DNA from: an uncultured Anaerolineae bacterium
GTDB lineage: Bacteria > Chloroflexota > Anaerolineae > CG2-30-64-16
Direction of reading: 5' to 3'
NCBI GenBank assembly: GCA_937124585.1
Contig: CAKZKT010000014.1
Coordinates: 7,393-71,392 of the forward strand
DNA length: 64,000 nucleotides
Positions 1 through 64,000 of this stretch are shown here, in pieces. The notes below the pieces were generated by a model. The model did not search any database. It worked only from the letters and a program-made list of their open reading frames with translations, and was not told where the DNA came from. Positions within the stretch are counted from its first letter, which is position 1. Each line of letters starts with the position of its first letter. Position numbers and translations under genes: made by a program.

Positions 1-1070
<1,070 letters not shown>

Positions 1071-1073
1071 CAG

Positions 1074-1134
1074 CAACGTCATGCGTCAAACGTCACGCGC
1101 TGAAGGTGAATGACGTTTGACGCGTGACGCCTCA
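1074..1134. repeat. Heptamer-built inverted repeat between convergent acs and fabL; possible bidirectional terminator
   Basis: GCGTCAAACGTCA (1083-1095) pairs perfectly with TGACGTTTGACGC (1111-1123). Arms are 7-nt units (aacgtca/tgcgtca and tgacgtt/tgacgcg). Confidence 0.7.
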
Positions 1135-1926
1135 CGCCATCAACTCATACCCCCCATCCATCACGATCGTCTGGCCGACGATCATGCGGGCGTCGTCGGT
1201 GCAGAGCCAGGCCACCAGCTTCGCCACCTCCTCGGGGGTGACGAAGCGGCCGGCCGGGGTACGCCGTAGCCCCTCGGCCAGGATCTGCTCTTTGCTGGGG
1301 AAGAAGTTCAGCGCCTCGGTCTCCACCACGCCCGGGCTCACCGCATTGCAGACGACGCCGTGGGGGATCAGCTCGACCGCCAGGTAGCGGATCAACGTCT
1401 CGATCATCGCCTTGCTGACCCCCACCAGGCTGTACTCCGGCAGCACGCGGCGGCTCCCAAAGCTGGAGATGCCGATGATGCGACCCCAGCCGCGCGAGAT
1501 CATGTGGCGCGCGGCCGCCTGCGCGCCGAAGAGGAGCGACCGGGCATTGATGTTGAGCGTCCAGTCCCACCCCTTCAGCTCCTGCTGGATGACCGGCTTG
1601 AGCACGCCCGACGCCGCGTTGGCCACGAAGATATCCACGCCGCCGAACGCCTCGGCGGCCGCATTGACTAGCCGCTGTACCTCCTCGACCTCGCCCACGT
1701 GTGCCTTCACCACGATGGCCCGGCCGCCGGCCGCCTCGACCTCGTAGGCGGTCTGTTCGGCCTGCTGCCGGTGGCGAAAGTAGTTGACAGCCACATTGGC
1801 CCCGTGGCTCGCCAGCTCCAGGGCAATCGCCCGGCCGATGCCGCGGCCGCTGCCGGTGATCACCGCCGTCTTGCCGCGCAACACAGAAAAGGGATCGCGC
1901 ATATGGGGGCCGTCTTCACGGGACAA
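1132..1926 (-). CDS. fabL: FabL-like enoyl-ACP reductase (SDR); start may be the ATG at 1902
   Basis: TGSGRGIG nucleotide-binding motif, [20 protein letters not shown]-x6-K (YSLVGVSK) and TPAGR closely resemble B. subtilis FabL. Confidence 0.8.
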
Positions 1927-2716
1927 CCGACTCGCCGCCGTCCACGAAGATCACCGAGCCGCTGATGAACTTCACATCGGGGTGGCAGAGCGCGACGATC
2001 GTCGCCGCAACGTCTTCGGGCGTGGTCAGGCGGCGCTGCGGATTGCGACGCAGCGTGGTCTCGATCATCAGCTCATGGCCCGGGATCTTGCGCAGCGCCG
2101 GCGTGTCGGTGACGCCTGCGTTGATGCAGTTCACGAGAATGCCGCGCGGCCCCAGCTCCAGGGCCAGCTGCCGCGTGTGCGACTCCAGGGCGGCTTTGGC
2201 CGCGGACACCGCGCCGTAATGAGGCAAGACGCGCTGGCTGCCCTCGCTCGTCATACTGAAGATGCGGCTGCCCGGCCCCAACATGCCACGACGCACCATG
2301 TCCTGCGTCCAGTATACCAGGCTGTGCGCCATCACATTGCAGGTCATCTCCATCTGCGCCTGGCTGATCGCCTCCTCCGGGTTATCGGCGATGAAGGGCA
2401 ACAGGCTGCCGAACGCCAGGGAATGCATCATCACGTGCACGACGCCGGCCGGCCCGAGCTCGGCGGCCAGGCCGTCCAGCACTTTGGCCCGTCGTTCCGG
2501 ATCGGCTGCGTTGGTATTGAAGAAGAGCGCCCGGACGCCCTGCGCCTCGATGTCAGCGATGACCGCTTTGGCGGCCGGCAACGTCGCGCGCAGATCGAGG
2601 TGCACGCCGCAGATGTTCATCCCGGCAGTGGCCAGCGCACGGGCTGTCGCCGCGCCAAAGCCGGACGAAGCGCCCAGGATGAGCGCCCATTTGCCCTGAA
2701 GTGGTTTGTCGGACAT
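1916..2716 (-). CDS. Second enoyl-ACP-reductase-like SDR
   Basis: [15 protein letters not shown]-x6-K (YGAVSAAK), [13 protein letters not shown]. Confidence 0.8.
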
Positions 2717-2806
2717 GAAAGACTCCTGTGAAGGATTAAAAACAGGCTGTTTGTTGGCATAACCCCGACCGGCCGCGTTCGTCGCGCCGGTTGCGCGGCA
2801 TCCGGC

Positions 2807-3742
2807 TCAATCGCCGACCAGCGCGCGCAGGAAGAAGAGCAGGTTGGCTGGCCGCTCGGCCAGGCGACGCATGAAGTAGGGATACCAATGCGTGCCATAC
2901 GGCACATAGATGCGCATTTGATAGCCGCGACGCACCAGCGCGGCCTGCAGCTCGCGGCGAATGCCGTAGAGCATCTGGAACTCGTAGGCGGTCGGCGGGA
3001 TGTCGTGATGGTACGCGTAGGCCGCCGTGAAATTGATCACCTCCTCGTCGTGAGATGCGACCGCCGCGTAAGCGCCGCGTGCCCGGCTCTCCGGCGCCAG
3101 ACACGTGCACACGAGAGCGTTGAGCGCGCGCGTCACCGTCGGTCGGTCACGATAGGCAATGCTCGCCGGCTCGTCGTAGGCGCCTTTGCAAAGCCGGAAA
3201 TGGCCGATCCCCTCGGCGATCAACGCCTCCACGTCGGCCTGGCTGCGATGCAGATAAGCCTGGATGACGATGCCACAATTCGCGAACTGGCGCCGCAGCC
3301 GGCGATAGATGGCGAGCGTGCGCGCCGTGTAGGGTGAGCCTTCCATGTCAATGCGCACGAAATTGCCCAGCTCGGCAGCCCGCCGCACGATCCGACTGAC
3401 GTTGCTGAAGCAGAAATCCTCGCCCAGGTCGAGGCCCATCTGAGTCAGCTTGACCGATACGTTGCAGCGCGCGCCGGCCTGTTGGAGCGCCTCCAGAGCG
3501 AGCAGGTATTCGTCGGCCGCAGCGATGGCCTCGGCATGGCTCGTGACATTCTCACCCAGGTGATCCAGGGTGGCAAGCATCCCCTGCCGGTTCAGGTTGA
3601 GCACAGCCGCCAGGGCCTCCTCCAATGTCTCGCCGGACACAAAACGTCGGGCCATCCGTCGCGAGACGGGGACCCGAACGATCAGATCTTGCAGGCCACG
3701 ACTGCGAGACAACGCGATGAGCGTGGTACGCATGAGGGACAT
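2807..3742 (-). CDS. putB: Monofunctional proline dehydrogenase
   Basis: RFVSGE, LDHLGE, SVKLTQMG, RIDME, RLCKGAY, FQMLYG, YVPYG, YFMRRLAERPAN. SD AAAGGAG precedes the ATG at 3742; the longer ORF start at 4120 is a shadow extension. Confidence 0.92.
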   Translation of the reverse strand: MSLMRTTLIALSRSRGLQDLIVRVPVSRRMARRFVSGETLEEALAAVLNLNRQGMLATLDHLGENVTSHAEAIAAADEYLLALEALQQAGARCNVSVKLTQMGLDLGEDFCFSNVSRIVRRAAELGNFVRIDMEGSPYTARTLAIYRRLRRQFANCGIVIQAYLHRSQADVEALIAEGIGHFRLCKGAYDEPASIAYRDRPTVTRALNALVCTCLAPESRARGAYAAVASHDEEVINFTAAYAYHHDIPPTAYEFQMLYGIRRELQAALVRRGYQMRIYVPYGTHWYPYFMRRLAERPANLLFFLRALVGD

Positions 3743-3785
3743 GACCGTTCTCCTTTGCTGAAATGACCTCTTCGTCACGCCCTCT

Positions 3786-3814
3786 ATTCTGCCGCCGCGC
3801 CGGAGGCTTGTCAA
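3786..3814 (-). promoter_or_regulatory. Candidate sigma70 promoter for putB
   Basis: Minus strand TTGACA-N17-CAGAAT. Confidence 0.5.
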
Positions 3815-4593
3815 GCTGGAGGGATGGACCTGTGCGGCGTCGGTGCGAGGCGCACGGTGGGCAGGGCGGCCAGATCGAAGACCGCCAGATCGTCTGGAGA
3901 CAGGCCGGCCACATGGTCGGCGATGGCCTGGGCAGCTTGCCGCAGCCCGGCCACGTCCACGCCCTGGCAGGTCGCCGACAAGCCCTGCAATCGCGCCAGG
4001 CCGCGGCGCAGCACCTTGAGCGCGCCGGCCCGGTTGCCTCGCCGCAGGTGGAGAAACCCGACGCCGATCTGCAAGATGCCCCGGTACAGGTCGCGCACCG
4101 GCCGCGGCTCCTGCCGCCATAGCGCCTCCAGCGTCTCATGGCAGGTCCAGTATTCGCCGGCATTGAACTCCGCGATGCCCTGGAGGAGCAGAGCCGGCGG
4201 GGGCTCCACGCAGCCTGCAGCCGGCTGCAAGACGCTCGCCAGCAGGCCGGGCAGGCCGGCGGCGAGACGCGATCTGGCCCAGGCATGATCGCAGCCGGCC
4301 TGTCGCGCCGCCTGCAAGGCCGCCGTGTCGACGTGGCTGCCGAAAGCGATGATCGGGGTCTCCCGCAGCGCGGGCATGGCTCTGAGATGGCGGACGACTT
4401 CCAGACAGCCGGCCGCAACGGCCAGATCAATCAGGATCAGCGCCGGTCGTCGCGCCGCGGCATCCATCAGCGCTGCGCAGTCGGCCACGCAGACGACTCG
4501 GCCGCCGGCCGCCCGGCACGCCGCTTCGATGCGCGCGGCCCAAAAGAGATCGGATTCCAGGACCACGACGGTCGGCAAAACATCTTCAGACAT
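3811..4593 (-). CDS. Atypical receiver (REC) domain fused to DUF309
   Basis: N-terminal VVVLESD...LILIDL...IIAFGSH resembles a receiver fold with no canonical KP. C-terminal FNAGEYWTCHETLEALW...GILQIGVG...H is the DUF309 signature. Confidence 0.7.
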   Translation of the reverse strand: MSEDVLPTVVVLESDLFWAARIEAACRAAGGRVVCVADCAALMDAAARRPALILIDLAVAAGCLEVVRHLRAMPALRETPIIAFGSHVDTAALQAARQAGCDHAWARSRLAAGLPGLLASVLQPAAGCVEPPPALLLQGIAEFNAGEYWTCHETLEALWRQEPRPVRDLYRGILQIGVGFLHLRRGNRAGALKVLRRGLARLQGLSATCQGVDVAGLRQAAQAIADHVAGLSPDDLAVFDLAALPTVRLAPTPHRSIPPA

Positions 4594-4614
4594 CGCATTC
4601 TCTCCGCATGTGGG

Positions 4615-4629
4615 GTGCTATCATAGCAC
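4615..4629. promoter_or_regulatory. Palindrome giving overlapping extended -10 boxes on both strands
   Basis: GTGCTA-TCA-TAGCAC reads TGcTATCAT on + and TGcTATGAT on -, between divergent genes. Confidence 0.4.
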
Positions 4630-4702
4630 AAAGGCAGCCTCTGTGCCAATTCGGGCACCGGAGACCCGTGGCCCGGTCGGCTGCCGGCACATTCGCGGCG
4701 CA

Positions 4703-4737
4703 CACGCGGCCGCATGCTGCAAGATGCCCGGCACGTG
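4703..4737. repeat. Degenerate copy of the REP-like palindrome
   Basis: Right half TGCAAGATGCCCGGCACGTG matches the 39548 copy; the left arm is decayed. Confidence 0.55.
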
Positions 4738-4841
4738 TGGCGACGATTTTCAGGGTGGAGCAAGCGCTCGGTAACGTTTTGACGCAGCGTCCATCCCGCG
4801 GTAAACTTTGGGGAGCGGTGGATGATTTCCGGGAGACTGAC

Positions 4842-5531
4842 ATGACCCAGGCCAAAGATGACATCATTATCTTGATGCCGGCTTACAACGAGTCGCGCTA
4901 CATCGGCGAAGTGGTGCGCTGCGCGCTCAAATACGCGCCGGTGATCGTGATTGACGACGGCTCCACCGACGGAACCGGCGGCGTGGCGGCTCTGGCCGGC
5001 GCCAAAGTGATCCAGCACGCGGTGAACCGTGGCAAGGGCAGGGCGCTCAACACGGGGTTCGCGCACGCCGTGCAGCGCAAAGTAGACGCGGTAATCACCA
5101 TTGACGCCGACGGCCAGCATGACCCCGACGAGATACCGAAGTTCATCGAGGCGTTTCGGGCCGGCCTGGGCGATGTCATCATCGGGCAGCGCGATTTCTC
5201 GCAGATGCCGGCCAGGAATCAATTCGGCAATCGCGTGGGGACGTTTCTCCTGAGCCTGGCCATGGGCCAACACATTCCGGATAATCAGAGCGGCTATCGG
5301 TTGCTCAGCCGGCCGGTGCTGGAGGCGGTGCGCACCGACACCACCCGCTTCGAGGCCGAGGTCGAACTGCTGCTGCGCGCCCGACTGGCCGGCTTTCGCA
5401 TCGCCTGGATCCCTATTAAGACAATCTACACCGAGAAGGTCAGCCACTTTCGGCCCCTGCACGACAGCTGGCTGTTCCTCAAGATGACCTGGCGCATCTG
5501 GCGCGCCCGGCTGCGCGGCAGGTTCGAGTGA
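4842..5531 (+). CDS. GT2 glycosyltransferase (DPM1-like)
   Basis: MPAYNE, IDDGSTD, NRGKG, IDADGQHDP, DNQSGYR. SD GGGAG precedes the ATG at 4842. Confidence 0.9.
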   Translation: MTQAKDDIIILMPAYNESRYIGEVVRCALKYAPVIVIDDGSTDGTGGVAALAGAKVIQHAVNRGKGRALNTGFAHAVQRKVDAVITIDADGQHDPDEIPKFIEAFRAGLGDVIIGQRDFSQMPARNQFGNRVGTFLLSLAMGQHIPDNQSGYRLLSRPVLEAVRTDTTRFEAEVELLLRARLAGFRIAWIPIKTIYTEKVSHFRPLHDSWLFLKMTWRIWRARLRGRFE

Positions 5532-5851
5532 TGGTCGTCCTCGGAGTGCTGCTGCTGGTCAGCGGCGTCGTCTTCCCGCTGGCCATGCTGTTCTGGTTGA
5601 GCAGTCGGCTGAGCCGGCCGCCGGCGCTCAGGCCGCGCCAGGTCGGCCTGATGTTGGCGCTCAATCTGATGCTGCCGGCGAGCCTTGTGCTCTGGGCGTT
5701 ACAGCTGATCTCTTCGCGTCTGGCTGCTGCGACGGCGGTTCAGACCGCAGCAATGGCCACATCGGCCGCGACCGTGTTTCTCGTGATCATCATGGCCGCC
5801 GAGGGGCTCCGATCGCGGCGCCGTCGGGCAGGAGGCAGCAATGACGGATGA
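5528..5851 (+). CDS. Small hypothetical membrane protein
   Basis: Three hydrophobic stretches; overlaps both neighbours in operon fashion. Confidence 0.55.
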   Translation: MMVVLGVLLLVSGVVFPLAMLFWLSSRLSRPPALRPRQVGLMLALNLMLPASLVLWALQLISSRLAAATAVQTAAMATSAATVFLVIIMAAEGLRSRRRRAGGSNDG

Positions 5852-6386
5852 AGCGCGTAGTCTGGTATTCGAGGCGCCGACATGGGGCTGGATCGGCCTG
5901 ATCGCTTCGGCGCAGGGCCTGCGGGTGCTGAGCCTGCCGCGGCAAACCGAGCAGGCGGCCTGGCAGGCGCTCGGCCGACGCCACCGTGAGGCCACACTCG
6001 CGCCGAACGATCCGCTCCTCTGCGAGGCCGCGCGCCAGGTGAAGGCTTTCCTGGCCGGTGCATTGCGCGAGTTCTCGCTGGTGCTCGACCTGCGCGGCCA
6101 TACCGCGTTCGAGCTGGCGGTCTGGAACACGATCCGGCGCATCCCCTACAGCCAGACCCGCACGTACAGTTGGGTGGCCGATCAGGTGGGCGGCGGCCGC
6201 GGGGCTGCCCAGGCAGTCGGCGCGGCCGTGGGCGCCAACCCGATCCCCATCGTCATCCCCTGCCATCGCGTCATCGGCGCAGACGGCAGCCTGCATGGCT
6301 TCGCCGGCGGACTCCAGATGAAGGCCAGGCTGCTCGCGCTGGAAAGCGGCCAGGGCCATTTCGATGTGGCGATGGCGCAGGAATAG
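5841..6386 (+). CDS. ogt: Methylated-DNA-protein-cysteine S-methyltransferase
   Basis: IPYSQTRTY, AQAVGAA, NPIPIVIPCHRVIG active site, FAGG. Confidence 0.93.
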   Translation: MTDEARSLVFEAPTWGWIGLIASAQGLRVLSLPRQTEQAAWQALGRRHREATLAPNDPLLCEAARQVKAFLAGALREFSLVLDLRGHTAFELAVWNTIRRIPYSQTRTYSWVADQVGGGRGAAQAVGAAVGANPIPIVIPCHRVIGADGSLHGFAGGLQMKARLLALESGQGHFDVAMAQE

Positions 6387-6388
6387 CG

Positions 6389-7297
6389 ATGCGGTTCGCG
6401 GTGTTCGGAGATATCCACGGCAATCTCTTCGGGCTGGAGGCGGTGCTGAGAGACCTGCGCCGTCACCGGCCAGATGCCATGATCGTGACCGGCGACCTGG
6501 TTTACAAGCTGCCATGGGGCGCCGAGGTGATAGACTTGCTGCGCACGCTGCCGCACCGGGCGGTGCTCGGCAACTCGGAGCTCTATCTGGCCCTCTGGGA
6601 GACGCCCCTCTGGCCGGCCGACCTGTGGAACCTGCCCCTGGCCCACGCGGTGATCGCGTGGGAGCGCCGACGGCTCGGCGCCGACCGGCTGGCATGGCTG
6701 GCGGCGCTGCCCGAACATGTCGCGCTTTCGGCCGGCCGGGTTGAGGACCTGCTCGTGGTGCACGGCGTGCCCGGTAACCCGTTCCTGCCGATCCTCGGTC
6801 GGCCGGGCGAGGACCGCTCGCCGTGGGTACAAACGGATGCCCGCGTCCAGGAGCTGCTGGGCGACGTGGATGCGGATGTGGTGGTCTGCGGCCACACGCA
6901 TACGCCGCTGATCCGTCCCGTCGCGTCGCGCGTGCGGGCCGATATCACGATCGTCAATCCCGGCAGCCTGAGCTATGGCCGCGGCCGGGCCGCGACGGTG
7001 GGCCAGGCCGGCTATGCATTGCTCGATTGGTCAGGCCGCACCGGCTGGCAAGTCAGCCTGCACACGGTGCACTATGACCCTGCGCCGCTCCATGCCGCGC
7101 TGCTGGCGTTGCGCGGTGACTATCCGGTGGCCGCGTACATCGCCAATCGAATGCGGCCGACCACTGCGGCCGCGGTGGAAGAGCCGGAGCTGGATTTCGT
7201 GCGTTTTCGCTGGGGCGATGCGCCCGCCTGGTGGGAGGTGCGCGACGATTTGCCCGCCTGGCGCAGCCTGCGCGGAGATCACGTGACGACAGAATAG
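6389..7297 (+). CDS. Calcineurin-like metallophosphoesterase
   Basis: GDIHGN, GDLV, GNSE, HG, GHTH and NPGS motifs; ATG at 6389 follows the ogt stop. Confidence 0.85.
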   Translation: MRFAVFGDIHGNLFGLEAVLRDLRRHRPDAMIVTGDLVYKLPWGAEVIDLLRTLPHRAVLGNSELYLALWETPLWPADLWNLPLAHAVIAWERRRLGADRLAWLAALPEHVALSAGRVEDLLVVHGVPGNPFLPILGRPGEDRSPWVQTDARVQELLGDVDADVVVCGHTHTPLIRPVASRVRADITIVNPGSLSYGRGRAATVGQAGYALLDWSGRTGWQVSLHTVHYDPAPLHAALLALRGDYPVAAYIANRMRPTTAAAVEEPELDFVRFRWGDAPAWWEVRDDLPAWRSLRGDHVTTE

Positions 7298-7406
7298 GCA
7301 TTGCGACGCCAGCCTGTGCGCCAACCGGCGAGGCCGCGCGAGGGTCAGCCTGGCCGACAGGCGAGCGAAGAACAGCCACAGCCCAGGATCTTTCGTCGAA
7401 CTCACC

Positions 7407-8312
7407 ATGCACACCGATCACTGCTTCATCTGTGGAAAGGACAATCCGGTGGGCCTGCGTGCCCGCTTCGAGGCGCCGACCGCAGGCGCCATCGTCGCCC
7501 ACTTTGTCGGCCAGGAACAACATCAGGGCTATCCGGGCCGGATGCACGGCGGCGTGATCGCCGCGCTTCTGGATGAGGTCGCAGCGCGTGCACTCGCCGC
7601 GCAGGCGACCAAGACGAACGAGACAGCCCGTGAGCTACGGGTGCGTTATCGCCAACCGGTGCCGTTGGGCGTGGCGCTGACGGCCCGCGGCCGACTCGTG
7701 GCGACCGACGAGCGCGGCGCGGTGGCCGAGCTTCTCCTGGCCGATGGCACGATCGCCGTTGAGGCGCATCTCCGCTACGTCGCGGCCGGTTTTGCCGAGG
7801 ACGACGTACGCCGATCGGGCCGATCGTGGCCGGATGGCCGCGCGATCATGCGCAAGCAACCCAACAGCCGCATGTGCTTCGTGTGCGGCACCAGCAATTG
7901 CAGCGGGCTCCATGTGCGTTTCTACGAGCGAGACGACAACAGCGTCCTGGCCCGCTTCGTTGCGGCTGGCCATCACGCCGACCACACCGGCCACATGAGT
8001 CTGGCCGCCGTGGCAGCAACCCTGGACGAAGCGATGGGCCGGGCGATCATGATCCCGTATGGCGAAGCGATCTGGGGCGTGACGGCCGAGCTCAGCTTTC
8101 GCCTGTTGCGGCCGATCCCGGTCGGCGTCGAGCTGAGCTCGACCGGCCGGATCACCGCCGAACGATCGCGGCTGTTCGAGGGAAGTGGCGAGCTCTGGTT
8201 GCCCAACGGCGCGTTGGCCGTCACGGGACATGGCCGCTACGTCAAGCTGGACATGGTCACGCTTGGTGGCTTCGACCCGGAGCAGGAAGAATGGGGCGTG
8301 AGGCCGGACTGA
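7407..8312 (+). CDS. Double-domain PaaI-type hotdog thioesterase
   Basis: Two repeats: CFICGKDNPVGL...HGGVIAALLDE and CFVCGTSNCSGL...LAAVAATLDE. Confidence 0.8.
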   Translation: MHTDHCFICGKDNPVGLRARFEAPTAGAIVAHFVGQEQHQGYPGRMHGGVIAALLDEVAARALAAQATKTNETARELRVRYRQPVPLGVALTARGRLVATDERGAVAELLLADGTIAVEAHLRYVAAGFAEDDVRRSGRSWPDGRAIMRKQPNSRMCFVCGTSNCSGLHVRFYERDDNSVLARFVAAGHHADHTGHMSLAAVAATLDEAMGRAIMIPYGEAIWGVTAELSFRLLRPIPVGVELSSTGRITAERSRLFEGSGELWLPNGALAVTGHGRYVKLDMVTLGGFDPEQEEWGVRPD

Positions 8313-8323
8313 GCGGCTGCCAG

Positions 8324-8357
8324 ACGTGACGGGCACCCGAAAGAGTGTCCGGCACGT
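8324..8357. repeat. Divergent REP-like palindrome copy
   Basis: ACGTGACGGGCAC-ccgaaaga-GTGTCCGGCACGT, imperfect hairpin downstream of the thioesterase. Confidence 0.55.
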
Positions 8358-8376
8358 AGATACGGAGGAGTGAGAC

Positions 8377-8778
8377 ATGGGCATCAAACGCATTGACCAC
8401 ATTGCAATCGTTGTCGAGAACCTGGACAAGGCCCTGGAGGTCTATCGCGATGCGCTGGGAATGACCGTGACCGCGGTCAAGGAAATGCCGGAACAGGATG
8501 TGAAGATGGCGTTTCTGCCGAGCGGCGACTCGGAGATCGAGCTGCTGGAGCCACTCTCGACCGAGTCGGGCATTGCCCGTTACCTGGCCAAGCGCGGGGA
8601 GGGGCTGCATCACATCTGCCTGGAGGTGGACGACATCGCGGCCACTCTGGCCGAGCTGAAAGCCAAAGGCGCCCAGCTGATTGACGAGGAGCCCAAGCCC
8701 GGCGCCCACGGCAAGATCGCGTTCATTCACCCCAAAGGCGCGCACGGCGTGCTGATCGAATTGGTGGAACGGGCATAG
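8377..8778 (+). CDS. mce: Methylmalonyl-CoA epimerase
   Basis: IDHIAIVV, EIELLEP, GEGLHHIC, FIHPK, GVLIELVE; SD GGAGGAG. Confidence 0.9.
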   Translation: MGIKRIDHIAIVVENLDKALEVYRDALGMTVTAVKEMPEQDVKMAFLPSGDSEIELLEPLSTESGIARYLAKRGEGLHHICLEVDDIAATLAELKAKGAQLIDEEPKPGAHGKIAFIHPKGAHGVLIELVERA

Positions 8779-8787
8779 GAGGGACAG

Positions 8788-9159
8788 ATGGCTCGGGTGT
8801 TCTTCCTTCTGGGCAGCCTGTCGGCCGGGCTGGCCGTGGCGCTCGGCGCGTTCGCCAGCCACGGGCTGCGCGGCCGTCTGCCCGCCGACCTGCTGGCGAC
8901 GTTCGAGACCGGGGTGCGCTATGAGATGTATCATGCGTTGGCGCTCCTGGCCGCGGCGTGGGCGGTCGGCCACTGGCCACACAGCTCCTTTGCGGCCTAT
9001 GCCGGCTGGCTCTTCGTCGCCGGCACGATCCTTTTCTCGTTCAGCCTTTACGGACTGGCGCTGACGGGCTGGCGCTGGCTGGGCGCCGTCACGCCGCTGG
9101 GAGGCATCGCGTTTGTGATCGGGTGGATCTGCCTGGCGCTGGCTGCCTGGCGCGGATAG
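8788..9159 (+). CDS. DUF423 (YgdD/TMEM256) membrane protein
   Basis: LGAFASHGL, FETGVRYEMYHALA, LFSFSLY, GAVTPLGG. Confidence 0.88.
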   Translation: MARVFFLLGSLSAGLAVALGAFASHGLRGRLPADLLATFETGVRYEMYHALALLAAAWAVGHWPHSSFAAYAGWLFVAGTILFSFSLYGLALTGWRWLGAVTPLGGIAFVIGWICLALAAWRG

Positions 9160-9204
9160 GCCGGCCGCGGCATTTTTCCATAGGCGAAAAATCGAGTTTC
9201 GCGG

Positions 9205-9233
9205 TTGACTTGCCGGACGATTTGTGGTATAAC
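9205..9233 (+). promoter_or_regulatory. Strong sigma70 promoter for the DksA/TraR-like gene
   Basis: TTGACT-N17-TATAAC with extended TG at 9225-9226. Confidence 0.75.
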
Positions 9234-9310
9234 ATACCGACCTCGAAACGGCTGCAACAACGAGGCTCTGGCAAGAGTGCCGTACAGTGTTTGGATCAGG
9301 AGTTGGAGAA

Positions 9311-9697
9311 ATGCCCACACGGGAACAGATCGTCGCCCGAGAGCGCCGCAAACTGCTCGAAGAACGCGCCCGGCTGACCGGAGAACTGGAGCGTTTGCGC
9401 GAAGCCCTCAAAATTGAAGTGGATGTGGATGCCGAGGAAGGAGATCCCGATCTGATCGAGCGCGAGAAAAACGTCGCCCTGGTCAGCCAACTCGAACGCA
9501 AGATGGATGATGTCGAAGCAGCGCTGCGCCTGATCGAAAAAGGCAAATACGGCATCTGTGAACGTTGTGGCAAGGAAATTCCCACCGAGCGTCTCGAAGT
9601 GCGACCGGATGCGACCCTGTGTGTCCAGTGTCAGGTTGAGGTCGAAAAGCTTATCAAGCGGGGGCTGTTGGCGAAGGCAGCCCAAGAGATCCAATAG
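9311..9697 (+). CDS. TraR/DksA-family C4 zinc-finger protein
   Basis: Coiled coil followed by [31 protein letters not shown]; SD upstream of the ATG at 9311. Confidence 0.88.
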
Positions 9698-9792
9698 ACC
9701 GCGCAATCCGACAGGCAGCGCGCGATTTCATCGGGAAACCCCTGGCAACCCATGTGCAAAACGGACGTCGGCCGTGCGACGGCGCGACCAGC

Positions 9793-9841
9793 AAAGCGGG
9801 CGAAGGCGATCCTGAACAGGACGCCCCGGCCCGCTTTTTTT
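9793..9841 (+). terminator. Long intrinsic terminator hairpin just upstream of upp
   Basis: AAAGCGGGC pairs with GCCCGCTTT, enclosing GGCG-A-TCCTG-AA-CAGGA-CGCC, and ends in a T7 run. Confidence 0.75.
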
Positions 9842-9873
9842 CATCTCTTCAGCCATCAGGAGGGCATCTCACC

Positions 9874-10506
9874 ATGCAGATCGAGAATCTCTTCGTCTCC
9901 GGCCATCCCCTGATCCAACACAAGCTGGCGATCCTGCGCAACAAGAACACCGAACCAAAGAAATTTCGCGAACTGATCCGCGAGATTTCGATCCTGCTGG
10001 CCTACGAGGCCACAGCAGACCTGGGGCTGGCGCCGATTTCCGTCGAGACGCCAATGGGCATCGCAGCCTGCCGACAACTGACCGAAACCATCGGCCTGGT
10101 GCCGGTGCTGCGCGCCGGACTGGGCATGGTCGAGGGGATCTGGGAGATGATGCCCGGTGCTGAGGTCTGGCACATCGGCCTGTTTCGCGATGAACGCACC
10201 CTGCGGCCGGTGCAATACTACAACAAACTGCCGGTCGCGCCGACGGTGCAGGTCTGCCTGATCCTCGATCCGATGCTGGCCACCGGCGGCACGGCAGTCG
10301 CCACCGTGGACATCCTGAAGAAATGGGGCGCGCAGCGGGTGAAGTACGTCGGCATCATCGGCGCGCCCGAGGGCATCTGCCGCCTGCACGAGGCCCACCC
10401 CGATGTGCCCATTCACCTGGCCGCGGTGGACGAACACCTGAACGACATCGGCTACATCGTACCCGGCCTGGGCGATGCCGGCGACCGGCAGTTCGGCACC
10501 GGCTGA
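9874..10506 (+). CDS. upp: Uracil phosphoribosyltransferase
   Basis: [39 protein letters not shown]; SD AGGAGG precedes the ATG at 9874. Confidence 0.95.
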
Positions 10507-10533
10507 TCATCATCCATGCTGGCGAGGCAATAC

Positions 10534-11007
<474 letters not shown>

Positions 11008-11014
11008 ACGAGCC

Positions 11015-11902
11015 ATGGCCGAACCGACCGAATTGGATCGAATCGTTGCCGCGCTCTCCGACCAGAAACCGGCCGCGCTGGCGGCCATCCTGGCCGAAAG
11101 CGGCCGCGCCTTCACCATCCATGCTGCCCGGCGGCAGGCGCAGCGCCTCCACGCCGGGCAGCCCGACGCGCTGTTCGCTCTAGGCCGCGACCTGGCAGCC
11201 CGGCCCGAACCGCCGGCGCGCGGCCTGGCAGCGCTGCTGCTCGCCGAGCAATACGTCGGACACGAGGAAACGGTGACCGAGGCCCTCCTGCGCCTGGCCG
11301 ACGACGCGGACTGGGTCACCCGGGAATACGCGGCCGAGGCCTTGGGCCACGTGCTGGCTGCTCATTTCGATGCGGTCTATCCCCGTTTGGCGGCCTGGAC
11401 ACACCATCCATCGGCGAACGTGCGACGCGCGGTGGCCGTAGCAACGATGACCGCGGCCCGCAGCGGCGACGATGAACGGGCCGGTCGCCTCCTCGACCTG
11501 CTGGAGCCGCTGCTGACTGACCGCGCTCCCTACGTGCGCAAAAACCTGGGCCCGTTTGCCATCGGTTCGGCCTTCCTTGTGCATCATCCCGACGTCACCT
11601 TCGCGGCGCTTGCGCGCTGGCGAGAACGCTATGACGACGCGCAGGTGCGCTGGAACCTGGCGATGGCCTGTTCTGCGGCGGGCGCCGCGCGCTGGCCCGA
11701 GCGCAGCCTCGCCTTTCTCCACACCCTGGCCGACGACTCGCGGCCCTTCGTCTGGCGGGCTGTGGCCAGCGCGCTGATCGCGTTGGGCCGCCGACAGCCG
11801 GCCGTGGCGCTGCCCGAAATCTGCCGCTGGCTGGCCGACCCGACACGCCGCCACGTGGCCGAACGCGCACTGGCAGCCATCCCTGCGCCGATAGCACCCT
11901 GA
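11015..11902 (+). CDS. HEAT-repeat protein, AlkD-like DNA alkylation repair family
   Basis: Repeated helical units WVTRE, NVRRAV, YVRKNLG, FVWRAV. Confidence 0.6.
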   Translation: MAEPTELDRIVAALSDQKPAALAAILAESGRAFTIHAARRQAQRLHAGQPDALFALGRDLAARPEPPARGLAALLLAEQYVGHEETVTEALLRLADDADWVTREYAAEALGHVLAAHFDAVYPRLAAWTHHPSANVRRAVAVATMTAARSGDDERAGRLLDLLEPLLTDRAPYVRKNLGPFAIGSAFLVHHPDVTFAALARWRERYDDAQVRWNLAMACSAAGAARWPERSLAFLHTLADDSRPFVWRAVASALIALGRRQPAVALPEICRWLADPTRRHVAERALAAIPAPIAP

Positions 11903-11915
11903 CAAGGAGTCTGCC

Positions 11916-13265
11916 ATGACTGCTGAATCCGCAATCCTCCGCATGCCGGCGGGCTTTCTGTGGGGAGTAGCCACTGCAGCCCATCAGAACGAAGGCCGCA
12001 ACCGCAACAACCAGTGGGCGGCCTGGGAGCAACAGCCGGGCCGCATCCATGCCGGCCAGCAGAGCGGCCGGGCCACCGATTGGTGGTCGCCGGGAACCAT
12101 CGCCGAGGACTTCGACCGGGCGGCCGCGCTCGGCCTGAACAGCCTGCGCCTGTCCGTCGAGTGGAGCCGCATCGAGCCGGAAGCGGGCGTGTTCGACCAG
12201 AGCGCGCTGCGGAAATATGCCGAGATCATTCGCCTCCTGCGCGACCGCGGGCTAGAGCCGATGGTCACGCTGCATCATTTCACCGACCCCCTGTGGCTGA
12301 CGGAGATGGGCGGGTGGGAAAATCCACGGGTCGAAGAGCTCTTCAACCGCTTCGTCGGCCGCGTGGTGGACGCGCTCGGCGACCAAGTCAGCCTCTGGTG
12401 CACGATCAACGAGCCGATCGTCTATGCCGTGAGCGGTTATCTCGACGGCGATTTCCCGCCGGGGGCCAGGAGCCTGCCGCGCGCCGTTGCCGTGCTGCGG
12501 CGCATGCTGCTGGCCCATGGCCGCGCCTATCGCACCATCCATCGCCTGCAGCGAGGCGCGCGCGTCGGCCTGGCCCATCACATGCGGCTGCATCGGCCGG
12601 CCAACCCGTCCCGGCCGGCCGATCGCTGGGCCGCAGCCACCATGAACCAGATCGCAAACACCTCGACCCTGGCCGCGATCACCGAAGGCCGGCTCACCCC
12701 GCTGGTCGGCCTGGGCCAGCGCGTCACCCATCTGATTGACACGAGCGACTTCATCGGCCTGAACTACTACACCACGATCCTGACCGCGTTTGCGCCGCAC
12801 CGCCCCACATCGTTCCTGGCGCACACCTTTTTTGATCCTCATGCCGAGTTCAGCGATTTCAACCCGAACGGCGAACCGTACGGCATCATTGATCCTGCGG
12901 GGCTCTATCTGGCGCTGAAAACGGTGGCCCGCTATGGCAAACCGATCTATATCACCGAAAACGGCGTGCCCGATGCGGAAGATCGGCTGCGAGGCCGCTT
13001 CATCGCCACGCATCTGGCCGAGACCTGGCGAGCGATCCAGGAGGGTGCCGATGTGCGCGGCTATTATCACTGGACGCTGGTGGACAATTTCGAATGGGCC
13101 GCGGCATGGGCGCTGAAATTCGGCCTGTACGCCCTGGATCTGGAGACGGGCAGCCGCACGGCCCGGCCCAGCGCGACGGTTTATGCGCAAATCGCGCGGA
13201 CCAACGGCGTGCCGCTGGCCCTGCTGGAAACCGTCGCACCCGGTTATGTCGTCCCATCGGCGTGA
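11916..13265 (+). CDS. GH1 beta-glucosidase family glycosidase
   Basis: FLWGVATAAHQNEG, RLSVEWSRIEP, TLHHF, TINEP, YITENG, WTLVDNFEW. Confidence 0.93.
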   Translation: MTAESAILRMPAGFLWGVATAAHQNEGRNRNNQWAAWEQQPGRIHAGQQSGRATDWWSPGTIAEDFDRAAALGLNSLRLSVEWSRIEPEAGVFDQSALRKYAEIIRLLRDRGLEPMVTLHHFTDPLWLTEMGGWENPRVEELFNRFVGRVVDALGDQVSLWCTINEPIVYAVSGYLDGDFPPGARSLPRAVAVLRRMLLAHGRAYRTIHRLQRGARVGLAHHMRLHRPANPSRPADRWAAATMNQIANTSTLAAITEGRLTPLVGLGQRVTHLIDTSDFIGLNYYTTILTAFAPHRPTSFLAHTFFDPHAEFSDFNPNGEPYGIIDPAGLYLALKTVARYGKPIYITENGVPDAEDRLRGRFIATHLAETWRAIQEGADVRGYYHWTLVDNFEWAAAWALKFGLYALDLETGSRTARPSATVYAQIARTNGVPLALLETVAPGYVVPSA

Positions 13266-13298
13266 GCGAGCGGCTGCAACGAGCACGCTGTGCCCAGT

Positions 13299-13327
13299 TT
13301 GGCCTCCGTCGGGCTGTGTGGTATACT
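13299..13327 (+). promoter_or_regulatory. Promoter of tRNA-Lys
   Basis: TTGGCC-N17-TATACT, 10 nt upstream of the tRNA. Confidence 0.55.
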
Positions 13328-13337
13328 ATAAATGTTC

Positions 13338-13410
<73 letters not shown>

Positions 13411-13412
13411 TT

Positions 13413-13446
13413 GCAGGACGGGCCGGCGACCCGTCCTGCGTGTTTA
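13413..13446 (+). terminator. Terminator hairpin after tRNA-Lys
   Basis: GCAGGACGGG-ccggcga-CCCGTCCTGC followed by gtgttt. Confidence 0.7.
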
Positions 13447-13543
13447 TCCGCAGTGACGCCGCAACCGGCAGGGATGTTTTCTCCCCTTTCTTCCCCAGAA
13501 CGCTGCCCATGATCTCCCCACCGATGATGCTGTGCGACACGAC

Positions 13544-13572
13544 TTGGAAGTCACCACAGCTTTACGTATAAT
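13544..13572 (+). promoter_or_regulatory. Promoter of the clostripain-family gene
   Basis: TTGGAA-N17-TATAAT. It abuts the ATG at 13573, which favours the ATG at 13600 with SD GAGAGGA. Confidence 0.55.
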
Positions 13573-13599
13573 ATGGCAGCAACTTCGAGAGAGGACTTC

Positions 13600-16287
13600 A
13601 TGAACACGCATCGCTTCACTGCAGATGGAATCTGGCCGATACGCCGGCCGGCCCTGGCGCTATCCCCTCTCGTCGCCGCGGCCACAGGCGGAGGCCGGGT
13701 CGGCAATCTGCTGCTGACGGCCAACGAAGGCGACACGAACACCGACGATACGCCCACCATCCGGGTCAGACGACGTCGTGAGGCGCAACCGGCGGGGCTG
13801 GGCGGCCGCGAGCGCGCCGATACACCCGAACATCGGCGCGAAGAACCGGCCGAGCCGCCTCCATCACGCCCAGGCGGCAGAAGCAGCCGGCCGCGTCAAC
13901 CCTCCGGTGGCAGCAGCGGCAGTCCCACGCCGCAAATCCCGCCGCTCTGGATCGGCATCGGCCTGCTCCTCCTGCTTTGCTGCCTGGTGGCCTTCCTGGT
14001 ATTCGCCAACCAGCCGGGCGAAGAGCCACCGTCGACCGCAGCCAGCCAACCGCCCGCAATCAGCCAGCCGAGTGCGACGCCGTTGCCGGCCCCGACCGCA
14101 CAGCCCACCGCGACCGCGATCGAAAAACCGACGACCGACGCCGCCAGAACAACCGCCACTGCCACCCGCGCGCGACCCACCCTCACGCCCACCACCGCGA
14201 CGGCCAAGCCCGCCGCGCCGGCAGACACCGGCACCCAAAGCCAGACCTGGACGGTCATGCTCTACCAGGATGCCACCGACAAAGCCCTGGATCAGGACAT
14301 CTTCCTGGACCTGAACGAGGCAGAACGCGCCGGATCGTCCGAACGCGTCCGGATCGTCGCCCAGATCGAGCGCTACCAGGGCCGCGGCCAGGCCGCCGGC
14401 TGGTCGGGTGCCAAACGCTTCCACATCGTACGCGACCCCGACCTGAACACCGTGCGCTCGAAGCTGGTGGCCGACCTGGGCAACGTCAACATGGCCGACC
14501 CGAAGACGCTGAGCGATTTCGTCCTCTGGGCCATGAAGACCTACCCGGCCGAGAAATATGCCCTCATCCTTTCCGATCATGGGCTGGGCTGGCCGGGCGG
14601 CTGGAGCGACCCGAACTCGTCCGGCGCGCACACCACGAACGCGCCCCTTGCTCGCCAGCTGGGCAATATGCTCTACCTGAACGAGCTCGACCAGGCGCTG
14701 GGCCAGATCCGCAGCCAGACCGGGCTGGACAAATTCGAGCTGATCGGTCTCGACGCCTGCCTGATGAGCCAGCTCGAAGTGTATGCCGTGCTGGCCCAAC
14801 ATGCTCGCTACGCGGTGGCTTCGGAGGAGACCGAGCCCGCACTGGGCTGGGCCTACACGAGCTTCCTGCAGGCCCTGCTGGACAATCCGGCCATGACCGG
14901 CGCAGACCTGGCGAAGCAGATCGTGCAGAGCTACATCGTGCAAGATCAGCGCATCGTGGACGACCAGGCACGCGCCGAATTCGCCGGCCGGGGCTCCTAC
15001 CTGGGCGAAATCATTGCGCCTTCTGCTCAGGCGGTCGCGCGCGAGATGCAGCAGGACATCACGCTCACCGCCGTTGATCTGGCCGCGTTCCCCCAGCTCA
15101 TGCAGCGCGTCAACGAATACGCGCTCGCGTTACAACGGGTGGACCCACGCGCCATCGCCAAAGCGCGCAGCTATACTCAGTCGTTCACCAGCATCTTCGG
15201 CAGCAAAACGCCTCCATCGTTCATTGACCTCGGTCATTTCGTCCAGCTGCTCAAACGGATGACCGACGACAGCACCGTGAACGCGGCCAGCGACCAGGTG
15301 TTGGCCGCGTTGCGCAAAACCATCATCGCCGAAAAACATGGCCCGGAAAAGCCCGGCGCCACCGGCATTGCGATCTACTTCCCGGTCTCGCAGCTCTACG
15401 CCAACCCTTATGCCGGGCCGCAATCCTATACCGCCATCGCCAGGCGCTTCGCCGCGGAATCGGCGTGGGATGAATTCCTGGCCTACTTCTACACCGGCCG
15501 GCGCTTCCAGTCCAGCGATGTCGGCGGCGCGGCCGTGCCCCAGCGCTCCGAGGCCGTGCGCTCGCTCGCAGCCGGCCAGATCCAGGTAGGCGCGGTCACT
15601 GCCTCGAGCAAGGTCGCCGCGCCGGGTAAGCCGGTGCTCCTGAAGATCACCATCAGCGGCCTGAATGTCGGTTATGTCAAGCTTCTGGTCGGTTATCTGG
15701 ACAAGAATGGCAGATCCCTCTACATGGCCGACACCGACTACCTCGACAGCCCGCAGACGCGCGAGCTGAACGGCGTCTACTATCCGGTCTGGCCCGAAAC
15801 CGGCCGATTCAACCTGGAATTCGAATGGGAGCCGATCGTCTTCGCCATCACGGACGGCAAGAACCGGGCCGAAGCGCTGTTCATGCCGGAGAACTACGGC
15901 AAAACGCGCGACGAAGCGACCTATGCGGTGGAGGGGATCTACACGTTCAGCGAGAGCGGCGAATCGCGGCCAGCCCGGCTCTATTTCCGCAACGGCGTAC
16001 TACGCCAGGCGTTCGGCTTCACCGGAGAAGAGATGGAGGGCGCGCCGCGCGAAATCCTGCCATTGGCCGGCGACACCTTCACCGTGCTGGAACGCTGGCT
16101 CGACCTCGACGCGCAGGGCAACGTCCAAAAGACCGCATACCAGACCGGGAAGACGCTGACCTTCGGCGGTCAGCCGTTCAAATGGCAAACCCTCGACGCT
16201 GCGGCCGGCAGCTACGTTGTCGGCTTCATCGTCGAAGACCTGGACGGCAATCAGACGGTCAGCTACACACAGTTGACCGTTCAGTGA
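13600..16287 (+). CDS. Membrane-anchored clostripain-family (C11) cysteine peptidase with a C-terminal extension
   Basis: One TM helix (LWIGIGLLLLLCCLVAFLVF), a Pro/Thr linker, then WTVMLY...D, LILSDHG (His), IGLDACLM (Cys), ASEETEP. Confidence 0.85.
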   Translation: MNTHRFTADGIWPIRRPALALSPLVAAATGGGRVGNLLLTANEGDTNTDDTPTIRVRRRREAQPAGLGGRERADTPEHRREEPAEPPPSRPGGRSSRPRQPSGGSSGSPTPQIPPLWIGIGLLLLLCCLVAFLVFANQPGEEPPSTAASQPPAISQPSATPLPAPTAQPTATAIEKPTTDAARTTATATRARPTLTPTTATAKPAAPADTGTQSQTWTVMLYQDATDKALDQDIFLDLNEAERAGSSERVRIVAQIERYQGRGQAAGWSGAKRFHIVRDPDLNTVRSKLVADLGNVNMADPKTLSDFVLWAMKTYPAEKYALILSDHGLGWPGGWSDPNSSGAHTTNAPLARQLGNMLYLNELDQALGQIRSQTGLDKFELIGLDACLMSQLEVYAVLAQHARYAVASEETEPALGWAYTSFLQALLDNPAMTGADLAKQIVQSYIVQDQRIVDDQARAEFAGRGSYLGEIIAPSAQAVAREMQQDITLTAVDLAAFPQLMQRVNEYALALQRVDPRAIAKARSYTQSFTSIFGSKTPPSFIDLGHFVQLLKRMTDDSTVNAASDQVLAALRKTIIAEKHGPEKPGATGIAIYFPVSQLYANPYAGPQSYTAIARRFAAESAWDEFLAYFYTGRRFQSSDVGGAAVPQRSEAVRSLAAGQIQVGAVTASSKVAAPGKPVLLKITISGLNVGYVKLLVGYLDKNGRSLYMADTDYLDSPQTRELNGVYYPVWPETGRFNLEFEWEPIVFAITDGKNRAEALFMPENYGKTRDEATYAVEGIYTFSESGESRPARLYFRNGVLRQAFGFTGEEMEGAPREILPLAGDTFTVLERWLDLDAQGNVQKTAYQTGKTLTFGGQPFKWQTLDAAAGSYVVGFIVEDLDGNQTVSYTQLTVQ

Positions 16288-16316
16288 GCACCGACGCACC
16301 ATTCATGAGGCCTGCC

Positions 16317-17828
16317 ATGCCCACACATTTTTGGCGGCGGGTGATCCTGTGGATCGCCCTCGCCGTGCTGCTCGTCGCGTGTCTACCGCCGGTTTCTCCG
16401 CCCACCGCGCCGGCCGTATCGCCGTCGTCCCCTCGTCGGCTGACCATCCTCTACACCAATGACGAGCACGGCTGGCTGGTGGCGCAGAGGAATCGGGACA
16501 ACAGCCAGGTAGGCGGCGTCGCGGAGATGCTTGGCCTGTGGCAAGCCCGCGAGGGCTACATGGCCGACGGCCCCTTCCTGGCCCTCAGCGGCGGCGACAT
16601 GTGGACCGGGCCGGCCATTTCGACCTGGTTCGACGGCGCTCCGGCCGCGGAGATCATGAACCTGATGGGCTATCGGGCCGCGGCGCTCGGCAACCATGAC
16701 TTCGACTTCGGGCTGGATGTCCTGCGCCGCCATAGCCGCGCCGCGCGCTTTCCCTATCTGGCGGCCAACCTGGTCAAGCGCGGCACGACCGAGCCGCCGG
16801 ACTTCGTGCAACCGTACACCGTGATCGAGATCGCCGGCATGAAGGTCGGCCTGGTCGGCCTGATCACGCGCTCCACGCCGACGACCACACATCCGAAAAA
16901 CGTCACCGGCTTCGAGTTCCTGCCCTACGCCGATGCGCTGGCGCGCTATGTGCCACAGGTCCGGGCCGCCGGCGCGCAGGTGATCGTGGCGCTGGCGCAC
17001 GTCTGCGCGGACGAGATGCGGGCGCTGGCTCCGCGCGCCCGGGAACTCGGCGTGCACGTACTGACCGCCGGTCACTGCCACGAACGGCTGGCCGAGGAGG
17101 TCGCCGGCCTGCCGCTGCTCGGCGCCGGCGCGTACTGGCAGGACTACGCCCGGCTGACCATCGAAGTAGACGCAACGACCGGCCAGGTCAGCACGGGCAA
17201 ACCAGAACTGATTCGCAATACGGCCGCCGCGGCCGGCGGCCCGGCCGATCCGGTGGTGGCCGGCCGCGTGGCTCACTGGCAGGCCGAAACCGAGAAAGCG
17301 TTGGGCGAGGTGATCGGCTACACGCGGACGGGCCTGGCTCACCGCTCTCCGGCGCTGCTCAACCTGGTGATGGATTCCTGGCTGCAGGCCTACCCCACTG
17401 CCGATGTCGCGCTGAGCAACATCGGCGGCTTCCGCCAGGGCATCGCGGCCGGGCCGATCACGCTCGGTGCCATCGTGGATGTGCTGCCGTTCAACAACCA
17501 GATCGTGGACGTGGTGGTGACCGGCGCGCAGCTCAAGGCAAACCTGGATTGTTGCACCAGCGCAGTGGCCGGGATCACCTATCGTGGGGGAAAGCTGCTG
17601 CTGGCCGACGGCACGCCGGTGGATCCGGCGCGCAAATATCACGTGCTGATCAACGACTTCATGGCGGGCGGCGGCGACCGCTACCTGTTCAACCGCCAGG
17701 ATCCGAACCCCTACTATACCGCCATTGACTGGCGGCAGCCGGTCATGGACTACGTCCGCCGGCTGGGCAGCAGCGAACAGATGCCCATCGAGACGTTCCT
17801 GGACGCCACGCCGCGGACCGGCCCGTAA
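16317..17828 (+). CDS. 5'-nucleotidase/UDP-sugar hydrolase lipoprotein
   Basis: Lipobox LVAC, YTNDEHG, SGGD, GNHDFDFG, AGHCH, NIGGFR, LPFNN. Confidence 0.88.
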   Translation: MPTHFWRRVILWIALAVLLVACLPPVSPPTAPAVSPSSPRRLTILYTNDEHGWLVAQRNRDNSQVGGVAEMLGLWQAREGYMADGPFLALSGGDMWTGPAISTWFDGAPAAEIMNLMGYRAAALGNHDFDFGLDVLRRHSRAARFPYLAANLVKRGTTEPPDFVQPYTVIEIAGMKVGLVGLITRSTPTTTHPKNVTGFEFLPYADALARYVPQVRAAGAQVIVALAHVCADEMRALAPRARELGVHVLTAGHCHERLAEEVAGLPLLGAGAYWQDYARLTIEVDATTGQVSTGKPELIRNTAAAAGGPADPVVAGRVAHWQAETEKALGEVIGYTRTGLAHRSPALLNLVMDSWLQAYPTADVALSNIGGFRQGIAAGPITLGAIVDVLPFNNQIVDVVVTGAQLKANLDCCTSAVAGITYRGGKLLLADGTPVDPARKYHVLINDFMAGGGDRYLFNRQDPNPYYTAIDWRQPVMDYVRRLGSSEQMPIETFLDATPRTGP

Positions 17829-17982
17829 AACAGGGGCCGGCCAGGTAAACCTTCACGAAACCAGGGTGCCAATTTGTCCGTCTCCTGGATAAACGTGATA
17901 TAATCTATCTGTTCATCTCTCGCCGGACACAGCGAGATGATGCGACCGGCTCTAGACAGCCGGCCGGTTCAGGAGGCGTATT

Positions 17983-18945
17983 TTGGAACAGCGTCCAAAG
18001 TTACGATGCAGCGTCGGCGTCACGGCCTACAATGAAGAGGCGAACATCGGCCCTCTGCTCGACGCGCTCCTCAATCAACACCTGCACGACGTCGAGATCA
18101 GCGAAATCATCGTCATCGCCAGCGGCTGCACCGACAACACCGTGCCCATCGTCGAGCGCTACGCCGCGGAGAACCCCCTCATCCGCCTGGTCGTCCAGCC
18201 GCGGCGCGAAGGGAAGACGGCCGCCATCAATCTCTTCCTGGCGCACGCGCGCGAAGACATCTGTGTCCTCGAGAGCGGCGACACGCTGCCGGCCGAGGAC
18301 TCGGTCGAGCACCTGGTGCGCATGTTCGCCGATCCGACCGTTGGCATGGTCGGCGCGCACAAGGTGCCGGTCAACACGCCCGATCACCTGGTCGGTCTCT
18401 TCACCCATCTGCGGCTGCGCCTCGAACATCAACTGTGCCTGGAAATTCCCCGCTTGGGCGAGATGATCGCCTTCCGCAAGGTGCTGGAGCGCATTCCACC
18501 GGATGTGGCCATGGACGAGGCGTTCGTCGAGGCGTTCATCATCCAGCGCGGAATGAGTGTGCGCTACGCGCCCGACGCAGTCGTGTATAACACCGGGCCA
18601 GATACCATCCGCGACTTCATCACGCAGCGCCGACGGAATCATGCCGGCCACCTGTATCTCAAATCTAAATACGGCTATGCCGTCTCCAGTATGCAGAACA
18701 CACGGGTCGTCAGGATCGCGCTGCGGGAGATCTGGGGCGCCATTCGACTGGTCTGGGCGCTTTTCCTGCTGGCGATACTGGAGTTGTGGTCACGGGTGCT
18801 GGGGTGGTACGATTTTGCCGTCAAGAAAGACCGCCATGTCGTTTGGGATATGGCCTGGTCACAGAAAGCCGACGTGAACGCTGAGCGCCAACAGCACGCG
18901 GAAGCCGATGACCTGCGTCCAACTGCGCTGGCCCGCAAGACGTAA
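17983..18945 (+). CDS. GT2 glycosyltransferase
   Basis: TTG start after SD AGGAGG; TAYNEE, ASGCTD, REGKTAAIN, QRRR motif. Extended -10 TGaTATAAT at 17896-17904. Confidence 0.85.
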   Translation: MEQRPKLRCSVGVTAYNEEANIGPLLDALLNQHLHDVEISEIIVIASGCTDNTVPIVERYAAENPLIRLVVQPRREGKTAAINLFLAHAREDICVLESGDTLPAEDSVEHLVRMFADPTVGMVGAHKVPVNTPDHLVGLFTHLRLRLEHQLCLEIPRLGEMIAFRKVLERIPPDVAMDEAFVEAFIIQRGMSVRYAPDAVVYNTGPDTIRDFITQRRRNHAGHLYLKSKYGYAVSSMQNTRVVRIALREIWGAIRLVWALFLLAILELWSRVLGWYDFAVKKDRHVVWDMAWSQKADVNAERQQHAEADDLRPTALARKT

Positions 18946-18973
18946 CGCCCATCGCAACGATAAAGGGTCTTCT

Positions 18974-19930
18974 TTGCGCAACAGACTTACTCCGTTCCTC
19001 AAACTTTTCATCAGCCTGGCGCTCATTCTGGTCGTTTTCGCTCGCGTTGACCTGGCTGCGGTAGCCGCCCAATTGGCCACAGCCAATCTCTGGCCGGTGG
19101 CCGCCGCCCTGGGCTTTTATCTCCTCGCCATTGCCGTCAATGCGGCCAAATGGCGGGTGCTGCTGCGCGCCCAGGGCGTGCGCGTGCCTTTCGCCGAGCT
19201 GCTGGCCATGCAGTTCGTCGGTTTCTTCTTCAACAACTTCCTGCCGGCCAACGTCGGCGGCGACGTGATGCGCGGCTACACCCTGGCCCGCTACACCGAC
19301 CGCCTGGCCGACGCCGCGGTCTCGGTGGTGGTGGACCGTATCGTGGGGCTGCTGGCCTACATGAGCACGGCGGTCGTAGCCGCGTTTGTGCTGGTCAGCC
19401 TGGTGGGCCGCCAGGATCTGCAGGCGGTGGAGGGGGTCGCCGTGCTCGCGCTGGCCGTCCTGGCAATCGGCTTCGGCGTCCTGCTCAGCCGCCGGCTGCG
19501 CGGCCTGATCTCGCAACTGTTCGAGTGGCGTTTCCTGGCGCGGCTGGCGCCGGTCTGGCAGGGGGTCTCCGACGCGCTCAACGCCTACCGCTTTCGCTAT
19601 GCCGCGCTGGTCACGGCATTCGGCATCGCGCTGATCGGCATCCTCTGTACCACTATCGTCAACTGGTGCCTGTCCCAATCTGTCGGCGGGCTGATGTCCC
19701 TCTCGGCCATCCTCCTGTTCAACCCGCTGATTGCCTTGGTGCTGATGCTGCCCATCTCCATCGGCGGGCTGGGCCTGAACCAGGCCGCGTATCCCTTTTT
19801 CTACGGCCTGGCCGGCGTGCCCGCCGATCATGCGGTGGCCGTGTCGGTTTTGATGCAGGCCATCATCATCACGGGCAGCCTGCCCGGCGGCCTCTTCTGG
19901 CTGCGCAGCAAGGAGCAATCCCATGTCTGA
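18974..19930 (+). CDS. Lysylphosphatidylglycerol-synthase TM-region / UPF0104 flippase-like protein
   Basis: [40 protein letters not shown]; probable TTG start at 18974. Confidence 0.85.
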
Positions 19931-21860
19931 AACGACAGTAGCGCCCTATGGTTCGTGGAAATCGCCCATCACGGCCGACCTGATCGTCGCCGGCACGGTG
20001 GGGCTGAGCAACATCCTCGCCGACGGCGACGTGATCTACTGGATCGAATCTCGCCCCACCGAAGCCGGCCGCAATGTGATCGTCCGTTGCACGCCAGACG
20101 GCTGCCTGGCCGACATGACGCCGGCCGGCTTCAACGCGCGCACGCGCGTGCACGAATATGGCGGCGGCGACTATCTCGTCCACGGCGGCGCCCTCTTCTT
20201 CGCCAACTTCGCCGACCAGCGGCTCTATCGTCAGGACGACGCCGGCGCGCCGCGGCCGGTCACGCCCGAAGCCCCATTCCGATACGCGGACGCGGTGATA
20301 GACGCTGCACGCCATCGCCTGATCTGCATCCGGGAAGATCATACCCTGGCCGACCAGCAGGCCGTGAATGCCATCGTCGCCGTCGCAGGCGACGGTGACA
20401 CGGCGGGCGGTCAGGTGCTGGTGAGCGGGAACGACTTCTACGCCAGCCCGCGGTTCAGCCCGGACGGCACGCAGCTGGCCTGGCTGACCTGGAATCACCC
20501 GAACATGCCGTGGGATGGCTGCGAGCTGTGGGTTGCCACAGTGCAGGCAGACGGATCGCTGGCGTCGGCTACGCGGATTGCAGGCGGCGCCGACGAATCC
20601 ATCTTCCAGCCCGAATGGTCGCCGGACGGGGTGCTCCACTTCGTCTCCGACCGCAGCGGCTGGTGGAACCTCTACCGCTGGCAGGATGGCCGCGCCGAGC
20701 CGCTCTGCGCGATGGCCGCCGAGTTCGGCCTGCCGCAGTGGGTTTTCCGCCAGTCCACCTATGCGTTCGTGGCGGCCGATCGCATCGCCTGCGCGTACAC
20801 TCAGGCCGGGGCCTGGCGGCTGGCCATGCTGAACACGACGGCCAGGACCCTCACGCCGTTCGATCTGCCGTACACCGAGATCGGCAACGTGCGGGCGGTC
20901 GCCGGCCGCGTGGTGTTCACCGCGGCCTCTCCCGCACACGCGCCGGCGATCGTCAGCCTGGATCCGCTCACGGGCCGGTTTACTGTGCTGCGTCATTCGA
21001 GCGAGACGGCAGTGGATGCGGGCTATCTGTCTATGCCAGAGCCCATCGAGTTCCCGACCACAGGCGGGCTGACCGCGCATGCCTTCTACTACCCGCCCAC
21101 CAATCGGGACTACCGGGCGCCAGAGGGCGAGCGGCCGCCTTTGCTTGTTCTCAGCCACGGCGGCCCCACCGGCGCCACCTCGACGGCGCTGCGGCTGAGC
21201 CTCCAATATTGGACGAGCCGTGGCTTCGCGGTGGTGGATGTCAACTACGGCGGCAGCACCGGCTACGGCCGGGCCTATCGGGAACGGCTGAACGGTGGCT
21301 GGGGCGTCGTAGACGTGGATGATTGCGTCAACGCGGCGCGCTATCTGGCGGCGCGCGGCCTGGCCGATCCGCAGCGGCTGGCGATACGCGGTGGCAGCGC
21401 GGGCGGCTACACCACCCTCGCCGCGCTGACCTTCCGCGACATCTTCAAGGCAGGGGCCAGTCACTACGGCATCAGCGACCTGGAAACGCTGGACACCGAC
21501 ACCCACAAATTCGAATCGCGCTATCTCGACCGGCTCATCGGCCCCTATCCGGAGCGCCGCGACGTGTACATCGCGCGCTCGCCGATCCACTTCACCGACC
21601 GGCTGGCCACGCCGATCATTCTGCTGCAGGGCCTGGAGGACAAAGTGGTGCCGCCCAGCCAGGCCGAGACGATGTTCGCGGCCGTAAAAGCGAAGGGGCT
21701 GCCGGTGGCGTACGTGCCGTTCGCGGGCGAGCAACACGGCTTCCGCAGGGCCGAGAACATCAAGCGCGCGCTGGAAGCCGAGCTGTATTTCTACTCGCGC
21801 GTCTTCGGGTTCGCCCTGGCCGATGCGATCGAGCCGATCGAGATCGCCAACCTGGGCTGA
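19923..21860 (+). CDS. S9 prolyl oligopeptidase / acylaminoacyl peptidase
   Basis: [20 protein letters not shown] nucleophile elbow, [13 protein letters not shown]. Confidence 0.92.
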
Positions 21861-21871
21861 AAAGTCGTTCG

Positions 21872-22510
21872 ATGGAAGGGCCGATCACAGTCGCTGCTGC
21901 TCGCGCCCACTATGCCGGGGGTGACAGCCATAACTTTGACCATGTCCTGCGCGTGACCGCGCTGGCCGAGCGCATCGCGCGCGCCGAGGGCGCCGACCTG
22001 GTTGTGGTGCACACGGCTGCCCTATTGCACGATATCGGGGAAAGCCGAACGCGCGAGCACCACCACCAGATCGGCGCTGCGCTGGCACGCGAGCTGCTGC
22101 GCGATCAGCCGACAGGATTTGTGGCGGCTGTGACCCACGCCATCGAGGCGCACCGCTTCCGGACGCCGCCCGCTCCGCAGACGCTGGAGGCGCAGGTGGT
22201 GTTCGATGCGGACAAGCTGGACGCCCTCGGCGCCATCGGGGTGGCGCGGGCCTGCGCCTATGCCGGCGAGCGCGGCAATGCCCTCTGGAACACGCCCTGG
22301 CGCATCATCGCGACCGAAAACGGCGACGCGGTCAGCCGACCGGTAGCCCTCGGCGACGCGTACACGCCCGGCCATGAATTCGTCTACAAGCTCTCTCACA
22401 TCGCCGACCAGCTCTACACCGCCACAGCGCGCGCCATCGCTCGCGAACGCGCCGCGTTCATGCAAAGCTTCTTCGATCGCCTGGATCAAGAGGCGATGGG
22501 ACTGCTTTAA
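21872..22510 (+). CDS. HD-domain phosphohydrolase
   Basis: HNFDHVLRV, ALLHDIG, IEAHRF, VFDADKLDALGAIG. Confidence 0.88.
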   Translation: MEGPITVAAARAHYAGGDSHNFDHVLRVTALAERIARAEGADLVVVHTAALLHDIGESRTREHHHQIGAALARELLRDQPTGFVAAVTHAIEAHRFRTPPAPQTLEAQVVFDADKLDALGAIGVARACAYAGERGNALWNTPWRIIATENGDAVSRPVALGDAYTPGHEFVYKLSHIADQLYTATARAIARERAAFMQSFFDRLDQEAMGLL

Positions 22511-22525
22511 GGCGAAAGGCATCTG

Positions 22526-22614
22526 GCATGGGGGAGTTCAATCGCTATGACGCAGGTCATAACATACCGGATCCATTTCTCCTAAAGTAGTACCGCGCCT
22601 GTCAGGCCCCATGT
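22526..22614 (+). ncRNA. Probable yybP-ykoY (Mn2+) riboswitch
   Basis: P1 CATGGGG/CCCCATG, 5' GGGGAGTT, internal GTCATAACATAC and 3' GTCAGGCC resemble the conserved core. It lies in the leader of a P2A ATPase. Recognised by eye; no covariance model run. Confidence 0.65.
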
Positions 22615-22657
22615 GGCTCGCGGGCTCCAAGCCCTGGCAGAATGCAGGAGACTGCCC

Positions 22658-25555
22658 GTGAACGAACAAAAATCAAACATCACGCTCGAAACGATCACAT
22701 CCACACCCTGGCATCACCTCTCGATCGGCGACGCGCTTGACCTGCTGGATGTGCGTGAGGACCACGGCCTGAGCACGCAGGAGGCCCAAAAGCGTCTGGC
22801 CATTTTCGGCGCCAACGAGCTCAAGGAGGCTCCCCGGCCGACTTTCCTGCAGCGACTGCTCGATCAGTTCAAGGATTTTCTGATCCTGATCCTGATCGTG
22901 GCCAGCGTGATCTCGGTGCTCCTCGGCGACTACGTCGAGGCCGGCGCAATCATAGCGATCGTTCTCTTAAACGCCATCCTGGGTGTCGTCCAGGAATCGC
23001 GCGCCGAAGAGGCGCTGGCCGCCCTGAAAAAGATGACCGCACCCGAAGCGCAGGTCTTGCGCGACGGGCACCGACAGTCGGTGCCCGCGCGCGAGCTGGT
23101 GCCCGGCGACATCGTCTTCCTGGAGACCGGCAACTACGTTCCGGCCGATGTGCGGCTGATCGAGTCGGTCAACCTGAAGATCGAAGAGGCCAGTCTGACC
23201 GGTGAATCGGTCTCGGTGCAAAAACGCGCCGAACAGATCCTCGACCGAGAAGTGCCGCTGGGCGACCGGAAGAACAGCGCATTCAGCGGCACGACCGTCA
23301 CCTACGGCCGCGGCCGTGGGCTGGTCGTCGCCACCGGCATGCAGACGCAGATCGGCAAGATCGCCGACCTGATCCAAAGCTTCGAAAACGAGCCGACGCC
23401 GCTCCAGCACAAGCTCGACGGGCTCGGCCGCACGCTGGGCATTGCGGCGCTGGCGATCTGTGCGCTGGTGTTCGTCGTGGGCATGGTGCGCTTCACCCTT
23501 AATCCGATTCCCGGCGTCACCCTCGTCGAAGAGGCGCTGGAGTTCTTCATCGTGGCCGTCAGCCTGGCGATTGCAGCCGTGCCCGAAGGCCTGCCGGCAG
23601 TCGTCACCATCTGTCTGGCGCTCGGGATGCAGCGCATGGTCGCCCGACACGCGCTCCTGCGCCGCCTCCCCGCGGTCGAAGCGCTCGGCTCGGCCACCGT
23701 CATCTGCTCCGACAAGACCGGCACGCTGACCCAGAACGCCATGACCGTGGTGCAGGTCTATGCCGATGACACCCTCCTTTTCGTGACCGGCGAAGGCTAC
23801 ACGCCGCAGGGCGAATTCCTGGAGATCGAACGTCAGACCGAAAAGCCGGTTGAGGCGGCTCGCTATCCCGGCGTCAACCTGCTCCTGCGCGTTGGCCTCC
23901 TCTGCAATGACGCCAAGATCGAGCCGGATAGCACAGGCATGGCCCCGGATCCGTCGGGCAACGGCGCAGGCGGCAAGACGCGCTGGCGCATGGTGGGCGA
24001 TCCGACCGAAGGCGCGTTGGTGGTGGTTGCGGGCAAAGCCGGCTATTGGCGCGAAGAGGTCGAACGCGATCTGCCGCGCGCGGCCGAGATCCCGTTCGAC
24101 TCCGAACGCAAGCGCATGACCACGATCCACGACATGCGGAGCTCGCGCTTTTCCACGGAAAAAGCCCGCTGGGATCAGCTGCTGGGCGAGAACCGCTACC
24201 TGGCCCTGGTGAAAGGCGCGCCGGACCTCGTGCTGGGGCTATGCACCCACATCTACCGCGACGGCAAAGTGGTGCCGCTGACCGAAGAAGATCGCAGGGT
24301 GATTCTGGAGAGAAACGCGGCGCTCTCCTCCAACGCGCTGCGCGTCCTGGCGGGGGCCGTGCGGCCGCTGCCCCAAGTGTTGCAGGACGACGACCTGAAC
24401 CCCGCAGCAGTCGAGCGCGATCTGATCTTCGTCGGCCTGTGGGGCATGATTGACCCGGCGCGGCCGGAGGTCAAGCCCGCCATCGCGGTGGCGCGCACCG
24501 CCGGCATCCGCACCGTGATGATAACCGGCGACTATCCCAACACGGCCGAAGCCATCGCCCGCGAGATCAACCTGCTGCGGCCCGGCGGCGCCGTGGTCAC
24601 CGGCCACGAATTGGACGCCATGGACGACAAGACCATGAGCGAGGTAGCCCAAAAGGTAGATGTCTACGCGCGCGTCTCGCCGCAGCACAAGGTGCGCATC
24701 GTAGACGCCCTGAAATCGCACGGGCACATCGTGGCGATGACCGGCGATGGCGTGAACGACGCGCCGGCGCTCAAACGGGCTGACATCGGCGTGGCCATGG
24801 GGATCACCGGCACCGACGTCAGCAAAGAGACCGCGGCCATGGTGCTCACCGACGACAACTACGCCTCCATCGTCTCCGCGGTGGAAGAAGGCCGCATCAT
24901 CTATTCCAACATCCGCAAGTTCGTCTTCTTCCTCCTGTCGGCAAATGTGGGCGAGATCCTGATCATCTTCATCGCCACGCTGCTCGGCTGGCCATTGCCG
25001 TTGACCGCCATTCAGCTGCTGGTCCTCAATCTGATCACCGACGGCGCGCCGGCGCTGGCCCTGGGCCTGGAGAAAGGCGAGCCGGACATCATGAAGCGCG
25101 CACCGCGCCATCCCGATGAGCCGGTGATTGATTCGACCATGCGGTTGCGCATCCTCATCCAGGGCATTGTAGATACGATCGTTGTGCTGACCGCGTTCCG
25201 CATCGGCCTGAACTGGTATCCGGAGAACGTTCATCACGCGCAGACGATCGCGTTTGCCGTCCTGTCCATTTCCGAGCTGTTCCGCGCCTATTCTGCACGC
25301 TCCGAGTATCACTCGATCCTGCGGGTCGGCGTCTTCACGAACAAGTACATGCAGTATGCAGTGCTCAGTTCACTCGTGACCCTGCTGGCAATCATCTATG
25401 TTCCATTCCTGGATCCGATCTTCGACACAGCTTTTCTGAGCCTGAGGGATTGGCTCGTTGTGCTGCCGCTTCTCTTCGTGCCGCTGATTGCGGCCGAAGC
25501 CACCAAAATCATCACCCGCCGCAGGGTGGAAATGGCCCGCCCTGTAGTCGCATAA
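22658..25555 (+). CDS. P-type (P2A, Ca2+/Mn2+-type) cation-transporting ATPase
   Basis: [46 protein letters not shown] start after SD CAGGAG. Confidence 0.95.
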
Positions 25556-25594
25556 CGAAGTCGCCAGGGGCAGCAGACCAGAGGAGGATTCTCG

Positions 25595-26059
25595 ATGAGT
25601 GAACTCACGGTACAACGCGGGCGGTTCTTCGAGGAGTTCACGGTCGGCGATAGCGTGACGACGGCCGGCCGCACGATCACCGAGGCGGATGTGATCAACT
25701 TCGCCGCGCTCAGCGGCGACTGGAACTCAATTCACGTGGACGCCGAATATGCCAAAGGCACGCTGTTCGGCCAGCGCGTGGCGCACGGCCTGCTGGGACT
25801 ATCGGCCGCATCCGGCCTGGCCGTGCGCACCGGTTTCATCGAAGGCACCGTGATCGCCTTCCGAGAGATCGGCGAGTGGAAATTCAGCCGGCCGATCTTC
25901 ATCGGCGACACCATTCACGTGCGCGCCACGGTGACCGAGACGAAGCCGATCCCCCGCCTGGGCGGCGGCAGCGTCTCCTTCAACGTCGAGGTCGTGAACC
26001 AAAACGGCCAGGTCGTCCAGCATGGAACGTGGACGATGCTGGTGAAAAGCAAAGCGTAA
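25595..26059 (+). CDS. MaoC-family dehydratase
   Basis: RTITEADVINFAALSGDWNSIHVD, VAHGLL, PIFIGDT. Confidence 0.9.
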   Translation: MSELTVQRGRFFEEFTVGDSVTTAGRTITEADVINFAALSGDWNSIHVDAEYAKGTLFGQRVAHGLLGLSAASGLAVRTGFIEGTVIAFREIGEWKFSRPIFIGDTIHVRATVTETKPIPRLGGGSVSFNVEVVNQNGQVVQHGTWTMLVKSKA

Positions 26060-26070
26060 AGCCTGACCCG

Positions 26071-26134
26071 AAAATCGCCGTGCCCACAGGCCAGGCACTC
26101 GACAAGATGCCTGGCACGTAGGCACGGCAATTTT
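26071..26134. repeat. REP-like palindrome with an extended outer stem, between convergent genes
   Basis: aaaatcGCCGTGCC...GCCAGGCA-ctcgacaaga-TGCCTGGC...GGCACGGCaatttt. Confidence 0.75.
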
Positions 26135-26200
26135 CACGACATATTGTGCGCCGATTGGCGCATGAACGACCGAAACGGGATGCGTCAGGCGTTTCACGCG

Positions 26201-27568
26201 TCACGCGGCGCTCATCACCTTCCCTCGCTTCACCACCGTGCGCACCAGGTTTGTCCCGAATCGGTACGCCAACATGCGATAATCGTCCGCGTCGAGGAGC
26301 AGCAGATCGGCCAGCTTGCCCACCTCCAGGCTGCCGATCTGCTCGCCCAGGCCGATGGCACAGGCGGCATTGAGGGTGGCAGCCGTCAGCGCCTCGGCAG
26401 GCAGCAGGCGCATGGTGCGACAGGCCAACGCGAGGATGAACTGCATGTTCTCGCACCAACAAGTGCCCGGATTCAGGTCGGTAGCCAGCGCCAGCGCGCC
26501 GCCCTGGTCAATCAGGCTGCGGGCCGGACTGTAATCGCGCTGGCCCAGGCCAAACGGCGTGCCGGGCAGCGCCACTCCGATCGTGTTCGAGCGCGCCAAT
26601 CGTGTGACGTGTTCGGCCGGCGTCGTCACGATGTGATCGGCCGAGATCGCGGCCAGCTCGATCGCCAGCAATGCGCCGCCCAGCGACGCGAATTCATCCA
26701 CGTGGATCTTCAGGCCGAACCCCAGCTGCCGCGCCGCGGTCAGGATGCGCCGGGCTTGCGCCAGATCGAACGCGCCGGCCTCGCAGAACACGTCACAGAA
26801 AATCGCGTTCCACGCGCGGCGGTCGGCCTCCCGAACGTCCTGACCGATCGCCCCGGCCGGCTGCACCTCGCCCGTCGCCCGACTGATCTGCGACCATGGC
26901 CGCAAAGACGATGAGCCGATCCGCTGCCAATGCGCCCAGGCCGCCGGCAACAATTCCTCGACGATCAGATCCACATAAGCTTCTGTGCGGCCCTGATATT
27001 CCGGCGGAACCGCGTGCGCGGCAAGGAAAGTGGGCACGAGATCCACGGGATGGGCCCGCCGCAGTTCGGCAATCGCATCCAGCTGCTTCAGTTCATCCGA
27101 CAGGTTCAGGCCATAACCGGTCTTGGCTTCGGCCGTTGTCGTGCCATGCGCCAGCATCCGGTCGAGCCGGCCGCGCGTCTCGACCACCAGCGTCGCGAGC
27201 GAAGCTGCGCGCGTATCAGCCACGGTGCGCGCGATGCCGCCGCCGGCTGCCATGATCTGCATGTAGGTGGCGCCGCCGATGCGCATCTCGAACTCGGCCG
27301 CGCGGTGGCCGACCCATGGCAGATGGGTGTGCGGATCCACGAAGCCGGGGATCACGGCACAGCCGCCGGCATTCAGCGTTGCAGTAGGCTGAATCGTCGC
27401 AGCCAGCGCATCGCTCTTGCCCACTGCGATGATCCGGTCATCGGCCACAGCCAGCGCCGCATCGGTGATCAGCCCCAGCTCGCGCATGGCGGCCCCGCGC
27501 CGCGGGCCCGGAGGCCCGGCCAGCGTCGCCAGCTGGCCGATATTGTAGATGAGAAGATCGGCGCGCAT
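26201..27568 (-). CDS. hutI: Imidazolonepropionase
   Basis: PGFVDPHTH, GGGIARTV, HGTTTAEAKTGYGL, FCDVFCE, KIHVDE, SADH, ATDLNPG; SD GAGGAG precedes the ATG at 27568. Confidence 0.93.
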   Translation of the reverse strand: MRADLLIYNIGQLATLAGPPGPRRGAAMRELGLITDAALAVADDRIIAVGKSDALAATIQPTATLNAGGCAVIPGFVDPHTHLPWVGHRAAEFEMRIGGATYMQIMAAGGGIARTVADTRAASLATLVVETRGRLDRMLAHGTTTAEAKTGYGLNLSDELKQLDAIAELRRAHPVDLVPTFLAAHAVPPEYQGRTEAYVDLIVEELLPAAWAHWQRIGSSSLRPWSQISRATGEVQPAGAIGQDVREADRRAWNAIFCDVFCEAGAFDLAQARRILTAARQLGFGLKIHVDEFASLGGALLAIELAAISADHIVTTPAEHVTRLARSNTIGVALPGTPFGLGQRDYSPARSLIDQGGALALATDLNPGTCWCENMQFILALACRTMRLLPAEALTAATLNAACAIGLGEQIGSLEVGKLADLLLLDADDYRMLAYRFGTNLVRTVVKRGKVMSAA

Positions 27569-27600
27569 CAGGCACGACTCCTCGCGGTCATCCTCCGCCT

Positions 27601-29871
27601 TCACAACGCATGTTCGGTGCGGGCAATGATCTCTTCCTGCATCTGCGGGCTGAGCTTGACGAAATAGTCCGAATAGCCGGCCACGCGCACCAACAGGTCG
27701 CGATACTGTTCGGGATGCTCGCGCGCGGCCAGCAGCGTCTCGCGGCTGACCACATTCACCTGCATCTCGAAGCCGCCGCGACGCAGATAGGTCTCGATCA
27801 GCTGGCGCAGGATGGCCCGTTCCTGATCGGTCTTGAACAGGCGCCGCGAGAACTTCGCGTTGTGCACCAGGCCGCCGAGCGCCGGCCGGTGCGACCATTT
27901 GGTCGTGGAGAGCACCGAGGCGGTCGGGCCGCGTCGCTCGCGGCCCTGGGCGGCGCCGGCACCGTCGGCCAGCGGCCAGAACGCGCGACGGCCGTCGGGC
28001 GTGGCGCCGGTCTGACTGCCCATCCGCTCATGCATCACCCAGCAGAAAAAGCCCGGCACGTAGCGATGCGGGCCGACGGTCTGGGCCTCGGTCATCTCGA
28101 TCAGATAGCCGGCCCAGCGCCGGGCCACATCGTCCGCCTCATCGTCGTCATTGCCGTATTTGGGCAGCCGGTTCATGATGCGCTGCCGCAACGCCGCGTG
28201 CCCAGCCCAATCGGCCTCCAGGATAGCGGCGAACTCGGCCAGGGTCAGGCTGCGCTCCTCGTACACCAGTCGCCGCACGGCCACCAGGCTGTCGGCCAGA
28301 TTCGCCAGGCCGACAAAGGAGTTTTCGACCCAGTTGTAGCGCGCACCGCCCCGGTCGAAATCCAGGCCGCGCGGCAGGCAGTCGGCCGTGAAGCAGCTGG
28401 CGAGCGGGAACCCACCGTGCACCGCGCGCTGATGCCACACATGATCCAACGACGCGGCGGCTGCCGTCACTTGCGCGGCCAGGCGCGCCCGCACCTGTTC
28501 CTCCAAATCGGCGAACGTCTCCGGCTGGGGCTGCTCGCCGCGGCCGACGGCATTCATCACGTCCAGCAGGCCCTGCACGACGTTGAAATACGGCGCAGTG
28601 ACCCAGATGTTGGACGCGCCGACCGGCTTGATCTCCACACAGGTGGAGTTCATGTAATTCACAGCATCCTCGGGCCGCACACCGTGATCCAGCAACCCGG
28701 CCACGATCAGCTCGTCGTTGAAAAAGGCCGGATCTCCTCGGCCGAAAACCAACATCTGCACCGCAAAATCCATCAGCTCGGCTGGCGTCGCGCGGTGCCA
28801 GCAGAGGCCGACGGTGGGGTAGCCCAGCCCGGTGACCACGCGTGCGGCCAGGCACAGGTAGGTCAGATCATTGGTCACATCGTTGCCTGCCGCATCACGG
28901 CCACCGACCAGCACTGCCAGGGCCAGGCCGGTAGGCATGATCCGGTTAACCAGGATGAAAAGCGACACGATCAACTCGAAGGCAGCCTGTGGGGTGAGGC
29001 GCCCCGCGGCCAGATCGGCCTCGTAGAAGGGCCGCAAGGTGCGATCGAGCCGGCCCGGCGAGGTCAGGTAATGGCCCTCGCCCTGCCAGAGCGCCACCAG
29101 CGTCAGAAAAAGCAGCTGAATCGCCTCGTGAAAAGTGCGCGGCGGTTCGCTCGCCACGTGGCGGCACATCGCCGCCAGCTCCTGCCACCGCCTCTGTTCG
29201 CCGTCGCTATGGCCGGTCTCCGACCGGGCTACAGCAGCTGCAGTCAGAGGCCGGGCTGAGCTGTCCACAGGGGATGCCTCCGCCATGGCCGCGCAGGCGT
29301 CGGCCACGCGGCCGATGTACGCGGCCAGCCCAGCGAGGACGATCTGACAGGCGTCGTAGAAGGCCGTGCGATCGGCATCGCGGATCATGACGCGGCGGTA
29401 CGCAGCGATCTCTTCGCGAAGGCCACGCACGCCCAGCCGAAATAGCTTGTCGTAATCAGGGTGCAGGTGGCCGGCGTCGCCGCCGGGAAAAGGCGGAACG
29501 GTGGCCAGGACCTGCTGCGCGGCAGCCAGCGCCGCCTGTTCGTCGGCAGTGGGCCGGCGAAAACGCGGCCGGCCGACGATTCGCTCGCCGGGCGCCAGCT
29601 CGATGGGCATCGCCCGCAGCCGCGCCGCGCACAGCTGCGCCCGCCAGATCAGCCAGTCCTCGTTCTCCGTGCGTGCGGTCCATGCGGCCGCGTCGCTGAG
29701 CACAAGCTCGGGGATGGGCGGCATCTCTGTGCCGATGCGCTGATGGAAGTCGCGCGCAGCGGCGGCCAGCGCGTTCAGATCCGCCGGCAGCCGCATGGAG
29801 AGAGGCGCTGCCAATCCGGGAACAGTCAGATACTCGGGCAAATCGGGCGGAAAATTCGGTGCAGATGGCAT
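27601..29871 (-). CDS. Glycyl radical enzyme (PFL2-like, single-Cys, substrate unknown)
   Basis: C-terminal LLVRVAGYSDYF glycyl loop, Cys loop NSTCVE, PKYGNDDDEAD, GATPDGR, QVNVV. Confidence 0.9.
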   Translation of the reverse strand: MPSAPNFPPDLPEYLTVPGLAAPLSMRLPADLNALAAAARDFHQRIGTEMPPIPELVLSDAAAWTARTENEDWLIWRAQLCAARLRAMPIELAPGERIVGRPRFRRPTADEQAALAAAQQVLATVPPFPGGDAGHLHPDYDKLFRLGVRGLREEIAAYRRVMIRDADRTAFYDACQIVLAGLAAYIGRVADACAAMAEASPVDSSARPLTAAAVARSETGHSDGEQRRWQELAAMCRHVASEPPRTFHEAIQLLFLTLVALWQGEGHYLTSPGRLDRTLRPFYEADLAAGRLTPQAAFELIVSLFILVNRIMPTGLALAVLVGGRDAAGNDVTNDLTYLCLAARVVTGLGYPTVGLCWHRATPAELMDFAVQMLVFGRGDPAFFNDELIVAGLLDHGVRPEDAVNYMNSTCVEIKPVGASNIWVTAPYFNVVQGLLDVMNAVGRGEQPQPETFADLEEQVRARLAAQVTAAAASLDHVWHQRAVHGGFPLASCFTADCLPRGLDFDRGGARYNWVENSFVGLANLADSLVAVRRLVYEERSLTLAEFAAILEADWAGHAALRQRIMNRLPKYGNDDDEADDVARRWAGYLIEMTEAQTVGPHRYVPGFFCWVMHERMGSQTGATPDGRRAFWPLADGAGAAQGRERRGPTASVLSTTKWSHRPALGGLVHNAKFSRRLFKTDQERAILRQLIETYLRRGGFEMQVNVVSRETLLAAREHPEQYRDLLVRVAGYSDYFVKLSPQMQEEIIARTEHAL

Positions 29872-29925
29872 TGGCTTTCTCCGGGCGAAACGGACACAAC
29901 CGGAGCGAAACGTGATGACATGGCG

Positions 29926-30918
29926 CTATACGCCGATACCGCGGCTGTAGAGGAAAAACATCCCGATCAGATAGCCCGCCATGATGATCAGCGCGTCTAC
30001 TTCGACGAAGCCGAGCCGACGTTCGACGCGCGCCAGATTGCCCAGCAGCCCCAGGCCGGTGAGGATCAGCCCGAGCAGGCCAACCAAGGCGAATTCCGGT
30101 GTGATCACGCCGAAGAAGCGGCCTTCCAGATAAAAGGCATCGGTCAGGCCGAGCGCGAGCATGTTGAACGCATTGCTGCCGAAGAGATTGCCGACCGCCA
30201 TGTCGTAGGCGCCGATGCGCACCGCCGCGATCGAAGTCGCCACCTCTGGCAACGAAGTGACGACCCCCACCAGAGCTGTGCCGATAAAACCGGTGCTCAG
30301 GCCGGTGATCTGGGCGATCTCCTTGCTGCTGCGCACCAGCCATGGAGAAACGACGATCAACAGCGCTGTCGCGGCTGCGAAACCGGTCAACGCCCAGACC
30401 AGGCTCAGCTCCTCCGTTATTGCTCCCACATCAGAGTGCGTCTCGGCTCTGGCCTGGTTGTTGGCATGGATCAAACGCAGCCCTGCGATGTACACCGCAC
30501 CGATGCACAGGCTGTCCAGCCCAAACCAGCCAATGCAGAGCTTCACGTCGGCCAATATGAAAAAGACGGCCAGGCCGCTGAGCAGGATGGCCAGGCCTGC
30601 GGTCAAGGCATGGCGCATTGCCACGCGGCGCAGGATACGTGCCTGGCGTCCCACCAGGTCGAGCACGCCGAGCAGGAACATGTTGAACATGTTGCTGCCC
30701 ATGAAATTGCCGACCGCCAGATCGGGCACCCCCAGGCTCAGCGCATTGATCGAGGTGAGCAGCTCTGGCAGCGACGTTGCGGCGGCAAGCAGCAACGTGC
30801 CGACGAAGAGCCGGCCCAGTCCGGTGCGCGCGGCGATGATGTCGCCGAACTGGGCGAGCTTCATCGCTGCGAACACCAGGAGGACCGAAGAACCGATAAA
30901 GATCAGCCAGACCATCAT
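29926..30918 (-). CDS. Na+/Ca2+ (CaCA family) antiporter
   Basis: Two alpha repeats: AATSLPEL...GNFMGSN and VTSLPEV...GNLFGSN. Confidence 0.9.
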   Translation of the reverse strand: MMVWLIFIGSSVLLVFAAMKLAQFGDIIAARTGLGRLFVGTLLLAAATSLPELLTSINALSLGVPDLAVGNFMGSNMFNMFLLGVLDLVGRQARILRRVAMRHALTAGLAILLSGLAVFFILADVKLCIGWFGLDSLCIGAVYIAGLRLIHANNQARAETHSDVGAITEELSLVWALTGFAAATALLIVVSPWLVRSSKEIAQITGLSTGFIGTALVGVVTSLPEVATSIAAVRIGAYDMAVGNLFGSNAFNMLALGLTDAFYLEGRFFGVITPEFALVGLLGLILTGLGLLGNLARVERRLGFVEVDALIIMAGYLIGMFFLYSRGIGV

Positions 30919-31274
30919 CGCCCCCTGGCCGCACGCAGATCAGCCGGCACACCCTTGACCAGAGCCAACGGCCAGGCAGCCAAAACCCCCGTATTTGGGC
31001 CATCGAGATCGCCCAGGATGCCCTCCACAGCAGCCAGGCACTGGCGGGCTGTCGCCTCATCGGGCACGATGGCAAACAGGGTGAAATTGCCGAACTCGTT
31101 GGTCGCGCCGCCGACAAAAGCATAGCGCGCATGGACCTGACGGCGAGCAAGCCGCTGGCGGAAGATCCCTGTGCTCTCGACGATGGTCGCGCCGCTGATG
31201 CCGATCGCCGTCCACGCGTCTATCACCGCAGCCAACCGGGCGGGATCATCCAGGACAAACATCACCATATACAT
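30915..31274 (-). CDS. PII-like (GlnB-fold) protein
   Basis: GISGATIVESTG...TLFAIV...GDLDGPNTGVLAAWP pattern; ATGA overlap with the antiporter. Confidence 0.65.
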   Translation of the reverse strand: MYMVMFVLDDPARLAAVIDAWTAIGISGATIVESTGIFRQRLARRQVHARYAFVGGATNEFGNFTLFAIVPDEATARQCLAAVEGILGDLDGPNTGVLAAWPLALVKGVPADLRAARGR

Positions 31275-31323
31275 CGCCATCCCTCCTGGCAGCGTCGACC
31301 TATTCCTCCGGTCGGCACTGCTT

Positions 31324-32034
31324 CTACAAGTACTCGGTGCGCGCGGCTTCCAGAACGAAAACGGTCGCGCTGTACATCGGCATCCCCTCAGTCGCGGGCC
31401 GCGCCTCGGAGCGCAGCCGACAGTTCGCCTGCATTATCTGGAGCACATCGTCCACCTTCTCCGGCTCAACGCCGATCAGCAAAGTAACGTTACCGCGACG
31501 CAAGAAACCGCCGGCCGTGCTCAGGCGGGTCAACCGATAGCCTGCCGCCAACAGTGCGCTCGACACCGGATCGGCATCCTCGCTGGTCACAATCGCTATA
31601 ATCAAGTTCATGGCCCCTCCCCTGTTTTGTGAGATGGTTGCCATCGGCGCAGGATGAAATGGATAATGTTGATCTGCCTGCGGTGGCGCGGAACCGCCCT
31701 GGAGGCGCAGGAAGCGCGTGACCGGCAGGCCGAACACGATTGCGCCGCCAATCTGCACTTCGAGAGGCATGATGACCGGCAGTGCGGCGGCGACAGCCTC
31801 CACCGGCGGCACCGCGTTGATGAAGGTGGTGCGGGTGTGACAGACCGAGCGCATAATCGCCAGGACGGACTCGATCCGCCTCTCCTCCACGCCGATCAGA
31901 ACGGTGGCATTGCCGCGCATCAGGAAGCTGCCCACCGAGTTGATGCGCGTCACACGATAATCCTGGGCGATAAGTCGTTCGATCAGGAGATCTGCATCTT
32001 CTGCCTGGACAATGGCGAGAAGCAGGTACATCAT
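31324..32034 (-). CDS. darA: Tandem two-domain DarA/PstA (DUF970) c-di-AMP receptor
   Basis: Domain 1: LAIVQAED...GSFLMRGNATVLIGV...VQIGGAIVF. Domain 2: IAIVTSED...GGFLRRGNVTLLIGV...ATVFVL. Internal SD and ATG at 31611. Confidence 0.85.
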   Translation of the reverse strand: MMYLLLAIVQAEDADLLIERLIAQDYRVTRINSVGSFLMRGNATVLIGVEERRIESVLAIMRSVCHTRTTFINAVPPVEAVAAALPVIMPLEVQIGGAIVFGLPVTRFLRLQGGSAPPQADQHYPFHPAPMATISQNRGGAMNLIIAIVTSEDADPVSSALLAAGYRLTRLSTAGGFLRRGNVTLLIGVEPEKVDDVLQIMQANCRLRSEARPATEGMPMYSATVFVLEAARTEYL

Positions 32035-32116
32035 CAAACTAACCTCCCCGGGGTGGCTGGCTGCATGGGAAGGCGCCGCCTCATCCTGGGCCGCACCATG
32101 AAGCGTCATCGCGCGC

Positions 32117-32146
32117 ATTGTAACATGTCCGATGAGGCGGCTCCAA
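32117..32146 (-). promoter_or_regulatory. Promoter of the darA-PII-CaCA unit
   Basis: Minus strand TTGGAG-N18-TACAAT with extended TG. Confidence 0.5.
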
Positions 32147-32225
32147 ATATGGTATTTTCGTGGCGTAGCGCCCCTGTGGCCTGCACGCGGCGGTAGAGAC
32201 GTTGCATGCAACGTCTCTACAAGCC

Positions 32226-33482
32226 CTATCGGTTGCTCTCATCCACCGCCCGCATCAGCGCCTCACCGTGCTGCAACAACAATTTCGCGCGTTCCTCAGG
32301 CACGCCCTTCGTCTCCAGGTATTTCGCCAGCAGCTCAACCGGCGCGAGCGCCTCCACCGAGACCGCGCCGAGGCGGATGCGGTCGGGACGCTCCATTTCC
32401 TTCTGCAGCGCGGCCACGAAGTACGCGGCCTCCAGCGCCCGGAAGATCTCGCGTTCGACCAGAAGCGATTCCTGCTCCTGGCGCAGGGTCACGATCACAC
32501 GCACGACCGCTTCTGCGAGCTCTGGCTTCGACCGGATGGCCTTCACCACCTCCGCAGTGGGTTCTGTCGCATCGCGCACGTCGGCCTTCACGGTCACAAA
32601 CGGCCGCGCCTGGCGCCGGTAGCCGCGCTCGAACCGCCAGGTCGTCAGCTCGTCCGAGATCTCGGCCACGACGAAGCCCTTGGGGTCGTCTTCCTCGCTG
32701 AAATCAATCCGCTCGATGCTGCCGCTGTAGACGATGGGTGGCTGCAAGTCGCCGTTGAGGCTCTGGTGCTTGTGGATATGGCCCAACGCGACGTAGCGCC
32801 AGGCCGGGTCGGCCAGCACCGCGCGCGGGATCGCCGCGTCGCGGCCGATCATGATGTTCTTCTCCGACCCGTGGGCAGCCTCGTTGACGCTGAAGTGGCC
32901 GACGAGAATGGCCGGCACCTCCGGCCGTTGCCTGGCCTGCGTCGCCAACGCCCGGATGTTCTCGATCATGGCGTTCTGCAACAGCGCGTCCAGCTCGGCC
33001 AGGCTCTTGCCCTGCGTCTGTTCCCGACTCACCAGCGCGCTGCGCAGCGGATAGGGAACCGTCGCCACCTGCAGCGACTGCCCGCGGCGGCAGACGATCT
33101 GGTGGATCTCCTCGCGATTGCCCACGATGACGTTGGGCACGTCCAGCGTGCCGAAGATGTCAATGCTGGTGGCCCGCCTGGCAACCGCGGGCAGATCGTG
33201 GTTGCCGACGAGCAGGATCACCGGGATACCGGCGTCCGCGATGCGCTTGATGCGCCGGGCGAACTCGCGCTGGTAGGTGGAGTTGGGGTCGCGCGTCTTG
33301 TACGCGTCGCCGGCGAAGACGAACACATCCACGCCCTGCTCGATGGCGTAATCGCCGACGTCGCTCAGGCGACGCAGGAAGTCCATGACGCGACCGTTGA
33401 TCCCGGTGGCCGGGTCAATCCGGCCGTAGTTTTCCATGCCGATGTGGATGTCGGCAGTGTGCAGGAGCTTAATCGGTGGCAT
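32226..33482 (-). CDS. sbcD: SbcD/Mre11 nuclease
   Basis: LLHTADIHIG, FAGDAY, LVGNHD, VGHF, YVALGHIH, YSGS...DFSEE. Confidence 0.92.
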   Translation of the reverse strand: MPPIKLLHTADIHIGMENYGRIDPATGINGRVMDFLRRLSDVGDYAIEQGVDVFVFAGDAYKTRDPNSTYQREFARRIKRIADAGIPVILLVGNHDLPAVARRATSIDIFGTLDVPNVIVGNREEIHQIVCRRGQSLQVATVPYPLRSALVSREQTQGKSLAELDALLQNAMIENIRALATQARQRPEVPAILVGHFSVNEAAHGSEKNIMIGRDAAIPRAVLADPAWRYVALGHIHKHQSLNGDLQPPIVYSGSIERIDFSEEDDPKGFVVAEISDELTTWRFERGYRRQARPFVTVKADVRDATEPTAEVVKAIRSKPELAEAVVRVIVTLRQEQESLLVEREIFRALEAAYFVAALQKEMERPDRIRLGAVSVEALAPVELLAKYLETKGVPEERAKLLLQHGEALMRAVDESNR

Positions 33483-33497
33483 AGATATCTGTTCCCC

Positions 33498-33763
33498 CTA
33501 CACCAACCACTCGATGGCGATCAAATGCCGGACCTGGCGAAATTCGGGATCGCCGGTAAGAAGGGTCGCGTCCATTCCCTGAGCCAACGCGACCGCAAAG
33601 GCATCCGCGCAGGAGAGCGCATACTAGGCCTTCACATGCGCGGCGGCGAAGGTCAGCTGCCGGTCGGCGTCAATCACGACGATCGGCAGCTAGTCCACGG
33701 CAGCGATGACGCGACGGGCTGCTGGTCCACGGCAGCAATGACGCGACGGGCTGCAGTCCCCAT
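33498..33763 (-). pseudogene. vapC: Decayed VapC (PIN) toxin, C-terminal half only
   Basis: Manual translation: AARRVIAAVD*LPIVVIDADRQLTFAAAHVKA*YALSCADAFAVALAQGMDATLLTGDPEFRQVRHLIAIEWLV*. Two internal TAG codons and a frameshifting 32-bp duplication. Confidence 0.85.
33690..33753. repeat. 32-bp direct tandem duplication
   Basis: 33690-33721 and 33722-33753 match at 30 of 32 positions. Confidence 0.9.
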
Positions 33764-33800
33764 CTCCTTGTCTCCTTGTTTCCTTGCTTCCTCACTTCCC
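33763..33800. repeat. Degenerate 8-mer tandem repeat
   Basis: tctccttg tctccttg tttccttg cttcctca cttccc. Confidence 0.7.
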
Positions 33801-33802
33801 CC

Positions 33803-35581
33803 TCAATCAAACCCCTCAAACTCCTTCGGCGGGCGCATGGCGGCGACGTTGTCGTTCAGCCGACGGTTGAGCTCAGCTGCGTCGGCGAAGCCCATGGCTT
33901 TGTAGAAGGCGGTGTCGTAGCGCCGCGTCTGCACCACGACCGGCATGGGGACCGCGTGGCCCAGGATAAGGGCCTGCTCGCGGGTGTCGAGGCGGGCCAG
34001 CACCTCGCGCAGCCCCTCGCCGCCGCTGACGCCGGAGAGCACGGCCTTGATGTCATCCGGGTTGTCCAGCAGCATGGTGACGCGCGTGCCGATCTGCGAC
34101 ATGACCTCGCCGTCAATGCCGGAGGGCCGCTGATCCACGATGAACAACGTGACGTTGTACTTGCGCAGCTCGCGCGCGATGGTGCCGAAGATGGTGTTGG
34201 CGGCGATGGCCGGGTCCAGGAACTTGTGCGCCTCCTCGATGGTGATCACCAGCGGGGTCGGCTCCTGGCCGGCCGCGCCGAAAGACGCCTCTTTGCGCTC
34301 GACGTACAAACGATGGATGCGTCGGGTCAGGAAGTTGGCCACCAGGATGTACGCGCCCAGGTCCGAGCCGTAGCGGCCGAACTCCAGCACGACGCTGGTG
34401 CCCGCCTCCAGATACCGCATGATCCGGCCCACCGAGTCGTCCAGCGCCTTGGGCCGGAGAAAGCCGTAGTTGCGCATGCGCTCGAAACGGCGACGCAGCG
34501 CGGCCAGGGTGTTCTGGCCCTGGCCGGTGTCGTCGGCCAGCGCCTTGAGGCCGGAAACCTCCTTGCCCGTGTCCGGGTCGAAGCCGCCGTACGCGTCCAC
34601 CCACTCGTCGTTCAGGAAGTTGGCCAGCCACGCCTTGCCGAACTTGCGAAAAAGCGCGTACACCGCGCCGATCTGCGGCTCCGACAGGTTCAGGATGCCC
34701 GCCAGCATCTCCAGGTCCTCGGGCTCGATCTGATCGTAGCCGATGGTCACGGTGTAATCGGGGTCCGAGCCGCGGCGGCGGGAAGAGTCGGGGTCCAGGG
34801 TGAAGATGCTGACCTGGCCGGGGAAGATCTGCTTCAAGCCCTTGACCTGGCCGCCCAGGTCCTCGCTGGAGCCGGCCCAGCCGTACTCGTTGTGCATGTC
34901 GAAGATCAGGTTGACCGCAACCCGATGCTTGATGACGCCCGCCAGGAGCAGCCGCGAGAGGAACGTCTTGCCTGTGCCCGACTTGCCGAAGACGCCGCTG
35001 GAGCGCTCCACCAGCCGCTCCAGGCTCAGGGTGATCTTCACGTTCTCCATGTCCAGTGGCTGTCCGATGTGGAAAAAATGGGCCGTCTTGCCGCCGATCC
35101 TCCGCTCCCCCTCCGGCCCGAAAACCTGATCCACCTCGGCCTGGCTGGCGGTGTAGACCGGCGTGAAATGGGCCGGCACGGTCTTCACCGGCTTCACCTC
35201 GCCAGCTTCCTCCATGATCAGGAGCGGGCTGAGGTGCACCGTGCCGAAGGTAGCCGTGCCCTGGTACACCGCGGCCAGGAACGGATCGGACATGTCGGGC
35301 GGCTGCTTGGCGATGAGGGGGTTGGTGCTGTCCAGCGCCACGTCGGTGATCATGCAGAAGAACCTGGCCTGGCGTCCCCGTGCCACAACATAACGCCCCA
35401 CTGCGAGCGCTTCCAGGGACACATCGCGGTCCAACTTGACCGCCAGCCCCTCGCTCAACGAGCCGCCGATGACCACGCCCAGGCGGTCGGCGTGCTCGCG
35501 GGCCGCGGCCAGGGCGGCGCGCTCCTCGGTGGCGGAGATGAGCGCGTCCCAAGCAGCATCGCCTGAATCTAAACCGGTCAT
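33803..35581 (-). CDS. herA: HerA-family ATPase/helicase
   Basis: N-terminal HAS barrel (VVIGGSLSEGL), Walker A GKSGTGKT, IFDMHNEY, Walker B IEEAH, RELRKY, VDQRPS, R-finger ARL. The ATG at 35581 overlaps the abiEii stop (ATGA). Confidence 0.9.
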   Translation of the reverse strand: MTGLDSGDAAWDALISATEERAALAAAREHADRLGVVIGGSLSEGLAVKLDRDVSLEALAVGRYVVARGRQARFFCMITDVALDSTNPLIAKQPPDMSDPFLAAVYQGTATFGTVHLSPLLIMEEAGEVKPVKTVPAHFTPVYTASQAEVDQVFGPEGERRIGGKTAHFFHIGQPLDMENVKITLSLERLVERSSGVFGKSGTGKTFLSRLLLAGVIKHRVAVNLIFDMHNEYGWAGSSEDLGGQVKGLKQIFPGQVSIFTLDPDSSRRRGSDPDYTVTIGYDQIEPEDLEMLAGILNLSEPQIGAVYALFRKFGKAWLANFLNDEWVDAYGGFDPDTGKEVSGLKALADDTGQGQNTLAALRRRFERMRNYGFLRPKALDDSVGRIMRYLEAGTSVVLEFGRYGSDLGAYILVANFLTRRIHRLYVERKEASFGAAGQEPTPLVITIEEAHKFLDPAIAANTIFGTIARELRKYNVTLFIVDQRPSGIDGEVMSQIGTRVTMLLDNPDDIKAVLSGVSGGEGLREVLARLDTREQALILGHAVPMPVVVQTRRYDTAFYKAMGFADAAELNRRLNDNVAAMRPPKEFEGFD

Positions 35582-36405
35582 AACTGTTCGCCCCCTTGTT
35601 TGCCTGCCAACAATCGCAGCAAATTCTCTTGCGTCAAGAGATCGAGAGAAACATTCGGCTCTAGAAATGGACGTACATCGGCGACAATTCGCGCCCAATC
35701 CAAACCCGTCAATCGGCCAGCAACGACTGATCGCCACGTTTCGGCCGTCAACGTTGGGCCGGGCCAACCGGTTTGCCGAAGCGCGTTGTTCAATAGCATC
35801 AAATTCGGCGCAGGCCAGCTCGGATCGCCAAGATACCACAGCAAATCGTAGATGTCTCGGCCTTTGGTGTAAGATCGCTGGAGGACCGCATGCAGTTTGC
35901 CTGCGAGCAGTGAGGCGCGGTCGTGGTGCTGGAGCTGAAGCGTCACATAACGACGTACCACGGTGGTTTCCAGCCCTGCACCTGCAGGGGGATTTGTATC
36001 TACTTCGATCTTGACCGCCAGGACCTCTTCACGAAATGGCGATAACGCGAACTCGTGAAGCAGGCCAGGAAAGCGGACAAAGGCGTTATGGATGGTCTTC
36101 CGATCATTCACTTTTAGTTCAACAGTGTAGCCTTCAACAGACAAACTGCCGCGAATAACTTTAAGATATGTGCGCAGATCATACGACGCTTTGTCCCTTT
36201 CCAGGGCAAAATCCAGGTCTTCAGAGTAGCGTTGACTACCATACAGAAACCGCAATGCAGTGCCGCCATGGAAGGCCAACGGGATCATTGCGCCTGCACG
36301 TTGAAGCGCCGCCAGTACTCTGGCTTGCAGGTATTCGCGCAGTATATTGCGGCCCTGGGCGGGCGTCGCTGCCGATCGCACCAACATCGCAAGATACTCT
36401 TTCAT
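35578..36405 (-). CDS. abiEii: AbiEii-family nucleotidyltransferase toxin (type IV TA)
   Basis: FHGGTALR, RYSEDLDF, KIEVD, GKLHA, KGRDIYDL. Confidence 0.9.
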   Translation of the reverse strand: MKEYLAMLVRSAATPAQGRNILREYLQARVLAALQRAGAMIPLAFHGGTALRFLYGSQRYSEDLDFALERDKASYDLRTYLKVIRGSLSVEGYTVELKVNDRKTIHNAFVRFPGLLHEFALSPFREEVLAVKIEVDTNPPAGAGLETTVVRRYVTLQLQHHDRASLLAGKLHAVLQRSYTKGRDIYDLLWYLGDPSWPAPNLMLLNNALRQTGWPGPTLTAETWRSVVAGRLTGLDWARIVADVRPFLEPNVSLDLLTQENLLRLLAGKQGGEQL

Positions 36406-37043
36406 AGTATCTCGTACTCCGCTGCTTCGCCCTGAGCCAGATCGCGAATATGCGCGACTGCACGCTTCAGCTTGGGGCGACCACTTCGCGCCGCGAACTG
36501 TTCTAGTTCAGTCAAGTTGAGCCGATCGAGATTCTGCAATCGCAGTTCTCGCAGGTACGCCGGATTGTCACCTGCCGGGCTCAAATAGATCAGGTCAAGC
36601 AAAGCCTTTTCCGGCGCGGCAACAAACGCGCGCTGATCTGCGCCGACTTCCACCAGGCGATAACCATATAACAGGTTAATCTGAATGTGCCGATACATGA
36701 AACTGCCCAGGGGCGTATCCCATTGTCCTGGCCGACCGGCAGTGACGCTGGTTGTGAGCGGCGTGTATTCGGGGATGAGGCCGTAATGTGCCAGCACCGA
36801 TTGACAACTGACGTAGGACCCGCGCACGAGACGATTGGCGATGACAAACGGATGCGGTTTGCTGCGTTGAAATGGCGGAGCCAACGCATAAACTCCACGG
36901 CGCAACTGATAGAGCCGGCCCGCGGCGCACCAGCGGGACAATTGCTTCTGCACTCCCGAGGGGTTTACATGGCCGGCCAGCAACAAACCGGTTTCGAATA
37001 CCGGCTCATCTTGAACAATTCGCAGCAACTCCGCAAATTCCAT
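36402..37043 (-). CDS. abiEi: AbiEi-like antitoxin / transcriptional regulator
   Basis: QLSRW...LRRGVY (wHTH), SYVSCQSVL, TSVT, PEKALLDLIYL; ATGA overlap with the toxin. Confidence 0.82.
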   Translation of the reverse strand: MEFAELLRIVQDEPVFETGLLLAGHVNPSGVQKQLSRWCAAGRLYQLRRGVYALAPPFQRSKPHPFVIANRLVRGSYVSCQSVLAHYGLIPEYTPLTTSVTAGRPGQWDTPLGSFMYRHIQINLLYGYRLVEVGADQRAFVAAPEKALLDLIYLSPAGDNPAYLRELRLQNLDRLNLTELEQFAARSGRPKLKRAVAHIRDLAQGEAAEYEIL

Positions 37044-37049
37044 ACCGAT

Positions 37050-37078
37050 ATTTTACCAAAAACGGGAAGTTATTGCAA
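37050..37078 (-). promoter_or_regulatory. abiE promoter, probably producing a leaderless mRNA
   Basis: TTGCAA-N17-TAAAAT with extended TG; only 6 nt separate the -10 box from the ATG at 37043. Confidence 0.7.
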
Positions 37079-37930
37079 CGAAATCACAATGTCAGCACAC
37101 GCGGCCACGAAGATCAGCACGCTGATGTAGCCGTTGACGTTGAAGAAGGCCAGGTTGACCCGGCTCAGGTCGTCGGGCTTGACCAGGCTGTTCTCCCACC
37201 ACAACAGGACGGCCACCAGCAGCACGCCGGCCCAGAAGGGCCACCCCAGCCCGAGCGACAGGCCGGCCGCGGCCAGCAGGAGCACGGTCAGGACGTGATT
37301 GGCTTTCGCCAGGCGCAGCGCGATCGCGTTGCCGAACCGGGCCGGCACCGAGTGCAGCCCCTCCCGGCGATCGAACTCGGTGTCCTGGCAAGCATAGATG
37401 ATGTCGAAGCCGGCCATCCAAAAGGTCACCGTCAGCCACAGGAGGCACGGCGCCGGATGCGCCAGCGAGCCGGTCACTGCGGCCCATGCCCCGGCCACGG
37501 CCATGCCGTCGGTGAAGCCCAGGATCCAGTGGCTGGCCCACGTGAACCGTTTAGTATAACTGTAGCCCACCAGAAAGATCACCGCGGCCGGCAGGAGCGC
37601 GAGCACGAAGCGGTTGAGTTGCCACGCGGCTAGCGTCAACACCCCCAGCGCGACCGCGGCAATGGCCCGCACTACGGCCGGGCTGATCTCGCCCCGCGGC
37701 AAGGGACGGCCCTGGGTGCGGGGATTGCGCGCATCGTAGAAGCGGTCGGCCAGGCGGTTGACCGAGAAGGCCAGGGTGCGGGCCGCGGCCATCGCTACGG
37801 TGATCCAGAGGAAGATGCGCCATCCCGGCCACCCGCGCGCCGCCAACACCATCCCCAAATAGGCAAAGGGGAGGGCAAAGATGGTGTGCTCGAACTTCAC
37901 AATCTCCAGAAACACGCGCAGCTGCCTCAT
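37070..37930 (-). CDS. ubiA: UbiA-family prenyltransferase (MqnP-like)
   Basis: KFEHTIFALP, AARTLAFSVNRLADR.YDARNPRT, YSYTKRF, GFDIIYACQD; ATGA overlap with ubiD. Confidence 0.9.
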   Translation of the reverse strand: MRQLRVFLEIVKFEHTIFALPFAYLGMVLAARGWPGWRIFLWITVAMAAARTLAFSVNRLADRFYDARNPRTQGRPLPRGEISPAVVRAIAAVALGVLTLAAWQLNRFVLALLPAAVIFLVGYSYTKRFTWASHWILGFTDGMAVAGAWAAVTGSLAHPAPCLLWLTVTFWMAGFDIIYACQDTEFDRREGLHSVPARFGNAIALRLAKANHVLTVLLLAAAGLSLGLGWPFWAGVLLVAVLLWWENSLVKPDDLSRVNLAFFNVNGYISVLIFVAACADIVISLQ

Positions 37931-39396
37931 GGGATGCCGTACTCCGACCATCGCTCCTCCACCAACTTCTTGATCGCCTCGGGCATGGCGACCATCTCCG
38001 GCCAGGGCCGCGTGTGGCCGTCGGCCGGGCCCTTGGCAGTGGCATCAATGCCGATCTTGCCGCCGTAGGCGAAGCGATGCGACGCGTGATCCAGCGCGTC
38101 GGTGGGGCCCTCCTGGATCACCACATCGCGCGCCCAGTCCACATTGCCGAACAGGTGCCAGTACGCCTCCGCCGTGTTCTGCACGTCCACATCCTCGTCG
38201 AACACCACGATGGCTTTGGCCAGCATCATCAGCCCCAGCCCCCACAGCCCGTTGATGACTTTGCGCGCATGGCCCGGATAGCGTTTCCGGATGCTCACCA
38301 GCACCAGGTTGTGGAACACCCCCTCGGCCGGCATGTTGATGTCCACCACCTCGCTGAGGAAGAGCCGGATGAGGGGCAGGAAGAGCCGCTCGGTAGCCTT
38401 GCCCATCCAGTAGTCCTCCATGGGTGGCCGGCCGACCACCGTGGCCGGGTAGATGGCCGCCCGACGATGGGTGATCGCGGTGATGTGCATGACCGGGTAG
38501 TTGTCAACCGGCGTGTAGTAGCCGGTGTGGTCGCCGAACGGCCCTTCGGGCCGGGACTCAACCGGATCCACGTAGCCCTCGATCACGATCTCGGCATCGG
38601 CCGGGACTTCCAGCGGCTGGGTGATGCAGCGCGCCAGCGATACCGGCCCGCCGCGCAACCAGCCCGCCAGCAGGAACTCATCAATATCGGGCGGCAGCGG
38701 CGCCGACGCACACCACATGACGGCCGGGTCGCCGCCCAGGCTCACAGCCACCGGGATCCGCACATCGCCCAGGCGGCGGGCCGTCCGCTCATGCTCGGCG
38801 CCGCCCTTGTGGAGCTGCCAGTGCATGCCGAGGGTATGGCTGTCGTGCACCTGGAGGCGATACATGCCCACGTTGCGGGTGCCGCGGGCCGGGTCACGGG
38901 TGATCACGGCCGGCAGGGTGATGTAACGGCCGCCGTCCTGCGGCCAGCACCGGAGGGCCGGCAGCCGCTCTACCGTGGCCTCCGCGCCGGTCAGCACCAC
39001 CTCCTGGACAGGCGCGCGGCTCACCAGTCGCGGCCGCAGGCCGATGCTGCGCAGCGCGGCCAGCAACTCGCCGGCGCGCTCCAGCGTCGGCCCCCAGCCG
39101 CGCGGCAGCTCGGGCCGCAGCAGCGCCGCCAGCCGCTCGGTCAGGTCGTCCAGCCGCTCCACGCCAAGCGCCCAGGCCATGCGCCGCGCCGAGCCGAACA
39201 GGTTGATGGCGACCGGCATGTCGTAGCCGCGCACGTTCTCGAACAACAGGGCCTTGTTGGCGTCGGCCCTGCCCTTGCTGATCCGATCCACGATCGCGCT
39301 GATCTCCAGGTCAGCGCTGACCGGCGCTTTGACCCGTATCAGCTCGCCGGCCCCCTCCAGCCGGCCGATGAATGCCCGTAAATCGCGATAGGCCAT
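37927..39396 (-). CDS. ubiD: UbiD-family decarboxylase (MqnL-like menaquinone decarboxylase)
   Basis: AYRDLRAFI, INLFGS, WPQDGGRYIT, NVGMYR, MHWQLHK, EGPFGDHTGYY, DALDHA. Confidence 0.92.
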   Translation of the reverse strand: MAYRDLRAFIGRLEGAGELIRVKAPVSADLEISAIVDRISKGRADANKALLFENVRGYDMPVAINLFGSARRMAWALGVERLDDLTERLAALLRPELPRGWGPTLERAGELLAALRSIGLRPRLVSRAPVQEVVLTGAEATVERLPALRCWPQDGGRYITLPAVITRDPARGTRNVGMYRLQVHDSHTLGMHWQLHKGGAEHERTARRLGDVRIPVAVSLGGDPAVMWCASAPLPPDIDEFLLAGWLRGGPVSLARCITQPLEVPADAEIVIEGYVDPVESRPEGPFGDHTGYYTPVDNYPVMHITAITHRRAAIYPATVVGRPPMEDYWMGKATERLFLPLIRLFLSEVVDINMPAEGVFHNLVLVSIRKRYPGHARKVINGLWGLGLMMLAKAIVVFDEDVDVQNTAEAYWHLFGNVDWARDVVIQEGPTDALDHASHRFAYGGKIGIDATAKGPADGHTRPWPEMVAMPEAIKKLVEERWSEYGIP

Positions 39397-39547
39397 AGTC
39401 TTTTGGATTGCGGCGCCCCGGCGCCGCTTTTGCTCCCCGATGTGGAAGTGCGTCTACTCAATCCAAAGCGGAGACACGTCTCCGCAAGCCAAAGCGGGAC
39501 TCCCGGCGGTCAGGGGTACCGCCCCAAGCACCGGTATAGCAGAACGC

Positions 39548-39583
39548 CACGTGCCAGGCACTCTGCAAGATGCCTGGCACGTG
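39548..39583. repeat. REP-like palindrome (best copy)
   Basis: CACGTGCCAGGCA-CTCTGCAAGA-TGCCTGGCACGTG. Confidence 0.85.
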
Positions 39584-39596
39584 AGTACGGTTGTTC

Positions 39597-41105
39597 TCAA
39601 GCCAGATTATACAGCGCCCCGTACTTCTCGCGCAGGTACGCGATGTACGGCGCGATGCTCAGCGGCCCGCCCGTCACCCGCTCGATCAGCTCGGAGGCGG
39701 TGAACTTGCTGCCGTGCTGGTAGATGTTCTCCCGCAGCCAGCCATGCAGCACGGCGAACCGGCCCTGGCGGATCTCCTCCGGGATCTCCGGATGTGCGGC
39801 GCATGCCGTCGCGAAGAATTGCGCGGCCAGGATGTTGCCCAGCGTGTAGCCCTGGAACGCGCCGCCGATGACGCCGGCGTACCAGTGCACGTCTTGCATA
39901 CAGCCATCTTTGTCGTCCGGCGGCGCGATCCCCAGGTCGGCCTGGTAGCGCGCCCGCCACGCCTCCGGCAGGTCGGCGACCGCCAACTTGCCCTCGAGCA
40001 GCGCCAGCTCCAGGTCGAAGCGGATCATCACGTGCAGGTTGTAGGTCACCTCGTCGGCCGCCGTACGGATGAGCGAACGTTCGACCTTGTTGATGGCGCG
40101 GTAGAATGTATCCTGCGGCACGGCGCCGAGCTGGTCGGGGAAAACCGCTTGCAGTTGAGGATAGAAGTACTCCCAGAAGCCCGGACTACGGCCCACGATG
40201 TTCTCCCACAACCGCGACTGGCTTTCGTGCACCCCCGCCGAGGTGCCGTTGGCCAGCGGCGTGCCCTCGTAGTCCATGCGGATCCCCTGCTCGTACATGG
40301 CGTGGCCCGCCTCGTGCATCACGCTGAAGAGGTTTTCGCCCAGATTGTGCTCGTCCACGCGCGTGGTGATCCGGCAGTCGCCCAGCGAGAACTTGGTCAT
40401 GAACGGATGGTGTGTCTTGTCCAATCGGCCGCGGTCGAAATCGTAGCCGAAGCGCCGGATGACATCCACGGCGAAGTCCCATTGCGCTTTTTCGGGGAAA
40501 TACTGGCGCAGGCACGCATCATCGGCCGGCGGCTGGTCGGTGATGGCCTTGACGATGGGCACAAGCTGGTGCCGCAGTTCGCCGAACAGCGGCCGGATCA
40601 CCGACACCTTCATGCCGTAGTCGGCCCAGTCAATCAGCGGATCGGCGATGTGCTCGTAGGGTTGGAAATAGTCGGCCAGCTGGCGGCTCAGGTCGAGCGT
40701 TTTCTCCAGGCCATCGCGCACGCGGCCGAAATCGTTGGCCGGCCGCGCCTCCGCCCAGCGCTGATACATGTGCGCCGTGTGGCCGGAGAGCTGTGCGACG
40801 AACGCGGACGGCACTTTGATCGCACGCTCGAACTCGCGCCGCGCCACGCGGATGAGCGCGGCATCGTCCGCATCGTAAGGCAGGCTCTCCTCATAGGGCC
40901 GCAGGTCGTCCAAAAGCCGGCCTAGCGCCGGGTCGGTCAGCCGTTCGTGCGCCAGACGGCTCAACAGGGCCGACTGACGGGCGCGCGCCGCGCCGCCTCC
41001 CGGCGGCATGTAGGTGCTCTGGTCCCATCCTAACAACGCCTCGACAGAGTGGAGGTCGTTGATTTCCAGCAACCTTGCCTTCAGTTCTTGCAATTTATCT
41101 TCCAT
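39597..41105 (-). CDS. M32 carboxypeptidase (Taq-type)
   Basis: LLGWDQSTYMP, HPFM, HEAGHAMYEQG, GVHESQSRLWEN, IRTAADE, QDVHW, YTLGN. Confidence 0.93.
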   Translation of the reverse strand: MEDKLQELKARLLEINDLHSVEALLGWDQSTYMPPGGGAARARQSALLSRLAHERLTDPALGRLLDDLRPYEESLPYDADDAALIRVARREFERAIKVPSAFVAQLSGHTAHMYQRWAEARPANDFGRVRDGLEKTLDLSRQLADYFQPYEHIADPLIDWADYGMKVSVIRPLFGELRHQLVPIVKAITDQPPADDACLRQYFPEKAQWDFAVDVIRRFGYDFDRGRLDKTHHPFMTKFSLGDCRITTRVDEHNLGENLFSVMHEAGHAMYEQGIRMDYEGTPLANGTSAGVHESQSRLWENIVGRSPGFWEYFYPQLQAVFPDQLGAVPQDTFYRAINKVERSLIRTAADEVTYNLHVMIRFDLELALLEGKLAVADLPEAWRARYQADLGIAPPDDKDGCMQDVHWYAGVIGGAFQGYTLGNILAAQFFATACAAHPEIPEEIRQGRFAVLHGWLRENIYQHGSKFTASELIERVTGGPLSIAPYIAYLREKYGALYNLA

Positions 41106-41164
41106 GCGTTAACCTCTTTGCCGCGATGATGTTGATTTTGGGCTGCACTTTTAGATATCGCGCC

Positions 41165-41794
41165 TCACGGTCGCAGTTGCTGCAGAATCCCATCCAGCCG
41201 CGCCAGGTCGAGCGCCAGAAGTCTGGCCAGCTCACGGCCGGCCGAGATGAGATAGGCCGCGCGCTCCTGGTCGGTCGACCGCGTCGCCGCAGCCGCACGC
41301 AGCGCGGCGACAACCAGCTGATCGGCAGGCGCCTCGGTCGCGGCGAGCACGGTGCGCAGCCAGTCGTGGCGTTCGGTGAAGCGACGGATCTCAGCGGCAT
41401 TGCAGATGTAAATCGGGTCGAGCGTGCCGGGCGGCTGCAGCGCCAGCCGGTAGAACACATCCATGACGGCACTGCCCATTGCGCGCGGCCGACCATGTCC
41501 TACCACCAACACGTCCACATCCACGGGGGTCTGACGGATCTGACGTTGATCGGCGATGATCTCCTCGTTCTCCACGCCCGCGGCGACCAGCTGCCGCACA
41601 AATGGGTCATCCTCGATCCGCACATCGTAGACCAGACCGTAGGTTACGCTCTCGTCGCGGTGAAGCGCCTTGACCAGCGCGCCGAATGCAGGCGTCATGC
41701 GGCTCTGCTCGGCGATCGTCGGCCGACAGCCGATGGTGAAGCCGGTGGTGCTGGCCCTCAGCACGCGACCGGCGATGATGGTGAGTTCGTCCAT
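41165..41794 (-). CDS. Stand-alone HAS-barrel domain protein of nurA/herA loci
   Basis: GRVLRASTTGF, PAFGALV, YGLVYDVRIEDDPFVRQL, QPPGTLDPI, ELARLL. ATG at 41794 has an upstream SD; the longer TTG start looks non-coding. Confidence 0.72.
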   Translation of the reverse strand: MDELTIIAGRVLRASTTGFTIGCRPTIAEQSRMTPAFGALVKALHRDESVTYGLVYDVRIEDDPFVRQLVAAGVENEEIIADQRQIRQTPVDVDVLVVGHGRPRAMGSAVMDVFYRLALQPPGTLDPIYICNAAEIRRFTERHDWLRTVLAATEAPADQLVVAALRAAAATRSTDQERAAYLISAGRELARLLALDLARLDGILQQLRP

Positions 41795-41973
41795 GCCTGT
41801 CTCAACTCCGCCCTCTGCGATCTGACTTGCCAAAAACCGAAATGTGGCACAGAATCGCATCTGCCGCCACATCAACACAAGCCGACATGCGGTGTTACCC
41901 AATCGTCCGCCGATGCGATATCGACCGCCCTGAAAAACACATGCGCCCTGCCCCTGCACGCGATCAGAGCGCC

Positions 41974-43188
41974 TCAACGGCCCCGGCGACCACCGATCAG
42001 CGCCTTCAGGCCAGCCTTCTCCGAGACGGCCGGCAGCATGCCGTGGCGCAGGAGGGCCTGCTCCAGCATCGCCTCGAACCCGGCGCGCTCTGCGTCGCCC
42101 ACGACGGCCAGCTCGTGGGCACGCGTCAGCACATAGGGATAGGGTCGAGGCACACAGTTCTCGTAAACGACAGCCTGCACGACATCGAGCAGGCCGGGCT
42201 CATCGGCCACCCATCGCGGCATCTCGATGCGGGCGATGACGCTGTGCCGGGGATCGGCCTGCCGTGCCACGTTGACATACGCAAAGATGATGCGATCGCC
42301 GCCCGAAGCGCGCTCGTAGCGGTCGTTGGTCTCGGAATTGGCCGTGAAGAGCGCACAGCGCTCGTTGGGCGCCAGATCATCGAACAACAGGCGGTCGGTC
42401 AACAGACGAAAGCTGCCGCGGCGCAGCGACTCCCGAGAGATCTGCTCGATGGGCTGCTCGATGAGTTCCAGGATGCGCAGCACGTAGGCGCTGTCGGGCC
42501 GATCCACATAGCCCACCGGCACGGCGCGCGCTCGACGCAGGCGGTGCATTTGGGCGACGAAAAAGTCCATCTCCTCGTGGACCGGTGCATCCTCCTCGGC
42601 ATCCAGCTTCTGCCACGGCAGCAGCGGGCCGTCCGTCAGGCAGATGATCGGCCTGGACAGATCGCCGGCCAGGGCAGTACGCTCCGCCTCGGCCAGGTCG
42701 GCGAGGGCCCTGATCTCGCGACGGGCGCGCTGCGCGTTGACGTGTTCGGGCGGATGAAGCTGACCGTCCGCGTCGTACAGGTCCTGCTCCTCGTAAAAGA
42801 TCTCCGGCATGCTCATGACCGAGGGAGCCTGGCCGCTGCCTGCGCGCAAGACGATCGCGCCGGTGTTCACCAGGTAGTAGGGCACGATCGCATGGCGGTC
42901 GGGATAGATCTGGCTGCCGTCGGCGGCGATGAGGATGGCCGCCGAGGGTGTCAGGGTGGCTCGATGGCGTTCGCTGAGCTGCTCGCCCAGAGGAAGCGCA
43001 CCGCGACGCCATTGGTCAATCTCACGTGCCCGGCTGATCTTCGCGCGCAGTTCGGCCGTGACATGCGGCGTGGAGGCCAGGATCTCTTTGGCGCGTGCCA
43101 GGCGATCTCGTTGAGCATCGCGGCGCTGCGCCAATGCCTGGCCCATTACATCCACTTGTTTGGTCAGTTTGTTCAGCTCGAGCGCCAC
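41974..43188 (-). CDS. nurA: NurA 5'-3' nuclease
   Basis: AADGSQIYPDRH, TDGPL, VGYVDRP, ARIEMP, YPYVLTRAHELAVV; GTG start after SD AAGGA. Confidence 0.88.
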   Translation of the reverse strand: MALELNKLTKQVDVMGQALAQRRDAQRDRLARAKEILASTPHVTAELRAKISRAREIDQWRRGALPLGEQLSERHRATLTPSAAILIAADGSQIYPDRHAIVPYYLVNTGAIVLRAGSGQAPSVMSMPEIFYEEQDLYDADGQLHPPEHVNAQRARREIRALADLAEAERTALAGDLSRPIICLTDGPLLPWQKLDAEEDAPVHEEMDFFVAQMHRLRRARAVPVGYVDRPDSAYVLRILELIEQPIEQISRESLRRGSFRLLTDRLLFDDLAPNERCALFTANSETNDRYERASGGDRIIFAYVNVARQADPRHSVIARIEMPRWVADEPGLLDVVQAVVYENCVPRPYPYVLTRAHELAVVGDAERAGFEAMLEQALLRHGMLPAVSEKAGLKALIGGRRGR

Positions 43189-43220
43189 ACCAACGTCCTT
43201 TCGAACAGATTTTCGCAAAC

Positions 43221-43282
43221 ATTATAGCCGAAGAGAGCAGGAGAAGCAAACGGTTGACAAATCGCGCGCGCTGACTTACAAT
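43221..43282. promoter_or_regulatory. Back-to-back divergent sigma70 promoters
   Basis: Minus: TTGCTT(43249-43244)-N17-TATAAT(43226-43221). Plus: TTGACA(43254-43259)-N17-TACAAT(43277-43282). Confidence 0.75.
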
Positions 43283-43335
43283 CTACGAAGCAGGAACCGA
43301 GCGTCCTTCGCCGTTGAGATCAAGGAGCGTTCCGC

Positions 43336-45453
43336 ATGGGCAATCCATTTACCACGACCGTGGTGCAATTCAGTTGCATTGGCGGCCGCGTTCAGCCGCG
43401 CGCCGCCAATGTGCGCGCAGTTGAACCGGCAGCCGGCCTGCCGGGATCTGAACGCGGAAATCTGTATCTCCTGATCGAAGTGACCGGCAGCGGCGGGGGT
43501 CATGCGGCGCTTTATCGGCAGATGCTGAACGCAGCGCAAACCGCGTTTTATGAGGCGAGCGGCGGTCTGTCGGCTGCGCTGGTCCGAGCCGTACGCGCGG
43601 CGAATGTTGTGCTGATGCGGGCCAACGAGGCCCTGCCCGAAGCCAACTGGCGCGCCGGCATCAGCTGCGCAGCGGTGCAAGGCTCAGACCTCATGATCGC
43701 CCAGGCCGGGCCGTCTCTCATCATGGTCAGCCATCCCCAAACGATTGACCAGTATCCGGCGCAGGCTGGCGGAGCCGGCACCGCGCTCGGCGGGCCAGAA
43801 CGGCCGGAAGTCGAGCTGTATCGCACAACGATCGAGCCGGGCAGCATGTTGTTGCTGGCGCAGAGCGATTGGCTGAACATCGTGCCGCCGGAATCGCTGG
43901 CTGCGGTCACCGCGGCCGAGAATCCACGGCTGGCCGGCGACTACCTGGCCCAACTGGCCGGCGAAGCCGAGCTCAGCGCGCTCATCGTCTCTTTCGGCGC
44001 CAAAATCCCCGAAGTCCAGGACGAGCTCGCCGATAAGGAGACACTCCGATTCCCATCTCCGACGGCCGCGGCTGCGCCTCAACCGCAGGCCGCACCTGCG
44101 ACCGCACCTGAGGCCATGCCCACCCCGGCCGCCGAGCCGATACGGCAACGCCTGTTCGGCGGTCGGCCGTCGCCCCACGCAGAGCCACAGCCTGAGCCGC
44201 GTGTCGAACAGGAAAGCGTGGCTGCCGCAACCGACCACCAGCCGACCGCAGCCAGAGGGCCGCGGAGCCCCTGGGCGCTCCTGCTTGCTCTCATCATCAT
44301 TCCGCTCATCGTGGTGGCCCTGGTGGTGGCGATGCTGTGGTTCCGCACGCGCGCAGCCGACGCGGAATTTCAGCAGATCCTGACCGGCGCGGAAACCGCC
44401 ATCTTAGAAGCGCGCAGCTTGCCCGATGAAACCGCGGCCCGCTTGCGCCTGAGCAGCGCCAGGGATTTCCTGGACAAAGCACGCGCGCTGCAGCCCGACG
44501 ATCCCCAGCTGGAAAAGCTGCAGTCGGACTATGCAGAAGTATTGGGCCGGGTTAATCGCATCACGCCGCTCTACGGCCTGATCCCGCTGTGGCAATTCAA
44601 AGAAACGGGACGCAAATTCAACCGCATCCTGCTGGGCGGCGACTCCCTGTTCGTGCTCGATGCCGGCCGCAGCGAGATCGGCCGCTTCGTGCTCTCGCGG
44701 CTCGGCGACAGTATCACACCGGCCACGCCCGATGTCATCCTGCGCAAAGGCCAGCCGGTCGGCAATGTGGCCGTCAGCGACCTGGTAGATGCCGACTGGG
44801 CTGCGGCGGTCGGCAATCAGCGCAGCCGCTTGCTGGTGCTCGACACGGCGGGCGGACTGCTGAGCTACGATGTGACGTGGGGCGCCACGCGCGTGCCGCT
44901 GGCCGGCCGGGAGAAGCTCGTCCTGCCGCAGCTGGTCAAAAGCTACGGCGGTAATCTCTACATAGTGGACACGAAAGCCAATCAGATCTGGCGGTTCCGC
45001 CCCAGCGAAAAGGGCTACGAGAATCAGCCCGAGCCTTATTTCGCCGCGACCACGAGGGTTGACCTGGCAGGCATCCAGGCCGTCGAGATTGACGGCTTTG
45101 TCTGGCTGCTGTTCGCCGATGGTCGCCTGCTCAAATTCTTCGGGGGCGAGCAACGGCCATTTGAGCTGAAAGGCCTGCCCGATCCGCTCAGCACACCGAG
45201 CGCGGTCGTCTCACAGCTCGACGGCGACCTGATCTACATCGCCGATGCGGGCAACGGCCGCATCCTGGAATTCACCAAAGAGGGACAGTTCCGCCGGCAA
45301 TTTCGGCCTGCGCAGGGCAACCCCCTGCAAGGCCTCCGCGATCTCTTCCTGGATGAGGCCGGCGACAAATTCTATATTTTGACCGCAGATCAGCTGTTCA
45401 AAGCAGACGTGCCGAGGATGCCGGCCGGCGTGCAGGCCGCGCCGGGCCAGTAA
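43336..45453 (+). CDS. Hypothetical bitopic membrane protein: PP2C-like N-domain, Pro-rich linker, TM helix, helical segment, beta-propeller
   Basis: N-terminal alpha/beta region (LYLLIEV, GISCAAV, MLLLAQSD), TM WALLLALIIIPLIVVALVVAMLW, and NHL-like repeats (LFVLDAG, LYIVDTKANQIW, IYIADAGNGRI). Confidence 0.7.
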   Translation: MGNPFTTTVVQFSCIGGRVQPRAANVRAVEPAAGLPGSERGNLYLLIEVTGSGGGHAALYRQMLNAAQTAFYEASGGLSAALVRAVRAANVVLMRANEALPEANWRAGISCAAVQGSDLMIAQAGPSLIMVSHPQTIDQYPAQAGGAGTALGGPERPEVELYRTTIEPGSMLLLAQSDWLNIVPPESLAAVTAAENPRLAGDYLAQLAGEAELSALIVSFGAKIPEVQDELADKETLRFPSPTAAAAPQPQAAPATAPEAMPTPAAEPIRQRLFGGRPSPHAEPQPEPRVEQESVAAATDHQPTAARGPRSPWALLLALIIIPLIVVALVVAMLWFRTRAADAEFQQILTGAETAILEARSLPDETAARLRLSSARDFLDKARALQPDDPQLEKLQSDYAEVLGRVNRITPLYGLIPLWQFKETGRKFNRILLGGDSLFVLDAGRSEIGRFVLSRLGDSITPATPDVILRKGQPVGNVAVSDLVDADWAAAVGNQRSRLLVLDTAGGLLSYDVTWGATRVPLAGREKLVLPQLVKSYGGNLYIVDTKANQIWRFRPSEKGYENQPEPYFAATTRVDLAGIQAVEIDGFVWLLFADGRLLKFFGGEQRPFELKGLPDPLSTPSAVVSQLDGDLIYIADAGNGRILEFTKEGQFRRQFRPAQGNPLQGLRDLFLDEAGDKFYILTADQLFKADVPRMPAGVQAAPGQ

Positions 45454-45573
45454 AGCGAAGCCGCGGCATCTCGCCGCACGGCAAACGCAAGACGACCTGC
45501 GATCAACGGGGAACTCTTCTCTGGCGTGCGCCGTCTCCGATGACGAGACGGCGCACGTGCGTAGCGTCTCTGT

Positions 45574-45602
45574 TTGGCTTCTCATTCCGGGAGACGTATA
45601 AT
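45574..45602 (+). promoter_or_regulatory. Promoter of the LCP gene, possibly leaderless
   Basis: TTGGCT-N17-TATAAT, 8 nt before the ATG at 45611; no obvious SD. Confidence 0.5.
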
Positions 45603-45610
45603 CAACGGTT

Positions 45611-47068
45611 ATGAATGCAGAGAGACAGATCAACCTTCGACCGACCGGCCCACGCTCGCCGCTGTTGCCGGGCCTTTTGCTCGGCCTGCTTTTGACGTTG
45701 TTCATCGTGCTTTTCGTCTATGTGGCGGCCTTGTTCGTCTCGTTGGGACAGCAGGCAATCGCCGAGAGCCCGACCCAGCCGCCGTTGGCACTGCCACGGC
45801 TGGTGCGGCTGGCGCCGGTTTTCGAGCAAAATGAAGGCGCCGTTGCCGGCGTGGCGATCACACAACCCACGGGCCGGCGGTCACAGGAAGCGACGCCGGT
45901 GCTCACCGGCCGCCTAACCGTGCTGGTGATGGGTGTGGACAATCGCCCCGACGAGCCGGTGGCGCGCACCGATTCGATCATCGTGCTGACCCTGAACCCG
46001 AAGACCGGCGCCGCGGGCATGCTCTCGATCCCACGCGATGTCCTGGTCTACGTGCCGGCGCTGAACGATACCATCAAGATCAACAGCGTGCATGTCTACG
46101 GCGAAATCAACAAATTCCCTGGTGGCGGCCCGGAATTGCTCCGCCAGACCGTCGCCGAGCTGATCGGCTATCCGATTGACTATTACGTGCGCATCAATTT
46201 CGATGGCTTCCGACAGATCATTGACCTGGTCGGCGGCATCGAGATCGAGGTGGCCAAAGATATCAAGGATGACCTCTATCCTGACGAGAATTACGGCTAC
46301 GACCCCCTCTTCATCCCAGCCGGTCGGCATCACATGGACGGCGCGCTGGCGCTGAAATATGCGCGCACCCGCCACGTGGATTCCGACTACGGCCGCGCGG
46401 CCCGTCAGCAACAGGTCATCATGGCATTGAAGAATAAGCTGACGCAGCCGGGCCAGCTGGCCGGATTGCTGCCCAGGCTTCCCGGCCTGGCGTTCGCCCT
46501 GGCCAACTCGATCCAGACCGATATGCCGATCGAAAAGGCGATTGCGCTGGCGCGCACCGTGGATCAGGTGGACTTAAAAAATCCGACCCGCATCGTCATA
46601 GACAACACCATGGGCACAGACGGCATGGACTCGCGGTGGGGCTATGTGCTGCGGCCCGACATGAACAAACTGCGGGCAGCGACAGCGGCCGTCTTCGCCG
46701 ATCTCTCCGCTGATGTTTCTCCTGCCGAAGCAATGCGGCAAACGATTCAGGACGAAAATCCGCGTGTGATGGTGCTCAACGGGACGCCGGAAGCGGGCCT
46801 GGGCGCCAGTGTGGCCGACGCGCTGGCCGCAGCCGGTTACACGATCGTAAACATCGGCAATGCCGACCGGGGCGATTACACCCAAACCGTGCTGATCACT
46901 CATGGCGATGGCAAAACGGTGAGCCGCGAAGAGCTGGTGCGTCGGTTCAGCCTGATGCCGGCGCAAATCCGCTCCGAACCCCCTTCAGACGCCGTAGACC
47001 TCACCCTGATCCTGGGTGCCGATCAAATCAAGGCCAGCGCGTCCGGAGGCGCCGACCAGAGGCCTTGA
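45611..47068 (+). CDS. LCP (LytR-CpsA-Psr) protein with LytR_C domain
   Basis: VMGVD, RTDSII, LSIPRD, KINS, ALKYARTR, DYGRAARQQ; C-terminal VMVLNGT...GNAD. Confidence 0.92.
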   Translation: MNAERQINLRPTGPRSPLLPGLLLGLLLTLFIVLFVYVAALFVSLGQQAIAESPTQPPLALPRLVRLAPVFEQNEGAVAGVAITQPTGRRSQEATPVLTGRLTVLVMGVDNRPDEPVARTDSIIVLTLNPKTGAAGMLSIPRDVLVYVPALNDTIKINSVHVYGEINKFPGGGPELLRQTVAELIGYPIDYYVRINFDGFRQIIDLVGGIEIEVAKDIKDDLYPDENYGYDPLFIPAGRHHMDGALALKYARTRHVDSDYGRAARQQQVIMALKNKLTQPGQLAGLLPRLPGLAFALANSIQTDMPIEKAIALARTVDQVDLKNPTRIVIDNTMGTDGMDSRWGYVLRPDMNKLRAATAAVFADLSADVSPAEAMRQTIQDENPRVMVLNGTPEAGLGASVADALAAAGYTIVNIGNADRGDYTQTVLITHGDGKTVSREELVRRFSLMPAQIRSEPPSDAVDLTLILGADQIKASASGGADQRP

Positions 47069-47167
47069 AGTTGCAGACGCGACGCCGCTGCGTCGGCCAC
47101 CACTGATCCCCCTCTGCCTGCCGTCTGCGCCCGCGCCGGTGCCGGCTAACCCGAAAATCACTGTCCA

Positions 47168-47201
47168 ACGTGCCAGGCATCTTGCAGAGTGCCTGGCACG
47201 T
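47168..47201. repeat. REP-like palindrome, reverse orientation of the 39548 copy
   Basis: ACGTGCCAGGCA-TCTTGCAGAG-TGCCTGGCACGT. Confidence 0.85.
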
Positions 47202-47377
47202 GGGCACAGCTCGTTTTCATGGCTTGTTGTGCCCCGGCAAGGACATGGACGCTGCTCCGCCAACGCCTCCCGTTGATATGACCCATGTCATTTGTCCCGG
47301 CCGGGATTCGTGATAAATTTAGCTTGGTTGCAACAAAACAGCGCAGTCTGACAAGACCCGAACGGGAGCCCTGGAAG

Positions 47378-47755
47378 ATGGCCAAAATCCTCATCGTGGA
47401 TGATGATCCCGATTTCATTGAAATGACCTCTGTGGTTTTGGAGCGCGCCGGCCATCAGGTGGTGGAGGCAGCCAACGGCGAAGAGGGATTTGCACGCGCC
47501 AAACAGGAGAAACCGGACCTTGTGATCCTGGATGTGATCATGGATACCGTGCTGGAGGGGGTTACGATCAGCCAGCGCATGCACGAAGATCCTGAGCTGC
47601 GGAATCTGCCTGTCATCATGGTCACGTCCATTGCCAACACGGATTATGCCGAGCTTTTCCCGACCGACGAGTACATCCACATTGATGCGTTCATGAGCAA
47701 ACCCATCACCCCCGCTGCACTCCTGCGCCAGGTGGATCGGCTACTGGCCGGTTAG
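47378..47755 (+). CDS. Single-domain response regulator
   Basis: KILIVDDD, LVILDVIM, MVTS, FMSKP; no output domain. Confidence 0.9.
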   Translation: MAKILIVDDDPDFIEMTSVVLERAGHQVVEAANGEEGFARAKQEKPDLVILDVIMDTVLEGVTISQRMHEDPELRNLPVIMVTSIANTDYAELFPTDEYIHIDAFMSKPITPAALLRQVDRLLAG

Positions 47756-47781
47756 GGCGAACGAACTGCGATATTATCACC

Positions 47782-49785
47782 ATGTGGGACGCAGCCAGGA
47801 GAGCCGTGCGAAGATTCTTTGGCGCACCGTTTCAACTGGTGCTGGTGATCGCGTTCTCGCTGGTTGCAGCGACCACGATCCTCGTCGGCACCGGTGTGAT
47901 CTCGCGCACCATTCGCGACTACCTGTCCGTTACCATGGCCGAGCGGGTCGCACGCGACATGCACCTGGCGCAGGCACTTTACCAAAGCTGGCTCACCGAC
48001 ATCGCCGAAATGACCCATCACGTGACGTTGAGCCCCGCCGTCATCCAGCACTGCGCCGCGGCCGGCAGGGGTGAAAGCCAGGCCCTGGACATCATCGAGC
48101 AAGAGGTCGCCAGGGTGATCCGCGCCGAGAGATTCCCGGGCAACCACCTGGTCGCCATCCTCGATGCCGAGGGCAGCTTCGTCACCGGCCATTGGGTGCC
48201 GACGGGCGGCGCGCCGACGCTGCTACGCAACGCAGGCGACTGGACGGGATTGCCGTCAATAAAGACGGTTTGGGACGGCAACGCCGGGGTTGCAACCACA
48301 GAGGTGATCCCCTACGAAGTCCTCTCCTCTGTGGGCCTTGCGGAACAGGCCTATATCCCGTTGCTCGAAACCCCCAGGGCAGCCGATGTTCCTTTCGATC
48401 CGCGCGAAGGCCGCGCCGGACTGGCCCTGGTCAGCGTGATGCCCATCCGCCAGGACGACGGCACTCGCGTGGGCCTGGCCCTGGCTTTTCATCTCTTCAA
48501 CAACGATTTCACCCTGGTGGATCAGATCAAAGAGGTGGCGGCTGTTGATACGGCCACGATCTTCCTGGGCGACCTGCGCGTCTCGACCAACGTGCGCGGC
48601 CTGGACGGCGAACGGGCGATCGGCACTCGCCTCTCCAAAGAGGTGAGCCAGGTCGTGCTGGAACAGGGAAACCCCTACATAGGCCCGGCTTTCGTGGTTC
48701 AGGAAAACTACATCACCCGTTACGAGCCGTTGCGCAACCATGCGGGGCAGGTGATCGGGATTTTGTACGTCGGCGCGCGCGAAGCCAGGTTCGCCCGTCT
48801 GGTCAACAGCTTCAACGAAAGGGTGGCCCTGGTGGCGCTGGGCTCCATCCTGGCGACCTTCTTGCTGGCAGTGCCCGTCTCACGCGTTGTGACCCGTCCC
48901 CTGCAGGAGCTGCGGGAGCTGGCCAAGGCCAATCGGCGCGTGGCGCGCGGGGACTTGACGGTGCGCGTGCCCGTCCGGGCCGGCGGCGATGTGGGGGAGC
49001 TGGCCAGTTCGTTCAACGCCATGTTGGATCAGTTGCAGAGCACCCAGGATCAGCTGGTGCACTCGGAGAAGCTGGCCTCTTTGGGCCAGCTGGCGGCCGG
49101 CGTTGCTCATGAGCTGAACAACCCGTTGGCCACCGTCCTGCTGTTTTCGGATATCTTGCTGCGGGAATGCGGGCCGGACGATCCGCAGCGCTCCGACCTG
49201 GAGATGATCGCCAGCGAAACCCGCCGCTGCAAAGGGATCGTCGCGGCGTTACTGGACTTCGCGCGCCAGAACCAGGTCATGGCCCAGGCCACAAACCTGA
49301 ACGCGATTGTGCAACAGGTGCTCCAAATCGAAACCAAGCGCTTGGGAGATGTCCCCATCACCTTCATCGCCGAGCTGGATCCGCAACTGCCCACTATCGA
49401 AGCGGACCCGGCCCAGCTGCAGGAGGTGGTCGCCAATCTGGTCACCAACGCGATCGAGGCCATGCCCTCGGGAGGCAAGCTCACGGTGCGCACCCGGCCG
49501 GGCCCTGAAGGCATGGTGACTATGACCGTGACCGACACCGGCGTGGGCATCACGCCGGAGGATCAAGCCAAGTTGTTCGTCCCGTTCTTTACGACCAAAC
49601 CGGTGGGAAAGGGCACCGGCCTGGGCCTGGCGATCGTTTATGGCATCGTCAAGATGCACCGCGGCCAGATCACCGTGCAAAGTCAGCAGGGCAAAGGCAC
49701 AACCTTTACCGTCACGTTGCCGGTGCGCCTGCTGCCCGGTGACAATTCCAGCATTAACTCGAGAAAAGACAGCGCATTTATATGA
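47782..49785 (+). CDS. Membrane sensor histidine kinase (Cache-HAMP-HisKA-HATPase, NtrB-like)
   Basis: ATIFLGDLRVSTNV Cache segment, HAMP, EKLASLGQLAAGVAHELNNP, NAIEAM, DTGVG, FFTTK, GTGLGL. Confidence 0.92.
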   Translation: MWDAARRAVRRFFGAPFQLVLVIAFSLVAATTILVGTGVISRTIRDYLSVTMAERVARDMHLAQALYQSWLTDIAEMTHHVTLSPAVIQHCAAAGRGESQALDIIEQEVARVIRAERFPGNHLVAILDAEGSFVTGHWVPTGGAPTLLRNAGDWTGLPSIKTVWDGNAGVATTEVIPYEVLSSVGLAEQAYIPLLETPRAADVPFDPREGRAGLALVSVMPIRQDDGTRVGLALAFHLFNNDFTLVDQIKEVAAVDTATIFLGDLRVSTNVRGLDGERAIGTRLSKEVSQVVLEQGNPYIGPAFVVQENYITRYEPLRNHAGQVIGILYVGAREARFARLVNSFNERVALVALGSILATFLLAVPVSRVVTRPLQELRELAKANRRVARGDLTVRVPVRAGGDVGELASSFNAMLDQLQSTQDQLVHSEKLASLGQLAAGVAHELNNPLATVLLFSDILLRECGPDDPQRSDLEMIASETRRCKGIVAALLDFARQNQVMAQATNLNAIVQQVLQIETKRLGDVPITFIAELDPQLPTIEADPAQLQEVVANLVTNAIEAMPSGGKLTVRTRPGPEGMVTMTVTDTGVGITPEDQAKLFVPFFTTKPVGKGTGLGLAIVYGIVKMHRGQITVQSQQGKGTTFTVTLPVRLLPGDNSSINSRKDSAFI

Positions 49786-51743
49786 AGCTACAGACCAAAT
49801 TCGCACTGGCCGTAATTATCCTTTTCGCGCTATTAGCCGCCGCCATGGCCGTGTTGAGCGCCACCCTGGTCAACCGCTACACCATTCGCGAGGCCGAGAA
49901 CCGCGTCCGCATCTACATGCGCGCGGCGTGGGAGATCCACGACAGCAAAATCGGCCGAACCCGGGCGGCGCTGGAAGTGCTGGCGCGTGATCCCGTGGTA
50001 GTGAACTTCTTGGCCGCCGGCGCCCCGGAGGCGATGACAGTCCAACTGCGGGACACGCTGGAGGCGATCCGCCGCGACCAGAAGATGGACATCCTGAACG
50101 TCCTGTCCCCCGAAGGCCGCGTCCTGATGCGCACGCGCGCGCCCTACAACAAAGGCGACAGCCTGATACAAGACCCGTTGATCAAGCAGGCTGCCGCCCT
50201 GCGGGAAAGCGTCACGGGGAACATCATCATGGAACAGGACCGGCTGGACATCGAGGGCAGCGAACTGATCGAACGGTGTCTGGCGGTAGGCAATGAGCCC
50301 CGTGGGCTGTTCGGCGGCGCGGCCGTGCCCGTCCTGGATGCGAACGACCGCCTGGTCGGCTTCATCGAGATGGGCTCGCTCCTGAACGGCGCTACCGAAA
50401 AGGTGGACGCCATCCGCAATGCGGTCTTCGCCAACGAGATCTACAACGGGAAGCCGGTGGGCACGGCCACCATCTTCATGGGGGACCTGCGGGTCTCGAC
50501 CAATGTGCTGGACAACCAGGGCCGCCGCGCCGTCGGCACGCGTGTCTCCAAAGAGGTGGCCGACCGCGTGCTGGGGGAAGGCCTCTCGTGGACCGGACGC
50601 GCGTTCGTGGTGGACACCTGGTATCTCGCCCAATACGATCCGATCCGGAATCCCGATGGCAAAGTCGTCGGCATGCTGTATGTCGGCGAACTGGAACAAA
50701 AATACCTGGACCTGCGCGCGCGGACTGTGGCGCTGAACCTGACGGTGATCCTGGCCGGCATGCTGCTCTCCTTCGTGGGTGCCCTGGGGCTGGTGAGAAA
50801 CATCGTCAAGCCGATCCGGGCCCTGGCAGGCGCCACCCAACGCCTGGCCGCCGGTGACTTCAGCTACCGCGTCGATATCAGACGCTCCGATGAGCTGGGC
50901 GACCTGGCCTCCTGCTTCAACAAGATGGCCGACCGGTTGGAGCAGCAACGCCAGGAACTGGAGACCCGCCAAAGAGAGCTGGAGGCGGTAAGCCAGCAGT
51001 TGCAAACCACCAACCGGAACTACATCGAGATGCTGGGCTTCGTCACCCACGAGCTGAAGAACCCGCTCACGTCGGCCATCATGGGGCTCTACACCGTCAA
51101 AGACGGCTACCTGGGCGAACTGAACCCGGCCCAAAAGAAGAGTCTGGAGACGGTCGCCCGGAGCCTGGACTATTTCCAGGACATGGTGCGCAACTACCTG
51201 GACCTGTCTCGGCTGGAGCAAGGTGAACTGAAGGTGACGAAACGCCGCCTGGAGCTGCGGAAAGCGGTGGTGGAACCTGCGCTGGAGAGCCTGGAGCGCC
51301 AGCTGCAGGAACGCCGGATGGCCTTAGACAACCGCATCTCGCCGGCGCTGATCGTCAACGCCGACCCGACGCTCATCCGCATCGTGTACGACGACCTGCT
51401 CTCCAACGCGGTGAAATATGGCCGGGAAGGAGGCACCATCCTGCTGGAGGCAGAGGAAAGCGACGACGGCGTGACCCTGAGCGTGCGCAACGACGGCGAG
51501 GGCATACCGGCCGAGAAGAAATCGCAGCTCTTCCAGCGCTTCAGCCGGCTCGACACGCCCAGCGCCACAGGCAAAAAGGGCACGGGCCTGGGATTGTACA
51601 TCTGCAAAGAGATTGTCGAGAAACACGGCGGCAAGATCTGGGCCGATTCCAAATCGGGGGAATGGGTGAAGTTCAGCTTCACCCTCCCAAACGGCATTCA
51701 CAACACCCAACCCAAAGGGGGGACACGAGACACGCATGTTTAG
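49782..51743 (+). CDS. Second membrane sensor histidine kinase (Cache-HAMP-HisKA-HATPase)
   Basis: ATIFMGDLRVSTNV, HAMP, VTHELKNP, SNAVKY, NDGEGI, GTGLGL; ATGA overlap with the first kinase. Confidence 0.92.
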   Translation: MKLQTKFALAVIILFALLAAAMAVLSATLVNRYTIREAENRVRIYMRAAWEIHDSKIGRTRAALEVLARDPVVVNFLAAGAPEAMTVQLRDTLEAIRRDQKMDILNVLSPEGRVLMRTRAPYNKGDSLIQDPLIKQAAALRESVTGNIIMEQDRLDIEGSELIERCLAVGNEPRGLFGGAAVPVLDANDRLVGFIEMGSLLNGATEKVDAIRNAVFANEIYNGKPVGTATIFMGDLRVSTNVLDNQGRRAVGTRVSKEVADRVLGEGLSWTGRAFVVDTWYLAQYDPIRNPDGKVVGMLYVGELEQKYLDLRARTVALNLTVILAGMLLSFVGALGLVRNIVKPIRALAGATQRLAAGDFSYRVDIRRSDELGDLASCFNKMADRLEQQRQELETRQRELEAVSQQLQTTNRNYIEMLGFVTHELKNPLTSAIMGLYTVKDGYLGELNPAQKKSLETVARSLDYFQDMVRNYLDLSRLEQGELKVTKRRLELRKAVVEPALESLERQLQERRMALDNRISPALIVNADPTLIRIVYDDLLSNAVKYGREGGTILLEAEESDDGVTLSVRNDGEGIPAEKKSQLFQRFSRLDTPSATGKKGTGLGLYICKEIVEKHGGKIWADSKSGEWVKFSFTLPNGIHNTQPKGGTRDTHV

Positions 51744-51768
51744 CGTTATGGCTAAGGGAGGCCAGACG

Positions 51769-52185
51769 ATGACCCGCAAACAACGCATCCTCGTCGTGGA
51801 CGATGACGTCCAGGTGGTGGACGCCATGGAAACCTTGTTGCAAGGTGTAGGATACGAGACCTTGCATGCTTACCGGGCCGAAGATGGAATCGAGCTGGCC
51901 CGGCAGGCCAAACCGGATTTGATGCTGCTCGATGTCATGTTCGCGGGGCCGCCCGGCCCGGACGGGTTCGAGACGGCCCGCACCATGCGCGGGGACCCGG
52001 AACTTCGAGACATCCCCATCATCATCCTGTCCGGGATCAAGACCGTGCTGGGGATCAGCTACGACGTGGCTCCAGACGAGACGTGGATGCCCGTCAAAGC
52101 GTTCCTGGAGAAGCCGGTGCGGCCTGACAGGCTGTTGAAAGAGATCGAGAAGATCCTCGGACCGCGTGAAAAGGCAGTCGCATAA
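51769..52185 (+). CDS. Single-domain response regulator
   Basis: ILVVDDD, LMLLDVM, ILSG, FLEKP; SD AAGGGAGG. Confidence 0.88.
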   Translation: MTRKQRILVVDDDVQVVDAMETLLQGVGYETLHAYRAEDGIELARQAKPDLMLLDVMFAGPPGPDGFETARTMRGDPELRDIPIIILSGIKTVLGISYDVAPDETWMPVKAFLEKPVRPDRLLKEIEKILGPREKAVA

Positions 52186-52188
52186 CCC

Positions 52189-54429
52189 ATGACAACGCGC
52201 GGCAAGGTCCTGGTCATTGATGATGAACTGGGCATTCGCGAGGGCTGCAAGCGGGCCCTGACCTCCCAGGGCTTCACGGTTGATGTGGCGCAGGACGGCC
52301 TTGACGGGCTGGCAAAGATCAAGGCCAACGGCTACGACGTGATTCTGCTGGACATCATGATGCCGGGGATCGGGGGCATCGAACTGCTGAGCCTGATCCG
52401 CGAGCACGACCCGGAGGCGGTCTGCATCATCATCACCGGTTACGGCACCGTGCAGGTGGCGGTGAACGCCATCAAACGCGGGGCCTATGACTTCCTTACC
52501 AAGCCGTTCACCGTGGACGACCTGCTGTTGGCGGTCAGCCATGGGCTGGAGCACCGGCGCCTGTTGTTGGAAGAGCAGCGGCTGAAGGCGCTAGAGGCCG
52601 AAACGCAGCAACTGGCTTACGAGAAACGCAAACTGGAGGAGGTGGAAAAAGCCAAGGCAACCTTCATCCGTCTGGTCACCCACGAGCTGCAAGCACCCAT
52701 CGCAGCCATCCAGGGCTATCTGCAGTTGATCCTGGACGGCTACGTTGAGCCCGAGAAACAACGGGAGGTGCTGGAAAAGGCGTCGGCGCGCGCCCAGGAG
52801 CAGATGGCGTTGATCGCCGACCTGCTGACCCTCAGCAAATTGCGCGATGCCCGCCAGCGCGAACAGGCTACCGAAGTGCGGCTGGACGAGCTGCTGCGCC
52901 AGGTGCTCGAGCCGTTTCAAGCGCAAGCCGTCGAAAAGGGCGTGTTGTTGCGCGCGAACATCGAGGGAGAAATCCCGGCCGTGCGTGGCATTGCCGGTGA
53001 GTTCAAGAGCCTCTTTGCGAACTTGATCAGCAACGCCATCAAATACACGCCGGCGGGCGGTTCCGTGGCAGTCAGCCTGCGCACGGATGACGGCAAGGTC
53101 ATCGGCTGCGTCAGCGACACCGGCATCGGCATCCCTCCCGAGGCGCGCGATCGCCTCTTCTCCGAATTCTTTCGAGCCGACAACGCCAAGGCCATGGCGT
53201 TGCGCGGCACGGGGCTGGGCCTGGTGATCGTCAAGCAGGCGGTGGAAAACGCCGGTGGACAGATTTGGGTCGAGTCAGAGCTTAACCGCGGGACAACTTT
53301 CACTTTTACCATACCGACAATGGCCGTCGCTGAAGAGCGACCAGAGCCCGTGAGTATTGAACCAAAGAAAGGAGGTCGGATGAGCCTAAGAATCATCGAA
53401 AAAAGCGCGCTGCCCGCGTTCGTTGCCGGCATCATGCGCGAGTACGAGGTGGTGGGGCCCCAGACCAAAGAGATATTGCCCAACGGCAAGAGCCAGTTCG
53501 TGTTCGGCCCCCTCACCAATCCCCATCAATTGCGGTTGGATTACGACACCACCGTTCTGCCGCCCAAGAAGTACCTTTTGCCCCAAGAAGAGGTGCTGTT
53601 CACCTTCGACACAGGAAGCCTCGCCGCCACGCCCCGCTTCGACACGCAGCCGCGTGTGCTGTTCGGCGTTCACACCTGCGATATCCACGCCTTGGCCCTG
53701 CTGGACGCCGTCTTTGCCACCGGCCAGCGCGATGAGCACTACCTCAAGCGGCGAGCCTCGACCCTGATCGTCGGCATCGAGTGCCTGGCGCCGTGCGATG
53801 AACACAGCTTCTGCAAGAGCATGGGCACCCTGACGGCGGATAAAGGATTCGACCTGCACCTCATTGACCTGGGGCAACGCTACGCCGTAGAGGTGGGCAC
53901 CGCGGCCGGCGAGGCGCTGCTGGCCAGACACGCGGCCGCGCGCATGGCCGATGAAAGTGACATCGAACTGCTGAACCGGGTGCTTTCGGAGAAATGGCCG
54001 CGCTTCCCCTATCGGCTCGATTTCGACGGCAGCGAATTGCCCAACCTGATGGCGCTGAGCTACAAAGACCCGCTCTGGGAGGAACTAGGTCAACGTTGTC
54101 TGTCATGCGCGGCGTGCAACCTGGTGTGCCCCACCTGCTATTGCTTCAACGTCGTTGACCAGGTGACGCTGGACCGGAAAAACGGCGAGCGGATACGGAA
54201 ATGGGATAGCTGTCAATTGGATGAATTCGCCCGCGTCGCCACCGGTGAAAACTTCCGACACAAGCGCTCACAACGCCAGCGTCACCGCTTCTTCCGCAAA
54301 GGCAAGTACATCCCGGAGATGCACGGCGAGCTGGGCTGTGTGGGCTGTGGCCGCTGTGCGCGCGCTTGCCTGGTAGACATCACCCCGGTCGGCGTCTGGA
54401 ACAAGTTGTACCAGGCGCACGCGAGCTAG
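52189..54429 (+). CDS. In-frame fusion: hybrid REC-HisKA-HATPase kinase plus sulfhydrogenase beta (HydB/AsrA-like) Fe-S subunit
   Basis: aa 1-~385 carry VLVIDDE, LLDIMMP, FLTKP, VTHELQAP, SNAIKY, DTGIG and GTGLGL. From aa 398 come PPKKYL, GVHTCD, CLSCAACNLVCPTCYC and CVGCGRCARAC. No stop codon lies between them. Confidence 0.88.
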   Translation: MTTRGKVLVIDDELGIREGCKRALTSQGFTVDVAQDGLDGLAKIKANGYDVILLDIMMPGIGGIELLSLIREHDPEAVCIIITGYGTVQVAVNAIKRGAYDFLTKPFTVDDLLLAVSHGLEHRRLLLEEQRLKALEAETQQLAYEKRKLEEVEKAKATFIRLVTHELQAPIAAIQGYLQLILDGYVEPEKQREVLEKASARAQEQMALIADLLTLSKLRDARQREQATEVRLDELLRQVLEPFQAQAVEKGVLLRANIEGEIPAVRGIAGEFKSLFANLISNAIKYTPAGGSVAVSLRTDDGKVIGCVSDTGIGIPPEARDRLFSEFFRADNAKAMALRGTGLGLVIVKQAVENAGGQIWVESELNRGTTFTFTIPTMAVAEERPEPVSIEPKKGGRMSLRIIEKSALPAFVAGIMREYEVVGPQTKEILPNGKSQFVFGPLTNPHQLRLDYDTTVLPPKKYLLPQEEVLFTFDTGSLAATPRFDTQPRVLFGVHTCDIHALALLDAVFATGQRDEHYLKRRASTLIVGIECLAPCDEHSFCKSMGTLTADKGFDLHLIDLGQRYAVEVGTAAGEALLARHAAARMADESDIELLNRVLSEKWPRFPYRLDFDGSELPNLMALSYKDPLWEELGQRCLSCAACNLVCPTCYCFNVVDQVTLDRKNGERIRKWDSCQLDEFARVATGENFRHKRSQRQRHRFFRKGKYIPEMHGELGCVGCGRCARACLVDITPVGVWNKLYQAHAS
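53380..54429 (+). CDS. hydB: Group 3b hydrogenase beta subunit translated from an internal start
   Basis: SD AAAGGAGG directly precedes the in-frame ATG at 53380 (MSLRIIEK). Confidence 0.65.
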   Translation: MSLRIIEKSALPAFVAGIMREYEVVGPQTKEILPNGKSQFVFGPLTNPHQLRLDYDTTVLPPKKYLLPQEEVLFTFDTGSLAATPRFDTQPRVLFGVHTCDIHALALLDAVFATGQRDEHYLKRRASTLIVGIECLAPCDEHSFCKSMGTLTADKGFDLHLIDLGQRYAVEVGTAAGEALLARHAAARMADESDIELLNRVLSEKWPRFPYRLDFDGSELPNLMALSYKDPLWEELGQRCLSCAACNLVCPTCYCFNVVDQVTLDRKNGERIRKWDSCQLDEFARVATGENFRHKRSQRQRHRFFRKGKYIPEMHGELGCVGCGRCARACLVDITPVGVWNKLYQAHAS

Positions 54430-54438
54430 GAGGCTGTT

Positions 54439-55275
54439 ATGGCAATACCGACAGTCGGTTCAATCTACGTTCCCAGCCCGGCGCGCATTGCCAAAGTGCA
54501 GCAGCTGACCGCGCTGGAGAAGCTGTTTACCATTGAGCTGCCCTGGGGCCAAAGCCTGGGACATGAGCCGGGCCAATTCGTCGAGGTGAGCATCTTCGGC
54601 GTCGGTGAGGCGCCCATCTCCATCAGTTCGTCCCCCAGCCGAAGCAACGGCACCTTCGAGCTTTGCGTGCGCAAGGTGGGCGACGTCACCGCGGCCATGC
54701 ACAAGCTGGAGGTCGGCGCCAGCATCGGCGTGCGCGGCCCGTTCGGCCACGGCTTCCAAATCGAGAAGATGCGCGGCAAAGATATCCTGTTCGCACCCGG
54801 CGGCCTGGGGCTGGCGCCTGCGCGCAGTTTGATCAACCAGGTCTTGGACGAGCGCGGCTCCTTCGGCCGCGTCATCATCCTGTACGGCGCCAAGAACCCC
54901 TCTGAACTGCTGTTCAAGGACGAATTGGAGGCATGGAGCAAGCGGCCGGATGTGGAGTTCCATGTGACCGTGGATCGGCCCGACTCGACCTGGAACGGCA
55001 ACGTCGGGGTGATCACTACCCTGTTCAAGAAGATCCATGTAAACCCGCGCAACACCGTGGCGGTAACCGTTGGCCCGCCCATCATGTACCGCTTCGTGTT
55101 GATGGAACTGCTGGGCAAGGGCATCCCGGAGACCCAGATCTGGATGTCCCTGGAACGGCGGATGAAATGCGGTGTCGGGAAATGCGGTCACTGTCAGATC
55201 AACAACCTGTACTGCTGCCAGCAAGGCCCGGCCTTCACTTACGCCCAGATCAAAGGCGTCGAGGAGGCGATTTGA
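54439..55275 (+). CDS. hydG: Group 3b hydrogenase gamma subunit (FAD/NAD(P), 2Fe-2S)
   Basis: PGQFVEV, GEAPISISS, RGPFG, GGLGLAP, LERRMKCGVGKCGHC, CCQQGP. Confidence 0.9.
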   Translation: MAIPTVGSIYVPSPARIAKVQQLTALEKLFTIELPWGQSLGHEPGQFVEVSIFGVGEAPISISSSPSRSNGTFELCVRKVGDVTAAMHKLEVGASIGVRGPFGHGFQIEKMRGKDILFAPGGLGLAPARSLINQVLDERGSFGRVIILYGAKNPSELLFKDELEAWSKRPDVEFHVTVDRPDSTWNGNVGVITTLFKKIHVNPRNTVAVTVGPPIMYRFVLMELLGKGIPETQIWMSLERRMKCGVGKCGHCQINNLYCCQQGPAFTYAQIKGVEEAI

Positions 55276-56021
55276 TGAAACCCAAAGTGGCTTTCTTCGA
55301 CTTCACCAGTTGCGAAGGCTGCCAGCTCACGGTGGTGGACAGCCTGCAAACGCATACCGAGCTCCTCGATGCGGTCGAGATCGTACAATTTCGTGAGGCG
55401 ATGACCGAAAAGGGCGAGGACTACGCGGTGGCCTTTGTGGAGGGCTCCATCAGCCGGCCCAGTGACGAGCCGCGGCTGAAGCGCATTCGCGAGCAAGCCG
55501 CGGTGCTGGTCGCCCTGGGTGCCTGCGCGCACCTGGGCGGCATCAACGCGATCCGCAACGCCATGCCGCTGGACGACGTGCGCCGCTACGTGTACGGCGA
55601 CAAGGCCGACTGGTACGAAACCTACCCGGCCCGGCCGATCAGCGCCGTCGTGCCGGTAGACGCCGTGATCCCTGGCTGCCCCATTGACCGCAACGAATTC
55701 CTGGAGGTGGTCAAGGCGCTGTTGTTGGGCAAAAAGCCGCCGCTGCCCGATTATCCCCTGTGTGTGGAATGCAAGCTCAAGGAACACACCTGTCTGTTTC
55801 ATAAGGGCGGCTATTGCCTGGGGCCGGTAACGCGCGCGGGCTGCGGCGCCATTTGTCCCACCTATGGCGACGGTTGCGAAGGCTGCCGAGGCCTGATCCC
55901 TGACCCGAACCGCAACGCCATGAGCGAGGTCTTGTTGGAACACGGCCTGACCGTAGATGCGATGCTGGCGCGCTGGACGATGTTTGGGACGTATCAGCAG
56001 ATGGAAACGGGGAAAAAATAG
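55275..56021 (+). CDS. hydD: Group 3b [NiFe]-hydrogenase small (delta) subunit
   Basis: FTSCEGCQ, VEGS, ALGACA, IPGCP, LCVEC, CLGPVTRAGC...CP...CEGCRG. Confidence 0.92.
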   Translation: MKPKVAFFDFTSCEGCQLTVVDSLQTHTELLDAVEIVQFREAMTEKGEDYAVAFVEGSISRPSDEPRLKRIREQAAVLVALGACAHLGGINAIRNAMPLDDVRRYVYGDKADWYETYPARPISAVVPVDAVIPGCPIDRNEFLEVVKALLLGKKPPLPDYPLCVECKLKEHTCLFHKGGYCLGPVTRAGCGAICPTYGDGCEGCRGLIPDPNRNAMSEVLLEHGLTVDAMLARWTMFGTYQQMETGKK

Positions 56022-56122
56022 AAGCTGGAAGTGAGCAGGCAGAAAGCCCAAGATGATGGTTTCTGGTTGGCCGTCAGTCGTCGGGCACCGGTCGCCCGCT
56101 TCCGGCCACCGGCTTCCGGTTA
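56022..56122. repeat. Degenerate heptamer-periodic intergenic stretch
   Basis: aagctgg aagtgag caggcag aaagccc ... ccggtcg cccgctt ccggcca ccggctt ccggtta. Confidence 0.45.
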
Positions 56123-56137
56123 AGGAGAGGATGATTT

Positions 56138-57427
56138 ATGGCAAATGTCAACATAGAAGTTCATCACGTCACCCGTGTCGAGGGGCATGGGAACATCGTG
56201 GTCAATGCCAAAAACGGCGTGCTGGAGGAATGCCGGCTGGAGATCGTGGAGACCCCGCGCTTCTTCGAAGCGATGTTGCGCGGCCGGCCATACACGCAGT
56301 CCAGCCATATCACCAGCCGGATCTGCGGCATCTGCGCCGTGGGCCATGCCACGGCCAGCCTGCGCGCCACCGAGAACGCGCTGGGCATCGAGCCGTCGGA
56401 GCAGACGGTGTTGCTCCGCAAGCTGAACTTCCACGGCGAGATCATTGACAGCCATGTGCTGCACGTGTACATGCTGGTCGCGCCCGACATGTTCGGCGTT
56501 GGCTCAGTGATCCCCCTGGTGAAGACGGCGCCCGATGTGGTATTGCGCGCGCTGCGCATCAAGAAGCTTTCCGGCGACCTGTGCGCAACCATCGGCGGCC
56601 GCCACACCCATCCGATCGCCATGGCCGTGGGCGGCTTTACCCATTACCCCACCGTGGCCGAGCTGAAGGCGCTGCGCCAGCGGCTGGTGGACGCCCGGGC
56701 CGACATGGACGAGACGGTCAAGCTGGCGAAAACGCTGCCCTGGCCGCAGTTCAACCGCGAGACCGAATACGTGGCGCTGCGCAAAGAGGACGAGTACGCT
56801 TTCATTGACGGCACCATCACCACGACCGACGGCGGAAAGTATCCAGTGAAGGACTACCGCAAAGTCACCAACGAACGCATGGTGCCGCACTCCACCGCCA
56901 AGTACACCGCGCACAAGCGTGAATCGTACATGGTGGGCGCGCTGGCGCGCTTCAACGTCAATTACGACAAGCTGCACCCGCGCGCTCAGGCCGCGGCCGA
57001 GGAACTGGGCCTGAAGCCGATCTGCACCAACCCATACCTGAACACGGCGGCCCAGGTGGTGGAGATGGTGCACAGCGTCGAAGATTCCATCCGCATCATT
57101 GACGAGCTGTTGGTGCGGGGCATCCATCCGGAACCGCTGCCGCCGTTCCCCGGCCGGGGCGGCGAGGGGGTCGGCTCCTGCGAGGTGCCGCGCGGGATCC
57201 TCTTCCACAACTATCAGATCGGCGAGAACGGCTTGGTAAAGAACGCCAACTGCATCATCCCCACAGGGCAAAACCTGGCGAACATCGAAGCGGACATGCG
57301 CAAACTGGTGCCGGAGATCCTCGATCGGCCCCAGGACGAAATCCGACTGATGCTGGAGATGCTGGTGCGCGCGTACGACCCGTGCATCTCGTGCTCGGTG
57401 CACTTTCTGGAGGTGAAGTTTGTTTGA
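56138..57427 (+). CDS. hydA: Group 3b [NiFe]-hydrogenase large (alpha) subunit
   Basis: TRVEGHG, L1 SRICGICAVGH, EVPRG, L2 YDPCISCSVH, followed by a 7-aa cleavable tail. Confidence 0.95.
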   Translation: MANVNIEVHHVTRVEGHGNIVVNAKNGVLEECRLEIVETPRFFEAMLRGRPYTQSSHITSRICGICAVGHATASLRATENALGIEPSEQTVLLRKLNFHGEIIDSHVLHVYMLVAPDMFGVGSVIPLVKTAPDVVLRALRIKKLSGDLCATIGGRHTHPIAMAVGGFTHYPTVAELKALRQRLVDARADMDETVKLAKTLPWPQFNRETEYVALRKEDEYAFIDGTITTTDGGKYPVKDYRKVTNERMVPHSTAKYTAHKRESYMVGALARFNVNYDKLHPRAQAAAEELGLKPICTNPYLNTAAQVVEMVHSVEDSIRIIDELLVRGIHPEPLPPFPGRGGEGVGSCEVPRGILFHNYQIGENGLVKNANCIIPTGQNLANIEADMRKLVPEILDRPQDEIRLMLEMLVRAYDPCISCSVHFLEVKFV

Positions 57428-58397
57428 CGACGGACGAAAGACGAAGGACGAAGGACGAAAGACGGACGAAACCGTTGATCATTCGTCATTCGTCATTCGT
57501 CCGGTCTTGGTCCTGGGCCTCGGCAACCCGCTGCAAGGGGATGATGGCGTCGGTTGCCGGGCCATCGAGGCGTTGCAGCAGTACACGCTGCCGGAGACGG
57601 TCGAAACCCTGGACGGCGGCACCCCCGGCATCGGGTTGTTGCACCTGCTGGAGGGGCGGCGGCGTGCCATTCTGGTGGACGCGGCCGAGATGGGCCAGCC
57701 GGCCGGCACCATCGTCCGGTTTCGAGCCGCAGACGTAACCCTGGCCGGCGCCGCAGAACGCCTCTCGCTCCACCGGACAGCGGTAGCCGATGCGCTGGCG
57801 CTGGCAGAGGCGCTGACGCTGTCGCTGCCGGACATCGTGTTTTTCGGGGTGCAGCCGGAACGTGTCGGCTGGGGCCAGGACCTGAGCCCCAAAGTCGCGG
57901 CCGCCGTACCACAGGTGGTACAGGCGATCTTGCATGAGATCTCTCACGATCCAAAGGAAGGGATACACATGCCCACGAAAAAAGAGGCTCCTGAAACCAA
58001 AGGCCTGATCTTGATCGTTGACGACGATCCAGACATGGTAGAAGCTTTGCGCATGCCGCTCGAGGCCCACCGCTACTCCGTAGCCCATGCTGCCAGCGGT
58101 CGTCTGGCCCTGAAGATGATCCCGGAGCTGCGACCCGACCTCATCATCCTGGACGTGATGATGGAAACGACCACCGAAGGTTTCCAGGTGTCCCTCGCGC
58201 TGCGCAGCCCCGACCCGCGCTCCGAATACGCGGCCTACAAAGACATCCCCATCCTAATGCTGACCTCGATCCACTCGACCACGCCGTTGCGCTTCGGGCC
58301 GGATCAGGACTACCTGCCGGTGGACGAGTTCATAGACAAGCCGGTGGACCCAGACAAGTTGGTTGCCAAAATCAACGCATTACTGGCCCGCAAGTAG
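57420..58397 (+). CDS. In-frame fusion: hydrogenase maturation protease plus receiver domain
   Basis: GLGNPLQGDDGVG, LDGGT, ILVDA, SLH, then from the ATG at 57969 (SD AAGGAAGG) LILIVDDD, IILDVMME, MLTS, FIDKP. No stop codon lies between them. Confidence 0.85.
   Translation: MFDDGRKTKDEGRKTDETVDHSSFVIRPVLVLGLGNPLQGDDGVGCRAIEALQQYTLPETVETLDGGTPGIGLLHLLEGRRRAILVDAAEMGQPAGTIVRFRAADVTLAGAAERLSLHRTAVADALALAEALTLSLPDIVFFGVQPERVGWGQDLSPKVAAAVPQVVQAILHEISHDPKEGIHMPTKKEAPETKGLILIVDDDPDMVEALRMPLEAHRYSVAHAASGRLALKMIPELRPDLIILDVMMETTTEGFQVSLALRSPDPRSEYAAYKDIPILMLTSIHSTTPLRFGPDQDYLPVDEFIDKPVDPDKLVAKINALLARK
57424..57501. repeat. Heptamer tandem/inverted repeat inside the protease 5' end
   Basis: GACGAA(A/G) repeated about five times, then TTCGTC(A) three times; the arms are complementary. 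Confidence 0.85.
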
Positions 58398-58412
58398 CGC
58401 CGCTCGGATACA

Positions 58413-58447
58413 CAGATGCCAGGCGCAGCCTGAACGCCTGGCATCTG
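58413..58447 (+). terminator. Hairpin closing the hydrogenase unit, related to the REP family
   Basis: CAGATGCCAGGCG-cagcctgaa-CGCCTGGCATCTG. Confidence 0.65.
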
Positions 58448-58568
58448 ATTAACCGGGACTATGACAGGCATCATTGCCGGGCCGACCGCTTTATGCTTTA
58501 AGAACGCTGAGCTTTCTATTCGACTCGCCAGCTATCTGGCTTTGCCAGCCATATTGAGGCGTTGAAGC

Positions 58569-59039
58569 ATGCTTGATATGACAACAAACTTCGACCTGGC
58601 GCCGTTGCATGCGATCCTGGAAGAGTATGGCAGTCAAAAAGGCACCGTCATCCCCATCCTGCAGCGGGTGCAGGACGCGTACGGTTACCTGCCGAAGGAA
58701 ATCCTGGCCGAAATATCGAAGCGGACCAACATCCCCCTCACCCAGCTCATGGGAGTAGCGACCTTCTACACCCAGTTCCGCTTGAGCCCGCGGGGTAAGC
58801 ATCTTATTCGGGTATGCGACGGAACGGCTTGTCATGTAAGTGGAGCGCCCCACATTGTAAGGGCTATCGAAAAGGAATACGATATGCCGGCCGGATCTTC
58901 CTCGCCTGATCTTAAGTATACGCTCGAGGTTGTATATTGCGTGGGCGCATGTGGACTGGCTCCGGTCGTCATCGTGGATGACAAGGTGTATGGGAGGCTC
59001 TCTCCCGATGCTGTCCTGGAAAAAGTGCGTGATGTCTGA
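58569..59039 (+). CDS. NuoE/HydC-like 2Fe-2S subunit
   Basis: IPILQRVQDAYGYLP, ATFYTQF, VCDGTACH, CVGACGLAP. Confidence 0.92.
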   Translation: MLDMTTNFDLAPLHAILEEYGSQKGTVIPILQRVQDAYGYLPKEILAEISKRTNIPLTQLMGVATFYTQFRLSPRGKHLIRVCDGTACHVSGAPHIVRAIEKEYDMPAGSSSPDLKYTLEVVYCVGACGLAPVVIVDDKVYGRLSPDAVLEKVRDV

Positions 59040-59065
59040 TAAGGCAACCCGGCAGGAGGCGCGAG

Positions 59066-60979
59066 ATGTCCTTATTGAAATCCACTGATGATCTGCTGAG
59101 CCTGCGCGAGAGGGCAATATACGCTTTAGGGGTCCGTGTGCCGGGCGCGTCCCAACCTCAGTTTCGCAACGACGTAGTCGTTTGTGGCAGCACAGGCTGT
59201 CGGTCGGCCAATTCCCAGCAGGTTCTGAAAGCGCTACAGGCTCAGATCATCCAGAGGGAGTTGGACAAGGCTGTACGCGTGATTTCTACTGGTTGCCGCG
59301 GTTTATGTGCCGTGGGACCGGTGATGCAGATTTTCCCCTCCGGTGTGTTCTACAACCGCGTCCAGATTACGGACGTGCCAGAAATTGTCGAACAGACGCT
59401 GGTCGGGGGCAAGATCATCGAAAGGCTTTGTTTCCGTGATGTGGCGCAGAACAAAAGGCTCGCGCATTATCTGGACATTCCGTTTTATAACCGACAACTG
59501 CCCATTGTCCTACGCAACTGCGGCTTGATTGATCCGCAAAACATAGAGGAATACATCGCCACTGATGGCTACTTGGGATTGACTAAAGCATTAGAGCTAT
59601 CACCCGAGGAGGTCATCGAGATCATCAAAAATTCAGGCTTGCGTGGGCGTGGCGGAGCCGGCTTTTCCACAGGCATTAAATGGGAGCTTTGTCGGCGGGT
59701 CGCAAAACAACCGAAGTACGTGATTTGCAACGCGGATGAAGGTGATCCTGGCGCGTTCATGGACCGTTCCATCCTGGAAGCTGACCCGCACAGCGTGATC
59801 GAAGGGATGGTAATTGCAGCCTATGCGATTGGAGCGCCGCTAGGATACATCTATGTACGTGCTGAATACCCGTTGGCTGTGATTCACCTCCGAAGAGCTA
59901 TCGCCCAAGCGCGGGCGTACGGCCTACTGGGCGAAAATATCCTGGGCAGCGGCTTCTCCTTTGACCTGCACCTGAAGGAGGGGGCGGGCGCGTTCGTGTG
60001 CGGCGAGGAGATGGCACTCATCGCCTCCGTCGAAGGCCGCCGCGGAGAGCCGCGGCCCAAACCACCCTTCCCGGCCGTCTCCGGCCTCTGGAACCGGCCA
60101 ACGGTCGTCAACAACGTCAAAACCTACGCCCTGACGCCCCGGATCATCCTGAGGGGGCCAGAGTGGTTCTCGAGCATCGGCACGTCCAAATCGCCGGGCA
60201 CCGCCGTGTTCGCCTTGACCGGAAAGATCAGAAACACCGGCCTGATCGAAGTGCCCATGGGCATCACCCTGCGCGAGATCATCTACGACATTGGCGGCGG
60301 CATCCCCAAGAAGCGCCAGTTCAAGGCCGTCCAAACCGGCGGCCCGTTGGGCGGATGCCTGCCCGCCTCGGCGCTAGACACGCCGGTGGATTTCGATTCC
60401 CTCACCGAAGCCGGCGCCACCATGGGCTCGGGGGGCATGATCGTGGTTGACGAGCGCACCTGTATGGTTGAATTCGCCAAATACTTCCTGACCTTCGCTA
60501 CTGCCGAATCGTGTGGCAAGTGCGTGCCGTGCCGCATCGGCGGCCAGCGACTGCTGGAAGTGCTCACCCGCATCACCTCAGGCGCAGGCACCCCGCGCGA
60601 TTTGGACGAGATTGAACGCATCTCCCGCAACATGCGCGAGGCGTCGCTCTGTGCGCTGGGCCAGCTGACACCCGGCCCGGTCATGTCGGCGCTGCGCTTC
60701 TTCCGTGAGGAGTACGAGGCGCATGTCTACGACAAATTCTGTCTGGCCGGCGTCTGCAAAGGGCTCTATGAGCTGCACGTGGACGCCGACAGATGCGCGG
60801 GATGCGGCTTGTGCAAGAAGGCCTGTTCACAAGACGCGATCAGCGGCAACCGCAAGGAACCGCATGTCATTGACCAGCTCAAATGCATCCAGTGCGGCGC
60901 TTGTGTCGAGGCGTGCAACCTGGATGCCATCGTAGCTCAGCCGCGAGGAAAAGGCGTACATGCCATTGCGGTGGCTTAG
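59066..60979 (+). CDS. NuoF/HydB(BfuB)-like FMN/NADH subunit with extra Fe-S domains
   Basis: N-terminal CGSTGC...GCRGLC, GLRGRGGAGF, NADEGDPGAFMDR, FVCGEE, GGPLGG, ESCGKCVPCR, SLCALG, H-x5-C-x4-C, and a C-terminal 2x[4Fe-4S]. Confidence 0.93.
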   Translation: MSLLKSTDDLLSLRERAIYALGVRVPGASQPQFRNDVVVCGSTGCRSANSQQVLKALQAQIIQRELDKAVRVISTGCRGLCAVGPVMQIFPSGVFYNRVQITDVPEIVEQTLVGGKIIERLCFRDVAQNKRLAHYLDIPFYNRQLPIVLRNCGLIDPQNIEEYIATDGYLGLTKALELSPEEVIEIIKNSGLRGRGGAGFSTGIKWELCRRVAKQPKYVICNADEGDPGAFMDRSILEADPHSVIEGMVIAAYAIGAPLGYIYVRAEYPLAVIHLRRAIAQARAYGLLGENILGSGFSFDLHLKEGAGAFVCGEEMALIASVEGRRGEPRPKPPFPAVSGLWNRPTVVNNVKTYALTPRIILRGPEWFSSIGTSKSPGTAVFALTGKIRNTGLIEVPMGITLREIIYDIGGGIPKKRQFKAVQTGGPLGGCLPASALDTPVDFDSLTEAGATMGSGGMIVVDERTCMVEFAKYFLTFATAESCGKCVPCRIGGQRLLEVLTRITSGAGTPRDLDEIERISRNMREASLCALGQLTPGPVMSALRFFREEYEAHVYDKFCLAGVCKGLYELHVDADRCAGCGLCKKACSQDAISGNRKEPHVIDQLKCIQCGACVEACNLDAIVAQPRGKGVHAIAVA

Positions 60980-60993
60980 GAGAGCCGATAGAT

Positions 60994-63837
60994 ATGCCCC
61001 AAGTAAACATCACGATTGACGGCAAGAAGATCAAGGCCGAAGCCTTCAAGACCGTGTACGAGGTGGCGACGGCCAACGGCATCTACATCCCGGCCCTCTG
61101 TCATCACCCGGCCCTGCCGCCGGAAGGCGCCTGCCGCGTCTGCCTGGTGGAGATCGAACGCCAACGCGCGCTTCAACCGGCATGTACCTTCCCGGTGACC
61201 GAAGGGCTGGTCATTCACACCAACTCGCCCAAGGTGCGCGAAGCACGCAAATTCGCGCTGGAGCTGATCATCTCTGACCACCCCCTGGATTGCATGACCT
61301 GTGAGGCCACCGGCGATTGTCGGCTGCAAGACCTGGCCTACGAGTACGGCGTGAAGGGCAACGAATACACGGGCGGCGTGCAGCACACCTACCCGATTGA
61401 CGACCCCAACCCCTTCATCCAGGTGGACCGCAATAAATGCATCCTCTGTCGGCGCTGCGTGCGAGCGTGCAACTACATCAACGGCGTCGAGGCCATCGGC
61501 ATCGTCTATCGCGGCTTCAAAGCGCGCATCGCCTTCGGCATGGACTCCACCATGCAAGACAGCCCGTGCGAATTCTGCGGCAGCTGCGTCGAGGTCTGCC
61601 CCACGGCCGCGCTGTGGCCCAAGATGAGCCTGGGCAAGGGCCGCGCCTGGCAGCTCAAAAAGATCGAAACGATCTGCTCCTACTGCGGCGTCGGCTGTCG
61701 GCTGAACCTCCACGTGCGCGATAACGAGATCGTCAAAGTGACCGGCGCCGATGGCCCCGCCAACCACGGCTTCACCTGCGTCAAAGGCCGTTTCGGCTAC
61801 GACTATGTCAACCATCCGGAGCGACTGACCAGGCCGCTGGTGCGACGCTATCTGCTGGAGGGGGGGAGCAAAGCGGCGACGGATCACCGTGGCGGCGGTG
61901 ATGGAAAAAATGGAGACGGACTGCTGGCGACGGGCAATGCCGCCGCCGATTTCGTCGAGACCGATTGGGATACGGCGCTCAACCTGGTCGCCCACAAGTT
62001 CGCCGAGATCAAGCGGAACTATGGCGGCGACGCGTTTGCCGCGCTGTGCTCGGCGCGCTGCACCAACGAAGAAAACTTCCTGATGGCCAAGCTGACGCGG
62101 CAGCTGATGGCAACGCACAACATAGACCACTGCGCGCGTCTCTGACACAGCGCCACCGTCACCGGTCTGGTGACATCGTTCGGCTCCGGCGCCATGACCA
62201 ACCCGTTCGATGACATTGCCAAAAACGCGCAATGTCTCTTCATCATCGGCTCGAACACCACCGAGCAGCATCCGGTGTTCGGAATGCAGCTTCGCCAGGC
62301 GGTCAAGCAGCGCGGGGTGCCGCTCATCCTGGCCGATCCGCGGCGCATTCCGATCGCGGACTATGCGACGATCCACCTGCGCCACAAGCCCGGCACCGAC
62401 ACGGCCCTGCTCAACGGCCTGATGTACGTGCTGATCACCGAAGACCTGTACGACCACGAGTTCGTGGCCAATCGCACCGAAGGCTTCGAAGAACTGAAGG
62501 CGAAGATCCTCGCATATCCGCCGGAGCGCGTAGCCGAGATCTGCGACGTAAATGCCGAGGATATCCGTCGGGCCGCACGGCTCATGGCCGCGCACAGACC
62601 CGGCGCGCTGATGTATGCGATGGGCATCACCCAGCACACCAGCGGCCACGGCAACGTCATCTCCTGCGCCAACTTGCAGATGCTTCTGGGCAACGTCGGC
62701 GTGGCCGGCGGCGGCGTCAATCCGTTGCGCGGCCAGTCGAACGTGCAGGGTTCGTGCGATATGGGCGGCCTGCCGAACTACTACAGCGGCTATCAGAACG
62801 TCGCCCTGGAAGCCAGCCACAAAAAATTCGAGGCGGCCTGGGGCGCGGTGCCGCCGGTGGACAAACCCGGCCTGACCCTGGTCGAGATGATGCGCGCGGC
62901 CGAGCACGGCCAGATCAAGGCCATGTACATCCTCGGCGAGAACCCCGCCCTGTCCGACCCCGACAGCAATCACGTGCGCCGCTGCCTGGCCGCGCTCGAC
63001 TTCCTCGTGGTCCAGGACCTCTTCCTGACCGAAACCGCCCAACTGGCCGATGTCGTGCTGCCGGGCGCGTCGTTCGCGGAGAAAGATGGCACGTTCACCA
63101 ACAGCGAGCGCCGCGTGCAACGCGTGCAGCGCGCGCTCAACCCGATCGGCGAGTGTCGGCCCGACTGGGAGATCATCTCCGACCTGGGACAGCGCCTGCT
63201 GACAGCCATTTGGCCAGAGCTGCCGGACGCGATCGCCGAGGCACCGCATGGCCATTGGGATTACATGAACCCGGTTGAAATCCTGGACGAGATCGCCGAC
63301 CTGACGCCGTCGTACGCCGGCATTCGGGCGCATCGGCTGGAGAAGCTGGGCAGCTTGCAATGGCCCTGTCCCGATGAGAAACACCCCGGCACGCCGATCC
63401 TGCACGTCGGCAAGTTCACGCGCGGCCTGGGCAAGTTCCAGCCGATGGGCTATCTGCCGCCGGCCGAACTGCCAGATGAATCCTATCCGCTGCTGCTGAC
63501 GACCGGCCGCGTGCTGTATCACTACCATACCGGCTCGCTGACCCGCCGGGCACGGGGACTGGCTGCCATCTATCCGGAAGGACTGATCGAGCTGCATCCC
63601 GAAGACGCGGCGCGACTCGGCGTGGCGAACGGGGAAACGGTCGAGGTCGCCAGTCGGCGCGGCCGCGTTCACGCCAAGGCCGATGTCACCGAGCGCGTGC
63701 AGCCCGGCGTCGTCTTCATGACGTTCCACTTCCCCGACAGCGCAGCCAATTTCCTGACCAATCCGGCGCTCGACCCGGTGGCTAAGATACCCGAGTTCAA
63801 AGCGTGCGCGGTGCGAGTGAGCAAATGCGCAGTATGA
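60994..63837 (+). CDS. fdhF: Selenocysteine-containing Mo/W formate dehydrogenase alpha with an N-terminal NuoG/HydA-like Fe-S module; one CDS of about 947 aa
   Basis: IPALCH, CRVCLVE, HPLDCMTC, CILCRRC, CEFCGSC, CSYCGVGC, CVKG. In-frame TGA at 62143 sits in DHCARL-U-H. Downstream are GSNTTEQHP, LRGQSNVQG and TTGR; the two ORF-track pieces are in the same frame. Confidence 0.92.
62143..62177 (+). promoter_or_regulatory. Sec UGA codon and bacterial SECIS
   Basis: TGA, 12 nt spacer, then stem GTCACC/GGTGAC with loop GGTCT; same position and loop as the E. coli fdhF SECIS. Confidence 0.85.
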
Positions 63838-63922
63838 CGTGCATCATTTCACAATATCTGCGCGGGCGTACAATGGTACAGGAATCTTGACGGCAACGCG
63901 CTTTTATCAGGAGGGATATCTC

Positions 63923-64000
63923 ATGCGCTTAGGCAGAGTACTGGAAATCATCGAAGGCAAGCTCATCTCCGAAGACGCCGACCTGGACACGGAAGTGCAG
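63923..64000 (+). CDS. DRTGG-domain-type protein, 3'-truncated by the window edge
   Basis: SD AGGAGG; MRLGRVLEIIEGKLISEDADLDTEV resembles DRTGG protein N-termini. Only 26 aa are visible. Confidence 0.5.
   Translation, partial: MRLGRVLEIIEGKLISEDADLDTEVQ

Follow-up and report, generated by a model that had tools for sequence, protein, structure and literature searches.

INTRODUCTION

To our knowledge, every clade of glycyl radical enzymes (GREs) assigned to date has brought a new anaerobic reaction to light, as with the cleavage of choline, hydroxyproline, isethionate and anhydro-sugars. The described systems closest to the protein reported here include YbiW and PflD of Escherichia coli, each of which has an adjacent activase (YbiY and PflC), and the B12-independent glycerol dehydratase, whose diol-binding residues we take to be H164, H281, S282, Y339, D447 and Y640 (1R8W). 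The role and chemistry of the C-x-E motif have been reviewed (PMC13450708, sections 5.6 and 5.7). Activase specificity is tied to the sequence of the Gly loop and cross-activation is rare; in E. coli, a single activase, PflA, serves several glycyl radical proteins, namely PflB, TdcE and GrcA (PMC13450708, section 2.5). GRE activase specificity is named as an open question in a 2026 review.

Here we describe an intact gene for a GRE, an oxygen-sensitive kind of radical enzyme, in a stretch of 64,000 nucleotides (the window) from an uncultured Anaerolineae bacterium. Its product appears, on sequence comparison, to represent a widespread, conserved and never-studied GRE family. On balance, we consider it fairly probable that this protein is a working enzyme from an uncharacterised C-x-E clade, that it is activated in trans, that its substrate is carbohydrate-derived and that its link to the neighbouring hutI gene is incidental, all four taken together.

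RESULTS AND DISCUSSION

Organisation of the locus

The interval 26201-29871 is divided by ORF calls into two minus-strand genes rather than one, encoding the GRE and the imidazolonepropionase HutI. A single frameshifted gene was also considered, since the length of the interval is not divisible by three and it contains two long, overlapping ORFs; this reading was rejected because the overlap is merely a spurious 5' extension of the hutI frame. The features of the locus are as follows, in the direction of the minus strand.

29926..30918, minus strand: CaCA (Na+/Ca2+) antiporter gene, upstream neighbour of the GRE gene (Pfam Na_Ca_ex)
29872..29925, minus strand: antiporter-GRE spacer, 54 nt, with GGAGAA 5 nt before the GRE ATG
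27601..29871, minus strand: GRE gene, 756 aa (ORF call, Pfam, TIGR01774, AF2 model, dN/dS)
29206..29271, minus strand: 22-residue insertion, residues 201-222, a gap in most of 120 homologs
28633..28647, minus strand: Cys loop STCVE, residues 409-413, with Cys411 and Glu413 of the C-x-E motif (alignment)
28027..28056, minus strand: family-specific barrel strand PGFFCWVMHE, residues 606-615, replacing PGLYPSSINV of glycerol dehydratase (Y640 region; alignment)
27670..27687, minus strand: Gly loop RVAGYS, residues 729-734, in which Gly732 is presumed to carry the radical (Pfam Gly_radical, alignment)
27566..27600, minus strand: GRE-hutI spacer, 35 nt, in which GAGGAG precedes the hutI ATG by 9 nt
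26201..27565, minus strand: hutI (imidazolonepropionase), 454 aa (TIGR01224, 432 bits, cut-off 298)
26071..26134, no strand assigned: palindrome forming a hairpin in the gap on which the hutI and MaoC genes converge (fold energy -82 kcal/mol, z -7.3)

Sequence scans found no promoter-like site on the minus strand of the 54-nt antiporter-GRE spacer and no terminator-like site in the 35-nt GRE-hutI gap; site counts in these scans did not exceed those in shuffled sequence, and the scans are informative only for the terminator-free gap. Co-transcription of the GRE gene with hutI, as originally suggested, is plausible because the two genes share a strand and this gap. The hairpin downstream of hutI is likely to mark the 3' end of the transcription unit. 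An Rfam scan of positions 20000-34000 returned as its sole match a below-threshold miRNA-hairpin on the same palindrome, and no riboswitch upstream of the GRE gene. A recent transfer island was ruled out, as the G+C content of the 26-30 kb region (0.665) is like that of the remainder of the window.

A widespread and conserved GRE family

Pfam recognises the protein as PFL-like (E 6.5e-97) with a Gly_radical domain at residues 635-738 (E 1.3e-28). Both loops reported in the initial annotation are present: the Gly loop is intact and follows the RVxG[FWY] pattern of the GRE superfamily, and the Cys loop carries a single Cys, preceded by Thr where YbiW, glycerol dehydratase, propanediol dehydratase and CutC all align with Gly-Cys. 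Cys411 and Glu413 line up with glycerol dehydratase C433 and E435 and with the YbiW Cys loop (gCiE), and the C411-V412-E413 triplet, invariant in the family alignment, is the C-x-E motif of the 1,2-eliminase and isomerase GREs. This alignment, together with a full-length fold match (TM 0.85), places Cys411 on the finger loop that carries the catalytic Cys in the middle of the 10-stranded barrel of the superfamily. The AF2 model (pLDDT 84.7, pTM 0.89) is equidistant from the solved eliminases and isomerases (TM 0.81-0.85, identity 21-27%). The insertion at residues 201-222 is probably a surface loop, with pLDDT below 50 at residues 206-222.

That the protein belongs to an uncharacterised subclass, as first suggested, agrees with its profile scores. 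We scored it against the NCBIfam equivalogs for HypD, CutC, HpsG/HpfG, PflD-type enzymes, the indoleacetate and HPA decarboxylases and PFL, whose cut-offs lie at 994-1150 bits. In descending order, the best scores were 308, 296, 291, 291, 279, 215, 197 and 97 bits; no cut-off was reached, and every score was less than a third of its own. The best NCBIfam match was to the broad TIGR01774 model (PFL2/glycerol dehydratase subfamily), which gave 416 bits, short of its cut-off of 678, and began only at residue 110, and the best solved structures share only about 25-27% identity with the protein.

The STCVE clade is large, its members being spread over 182 species-representative genomes of environmental bacteria in more than 10 phyla, and highly conserved, with a distinctive presumed pocket. 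Its members are about 725-735 aa long, with near-invariant NSTCVEIK and VRVAGYSDYF motifs, and a literature search on GREs and trans activation found no published description of it. An alignment of 30 sequences, including the window GRE, contains about 190 invariant columns, among them those of the Gly and Cys loops: N408-K415 is invariant, as is L726-F737 except for V730, a residue shared by at least 90% of rows, and P606, G607, F608, F609, C610, W611, H614 and E615 are likewise invariant. The Thr that precedes the catalytic Cys is invariant in the same alignment and occurs in 69 of the 86 ORFs of the GRE cluster from 80 fetched loci, a cluster that also contains second, unrelated GREs. The distribution of the gene is patchy: it is found in three of 401 genomes of the phylum and is missing from two genomes of the same genus.

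Putative activation in trans

The reported lack of a radical-SAM activase in the 64 kb extends to the entire 72.9-kb contig (C14). None of the 35 PF04055 matches in the genome lies on this contig, and the activase model TIGR02494 finds there only ferredoxin-like matches of 25 and 17 bits (cut-off 174). The sole GRE activase of the genome is encoded at C102:60098-61099 (TIGR02494, 347 bits; the next-best match in the genome scores 28 bits), where it adjoins another GRE. The genome holds three Gly_radical genes, the third of which, on contig C44, encodes a HypD equivalog (1306 bits, cut-off 1100) and also lacks an adjacent activase. An activase is available in the genome as a single, non-adjacent TIGR02494 gene, which would act on the window GRE from a distance.

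The wider family shows a similar arrangement. Among 61 tested genomes with a family member, 59 encode a GRE activase somewhere (13/13 and 46/48), and it lies within 10 kb at only 10 of 80 family loci, so that most members of the clade have no adjacent activase. In P0054 and in the basal members of the family, an activase does lie next to the GRE gene, which indicates that the STCVE family does use an activase. Because the only activase of the genome lies elsewhere, and in view of these two counts, activation in trans, as the initial annotation had proposed, is the best reading, and the window GRE probably depends on the activase encoded on C102. In this model, the C102 activase would install the radical on Gly732 in trans, with the HypD-type GRE on C44 as a further client.

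E. coli PflA provides a precedent for trans activation by an activase encoded elsewhere. Its clients, however, are close paralogs with the same Gly loop, RVSGYAV, whereas the three GREs considered here share 35-38% identity and the neighbour of the C102 activase has the Gly loop RVTGFSA as opposed to RVAGYSD in the window GRE. These differing loops, set beside the reported Gly-loop specificity of activases (PMC13450708), are a counterpoint to trans activation.

The window GRE might instead have an activase of its own, either lost in an assembly gap or belonging to the non-canonical radical-SAM proteins that escape the GRE-activase model. The assembly consists of 164 contigs, so a second activase could sit in a gap, and the number of radical-SAM genes in the genome and the rather Gly-loop-specific behaviour of known activases also speak for this explanation. 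Against it, the assembly is 99.8% complete, and the genomes G404, G418, G427 and G430, all from one related genus, have one activase each, with three GREs in G418, G427 and G430 and two in G404; G418 is assembled in just 30 contigs. In G404, G418 and G427 this activase adjoins the C102-type GRE, and many genomes of other phyla likewise have a lone activase far from the family member. We therefore consider a missed activase improbable. With one activase to three GREs, these Anaerolineae offer a concrete system for probing GRE activase specificity.

Predicted active site and likely substrate

Among solved structures, YbiW is the best sequence match (E 7e-85; 8ID7, 8ID0 and 8YJO represent the YbiW/PflD lyases, which cleave C-O bonds of 1,5-anhydroglucitol-6-phosphate and 1,5-anhydromannitol-6-phosphate). 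The YbiW fold superposes on our model with a TM of 0.85, and the two proteins share a C-x-E Cys loop, an RVAGYS Gly loop, a Thr at Cys+14 and, probably, a sugar-related context. The identity is only about 26%, however; the window GRE is some 55-70 residues shorter and divergent over its first 110 residues, it has Thr rather than Gly before the catalytic Cys, and the GFFCW..HE strand is found in its family and not in YbiW. The trans-4-hydroxy-L-proline dehydratase HypD (6VXC) belongs to the same C-x-E class, and the HypD paralog of this genome has a Gly-loop core (VRVAGYSDYF) identical to that of the window GRE. The two paralogs are 38% identical, and the window GRE scores 296 bits on the HypD model, well below the cut-off of 1100.

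The top fold matches are glycerol dehydratase (1R8W) and 1,2-propanediol dehydratase (5I2G, 9RCO), with TM values of 0.84-0.85 and identities of 25-27%. C433, E435, H164 and H281 of glycerol dehydratase are kept as C411, E413, H135 and H267, but D447 is replaced by T425, Y339 by A317, Y640 by F609 and S282 by Y268, leaving only H164 and H281 of the six diol-binding residues in place. The position of S282 is occupied by Gly in most family members. With these pocket residues replaced, the analogy to a plain diol dehydratase is weak. A further contrast is that no aldehyde-handling or microcompartment genes lie near the window GRE.

By analogy with all C-x-E GREs, we infer that the thiyl radical of Cys411 would abstract hydrogen from a hydroxyl-bearing carbon of the substrate and that Glu413 would then deprotonate that hydroxyl. 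A neighbouring C-O or other C-heteroatom bond would next break by elimination or ring opening, and the hydrogen would be returned from Cys411 at the end of the cycle.

The window itself holds no clue to the substrate. The initial annotation had offered a sugar-derived substrate as one of two alternatives, and the neighbourhoods of relatives, and these only, favour it. Activase-linked relatives adjoin UxuA and SDR genes, FGGY kinase and GFO/IDH/MocA genes, or GH42, while others adjoin sulfatases, URO-D-like genes, SDRs, epimerases and GFO/IDH/MocA genes. These sugar-type neighbours belong to common families. Neighbourhood clustering found no neighbour family in more than 10 of the 80 loci, indicating that there is no universal operon partner. 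Taken together, the comparisons suggest that the enzyme most likely acts on a compound derived from carbohydrate rather than from histidine.

Function as a divergent form of a known enzyme, for instance a 1,2-propanediol/glycerol dehydratase or an anhydro-sugar-phosphate lyase of the YbiW/PflD type, appears slightly less probable still than a missed activase. The best sequence and fold matches are to precisely these enzymes, the C-x-E motif, H135 and H267 are retained, and fucosidase and sugar genes occur near some relatives. This explanation is difficult to reconcile with the uniformly low equivalog scores, the four substitutions relative to glycerol dehydratase and the unique invariant GFFCW..HE strand that lines the presumed pocket; moreover, the family neighbourhoods showed neither aldehyde dehydrogenase nor microcompartment genes.

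Returning to a carbohydrate-derived substrate for an uncharacterised clade, we would tentatively extend the model in two directions, although the extension as a whole is more doubtful than the model itself. The STCVE clade may perform a radical bond cleavage of a type undescribed for GREs on a glycan-derived sugar, sugar acid or sulfated or methylated sugar, and one broad-specificity activase may serve three GREs. If true, the use of one activase for GREs with different Gly loops would contradict the view of one activase for one Gly loop.

The hutI neighbour

The gene downstream of the GRE encodes a HutI-type imidazolonepropionase on its TIGR01224 score, and the initial annotation had linked the two functionally, with a histidine- or imidazole-derived substrate in mind. 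Examination of the homologue neighbourhoods does not bear this out: hutI is adjacent at just two of 80 species-representative loci, both in one clade rather than in independent lineages. A shared pathway, in which the GRE would convert a compound derived from histidine or imidazole up- or downstream of imidazolonepropionase, would fit the shared strand and the 35-nt terminator-free gap, and the pair seen in the window is retained in three further genomes (G403, G416 and the P0008 contig). In the tree, however, the GREs of these four genomes form one small monophyletic Anaerolineales clade, which reduces the pairing to a single event, and the remaining 78 loci are without hutI. Two genomes of the same genus keep the surroundings without the GRE: G401 has the identical gene order, with the antiporter stop codon overlapping the hutI start, and G338 retains hutI and the flanking synteny. 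G418 has both genes on separate contigs, making three hutI orthologs without a neighbouring GRE, and the hutU gene of the present genome lies on contig C55, so the hut genes are scattered in any case. A common pathway therefore seems largely refuted by distribution, and we regard it as very improbable. It seems that hutI is part of a conserved backbone without a functional tie to the GRE, that the link looks incidental, and that the position of the GRE beside hutI apparently goes back to one gene-order event within a single Anaerolineales subgroup. Although they may be transcribed together, the GRE gene and hutI would not belong to one pathway. For annotation, the hutI neighbour provides no basis for inferring the function of the GRE.

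A relic, or a protein with a non-radical role that is never activated in its host, would account for the missing adjacent activase and the patchy distribution, but this is just as improbable as a common pathway, given the strict conservation of both loops among the roughly 190 invariant columns, the retention of an activase in nearly all host genomes and a dN/dS of 0.17-0.19 against three orthologs, which shows the GRE gene to be under purifying selection.

Gene structure of the interval

The interval 26201-29871 is not a single gene but splits into a glycyl radical enzyme (GRE) gene and hutI, both on the minus strand. The two motifs on which the initial annotation relied, RVAGYS and STCVE, are real and both lie within the GRE.

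Features of the GRE and hutI region (window coordinates)
27601-29871, minus strand: GRE gene, open reading frame of 756 aa, GGAGAA 5 nt before the ATG
29206-29271, minus strand: 22-residue insertion in the GRE (residues 201-222), absent from most relatives
28633-28647, minus strand: Cys loop STCVE of the GRE (residues 409-413)
27670-27687, minus strand: Gly loop RVAGYS of the GRE (residues 729-734)
26201-27565, minus strand: hutI, beginning 35 nt downstream of the GRE; TIGR01224, 432 bits (cut-off 298)
26071-26134: palindromic hairpin 3' of hutI, between convergent hutI and MaoC; fold z -7.3

Pfam assigns two domains to the GRE, PFL-like (E 6.5e-97) and Gly_radical (E 1.3e-28). A long open reading frame that seemed to overlap it was rejected as an out-of-frame 5' extension of the hutI frame. 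Given that a terminator scan found none in the 35-nt gap and that a strong hairpin follows hutI, the two genes may well be transcribed together. The sole Rfam match of the hairpin, a miRNA-hairpin, fell below threshold.

A widespread and distinct GRE clade

No curated model claims the protein, which supports the earlier suggestion of an uncharacterised GRE subclass. It scores 416 bits (cut-off 678) on the broad PFL2/glycerol dehydratase subfamily model, matching only from residue 110, and 97-308 bits against cut-offs of about 1000-1150 on the equivalog models (sulfopropanediol dehydratase, HypD, PflD-type, CutC, decarboxylases and PFL). Among solved structures, YbiW, glycerol dehydratase (GD), propanediol dehydratase (PD) and CutC are closest in sequence (E about 1e-85 to 1e-82). 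With 30 relatives as input, AlphaFold2 gave a model (pLDDT 84.7, pTM 0.89; low confidence across the insertion) that superposes on all of these structures at TM 0.81-0.85 and 21-27% identity, with no outstanding match. The model thus shows the whole GRE fold, at about the same distance from all characterised eliminases and isomerases.

A protein search recovered well over 100 clusters sharing 57-79% identity, most of them 720-740 aa long, from Chloroflexi, Planctomycetes, Lentisphaerae, Armatimonadetes, Poribacteria and other MAGs, labelled, where at all, as hypothetical or PFL family. Relatives with the family motifs occur in 182 genomes from more than ten phyla when one genome per species is scanned. 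The gene is rare in its own phylum (3 of 401 sampled genomes), patchy in its own bacterial family and absent from two genomes of the same genus. An alignment of 30 diverse members contains 190 invariant columns, including N408-K415 (NSTCVEIK), P606-W611, H614-E615 and the Gly loop L726-F737, bar V730, a position that is the same in 90% or more of the rows. Comparison with three orthologs gave dN/dS values of 0.17-0.19.

The active site was mapped by HMMER alignment onto GD, with GD residue numbers as in the 1R8W literature. C433/E435 (C411/E413 in the window's GRE), H164 (H135) and H281 (H267) are retained, whereas D447, Y339 and Y640 are replaced by T425, A317 and F609. S282 becomes Y268, a position held by Gly in most relatives, and the GD strand PGLYPSSINV reads PGFFCWVMHE. 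The residue before the catalytic Cys is Gly in YbiW, GD, PD and CutC but Thr here. In all characterised C-x-E GREs the thiyl radical first abstracts a hydrogen next to a hydroxyl, which the Glu then deprotonates, and this drives the breakage of an adjoining C-O, C-N or C-S bond (PMC13450708 sections 5.6-5.7). By analogy, the Cys411 thiyl radical would abstract a hydrogen beside a hydroxyl and Glu413 would deprotonate that hydroxyl, with cleavage of the adjacent bond.

One activase and three GREs

When all six frames of the assembly (164 contigs, 4.83 Mb, 99.8% complete) were searched with the Radical_SAM model, there were 35 matches, none of them on the window's contig, C14, in agreement with the initial remark that no activase lies nearby. 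The GRE-activase model TIGR02494 has a single true match in the genome, at C102:60122-61018 (347 bits; next-best 28 bits), and this sole activase directly adjoins one of the genome's two other GREs (C102:57776-60094, within the region C102:57776-61099). That enzyme is very divergent, with a Cys loop YSGCHW that is not C-x-E, a Gly loop RVTGFSA and only 242 bits on TIGR01774. The third GRE, at C44:14589-17312, scores as a HypD (trans-4-hydroxy-L-proline dehydratase) equivalog (1306 bits, cut-off 1100) and is the second in the genome that has no adjoining activase. The surroundings of the C102 pair include a LacI-type regulator gene and ABC transporter genes.

Four genomes of a related genus have one activase each, with three GREs in G418, G427 and G430 and two in G404; the activase adjoins the C102-type GRE in G404, G418 and G427. 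The G418 assembly consists of only 30 contigs. Across the family, an activase lies within 10 kb of the GRE at only 10 of 80 loci, mostly in basal branches of the tree, whose members have Cys loops [NH]STCVEITP and intact Gly loops R[VI][AG]GY[ST]DYF. P0054, from the crown clade, also has an activase immediately upstream, and the family is therefore a true activase client. In the crown clade, which includes the window's GRE, activase adjacency seems to have disappeared.

An activase is encoded somewhere in all 13 relatives examined and, outside this phylum, in 46 of 48 genomes; many of them have just one, as activation in trans would predict. Activation in trans, also the initial proposal, is our best inference for the window's GRE. 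Published work links activase specificity to the Gly loop and reports cross-activation chiefly where the clients are nearly identical (PMC13450708 section 2.5). The loop of the activase's neighbour (RVTGFSA) differs from that shared by both GREs that have no adjoining activase (RVAGYSD), a mismatch that is a caveat to this reading. We consider the locus of moderate interest, for the size of this unstudied clade and for the arrangement of one activase with three GREs.

The GRE as an insert beside hutI

hutI adjoins the GRE in the window, in G403 and G416, and on the contig of the related protein P0008. The hutI-linked GREs form one small clade within a monophyletic Chloroflexi branch, so the pairing apparently represents a single event. 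G401, of the same genus, shares this backbone, in which GT2, LPG synthase, S9 peptidase, P-type ATPase and MaoC converge on hutI, the CaCA antiporter and DarA, and has no GRE; its antiporter stop overlaps the hutI start (GTATGATGAAG). The G401 antiporter is matched in two reading frames (L133, G401:C56, 9127-10112), the sign of either a frameshift or an assembly error. G338 has lost its antiporter gene apart from a short 3' remnant before hutI (L132, G338:C287, 2845-2905), and in G418 hutI holds its backbone position on C4 while the GRE lies on C7 beside a URO-D-like gene. With a GRE-free hutI backbone in G401 and G338 and separate contigs in G418, the GRE is, judged from gene order, a variable insert of about 2.36 kb, measured from antiporter stop to hutI start, within a backbone that is itself conserved. 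A function shared with hutI, or the histidine connection initially raised as a possibility, is not supported: hutI adjoins only 2 of 80 species-representative family loci, in a single clade, and G401 does without the GRE. hutU lies on a different contig of the genome.

Neighbourhoods of relatives and the substrate

The window itself offers no direct handle on the substrate, and among the 80 loci no neighbour family is universal. The most recurrent, at 10 loci each, are sulfatases, URO-D-like proteins, SDRs and GFO/IDH/MocA oxidoreductases; D-2-hydroxyacid dehydrogenases, NAD-epimerase-like proteins, large HZS_alpha/FGE-sulfatase proteins and GH2-like hydrolases are less frequent. An epimerase-like gene and an SDR often come straight after the GRE in Planctomycetota, Lentisphaerae and Poribacteria. 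P0011 (71% identity) is encoded among fucosidase, GH3, aldo-keto reductase, sugar isomerase-like and URO-D genes. The activase-linked basal members have the most operon-like neighbourhoods.

Arrangements around basal, activase-linked members
GRE-IclR-activase-UxuA-SDR
FGGY kinase-activase/GRE/two GFO-IDH-MocA
GH42-activase-GRE

These sugar-type neighbourhoods, although composed of common families, point to a probably carbohydrate-derived substrate, favouring the sugar-derived option of the initial annotation.

Several URO-D-like paralogs surround family members at four loci (the P0011 contig, JGI 3300075153; L054, L105 and L127), with a B12-binding protein in one. Such clusters suggest corrinoid-dependent methyl transfer in the same loci, possibly sugar demethylation.

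At seven loci from Lentisphaerae, Planctomycetota and Armatimonadetes (L056, L059, L061, L062, L066, L068 and L079), the gene immediately upstream of the family member encodes another GRE, and the locus contains no activase. Those placed in the tree (L056, L061, L062 and L066) fall in another clade, closer to HypD. The locus of P0051, L059, reads GRE-GRE-epimerase-SDR and is flanked by sulfatase and FGE-sulfatase genes.

Follow-up and report, generated by a model that had tools for sequence, protein, structure and literature searches.

A ~1.5-kb AbiE toxin-antitoxin unit, probably inserted without recombinase or repeats at a recurrent landing site upstream of herA in an uncultured Anaerolineae bacterium

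The window analyzed here, a 64,000-nucleotide stretch of contig CAKZKT010000014.1, carries between ubiA and herA what reads as an intact, ordinary AbiE toxin-antitoxin/abortive-infection cassette with its own promoter (span 35582-37081, minus strand). We consider it probable that this unit of ~1.5 kb was inserted, without recombinase or repeats, at the 5' flank of herA, a recurrent landing site, and that its tight joints to both neighbors reflect a non-polar insertion rather than an evolved defense-repair circuit. The features on which this reading is built are the following.

32226..33482, minus strand: mre11/sbcD-like metallophosphoesterase gene (418 aa; Pfam PF00149)
33501..33689, minus strand: remnant of a dead vapC (PIN) gene between herA and mre11, comprising just the C-terminal half and containing an in-frame TAG
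33803..35581, minus strand: herA (592 aa; Pfam HAS barrel and DUF87 ATPase)
35578..35604, minus strand: right junction, AbiEii C-terminal extension GKQGGEQL (then stop), read from the herA leader
35578..36405, minus strand: abiEii, predicted DUF1814 nucleotidyltransferase toxin (275 aa)
36402..37043, minus strand: abiEi, putative autorepressing antitoxin (213 aa; an N-terminal wHTH domain followed by a C-terminal domain)
37041..37081, minus strand: cassette-borne promoter and putative operator (promoter scan; geometry invariant in 78 distinct promoters)
37070..37951, minus strand: ubiA (UbiA prenyltransferase, 293 aa; Pfam PF01040, E 5e-56)
37082..37096, minus strand: left junction, ~15 nt (alignment of ubiA and cassette homologies)

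The identity of the pair follows from profile searches: the abiEi product matches PADLOC PDLC02241 over residues 1-200 of 213 (E 2.5e-58) and scores 23.8 bits with Pfam AbiEi_4, slightly under the 25-bit cut-off, and the abiEii product matches Pfam PF08843 above its cut-off (E 2.8e-28) as well as PADLOC PDLC02293 (E 1.4e-66). Motifs I (hGG/S), II (DxD), III (K..R), and IV (+DxxD), as defined in PMC3985639, are all intact in AbiEii (G47G48, R59-x-S61-x-D63-x-D65, K-x6-R, and RDIYD), with the motif II stretch reading R59-Y-S61-E-D63-L-D65. RxSxDxD is found in 76/80 AbiEii homologues, and the catalytic motifs together with the phospho-acceptor serine are intact in 76-78 of the 80. S61, assigned by motif spacing alone, would correspond to T65, the phospho-acceptor of S. 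agalactiae AbiEii, which precedes the first aspartate of motif II by two residues (10.64898/2026.01.19.700257); AbiE has been classed among type IV toxin-antitoxin systems, with type VII proposed in a 2026 preprint. The abiEi stop and the abiEii start share ATGA (36405..36402). The two likewise adjoin at the 10 homologous loci of the family in which both genes are whole, and their abutting coordinates there are compatible with such an overlap; an 11th in-family locus is cut by a contig end.

The promoter of this pair consists of a -35 box TTGCAA (37078..37073), followed by TAA (37072..37070), now the ubiA stop, and of an extended -10 element TGGTAAAAT at 37058..37050 (TG-n-TAAAAT, hexamer 37055..37050), with a spacer of 17 nt; on the minus strand between 33.3 and 37.4 kb it is the sole sigma-70-type promoter at the scan threshold. 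Six nucleotides separate the -10 box from the abiEi ATG at 37043, the predicted +1, and the leaderless antitoxin mRNA that the preliminary description had anticipated fits this geometry, which is invariant across the subfamily; we thus likewise predict a leaderless abiEi transcript. The block comprising TTGCAATAA, promoter, and ATG is kept in 83/83 homologous cassettes at unrelated loci, in the common form TTGCAA-TAA-N14-TAnnnT-N6-ATG, which means that the DNA now ending ubiA is cassette DNA. Among the 78 distinct promoters, TTG is present in 77, TG in 76, and the -10 box in all 78. A 22-bp dyad covers the spacer and the -10 box (-28..-7; 37071..37050). Covariation in the 78 promoters at four of its pairs, for which the null was column shuffles only, ignoring relatedness, was matched by 0/2000 shuffles at -22/-13 and -23/-12 and by 5 and 9 of 2000 at -25/-10 and -26/-9, respectively. 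This conserved, covarying dyad is likely the AbiEi binding site. With 3/6 core pairs, the window dyad ranks among the lowest 9 of 78 and is weaker than those of most homologues, so that AbiEi autorepression could be relaxed here.

Both ends of the cassette are spliced into the adjoining genes, as the preliminary description had proposed. At 37081..37070, the 3' end of ubiA reads ...TCG TTG CAA TAA, and the -35 box is indeed formed by the last codons of this gene. UbiA ends in ..DIVISLQ in the window versus ..GLW(V/L/F) in 10 orthologues; according to this comparison, the last 7 ubiA codons plus stop substitute for the native GLWV tail, by insertion. The homology of ubiA with that of G016, the nearest genome with ubiA-herA adjacency, stops at ...GCGTGTGC, and cassette homology (ATTTCGTTGCAATAA) starts within the same ~15 nt, running from ~5 nt ahead of the -35 box as far as the stop codon of the toxin gene. 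At the other end, AbiEii exceeds the modal homologue length (267-271 aa) by ~8 residues, homologues stopping at ..LLRVLE, and the herA leaders native in relatives read tCAAGGAACTGAtCC-ATG. As judged from these alignments, AbiEii gained its ~8 residues via read-through of the herA leader up to ATGA. As had been noticed before, the stop of the toxin gene and the ATG of herA overlap (ATGA, 35581..35578; zero intergenic distance), and an SD-like AAGGGGG lies 9 nt 5' of the herA start, inside the AbiEii extension. An orthologue of herA occurs in 39/41 relatives, and the position of its N-terminus is conserved in 20 relatives, identifying the herA start codon, by alignment, as the ancestral one. No target-site duplication was seen at the left junction, direct or inverted repeats flanking the junctions were not found, and there is no transposase or integrase ORF between ubiA and herA, in agreement with the earlier observation; of the hallmarks of a mobile element (recombinase, terminal repeats, duplication, attC) none was found.

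The low G+C content reported for the cassette was likewise borne out, with hand counts that proved exact (26/60 at 36121-36180, 50/60 at 35461-35520). Cassette GC is 0.555 versus 0.66 (0.642 for the whole window), a value undercut in only 3/626 windows of the same size, all from one other region near 58 kb; GC3 drops to 0.61 in abiEi and 0.56 in abiEii, compared with 0.75-0.91 in seven flanking genes. Homologous cassettes are mostly GC-poor relative to their hosts as well (0.55-0.65 versus 0.65-0.68 for the flanks in the hosts checked), and low GC alone is therefore no proof of recent arrival.

The ancestral, family-wide gene order is nurA-orf270-M32-herA-mre11, with gaps of 6-56 nt in G008, G021, G006, and G020, and in this order both ubiDA and AbiE are absent at the herA site. 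Elsewhere the 5' flank of herA is occupied by a co-oriented MazF gene 35 nt upstream (G010), mazF 3' remnants (G001 and G002, of the same genus), a NotI-type restriction-modification system (G011 and G012), or DUF3800 (G014). A different pair, an AbiEii-family nucleotidyltransferase with a DUF6922-like partner, sits on the opposite strand beside herA in G016, G011, and G023; in G016, it is accompanied by a native UbiA end. The herA-mre11 gap of relatives holds PDDEXK_3 genes or VapC. From this survey of ~20 genomes, both herA flanks are read as insertion hot spots for toxin-antitoxin and restriction cassettes in this Anaerolineae family. Among the insert ORFs read at these flanks, no integrase- or transposase-like genes were seen. 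The vapC remnant of the window was recognized by translation and by tblastn/blastn matches in the G002 gap and in further relatives, and the gene call of an independent assembly gave a weak PIN match there; together, such remnants (mazF 3' ends, herA 5' fragments, dead vapC) suggest that the site was overwritten repeatedly. As to the surroundings, the nurA, herA, and mre11-like genes are context and lie outside the cassette; the mre11-like gene follows herA in 17/20 relatives' loci examined, and the 31-43 kb stretch showed no rad50/sbcC. Comparison with relatives upholds the insertion: AbiE of any kind is missing from the same-genus genomes G001 and G002, and the 10 UbiA orthologues have the GLW(V/L/F) end.

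Formally, the cassette might also have been lost in G001 and G002 instead of having been gained in G000. In a broader version, the cassette would be an old vertical resident lost from relatives, with low GC and tight junctions as long-standing properties. The window cassette falls into a clade (support 93/91) together with the majority of those from the same bacterial family, a placement that makes it part of a family-endemic AbiE lineage; most cassettes of the lineage that were checked are GC-poorer than their hosts, and they are syntenic within genera (G051/G019, G044/G006), all of which would suit long residence. Against it, the locus differs from genus to genus, AbiE adjoins herA nowhere else in the family's genomes, the same-genus genomes hold mazF remnants at the site instead, and both the ancestral order and the different cassette next to an unaltered UbiA end in G016 speak for gain, making old residence very unlikely. 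An assembly chimera or a decaying pseudo-cassette devoid of function might be suspected from a source genome that is a 164-contig MAG, from a composition break coinciding with gene borders, and from the dead vapC nearby. Yet the same gene order recurs in two further independent assemblies, a contig from JGI metagenome 3300010288 (6.8 kb at 100% identity) and MAG GCA_034432295.1 (99.94% identical), on which grounds an assembly artifact was rejected; since, moreover, neither ORF is broken, no catalytic motif is missing, and the profile matches span the full length, we regard this explanation as extremely improbable.

The preliminary description also proposed that herA, and perhaps mre11, is now driven by, and translationally coupled to, an autorepressed AbiE operon, which would link toxin-antitoxin or phage stress to DNA-end resection. 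The zero distance and ATGA overlap of abiEii and herA, together with the missing terminator, favor this idea, as does the abiE promoter being the only consensus-grade one on the strand within 3.7 kb upstream of the herA 3' end; the MazF gene of G010 indicates that a toxin-antitoxin gene followed by herA recurs, and the weaker operator dyad in the window could mean higher constitutive output. However, herA retains its ancestral start and SD-like element, a weak extended -10 candidate lies within abiEii, and no RNA structure enforcing coupling was found at the abiEii/herA junction (z +1.23). Because the string ubiD-ubiA-abiEi-abiEii-herA is co-oriented on the minus strand with no predicted terminator, read-through from ubiD-ubiA is equally expected, and reliance on upstream transcription is nothing new for a gene ancestrally located 6-56 nt behind that of the M32 peptidase. 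The opposite-strand cassettes of G016, G011, and G023 argue that herA needs no toxin-antitoxin promoter, and close or ATGA-type overlaps with unrelated downstream genes in at least five other cassettes make the herA overlap look like a general packing feature. Control of herA by AbiE is thus unlikely in our view, the claim being unsupported or only inferred. Also doubtful, and rather improbable, is a variant in which both herA flanks constitute a genuine integration hot spot, with small toxin-antitoxin, restriction-modification, and nuclease cassettes overwriting one another time and again, and in which the co-oriented ones (AbiE here, MazF in G010) became the proximal promoter of the HerA-Mre11 end-resection genes; if true, derepression of the toxin-antitoxin operon under stress or phage attack would switch on DNA-end processing along with it.

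With no gap or terminator in the predicted gene string, co-transcription of abiE with herA is physically unavoidable, transcripts from the abiE promoter and from upstream necessarily running into herA. The insertion would have survived because herA-mre11 expression was kept, by way of a cassette-supplied ubiA stop, a toxin stop merged with the start codon of herA, and the kept herA SD. The downstream neighbor is co-oriented in 68% of 69 homologous cassettes, which is about the genomic norm and lends this survivorship argument no statistical weight. By what the family suggests, the promoter would fire at the first base of the abiEi start codon to give a leaderless transcript, and AbiEi would bind the dyad over spacer and -10 box, thereby repressing its own operon; it may neutralize AbiEii by inducing autophosphorylation of the Ser61 equivalent (10.64898/2026.01.19.700257), whereas AbiEii left unbound would attach nucleotides to tRNA-like targets and arrest growth.

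Compared with the AbiE systems of S. agalactiae and L. lactis pNP40, the cassette shares the bicistronic, antitoxin-first arrangement with a 4-nt ATGA overlap (PMC3985639, PMC7319586, 10.64898/2026.01.19.700257), a COG5340/wHTH antitoxin, a DUF1814 nucleotidyltransferase with motifs I-IV in an R-x-[ST]-x-D-x-D context, and a symmetric repeat over the promoter, which agrees with autorepression. Transcription of the S. agalactiae operon starts 26 nt upstream of the ATG, and its operator is a pair of 23-bp inverted repeats separated by 3 bp (PMC3985639, PMC7319586), whereas the window has a leaderless geometry and a single 22-bp dyad over spacer and -10 box; the cassette is furthermore fused to both neighboring genes. 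In a lesser and likewise improbable form of the hot-spot variant above, the subfamily, with > 500 loci mostly in Chloroflexota, may represent a distinct regulatory design, a leaderless promoter within a single 22-bp dyad travelling as a minimal promoter-to-stop unit. No solved structure matched the cassette in sequence at E 0.01 or better. MenAT and Rv2827c-Rv2826c of M. tuberculosis share the DUF1814 toxin superfamily, with a presumably distant relationship in sequence. Rv2827c is an AbiEi-like autorepressor on inverted repeats overlapping promoter and start site (PMC7319586), differing from the window AbiEi in its larger size, four repeats, and negative cooperativity; a DUF1814 toxin of M. 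tuberculosis is, as cited in 10.64898/2026.01.19.700257, neutralized by antitoxin-induced phosphorylation. The herA site resembles defense-island and toxin-antitoxin hot spots such as those of the E. coli pan-genome (PMC10121019), where one inter-gene position between conserved genes carries differing toxin-antitoxin, restriction-modification, or defense cassettes per lineage, but it lies inside the ancestrally tight nurA-to-mre11 string of a Chloroflexota family. The co-oriented neighbors nurA, herA, and mre11-like, conserved in 39/41 relatives, recall the NurA-HerA end-resection pairs of Deinococcus and Thermus and the herA-mre11-rad50-nurA operon of archaea; the set is interrupted here by the M32 peptidase gene and, in the window genome, also by ubiD-ubiA and AbiE.

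From 31.3 to 43.2 kb of the window, every gene is encoded on the minus strand; the assignments from nurA to the mre11-like gene were confirmed by Pfam and PADLOC:

43218..41974, minus strand, nurA
41977..41165, minus strand, orf270, an unannotated 270-aa gene between nurA and the M32 gene
41105..39597, minus strand, M32 carboxypeptidase
39396..37927, minus strand, ubiD
37951..37070, minus strand, ubiA
37043..36402, minus strand, abiEi
36405..35578, minus strand, abiEii
35581..33803, minus strand, herA
33482..32226, minus strand, mre11-like phosphoesterase

The protein encoded by orf270 has no Pfam match; of the 20 relatives' loci examined, 13 carry it beside nurA (55–67% identity). Within the window's bacterial family, the M32 peptidase gene belongs to the conserved nurA...herA string. 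The ubiA-abiE-herA arrangement is no chimera, since the same gene order is found in a JGI metagenome contig (100% identity over 6.8 kb) and in an independent MAG (99.94% identity).

Comparison with relatives and with homologous cassettes defined both junctions of the AbiE toxin-antitoxin cassette: the UbiA tail has been replaced and the AbiEii tail extended. UbiA ends in ..(A/G)GLW(V/L/F)* in ten orthologues, including those of G016 and of the two same-genus genomes, versus ..ACA-DIVISLQ* in the window. At this left junction, DNA homology to G016, the only other genome among the relatives' loci examined with ubiD-ubiA before herA, ends at GCGTGTGC, and homology to other cassettes (ATTTCGTTGCAATAA) begins within the next ~15 nt. 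As homologous cassettes share the promoter block, the TTGCAATAA that ends the window ubiA can be assigned to cassette DNA. At the opposite end, homologous toxins terminate in ..LLRVLE* at a modal length of 267–271 aa, and the 275-aa window AbiEii carries an extra GKQGGEQL* read from a stretch resembling the native herA leader (tCAAGGAACTGAtCC-ATG in relatives versus aCAAGGGGGCGAACAGTT-ATG in the window). The toxin stop overlaps the herA ATG, as the preliminary description had stated, in an ATGA with zero intergenic distance; abiEi and abiEii likewise overlap by ATGA. The herA ATG at 35581 is the ancestral start, because the HerA N-terminus (M, ~8 variable residues, D..(F/W)DAL.SA.EER) occupies the same position in 20 relatives and the window variant resembles the G022 and G012 versions.

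Between homologous loci, the DNA upstream of about -40 and beyond the toxin stop is unrelated, so the mobile unit is a minimal 'promoter-to-stop' cassette. No mobility genes were seen at the locus and no repeats at the junctions, in agreement with the earlier statement that no transposase or flanking repeats are visible, nor was a target duplication found there. Among the homologous cassettes L092, L106, L076, L056, L129, and L063, the abiEii stop overlaps or abuts an unrelated downstream start (-8 to -1 nt) in at least five, and the toxins of L076 and L104 are considerably extended at the C-terminus; toxin tails that run on into host DNA are thus a recurrent feature. We claim no preference of the cassettes for sites just upstream of co-oriented genes (20 gaps are ≤53 nt), since 47 co-oriented downstream neighbors out of 69 is about the genomic norm. 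The locus is a base-pair-resolved example of how a recombinase-less defense/TA cassette can be seated in an operon and leave it intact: the ubiA stop codon is supplied by the cassette, whose final stop is fused with the herA start.

By every sequence-level criterion the cassette is a member of AbiE. Its toxin retains motifs I–IV (G47G48; D63/D65; K-x6-R; RDIYD) as described for DUF1814 toxins (PMC3985639), and AbiEii homologues of 65–76% identity are present in 14 of the 37 genomes of the window's bacterial family and, among species representatives, at more than 530 loci, mostly in Chloroflexota. A sequence search with the cassette proteins gave no PDB match at E 0.01 or better.

In a promoter scan of 4 kb, TTGCAA (37078..37073) followed by a 17-nt spacer and TGGTAAAAT was the sole consensus-grade promoter on the minus strand (P_abiE). 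Its -35 box is indeed formed by the last codons of ubiA, as had been read by eye, the frame ending TCG TTG CAA TAA. The abiEi ATG follows 6 nt after the -10 box, and from this geometry transcription is predicted to start at the A of the ATG (+1, 37043), yielding a leaderless mRNA. The block preceding abiEi (TTGCAA, usually TAA, 17-nt spacer, TAnnnT, 6 nt, ATG GAA TTy) was present in 83/83 loci with sufficient upstream sequence, representing 78 distinct promoter strings, of which 77 have the -35 TTG, 76 a TG at -15/-14 and all 78 the -10 pattern. A dyad spans the spacer and -10 box from -28 to -7 (37071..37050 in the window); its consensus reads TTACCAT-nn-ATGGTAA. Its pairs -28/-7, -24/-11, -21/-14, and -20/-15 are invariant or nearly so in the 78 promoters; the covariation at -22/-13 and -23/-12 was reached by 0/2000 column shuffles, and that at -25/-10 and -26/-9 by 5/2000 and 9/2000, respectively. 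The evidence for this putative repressor site is good but not decisive, as the shuffle control ignores relatedness. The window dyad keeps three of the six core pairs. A degenerate operator leaving the window promoter constitutive is too weak a proposal, because 9/78 promoters score equally low or lower. The conserved leaderless promoter-operator block offers a ready-made, testable candidate operator for Chloroflexota AbiEi proteins.

The hand-counted G+C values of 26/60 and 50/60 behind the description of the cassette as low in GC proved exact on recount. The computed GC of the cassette is 0.555 with a GC3 of 0.56–0.61, the GC3 of seven neighbors being 0.75–0.91, and only 3/626 windows of equal size were lower in GC. 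The sole other region of the 64-kb stretch with GC down to the cassette level (0.544–0.57) is that of the NuoE/NuoF-like genes in a hydrogenase locus (~58300–59900). The low GC is in part a lineage trait, since cassettes of the same lineage (0.55–0.65) also lie below their flanking host DNA (0.65–0.68), with the window copy among the lowest. In a maximum-likelihood tree of concatenated AbiEi and AbiEii, the window cassette falls into a clade with most same-family cassettes (support 93/91), so that a donor from a distant phylum is unsupported. From genus to genus the cassettes of this clade occupy different loci, but members of one genus share the locus (G051/G019, G044/G006). AbiE is absent from G001 and G002, the two genomes of the window's own genus; loss from both would be a less simple account than gain, and the simplest history on these sequence comparisons would have the cassette enter within the genus through illegitimate recombination, a related genome being the donor.

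A HerA orthologue was found in 39 of the 41 genomes of the class. Deeper-branching genera (G008, G021, G006, G020) have the order nurA-orf270-M32-herA-mre11, with gaps of 6–56 nt between M32 and herA and of 21–35 nt between herA and mre11. In closer relatives both herA junctions are expanded and differ in nearly every genus, with the following occupants:

G010: intact PemK/MazF gene in the same orientation as herA and 35 nt ahead of it
G001 (L021 ~3730–3780) and G002 (L022 ~884–952): only the last 14–20 codons of that mazF (..LRITLDI*), directly upstream of herA
G016, G011, and G023: a different AbiEii-family NTase (231 aa) with a DUF6922-like 90-aa gene, on the strand opposite to herA
G011 and G012: NotI-type restriction-modification pair beside herA
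G014: DUF3800 gene beside herA
Other relatives: GNAT or SDR genes at the herA flank
Seven genomes, herA-mre11 gap: PDDEXK_3 (GxxExxY) genes of two lineages
Window and G002, herA-mre11 gap: vapC; in the window (33689..33501, minus strand) this is a dead vapC/PIN remnant that keeps just the C-terminal half and contains an in-frame TAG

As differing cassettes occupy both junctions across relatives, the herA flanks appear to be a hot spot for small selfish/defense cassettes, AbiE being the occupant in the window genome. Within one bacterial family, at least six different kinds of such cassettes have settled at one position beside a conserved repair gene; a literature search for TA modules beside bacterial nurA/herA returned nothing relevant. 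The two PDDEXK_3 lineages (L023, L024, L025, L027, L028 versus L026, L033) are only ~40% identical to each other and sit in the same gap in different genera. A PDDEXK_3 remnant is absent from the window gap, which holds the vapC remnant instead. The latter shares 71% DNA identity with sequence in the same gap of G002 and resembles the vapC copies that follow mre11 in G024, G010, and G022; a ~33-nt tandem duplication (CAGCCCGTCGCGTCATyGCTGCCGTGGAC) lies just upstream of it at ~33690–33755. Diverged fragments of the herA N-terminal coding region (~40–48 codons, 67–72% aa identity) were seen in G011 (L026 ~6587–6730) and G014 (L032 6079–6195), ~0.9 kb upstream of intact herA and, in G014, with the DUF3800 gene in between. 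These fragments suggest that cassettes were exchanged through recombination in which one of the crossovers fell within herA. The most reusable results of this analysis are the herA hot spot and the minimal promoter-to-stop unit.

Going by the AbiE family, AbiEi would repress P_abiE via the dyad and neutralize AbiEii, a presumed growth-arresting nucleotidyltransferase, and the pair may act in abortive infection. The layout suggests that transcripts from P_abiE or from ubiD-ubiA would run on into herA; apart from a weak stem of 5 bp near the start of abiEii, no terminator is predicted between the ubiA stop and herA. The preliminary description had gone a step further, proposing that the AbiE operon controls herA and ties defense to DNA-end processing. 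If true, regulatory coupling to herA-mre11 would tie abortive-infection signaling to DNA-end resection. However, herA has kept an SD-like element of its own, abiEii contains an extended -10 candidate (TGGTATCTT, 35838..35830), and the abiEii/herA junction has no RNA structure that would enforce translational coupling (z +1.23). In three relatives the cassettes beside herA lie on the opposite strand, indicating that herA needs no TA promoter, and at least five other cassettes likewise have a stop that overlaps the start of an unrelated downstream gene, which points the same way. For these reasons we regard a neutral, non-polar insertion as more likely than the proposed control of herA.

For S. 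agalactiae AbiE, the mapped start lies 26 nt upstream and the operator consists of two 23-bp repeats (PMC3985639, PMC7319586). The window cassette differs in its promoter/operator design, with a predicted leaderless start and a single dyad at -28 to -7, and in being fused to both neighboring genes; given this leaderless geometry and dyad, its subfamily seems to be a regulatory variant of AbiE, in which the putative autoregulation by AbiEi has only indirect support. A recent preprint reports T65 of the S. agalactiae toxin as a phospho-acceptor and reclassifies AbiE as type VII (2026, 10.64898/2026.01.19.700257); by motif spacing, Ser61 of the window AbiEii occupies the matching position.

Follow-up and report, generated by a model that had tools for sequence, protein, structure and literature searches.

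Histidine kinase and receiver domains fused to the subunits and maturation protease of a predicted group 3b [NiFe] hydrogenase in an uncultured Anaerolineae bacterium

A histidine kinase physically tied to a [NiFe] hydrogenase is known from the HoxBC-HoxJ-HoxA circuit of Cupriavidus necator and the HupUV-HupT-HupR circuit of Rhodobacter capsulatus. The known sensor hydrogenases belong to group 2b and have neither a cleavable tail nor an endopeptidase of their own; their PAS kinase docks non-covalently and signals to an NtrC-type DNA-binding regulator. To our knowledge, the hydrogenase-kinase complexes described so far are all group 2b H2 sensors that end on a transcription factor, and hydrogenases are otherwise known to be controlled through transcription and the supply of maturation genes. 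Here we analysed a locus from an uncultured Anaerolineae bacterium in which a kinase is also tied to a [NiFe] hydrogenase; in contrast to the Hox and Hup circuits, a predicted catalytic 3b enzyme here has the kinase fused onto its diaphorase beta subunit, and the array lacks any DNA-binding regulator. The preliminary description of this DNA had called the system undescribed, and a literature search for kinases or receivers linked to group 3b enzymes, to sulfhydrogenase or to maturation proteases found nothing specific. A neighbourhood survey noted that kinases and receivers are frequent beside hydrogenases and did not analyse them further (PMC12727194).

The window, that is, the whole stretch of DNA analysed, comprised 64,000 nt (GCA_937124585.1 CAKZKT010000014.1:7393-71392). 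ORF listing and Pfam scans revealed an array on the + strand at positions 47375-58397, in the order REC1, HK-A, HK-B, REC2, REC-kinase::HydB, HydG, HydD, HydA and HycI::REC4, which adds up to three kinases and four receivers. At E ≤ 0.01, the array proteins gave no match to an HTH, sigma-54 or Hpt domain. The gene order, the number of kinases and receivers and the lack of an HTH or sigma54 domain had all been reported in the preliminary description and agreed with our scans; its term "phosphorelay", in the strict His-Asp-His-Asp sense, failed as no Hpt domain was found in the array proteins scanned in the window, L097 and L098 (see below). We consider "kinase cascade" a better term, because Hpt is absent and the REC-kinase is of the LvrB type (see below). 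Neighbouring genes either overlap or are separated by 3-30 nt, the one exception being a gap of 116 nt upstream of hydA, and it is from this close packing that we predict transcription as one operon. Between 46800 and 59200, predicted promoters and terminators were no more numerous than in shuffled sequence. An assembly or frameshift artefact was ruled out for the two fusions, since both recur in many independent assemblies and their junctions contain no stop. A LytR_cpsA_psr gene upstream of the array (45611-47068) was considered as a regulator and dropped, as this family consists of cell-envelope enzymes; its position upstream of the array is conserved.

The reading that we favour is a network lacking DNA-binding output that would be physically and genetically attached to a soluble formate/H2 redox unit, formed by the group 3b NAD(P)-linked [NiFe] hydrogenase and an NAD-linked Sec-formate dehydrogenase. 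HK-A and HK-B would sense extracytoplasmic formate and pass phosphate to the type-A receivers and/or to the N-terminal receiver of the HydB-fused kinase, and phosphorylation of this receiver would turn on the tethered kinase in the manner of LvrB. The tethered kinase would in turn signal to receivers held at the enzyme, chiefly the one fused to HycI, and the phosphorylated receivers, which lack helix alpha-4, would act through protein contact on either the HydB/HydG diaphorase module or the last proteolytic step in HydA maturation. In this way H2 production or uptake would be matched to formate supply. We infer three elements of this scheme, namely the kinase-receiver pairing, formate as the ligand, and the enzyme or its maturation as the target. 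That formate-sensing kinases drive a HydB-tethered Rec-controlled kinase and output-less receivers acting on the hydrogenase or its maturation protease is a claim that we regard as evenly poised. More tentatively, we propose a pathway that ends on a metalloenzyme with a kinase built into the 3b hydrogenase, in which the receivers gate diaphorase electron flow or proteolytic maturation and external formate sets H2; taken as a whole, this stronger version is somewhat doubtful.

H2/formate redox balance is central to the syntrophy of Anaerolineae-type fermenters. A kinase on the electron-transfer subunit and a receiver on the maturation protease would link environmental sensing to this balance in a fast and direct manner, and natural fusion proteins hint at which parts probably touch. 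If the stronger version is true, the variants described below (REC::HydB::HydG, HycI::REC and hycI-REC-6TM kinase) would represent a widespread, undescribed form of hydrogenase control in the Chloroflexota, with at least one case in the Planctomycetota. If the receivers are instead ordinary connectors to a remote regulator, the locus would be a conserved yet conventional regulatory neighbourhood.

The hydrogenase is encoded by the HydB part of the kinase fusion together with HydG, the gamma subunit with FAD, NAD(P) and 2Fe-2S domains (54439..55275, +; Pfam FAD_binding_6, NAD_binding_1 and DHODB_Fe-S_bind), HydD, the small (delta) subunit starting MKPKVAFFDF (55275..56021, +; Pfam Oxidored_q6), and HydA, a [NiFe] large subunit classed as group 3b (56138..57427, +; Pfam NiFeSe_Hases and PDB matches). 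The best PDB matches of HydA were 5yxy (5.5e-72) and 9nez_D (8.5e-71), both group 3b, compared with 2e-52 for Mvh and 6e-36 for the NAD-reducing SH, which places HydA nearest to characterised 3b enzymes and not to groups 3c, 3d, 3a, 1 or 2, and the HydB part matched the Pyrococcus furiosus SHI beta chain 9nez_B with E=3e-57. HydA carries the N- and C-terminal CxxC nickel-binding motifs RICGICAVGH and DPCISCSVH, the second followed by a cleavable tail, FLEVKFV. HydBGDA is thus, as predicted from sequence, a group 3b NAD(P)-linked hydrogenase; the preliminary description had made the same assignment, with which the nearest solved structures of HydA and HydB, both group 3b, are in accord. A group 2b-like sensor identity was ruled out, because HydA is of 3b type with a C-terminal tail and its own protease. 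The beta, gamma, delta, alpha order is the same as in P. furiosus soluble hydrogenase I (9nez, 9nf0) and the cytosolic hydrogenase of Thermococcus kodakarensis (5yxy), and FAD/NAD(P) gamma domains and a dedicated A31 endopeptidase are likewise common to these enzymes and the array. In contrast to these two enzymes, the beta subunit here has an N-terminal receiver and a complete histidine kinase, the endopeptidase has a C-terminal receiver, and kinase and receiver genes are located inside the operon.

The REC-HisKA-HATPase::HydB fusion (52189..54429, +; Pfam) is a protein of 746 aa with REC at residues 7-116, HisKA at 156-219, HATPase at 272-377 and a full-length HydB part from approximately residue 398, which includes Fer4_22 at 636-731. 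The linker between kinase and HydB is about 20 aa long, variable and probably flexible. This architecture was found in approximately 30 protein clusters with 63-100% identity across the HydB part. Alignment of 21 fusion orthologues revealed that H165, N282, DTGIGI, GTGLGL and the HydB cysteines are invariant, and that D55 is at least 90% conserved. Since the full ATPase domain is kept, we read the fused REC-kinase as a kinase and not a transferase. Its kinase part aligned with Leptospira LvrB (8vc9, residues 50-377, E=9e-17) and also with 6qrj. LvrB is the prototype of the Rec-controlled histidine kinases; its activity is switched on when the Rec domain is phosphorylated, and it passes its signal to an anti-sigma factor (PMC13269768). 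In both LvrB and the fusion, a receiver at the N-terminus is followed by a long helix and then by DHp and CA, and there is no other sensor domain; on this domain order we assign the REC-kinase of the fusion to the Rec-controlled kinases of LvrB type. LvrB is free-standing, whereas the module here is joined to an Fe-S redox subunit; the target of LvrB is an anti-sigma factor, whereas the candidate partners of the HydB-fused kinase are output-less receivers.

The covalent attachment of a kinase to an electron-transfer subunit also fits a different arrangement, in which the hydrogenase itself is the sensor. By analogy with HoxBC-HoxJ and HupUV-HupT, the HydB-fused kinase would read the Fe-S redox state (the H2/NAD(P)H balance) and report through small receivers elsewhere. 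The H-box of the fused kinase, HELQAP, is consistent with this arrangement in lacking the usual phosphatase-motif Thr/Asn, unlike those of HK-A (HELNNP) and HK-B (HELKNP), and two lineages have kept REC-HK::HydB and HydG with hydD and hydA absent at the locus, as would suit a redox-reading HydBG module; these two lineages also count against the favoured reading. We nevertheless consider a sensor hydrogenase unlikely, as HydA belongs to the catalytic 3b enzymes and comes with a cleavable tail and a dedicated endopeptidase, the input side of the kinase (N-terminal to DHp) is occupied by a receiver and an LvrB-like helix and not by HydB, and the linker to HydB is short and variable. The commoner REC::HydB::HydG protein, which accounts for at least ~60 of the 120 clusters listed, argues in the same direction: it equips the enzyme with a receiver, which is an input device, and at each of the three loci examined hydD and hydA follow it with no adjoining kinase.

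Returning to a pathway that ends on the enzyme, the second fusion, HycI::REC4 (57420..58397, +), joins an endopeptidase (Pfam HycI, residues 46-172, 1e-21) to a type-A receiver (Pfam Response_reg; REC, residues 197-319). Comparison of 44 HycI::REC fusions showed conservation of the metal-binding residues D41, D87 and H118, invariant D245 and K307 in the REC part, and at least 90% conservation of M184. The AF2 model of HycI::REC4 predicted two folded domains and a disordered linker (pTM 0.50), with no confident HycI-REC interface, so the fusion may be a mere tether. Foldseek with this model retrieved HybD/HycI folds (1cfz, 5ttx, 5zby) and ordinary receivers. HycI::REC resembles CheB-like receiver-enzymes in that a receiver is flexibly tethered to a hydrolase; in CheB, phosphorylation lifts enzyme inhibition. 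Compared with CheB, the receiver of HycI::REC is C-terminal, its partner is a hydrogenase maturation protease and helix alpha-4 is missing in the model.

Possible internal start sites were identified at both fusion junctions. At the kinase/HydB junction (53371..53382, +), GGAGG precedes an ATG (M398) by 4 nt, and the sequence A GGA GGN CGG ATG is identical in the window and in five related loci (L001, L015, L016, L019 and L020) despite differing linker peptides. At the HycI/REC junction (57954..57971, +), the SD-like AAGGAAGGG is followed by an ATG (M184), and a GGAGG-like motif 5-8 nt upstream of an in-frame ATG was present in the window, L098, L015, L016, L099 and the Phycisphaerae locus L095. 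Free HydB and free receiver may therefore also arise, and the fusions could in that case be nearly neutral.

REC1 (47375..47755, +; Pfam Response_reg E=3e-20) and REC2 (51769..52185, +; Pfam) are stand-alone type-A receivers. The ORF of REC1 opens at 47285 (47285-47755), and its start is likely M31 (47375), giving 126 aa, because the orthologues have 125-126 aa; the ORF of REC2 opens at 51736, with 51769 the likely start. REC2 orthologues are always located immediately upstream of the REC-kinase::HydB fusion gene. Translation confirmed that all four receivers have intact DD, D, T/S and K residues. It also confirmed the three pre-KP segments DEYIHIDAF, DETWMPVKAF and DQDYLPVDEF, from which the preliminary description had argued for paralogy of REC1, REC2 and REC4. 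A tree upheld that argument, placing the three in one clade (SH-aLRT 99) together with 50 receivers located after hycI elsewhere. This type-A clade is without helix alpha-4, which is also missing from the AF2 model of REC4. The top five type-A receivers of the window's own genome all lie within this single cluster.

HK-A (47782..49785, +) is a membrane sensor kinase with the Pfam order TM, sCache_3_3, TM, HAMP, HisKA, HATPase_c, in which the sCache_3_3 module sits at the end of an outer domain of approximately 300 aa. HK-B (49782..51743, +; TM, sCache_3_3, HAMP, HisKA, HATPase_c) is a paralogous Cache-HAMP kinase. The H, N, G1 and G2 boxes are intact in all three kinases of the array. In the PDB, the Cache modules of HK-A and HK-B matched only 8py1 and 8py0, two sCache domains that bind formate. 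Solved relatives of the two modules are thus limited to formate-binding Cache sensors (PacF, Atu0526 and the chemoreceptor domains R3 and R6; PMC11804620). In HK-A, the T of DTATIF, the R of GDLRVSTN and the Y of ITRYEPL align with T105, R118 and Y167 of 8py1; in HK-B, the R and Y align with formate ligands and the T position was assigned by eye. The solved domains belong to chemoreceptors, whereas those of HK-A and HK-B belong to histidine kinases and have an extra N-terminal segment of ~200 aa. Their sensor region is roughly double the size of single-module formate sensors with a known structure, a point against the favoured reading. On the basis of these alignments, and with a Sec-formate dehydrogenase encoded next door, formate is the likely, putative ligand of both kinases.

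We also examined conservation of the array in other genomes. The full array was found in L001, L015, L016, L020, L098 and L099, with HydB parts 76-93% identical. Among 57 species-level loci with enough flank, hydBGDA-hycI was followed by a stand-alone receiver, usually with a kinase next, in 51, and some REC or HK gene adjoined the hydrogenase in 54. One part of the counter-case named in the preliminary description, signalling genes not conserved next to the hydrogenase, was thus not borne out by these loci. HycI::REC was represented by approximately 55 clusters among the matches listed, with 40-100% identity (one more at 32%), and a Phycisphaerae contig carries the same core including HycI::REC. 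A HycI::HydB fusion was also found. Judged by conserved position, co-occurrence and recurrent fusions, the link between hydrogenase and signalling genes is not due to chance. The recurrence of this pairing in dozens of related genomes suggests, short of proof, that a signal, probably formate, may act on the hydrogenase itself rather than on its genes alone.

Conventional gene control is the other alternative to be weighed, in which the kinases would reach transcription through a remote DNA-binding regulator or a sigma/anti-sigma partner, the receivers would be sinks, shuttles or connectors, and the fusions would be inconsequential. Single-domain receivers are frequently sinks or connectors, and the internal start signals at both junctions could render the fusions dispensable. 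The window genome contains approximately 67 receiver-containing ORFs, many with a tail roomy enough for an output domain, and an anti-sigma factor is the partner of LvrB, which is the closest of the Rec-controlled kinases studied so far (PMC13269768). Upstream of the operon, some relatives have an ordinary kinase together with a regulator that is of OmpR type or has a tail of OmpR size. Transcriptional control of such operons does occur. Against this stand three observations that make gene control through a remote regulator improbable here. No DNA-binding or anti-sigma domain was found across the ~25-kb conserved array in the window genome and L098. Three kinds of receiver-enzyme fusion are maintained with their phosphorylation residues intact. 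Finally, in a comparison of 41 genomes, a REC4-type receiver (≥198 bits) was present in 14/15 genomes with this HydB and in 0/26 without it (P = 4e-10), so the receiver tracks the enzyme.

The preliminary description had placed the system at 47378-58397; the genes in this interval are real, but the array goes further, with a Sec-formate dehydrogenase, a DRTGG gene, REC5, REC6 and a kinase-like gene. The formate dehydrogenase comprises a NuoE-like 2Fe-2S subunit (58569..59039, +; ORF, with PF01257 (2Fe-2S_thioredx) in the L001 and L098 orthologues), a NuoF-like FMN/NAD subunit with extra Fe-S domains (59066..60979, +; Pfam Complex1_51K, NADH_4Fe-4S, 2Fe-2S_thioredx and Fer4) and a catalytic subunit with NuoG-like Fe-S domains (60994..63837, +; Pfam). 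A single-sequence profile built from the NuoE ORF found orthologues in L001, L015 and L016 at a conserved position. The catalytic gene contains a selenocysteine TGA at 62143-62145, which, read as U, gives a single internal U421 in HCARLUHS; the gene calls of L098 and L099 are split at the same point. The last stretch of the window carries the start of a DRTGG-domain gene (63839..64000, +; Pfam DRTGG), and beyond the window end the same contig (L097 = C14:70000-72877) encodes REC5, REC6 and a kinase-like gene cut by the contig end. REC5 is 68% identical to REC4 and REC6 is 69% identical to REC2.

Several of these neighbours bear on the weakest alternative, that the target is general NAD(P)H electron flow (HydBG and the NuoEF flavoprotein modules, including formate dehydrogenase) rather than the [NiFe] site or its maturation. 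REC5 and REC6 are located after the formate dehydrogenase, the order NuoE-NuoF-REC1 was seen in L001 and L020, and in L006 a gene adjoining REC::HydBG encodes a Pyr_redox_2 flavoprotein with a fused receiver. Lower-scoring REC1-like type-A receivers are also found in related, same-family genera without this 3b HydB, where together with a 6TM kinase they flank a NuoE-NuoF pair; some of the receiver family is therefore independent of the hydrogenase, which also counts against the favoured reading. A general electron-flow target is very unlikely, however, as the receivers of the top-scoring subclade lie after hycI, are found fused to HycI and do not occur where the hydrogenase is missing. This reading overlaps with the favoured one and is compatible with it. 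In L098, a relative 93% identical, the gene order is FdhA, FocA, AsnC-RAM, DRTGG, REC, REC, HK, and a FocA-type channel also lies beside the formate dehydrogenase in relatives.

ORF listing and Pfam scans of the plus strand between 47375 and 58397 revealed nine tightly packed genes, in which two-component signalling proteins are interspersed with hydrogenase components and in two cases fused to them in frame (denoted ::). The array opens at 47375 with a stand-alone receiver of 126 aa (REC1), followed by two paralogous membrane kinases, HK-A and HK-B (TM, outer domain, TM, HAMP, HisKA, HATPase_c), with outer domains of ~300 aa each that end in an sCache_3_3 module, and by a second stand-alone receiver (REC2). 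The next gene encodes REC-kinase::HydB, a 746-aa protein comprising a receiver at residues 7-116 (REC3), a long helix, HisKA (156-219), HATPase_c (272-377) and, starting at M398, a full-length beta subunit of the hydrogenase, with Fer4_22 at residues 636-731; the kinase part reads into the beta subunit without a stop. The gamma, delta and alpha subunits (HydG, HydD and HydA) follow in that order, and the array ends at 58397 with HycI::REC, a 325-aa protein in which a HycI-type maturation endopeptidase (46-172) precedes a receiver (197-319; REC4). Genes overlap or are spaced by 3-30 nt, the sole exception being a 116-nt gap ahead of hydA, and promoter-like or terminator-like motifs were no more frequent in the array than in shuffled sequence. 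Every receiver of the array retains the acidic pair, phospho-acceptor Asp, Thr/Ser and Lys, and every kinase its H, N, G1 and G2 boxes. Domain scans identified no HTH, sigma-54 or Hpt domain in any array protein. The ORFs and translations confirmed the gene list, the kinase and receiver counts and the motifs quoted in the preliminary description. Upstream of the array, at 43336-47068, lie two genes, one for a protein of 705 aa whose weak match to the NHL repeat falls below the significance threshold of that repeat and one for an LCP (LytR_cpsA_psr) enzyme. The same pair precedes the array in one related locus (L001), and an LCP gene with a large ORF ahead of it lies upstream in L015, L020 and the contig of protein cluster P0027; no functional link of the pair to the hydrogenase was found.

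HydA found its two best PDB matches in the solved group 3b enzymes, 5yxy of T. kodakarensis (5.5e-72) and 9nez, the SHI enzyme of P. furiosus (8.5e-71); Mvh of group 3c (2e-52) and the enzyme that reduces NAD (6e-36) scored clearly lower. The HydB part matched the beta subunit of P. furiosus SHI at 3e-57. HydA contains the two CxxC motifs and ends in a short tail past DPCISCSVH, features that mark it, as judged from sequence, as a catalytic enzyme requiring its protease. Group 2b sensors are tail-less, which rules out HydA as a sensor of that group. The genome contains three more [NiFe] large-subunit genes, and an endopeptidase gene adjoins two of them in the flanks examined. One [NiFe] large-subunit gene elsewhere in this genome (G000:C71:40842-42401) matches the full Pfam model at 770 bits, has one in-frame TGA and may encode a [NiFeSe] enzyme.

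The REC-kinase::HydB and HycI::REC fusions are real and conserved. The REC-HisKA-HATPase-Fer4_22 architecture was present in ~30 protein clusters among the long HydB relatives listed (63-100% identity over the HydB part), and these clusters derive from many independent assemblies. Alignment of 21 such sequences revealed an invariant phospho-His, ATP-binding boxes and HydB cysteines, a nearly invariant receiver Asp and a variable linker of ~20 residues. Unbroken REC-kinase::HydB genes were identified in 8/25 same-family genomes, together with one cut by a contig end, one split and one plain HydB. HycI::REC was found in ~55 of the clusters listed at 40-100% identity, plus one at 32%, and one of them is named Phycisphaerae; the nearest unfused relatives of the window, L001 and L020, encode hycI and the receiver as two neighbouring genes. 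Two other fusions were also observed: HycI::HydB, and single REC::HydB::HydG chains of ~775 aa, which made up at least ~60 of the 120 clusters listed from 1,317 significant long relatives and were followed by hydD and hydA in all three loci examined. Beside one REC::HydB::HydG gene, a pyridine-nucleotide-disulfide oxidoreductase with a receiver domain (L006:8072-9823) is a further Chloroflexota example of a receiver fused to a flavoenzyme. At the kinase|HydB junction (53371-53382) the sequence A GGA GGN CGG ATG was identical in six loci, and at the HycI|REC junction (57954-57971) a GGAGG-like motif precedes an in-frame ATG in six loci, including that from Phycisphaerae, with the junction Met (M184) at least 90% conserved across 44 fusions. 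The Shine-Dalgarno-like motif and ATG are thus conserved at the nucleotide level at both junctions, while the linker peptides differ between relatives. This arrangement suggests that free HydB and free receiver may also be made, as two products per fusion gene, in which case the fusions would perhaps matter less than they appear to.

A neighbourhood scan with a single genome for each species yielded 80 loci, chiefly from Anaerolineae and other Chloroflexota MAGs, which were annotated with profiles made from the window's own domains. Where hydBGDA was complete with at least 1.3 kb downstream (57 loci), hycI was the next gene in 53, a stand-alone receiver lay within three genes in 51 and some receiver or kinase gene was adjacent in 54. 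Downstream sequence of at least 3.2 kb was available for 48 loci, and a kinase was also present in 33 of these; where its domains were scanned, it was usually either 6TM(PilS-like)-GAF-HisKA-HATPase or a GAF kinase of soluble type. One Phycisphaerae contig combines hydBGDA with HycI::REC and a 6TM kinase, and the complete array of the window was found again in L001, L015, L016, L020, L098 and L099. The preliminary description had proposed a phosphorelay woven through the hydrogenase operon, an idea for which missing conservation of the signalling genes at this position was named as refuting; these genes are conserved next to the hydrogenase, and the refutation therefore fails.

A tree of 122 receiver domains placed REC1, REC2 and REC4 in a single clade with all 50 receivers that follow hycI (SH-aLRT 99), supporting the paralogy suggested earlier for these three. 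REC3 grouped with the free-standing REC-kinase of another hydrogenase locus (L093) and neighboured the receivers of REC::HydB::HydG. Receivers of the REC1/REC2/REC4 kind (type A) are set apart by a longer segment, rich in Pro and Gly, that precedes the conserved Lys. The AF2 model of HycI::REC (pLDDT 84), which has a disordered linker between its two domains and an overall pTM of just 0.50, shows this segment as a low-confidence coil at the expected place of helix alpha-4; Foldseek searches with the model returned ordinary HybD/HycI and receiver folds. When a profile of REC4-like receivers was run against 41 related genomes, the matches split into two classes. Those of 198-222 bits occurred in 14 genomes, every one with this HydB, and in none of the 26 genomes without it (Fisher p = 4e-10); one genome with a HydB at 44% identity (G035) had no receiver of this class. 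Lower-scoring, REC1-like type-A receivers were found in same-family genera without this 3b HydB. All five top-scoring type-A matches of the window's genome (125-200 bits) lie within the hydrogenase cluster, the next best scoring 92 bits.

Downstream of the hydrogenase genes come a nuoE-like gene, a nuoF-like gene and a gene for formate dehydrogenase (60994-63837), the last with one in-frame TGA (62143-62145) in HCARLUHS, where selenocysteine is usually found; standard ORF calling splits the window's gene at this TGA, and the gene calls of L098 and L099 do likewise. A DRTGG gene follows from 63839. Beyond the window, the same contig encodes a REC4 paralogue (REC5, 68% identical), a REC2 paralogue (REC6, 69% identical) and a kinase-like gene of which only the start is present before the contig stops; these genes and the DRTGG gene lie in C14:70000-72877. 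In the 93%-identical relative L098, the hydrogenase is followed by NuoE, a small ORF, NuoF, FdhA, a FocA-type channel, an AsnC-type ligand domain (75 aa, without HTH), DRTGG, two receivers and a kinase. The array earlier delimited at 47378-58397 is therefore correct in its genes and too short in its extent, the extended version totalling six or seven receivers and four kinases. No DNA-binding domain was identified in the extended array either, including that of L098. The segment 58400-60000, spanning nuoE and the 5' part of nuoF, has a G+C content of 0.56 compared with ~0.63 around it, and relatives have, between nuoE and nuoF, an ORF of 121-132 aa that the window lacks, a pattern suggesting that this segment was replaced.

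Among solved structures, the sensor modules of HK-A and HK-B matched only 8py1 and 8py0, single-module Cache domains with formate bound (PMC11804620). The Thr, Arg and Tyr formate contacts all aligned with conserved residues of HK-A (chain index offset 12); in HK-B the Arg and Tyr contacts aligned and the Thr was placed by eye. The sensor region of both kinases is ~2x the length of the solved domains. Because a formate dehydrogenase adjoins the array and relatives have a formate channel there, formate would be the obvious candidate signal.

The REC-kinase part of REC-kinase::HydB aligned over residues 50-377 with LvrB (8vc9), the prototype of a class of kinases under Rec control; in these, the catalytic domain is released once the N-terminal receiver is phosphorylated (PMC13269768). 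This alignment makes REC-kinase::HydB a probable second-tier kinase rather than an independent sensor. The best-supported picture, to which we give an even chance, is a kinase cascade ending on the hydrogenase: HK-A and HK-B would signal to the receiver of the HydB-tethered kinase, this kinase would signal to the type-A receivers, one of them tethered to the maturation protease, and the target would be the hydrogenase, reached through its diaphorase module or through HydA processing. The hydrogenase is the most economical target because no output domain was found anywhere in the array, receiver and enzyme co-occur strictly and enzyme parts are covalently linked to signalling domains in three different ways. 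The signal could also run the other way, with the hydrogenase as sensor and the kinase reading the redox state of the HydB to which it is fused; given the LvrB-like, second-tier layout of this kinase, we consider such a role unlikely. Conventional control via an unlinked regulator is similarly unlikely: an ordinary kinase does lie upstream in some related loci, accompanied by an OmpR-type regulator or by one with an OmpR-sized tail, and the grounds that make the hydrogenase the economical target weigh on the other side. All parts of the system belong to known families, and their combination is new as far as we know. We are aware of no description of signalling domains combined with a hydrogenase in this way, and none was found in the literature on receivers or kinases with group 3b enzymes, on sulfhydrogenase or on maturation proteases. 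A neighbourhood survey lists kinases and receivers among the frequent neighbours of hydrogenases, with no further analysis of them (PMC12727194).

Some gene orders speak against the hydrogenase as target. The type-A receivers of same-family genera without this 3b HydB lie in clusters with the order REC-REC-NuoE-NuoF(419 aa)-REC-ACT protein-6TM kinase (L100, G008:C6:988001-1008000, and L101, G019:C9:219001-239000; of the two, only L100 has a confirmed ACT gene). In two other lineages (L017:514-12760 and the P0027 contig), NuoE, a rubrerythrin-like gene and NuoF come straight after REC-kinase::HydB and HydG, and hydD and hydA are absent from that locus. These gene orders point to NAD(P)H-linked flavoprotein modules, rather than the [NiFe] site, as the common partner. 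The receiver of clusters P0027 and P0029 is without its Thr and Lys, and in L017 an ApaLI-type restriction-modification pair is inserted ahead of the FdhA gene.

Follow-up and report, generated by a model that had tools for sequence, protein, structure and literature searches.

The H2 enzymes of hydrogenase group 3b, which are linked to NAD(P), are widespread, and the regulation known for them is transcriptional. Two-component signalling typically has a DNA-binding regulator as its end point. Kinase-linked sensory hydrogenases are found in [NiFe] group 2b and, putatively, in [FeFe] group C1 (HydDB classification, PMC5037454). In group 2b (HupUV/HoxBC with HupT/HoxJ), a separate kinase is bound to a dedicated regulatory hydrogenase. 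The large subunit of such a regulatory hydrogenase has no cleavable C-terminal tail and no endopeptidase is needed.

Two further described proteins resemble the two halves of the protein analysed here. The beta subunits of the Pyrococcus furiosus hydrogenases SHI and SHII (HydB/ShyB; PDB 9nez, 9nf0) are encoded ahead of the other three subunits (gamma, delta, alpha) and of a maturation protease. LvrB is a Rec-controlled kinase in which phosphorylation of the Rec domain frees the CA domains (PMC13269768).

In the window, which is the whole 64,000-nucleotide stretch of DNA that was analysed, a kinase of the latter type runs in frame into a complete beta subunit of the former type. As in group 2b and putative group C1, hydrogenase and kinase are coupled in function, but here the kinase is covalently joined to an electron-transfer subunit, and its structural input is a receiver. 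The enzyme also differs in type from group 2b. Its large subunit carries a C-terminal tail (FLEVKFV), a HycI-type protease gene follows, and the best matches are to group 3b models, as for a metabolic enzyme with a tail and its own protease. Through this kinase-HydB fusion, a phosphorylation relay appears to be connected directly to an H2 enzyme. No description of such a fusion was found in the literature searched, and the initial annotation, which knew of no described kinase of this architecture, holds up within that literature.

Anatomy of the fused open reading frame

An uninterrupted open reading frame on the + strand encodes 746 amino acids in the order REC, HisKA, HATPase_c, a 20-aa linker and a complete HydB. 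Its features are as follows.

52189..54429, + strand: fused open reading frame, Rec-controlled histidine kinase and HydB, 746 aa; own start with a weak Shine-Dalgarno (SD) sequence only
52207..52536, + strand: REC domain, aa 7-116, phospho-acceptor D55 (Pfam; D11, D12 and D55 invariant)
52513..52866, + strand: alphaS signalling helix into DHp, aa 109-226, phospho-His H165 (AF2, Pfam HisKA, Foldseek)
53002..53319, + strand: HATPase_c catalytic domain, aa 272-377, N, G1 and G2 boxes (Pfam; box residues invariant)
53320..53379, + strand: interdomain linker, aa 378-397 (pLDDT, dN/dS, alignment)
53369..53382, + strand: internal SD AAGGAGG (53369-53375), 4-nt spacer and in-frame ATG at 53380
53380..54429, + strand: HydB part, aa 398-746, predicted Fe-S beta subunit of a group 3b [NiFe]-hydrogenase

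Pfam placed REC at residues 7-116 (E-value 1.3e-30), HisKA at 156-219, HATPase_c at 272-377 (2.9e-28) and Fer4_22 at 636-731, and residues 435-741 were matched by the NCBIfam ShyB/HydB/AsrA models. The REC residues D11, D12, D55, T83 and K105 are all present; the first three show no variation among 19 fused homologues, and T83 and K105 are nearly invariant in a 66-sequence alignment. H165, N278/N282, D310/G312/G314 (G1 box) and G340/G342/G344 (G2 box) are likewise invariant among the 19 fused homologues. Open reading frame, Pfam and alignment thus agree with the initial annotation of a 746-aa frame whose intact REC, H, N, G1 and G2 boxes run into a complete HydB. The H box has Ala or Ser at position H+4 instead of Thr or Asn, which in HisKA kinases is a hint of weak phosphatase activity. 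As to the label of hybrid kinase given initially, the single REC (residues 7-116) lies N-terminal to HisKA and there is no C-terminal receiver, which makes the protein a Rec-controlled kinase ('hybrid response regulator') and not a classical hybrid kinase.

The N-terminal half was matched by Foldseek to LvrB (8vc9, E-value 2.5e-23). LvrB shares with the N-terminal 377 residues of the fusion the domain order, the phospho-acceptor Asp, a long alphaS helix leading into DHp and a complete CA domain, and the catalytic His is similarly placed (H165 in the fusion, H161 in LvrB), although sequence identity is only about 24%. LvrB, whose signalling partner is an anti-sigma factor, stops after the CA domain; the fusion continues into a complete hydrogenase beta subunit. 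On sequence and modelled structure, the N-terminal half is assigned as an LvrB-type Rec-controlled kinase (Rec-alphaS-DHp-CA). One continuous helix, from REC alpha5 into DHp, spans residues 109-182 in the AF2 single-chain model (pTM 0.51), and Pfam detected no sensor domain other than REC in the kinase half.

The linker (residues 378-397, with AVAEERPEPVSIEPKKGGR at 379-397) varies in length and sequence among aligned homologues and is predicted to be disordered (AF2 pLDDT <50 over residues 380-396). Taken together, the continuous REC-alphaS-DHp helix, the disordered variable linker and the sister REC::HydB proteins described below point to REC as the kinase input. By analogy with LvrB, we infer that the autokinase of the fusion would be switched on by Rec phosphorylation. 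A disordered tether is compatible with docking of HydB on the kinase for regulation.

The HydB part is predicted to serve as beta subunit in an NAD(P)-linked [NiFe]-hydrogenase of group 3b; it is closest to P. furiosus SHI beta. A phmmer comparison with SHI beta (9nez_B) gave an E-value of 7e-58 at 32% identity over query residues 42-340, and Foldseek gave a target-normalised TM-score of 0.87 against the P. furiosus beta subunit. The alignment of residues 398-746 to the P. furiosus SHI and SHII proteins covers nearly the full length, with the cluster cysteines conserved, the N-terminal HTCD and SFCK cysteines included. C637, C640, C643, C647, C650, C652, C675, C717, C720, C723 and C727 are invariant in fused HydB. 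The P. furiosus beta subunit, unlike the fusion, is free-standing and carries no signalling domain. Scores fell far under the NCBIfam ShyB/HydB equivalog cut-offs (221.6 bits against 690, and 204.5 against 750), which marks the protein as a bacterial homologue and not an equivalog of the archaeal enzymes. The fusion is the sole HydB homologue of the genome. Identity as the sulfite reductase subunit AsrA was ruled out by the [NiFe] small and large subunit genes downstream.

Gene neighbourhood

The fusion lies among two-component genes on its upstream side and hydrogenase genes on its downstream side.

47285..47755, + strand: single-domain receiver REC0, apparently the first gene of the locus (open reading frame; tblastn REC similarity, conserved position in syntenic loci)
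47782..49785, + strand: sensor kinase 1 with sCache_3, HAMP, HisKA and HATPase_c (Pfam, synteny)
49782..51743, + strand: sensor kinase 2 with sCache_3, HAMP, HisKA and HATPase_c (Pfam, synteny)
51736..52185, + strand: single-domain receiver RECa (Pfam, sequence, synteny)
54439..55275, + strand: HydG-like gamma subunit, FAD/NAD(P) binding, 2Fe-2S site (Pfam, NCBIfam)
55275..56021, + strand: hydrogenase small (delta) subunit (Pfam Oxidored_q6)
56138..57427, + strand: [NiFe] large (alpha) subunit (NCBIfam best matches ShyA and HydA; translation)
57420..58397, + strand: HycI-type maturation protease with a C-terminal REC (Pfam, NCBIfam)

The RECa stop codon lies 3 nt upstream of the fusion start, and the ATG of the delta subunit at 55275 shares 1 nt with the stop codon of hydG. 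The alpha subunit ends in DPCISCSVH followed by the 7-aa tail, and the gamma, delta and alpha subunit genes and the maturation protease follow the beta gene as in P. furiosus SHI and SHII.

The order REC, CacheHK1, CacheHK2, REC, fusion, HydG, HydD, HydA, HycI, REC was found in six complete syntenic loci, and in a further genome (G017) it is spread over two contig fragments. Sensor kinase 1 is syntenic in G016, G010, G022, G001, G002, G004 and G017. HycI and REC form one gene only in the window, G016, G010 and G022, and are two genes in other genomes. Pfam detected no DNA-binding output among the receiver proteins of the locus. A promoter and terminator scan of 46500-59200 returned sites no more numerous than in shuffled sequence.

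Conservation of the fusion and of its internal start

A search for the same fusion elsewhere, as the initial annotation had proposed, showed that this hydB is present in 11 family genomes and that nine of these have the uninterrupted fusion, with no new stop codon reverting it in any of the nine. It also occurs in more than 25 protein clusters (59-91% identity), in seven additional metagenome loci and in a Planctomycetota-type clade (38-39% identity) in whose locus the hydGDA-hycI operon is still intact. Three near-identical variants (P0001-P0003) on at least four different contigs have the same open frame, as do more than 30 distinct sequences in all (NCBI, JGI, ENA and Logan assemblies; 38-100% identity). 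Estimates of dN/dS were 0.72 for the linker, about 0.22 for REC, DHp and CA together, and 0.12 for HydB. The kinase::HydB gene is a genuine, evolutionarily maintained fusion. A recent stop loss or sequence error, offered initially as an alternative, is contradicted by the retention of the fusion across genera, phyla and independent assemblies and by purifying selection.

The kinase is dispensable in some lineages. G013 and L125-L128 show real secondary splits through deletion of the CA domain, and G014 has a standalone hydB with two-component genes absent within 2.2 kb upstream.

Other HydB fusions exist, namely REC::HydB, REC::HydB::HydG, HycI::HydB and 6TM-HK::HydB, the last being a third architecture located in the same hydBGDA operon. 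REC::HydB and REC::HydB::HydG (Bipolaricaulota and Dehalococcoidales records; metagenome proteins) likewise carry a two-component domain N-terminal on HydB in the same operon type but, unlike the fusion, are without a kinase core; REC::HydB P0052 corresponds to Rec-HK::HydB P0121 without that core. No description of REC-HydB fusions was found in the literature searched. Related loci contain REC::FolD, REC::FocA and REC::Pyr_redox. In the HydB tree, the kinase fusions fall into three separate well-supported (starred) clades, so that one shared origin is not supported; the backbone of the tree is unresolved, and strict independence of the three clades is accordingly not proven.

Standalone Rec-HK relatives (53-56% identity) occur directly upstream of an HdrCBA-MvhD-HydB/G-like operon and of a hox group 3d locus.

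The initial annotation had noted an SD ahead of the in-frame ATG at 53380 and stop codons in both other frames of the linker; AAGGAGG was located at 53369-53375, and TGA was seen at 53351 (frame +1) and 53358 (frame +2). The last linker codons and the ATG, A-GGA-GGY-CGG-ATG, are unchanged in the 16 Met-bearing junction loci of the clade, of which 10 are unique full-length coding sequences and which are not 16 independent lineages. This junction is invariant although pS is 0.5-0.6, and GGA makes up just 2-10% of the Gly codons in these genes. Invariance at synonymous sites suggests that selection maintains the internal SD and start. The internal SD equals those of hydG, hydD and hydA in strength; across the operon, SDs are strong in the hydrogenase genes and weak in the signalling genes, the fusion's own start included. 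In derived lineages lacking the CA domain, hydB starts at the same internal site through an ATGA overlap, and the standalone hydB orthologue of G014 has the same SD and ATG as the internal ones of the fusion. Free HydB is probably also produced from the internal SD and ATG; the invariance over 16 loci and the operon SD strengths support the initial suggestion to this effect, short of proving it. Shared ancestry could explain the kept SD and ATG in part. The Planctomycetota-type and G011 fused proteins contain no internal SD or start, which makes them obligate fusions in which the fused form must work as HydB.

A proposed phosphorelay and its alternatives

The reading that is considered probable, with moderate confidence, is that of a maintained fusion with two products, whose kinase is the middle tier of a phosphorelay acting post-translationally on the hydrogenase. 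A Rec-controlled kinase would be tethered through the short disordered linker to the HydB N-terminus. The weak upstream start would yield a low-abundance 83-kDa kinase-HydB protein, and the selectively kept internal SD and ATG an abundant free HydB of 39 kDa. The two Cache-HAMP sensor kinases would phosphorylate receiver domains, with the fusion kinase as the next step of an operon-encoded relay. Phosphorylation of the fusion REC would switch on the kinase core, as in LvrB, and phosphate would pass from H165 to the receiver-only proteins of the locus and to the REC of the HycI maturation protease. The fusion would keep the kinase at the hydrogenase. The direction of signalling and all phosphotransfer partners in this proposal are read from anatomy and neighbourhood only. 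With no DNA-binding output seen by Pfam among the receiver proteins of the locus, the relay seems to act post-translationally on the enzyme and its maturation. The sister forms REC::HydB, HycI-REC and REC::FolD also suggest that phosphorylation acts on the enzyme.

Kinase and receiver domains here sit on the electron-transfer subunit and, in part of the clade, on the maturation protease, and such two-component fusions recur in several phyla with at least three architectures. If the relay controls the enzyme or its assembly post-translationally, the control of H2 metabolism would gain a new level in anaerobic Chloroflexota, Planctomycetota and others. Nature would then also offer a case of a Rec-controlled kinase that has its target complex as a scaffold.

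The alternative that survives best is tenable, if rather unlikely: the hydrogenase would be the sensor. H2 and NAD(P)H would set, by way of the assembled enzyme, the redox state of the Fe-S clusters in HydB, and this state would gate the tethered kinase, which in turn would signal the H2 or reductant status of the cell to the receivers of the locus, for example tuning maturation through HycI-REC. Covalent joining of a kinase to this Fe-S subunit in three architectures is consistent with such a role, as is the position of standalone Rec-HK relatives immediately ahead of other redox operons of the soluble Fe-S/flavin kind. The fused kinase is the sole kinase in view in the Planctomycetota-type locus, beside five other receiver-containing genes, and the sensory hydrogenases of group 2b and putative group C1 offer a precedent for signalling to a kinase (PMC5037454). 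However, HydB lies C-terminal to CA, and the connection is a disordered, length-variable and almost neutral linker, not a signalling helix. The kinase already has a canonical input in REC and alphaS, and sister proteins that lack the kinase core keep REC on HydB, which is a response-regulator layout with HydB as the effector. If the internal start is in use, most HydB would moreover be without a kinase.

In a more specific form of the sensor model, a metabolic group 3b hydrogenase would itself do the sensing for its phosphorelay: the electron load on the Fe-S clusters of HydB would gate the kinase, and large-subunit maturation would be controlled through the HycI receiver. This form is doubtful. 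Were it true, it would describe a post-translational feedback loop without a transcription factor, part of a wider undescribed wiring of receivers onto H2, formate and C1 enzymes (REC::HydB, REC::FolD, REC::FocA).

It is improbable that the fusion is a tolerated accident and serves no purpose as a fusion, in which case a stop was lost between adjacent, translationally coupled genes, the internal start supplies HydB and the full-length protein does no harm. An SD and ATG from the time when hydB was a separate gene are indeed still present, the neighbouring hycI and REC were similarly fused by stop loss in part of the clade only, and some lineages have lost the kinase core but kept hydB. The fusion nevertheless outlasts near-saturated synonymous divergence and spans phyla, and none of the nine fused family genomes has reverted by a stop codon. 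Obligate fusions without an internal start exist, one of them inside an intact operon, and kinase::HydB proteins occupy the three separate supported clades of the HydB tree with two different input modules.

An assembly or sequencing artefact, that is, a missed stop or indel in the linker of a draft genome of 164 contigs, is exceedingly improbable, since the same open frame recurs in the independent assemblies listed above and, with stops in both alternative frames, no error of one inserted or deleted base in the linker could have created it. The sole truncated relative examined, P0031 (552 aa), was rejected as a true split; gene calls are fragmented throughout its locus, consistent with a frameshift-ridden assembly, and the gene after P0031 overlaps it and continues HydB-HydG.

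The fused gene and its predicted structure

The uninterrupted 746-codon reading frame reported in the initial annotation is open throughout and encodes a histidine kinase joined by a linker to HydB, the beta subunit of a group 3b [NiFe]-hydrogenase.

Fusion gene and its Pfam domains
52189-54429, + strand: kinase-HydB fusion, 746 open codons
aa 7-116: receiver domain (REC)
aa 156-219: HisKA
aa 272-377: HATPase_c
aa 636-731: Fer4_22

Residues 435-741 were additionally matched by the ShyB, HydB and AsrA models of NCBIfam. The initial description of the linker was borne out: AAGGAGG occupies 53369-53375, an ATG follows in frame at 53380, and stops in the other frames lie at 53351 and 53358. Because REC is N-terminal, the protein initially designated a hybrid histidine kinase is a Rec-controlled kinase (Rec-HK) and not a classical hybrid.

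An AF2 model built on a 66-sequence alignment (mean pLDDT 87, pTM 0.51) predicts one helix running from REC alpha5 into the dimerisation-phosphotransfer (DHp) domain (aa 109-182), pLDDT below 50 at aa 380-396, and a strand at aa 400 with which HydB opens. By Foldseek, the C-terminal half resembles the SHI beta subunit of P. furiosus (9nf0_B/9nez_B) with a target-normalised TM-score of 0.87, and phmmer matched the HydB part to 9nez_B with E 7e-58. The N-terminal half resembles LvrB (8vc9), the prototype Rec-controlled kinase, in which Rec phosphorylation leads to a coiled coil of the signalling (alphaS) helices and frees the catalytic (CA) domains for autophosphorylation (PMC13269768). Given the predicted REC-DHp helix and this likeness, the input to the kinase would be the fusion's own REC. 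HydB is modelled on a flexible tether, not on a signalling helix.

Recurrence and maintenance of the fusion

A homologous-protein search returned three near-identical variants, each on different contigs, more than 25 Anaerolineae clusters (742-785 aa, 59-91% identical to the fusion) and five further clusters from Phycisphaerae/Planctomycetota (38-39% identical), all with the four-domain layout. Among 37 species genomes of the same family, 11 carry hydB of this type and nine of these the uninterrupted fusion, one being cut by a contig end; the two unfused cases are genome G013, with a decayed kinase, and genome G014, with a standalone hydB. Seven additional fused loci were obtained from metagenomes. 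The one truncated relative checked, P0031, was rejected as a natural split, its locus having fragmented gene calls and appearing frameshift-ridden.

Across 11 unique fused coding sequences (mean pS 0.5-0.6), dN/dS was 0.22 in each of REC, DHp and CA, 0.72 in the linker and 0.12 in HydB. From Anaerolineae to Planctomycetota, the alignment shows no change at D11, D12, D55 or H165, in the N, G1 and G2 boxes or at any cluster cysteine. Judged by this dN/dS pattern and the invariant catalytic residues, the kinase half is maintained as a kinase. The recent stop loss or sequence error initially offered as one explanation is contradicted by recurrence across Anaerolineae and Planctomycetota, in independent assemblies and with the kinase under selection; an assembly or sequencing artefact is excluded for practical purposes.

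No internal Shine-Dalgarno (SD) sequence or start was found in the loci of the Planctomycetota-type proteins or in the G011 fusion, and in the protein alignment Met is missing from P0027 and P0028 at the corresponding position. Since the Planctomycetota-type fusion has no internal start and its hydGDA-hycI operon is intact, the fused protein must, on its sequence, itself act as the beta subunit. In the HydB tree, kinase fusions are spread over three separate, well-supported clades, each neighbouring standalone or differently fused HydB relatives. That the fusion arose as a neutral accident is unlikely because such obligate and recurrent fusions exist.

In G011 (L028, 547-7602), the fusion is followed by hydG and directly by nuoE-/nuoF-like genes; genes for the small and large hydrogenase subunits are absent from the vicinity. 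In G014 (L032, 2759-3908), the large-subunit match shifts frame and lacks approximately aa 360-403, so that the gene may be broken or the assembly in error. The fusions of the same-genus genomes G001 and G002 are only 69% identical to that of the window and the fusion of G016, from another genus, 89%; the locus was found in just 8 of 17 genera. This mismatch and patchy presence suggest either that the whole locus was transferred laterally or that the taxonomy is uneven.

A probable internal start of hydB

Although linkers differ from one another in both sequence and length, every one of the 16 Met-bearing junction loci examined in this clade has the same final linker codons, A-GGA-GGY-CGG-ATG. 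GGA accounts for only 2-10% of Gly codons in the fused genes, and synonymous sites immediately 3' of the junction vary freely. The standalone hydB of G014 starts at the same SD and ATG, as does hydB in lineages that have lost CA, where a 279-aa REC-HisKA frame overlaps hydB by ATGA at its end. Within the operon, SDs are strong at the hydB-internal start, hydG, hydD and hydA and weak at the genes for signalling, the start of the fusion itself among them, and the fused copy is the single HydB homologue of the source genome. Taken together, the invariant SD and ATG, their reuse in split lineages, the SD strengths and the sole HydB make the initially proposed free HydB likely; most HydB would then be made free and a minor share would bear the kinase.

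The CA deletion spans approximately aa 233-362 (L031 of G013, 295-2162; L126, 5291-7176), and G013 has Cache-kinase and REC gene fragments about 13 kb downstream. At 55273-55277 in the window, a start of hydD at ATG 55275 is more likely than one at GTG 55287, since the ATG shares bases with the stop of hydG (TGATG) and has AGGAGG upstream.

Two-component proteins around the hydrogenase and a proposed relay

The gene order REC, Cache-HAMP-HK, Cache-HAMP-HK, REC, fusion, HydG, HydD, HydA, HycI and REC, NuoE, NuoF is kept in six complete syntenic loci, and in G017 on two contig fragments. No DNA-binding domain was found by Pfam in any receiver protein of the locus. Of the readings considered, that of a hydrogenase-tethered relay kinase has the most support. 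The two Cache kinases are the presumed upstream phosphate donors; phosphorylation of the fusion's own REC would switch its kinase, which would pass phosphate to the receivers of the locus, HycI-REC included, so that the proposed output would act on the hydrogenase and its maturation after translation. The redox sensor first suggested, with the fused kinase sensing the HydB Fe-S redox state, is favoured by the company that Rec-HK proteins keep with Fe-S redox complexes and by one locus in whose visible part no kinase other than the fused one occurs; we consider it less likely than the tethered relay.

The HycI-type maturation protease at 57420-58397 is fused in frame to a C-terminal receiver. 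This fusion is confined to the window's subclade (the window, G016, G010 and G022); hycI and REC are adjacent separate genes in G001, G013, G051, G048, G045 and the Planctomycetota-type locus.

The HydB N-terminus repeatedly bears two-component parts, as in REC::HydB and REC::HydB::HydG, and HycI::HydB also exists. A 6TM(PilS-like)-HisKA-HATPase::HydB occurs in a different hydBGDA operon, its linker likewise containing an internal AGGAGG and ATG. The REC::HydB P0052 corresponds to the Rec-HK::HydB P0121 minus the kinase core (REC 56%, HydB 65% identical). Related loci also encode REC::FolD, a REC::formate/nitrite transporter and a REC::pyridine-nucleotide oxidoreductase. The enzyme in these REC::enzyme proteins occupies the usual place of a response regulator's effector domain. 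REC-bearing metabolic proteins around group 3b operons are encoded on L147 (ENA k141_187009; 6034-7923, 8001-9533, 12463-13755) and L146 (8129-9487), examples being REC::Pyr_redox_2, REC::HydB, REC::FolD (THF dehydrogenase/cyclohydrolase) and REC::formate/nitrite transporter.

Rec-controlled kinases, group 3b hydrogenases and the concept of kinase-linked hydrogenases are each known separately. In the literature searched, no description of a covalent kinase::HydB fusion or a REC::HydB fusion family was found, in agreement with the initial remark that no kinase of this architecture had been described; the annotation of both in public records goes no further than "4Fe-4S dicluster domain-containing protein" or "sulfhydrogenase subunit beta".

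Standalone Rec-HK relatives (53-56% identical) adjoin soluble redox operons too, one inside a hox (group 3d-like) hydrogenase locus and two immediately upstream of HdrC-HdrB-HdrA-MvhD-Fer4-HydB-like-HydG-like operons. In the latter two (L148, 9001-17635; L149, 9001-17900), the operon's first gene is a Rec-HK paralogue that shares 53% identity with the kinase half of the fusion, and L149 shares one assembly (FWPV01) with the fused orthologue L118.
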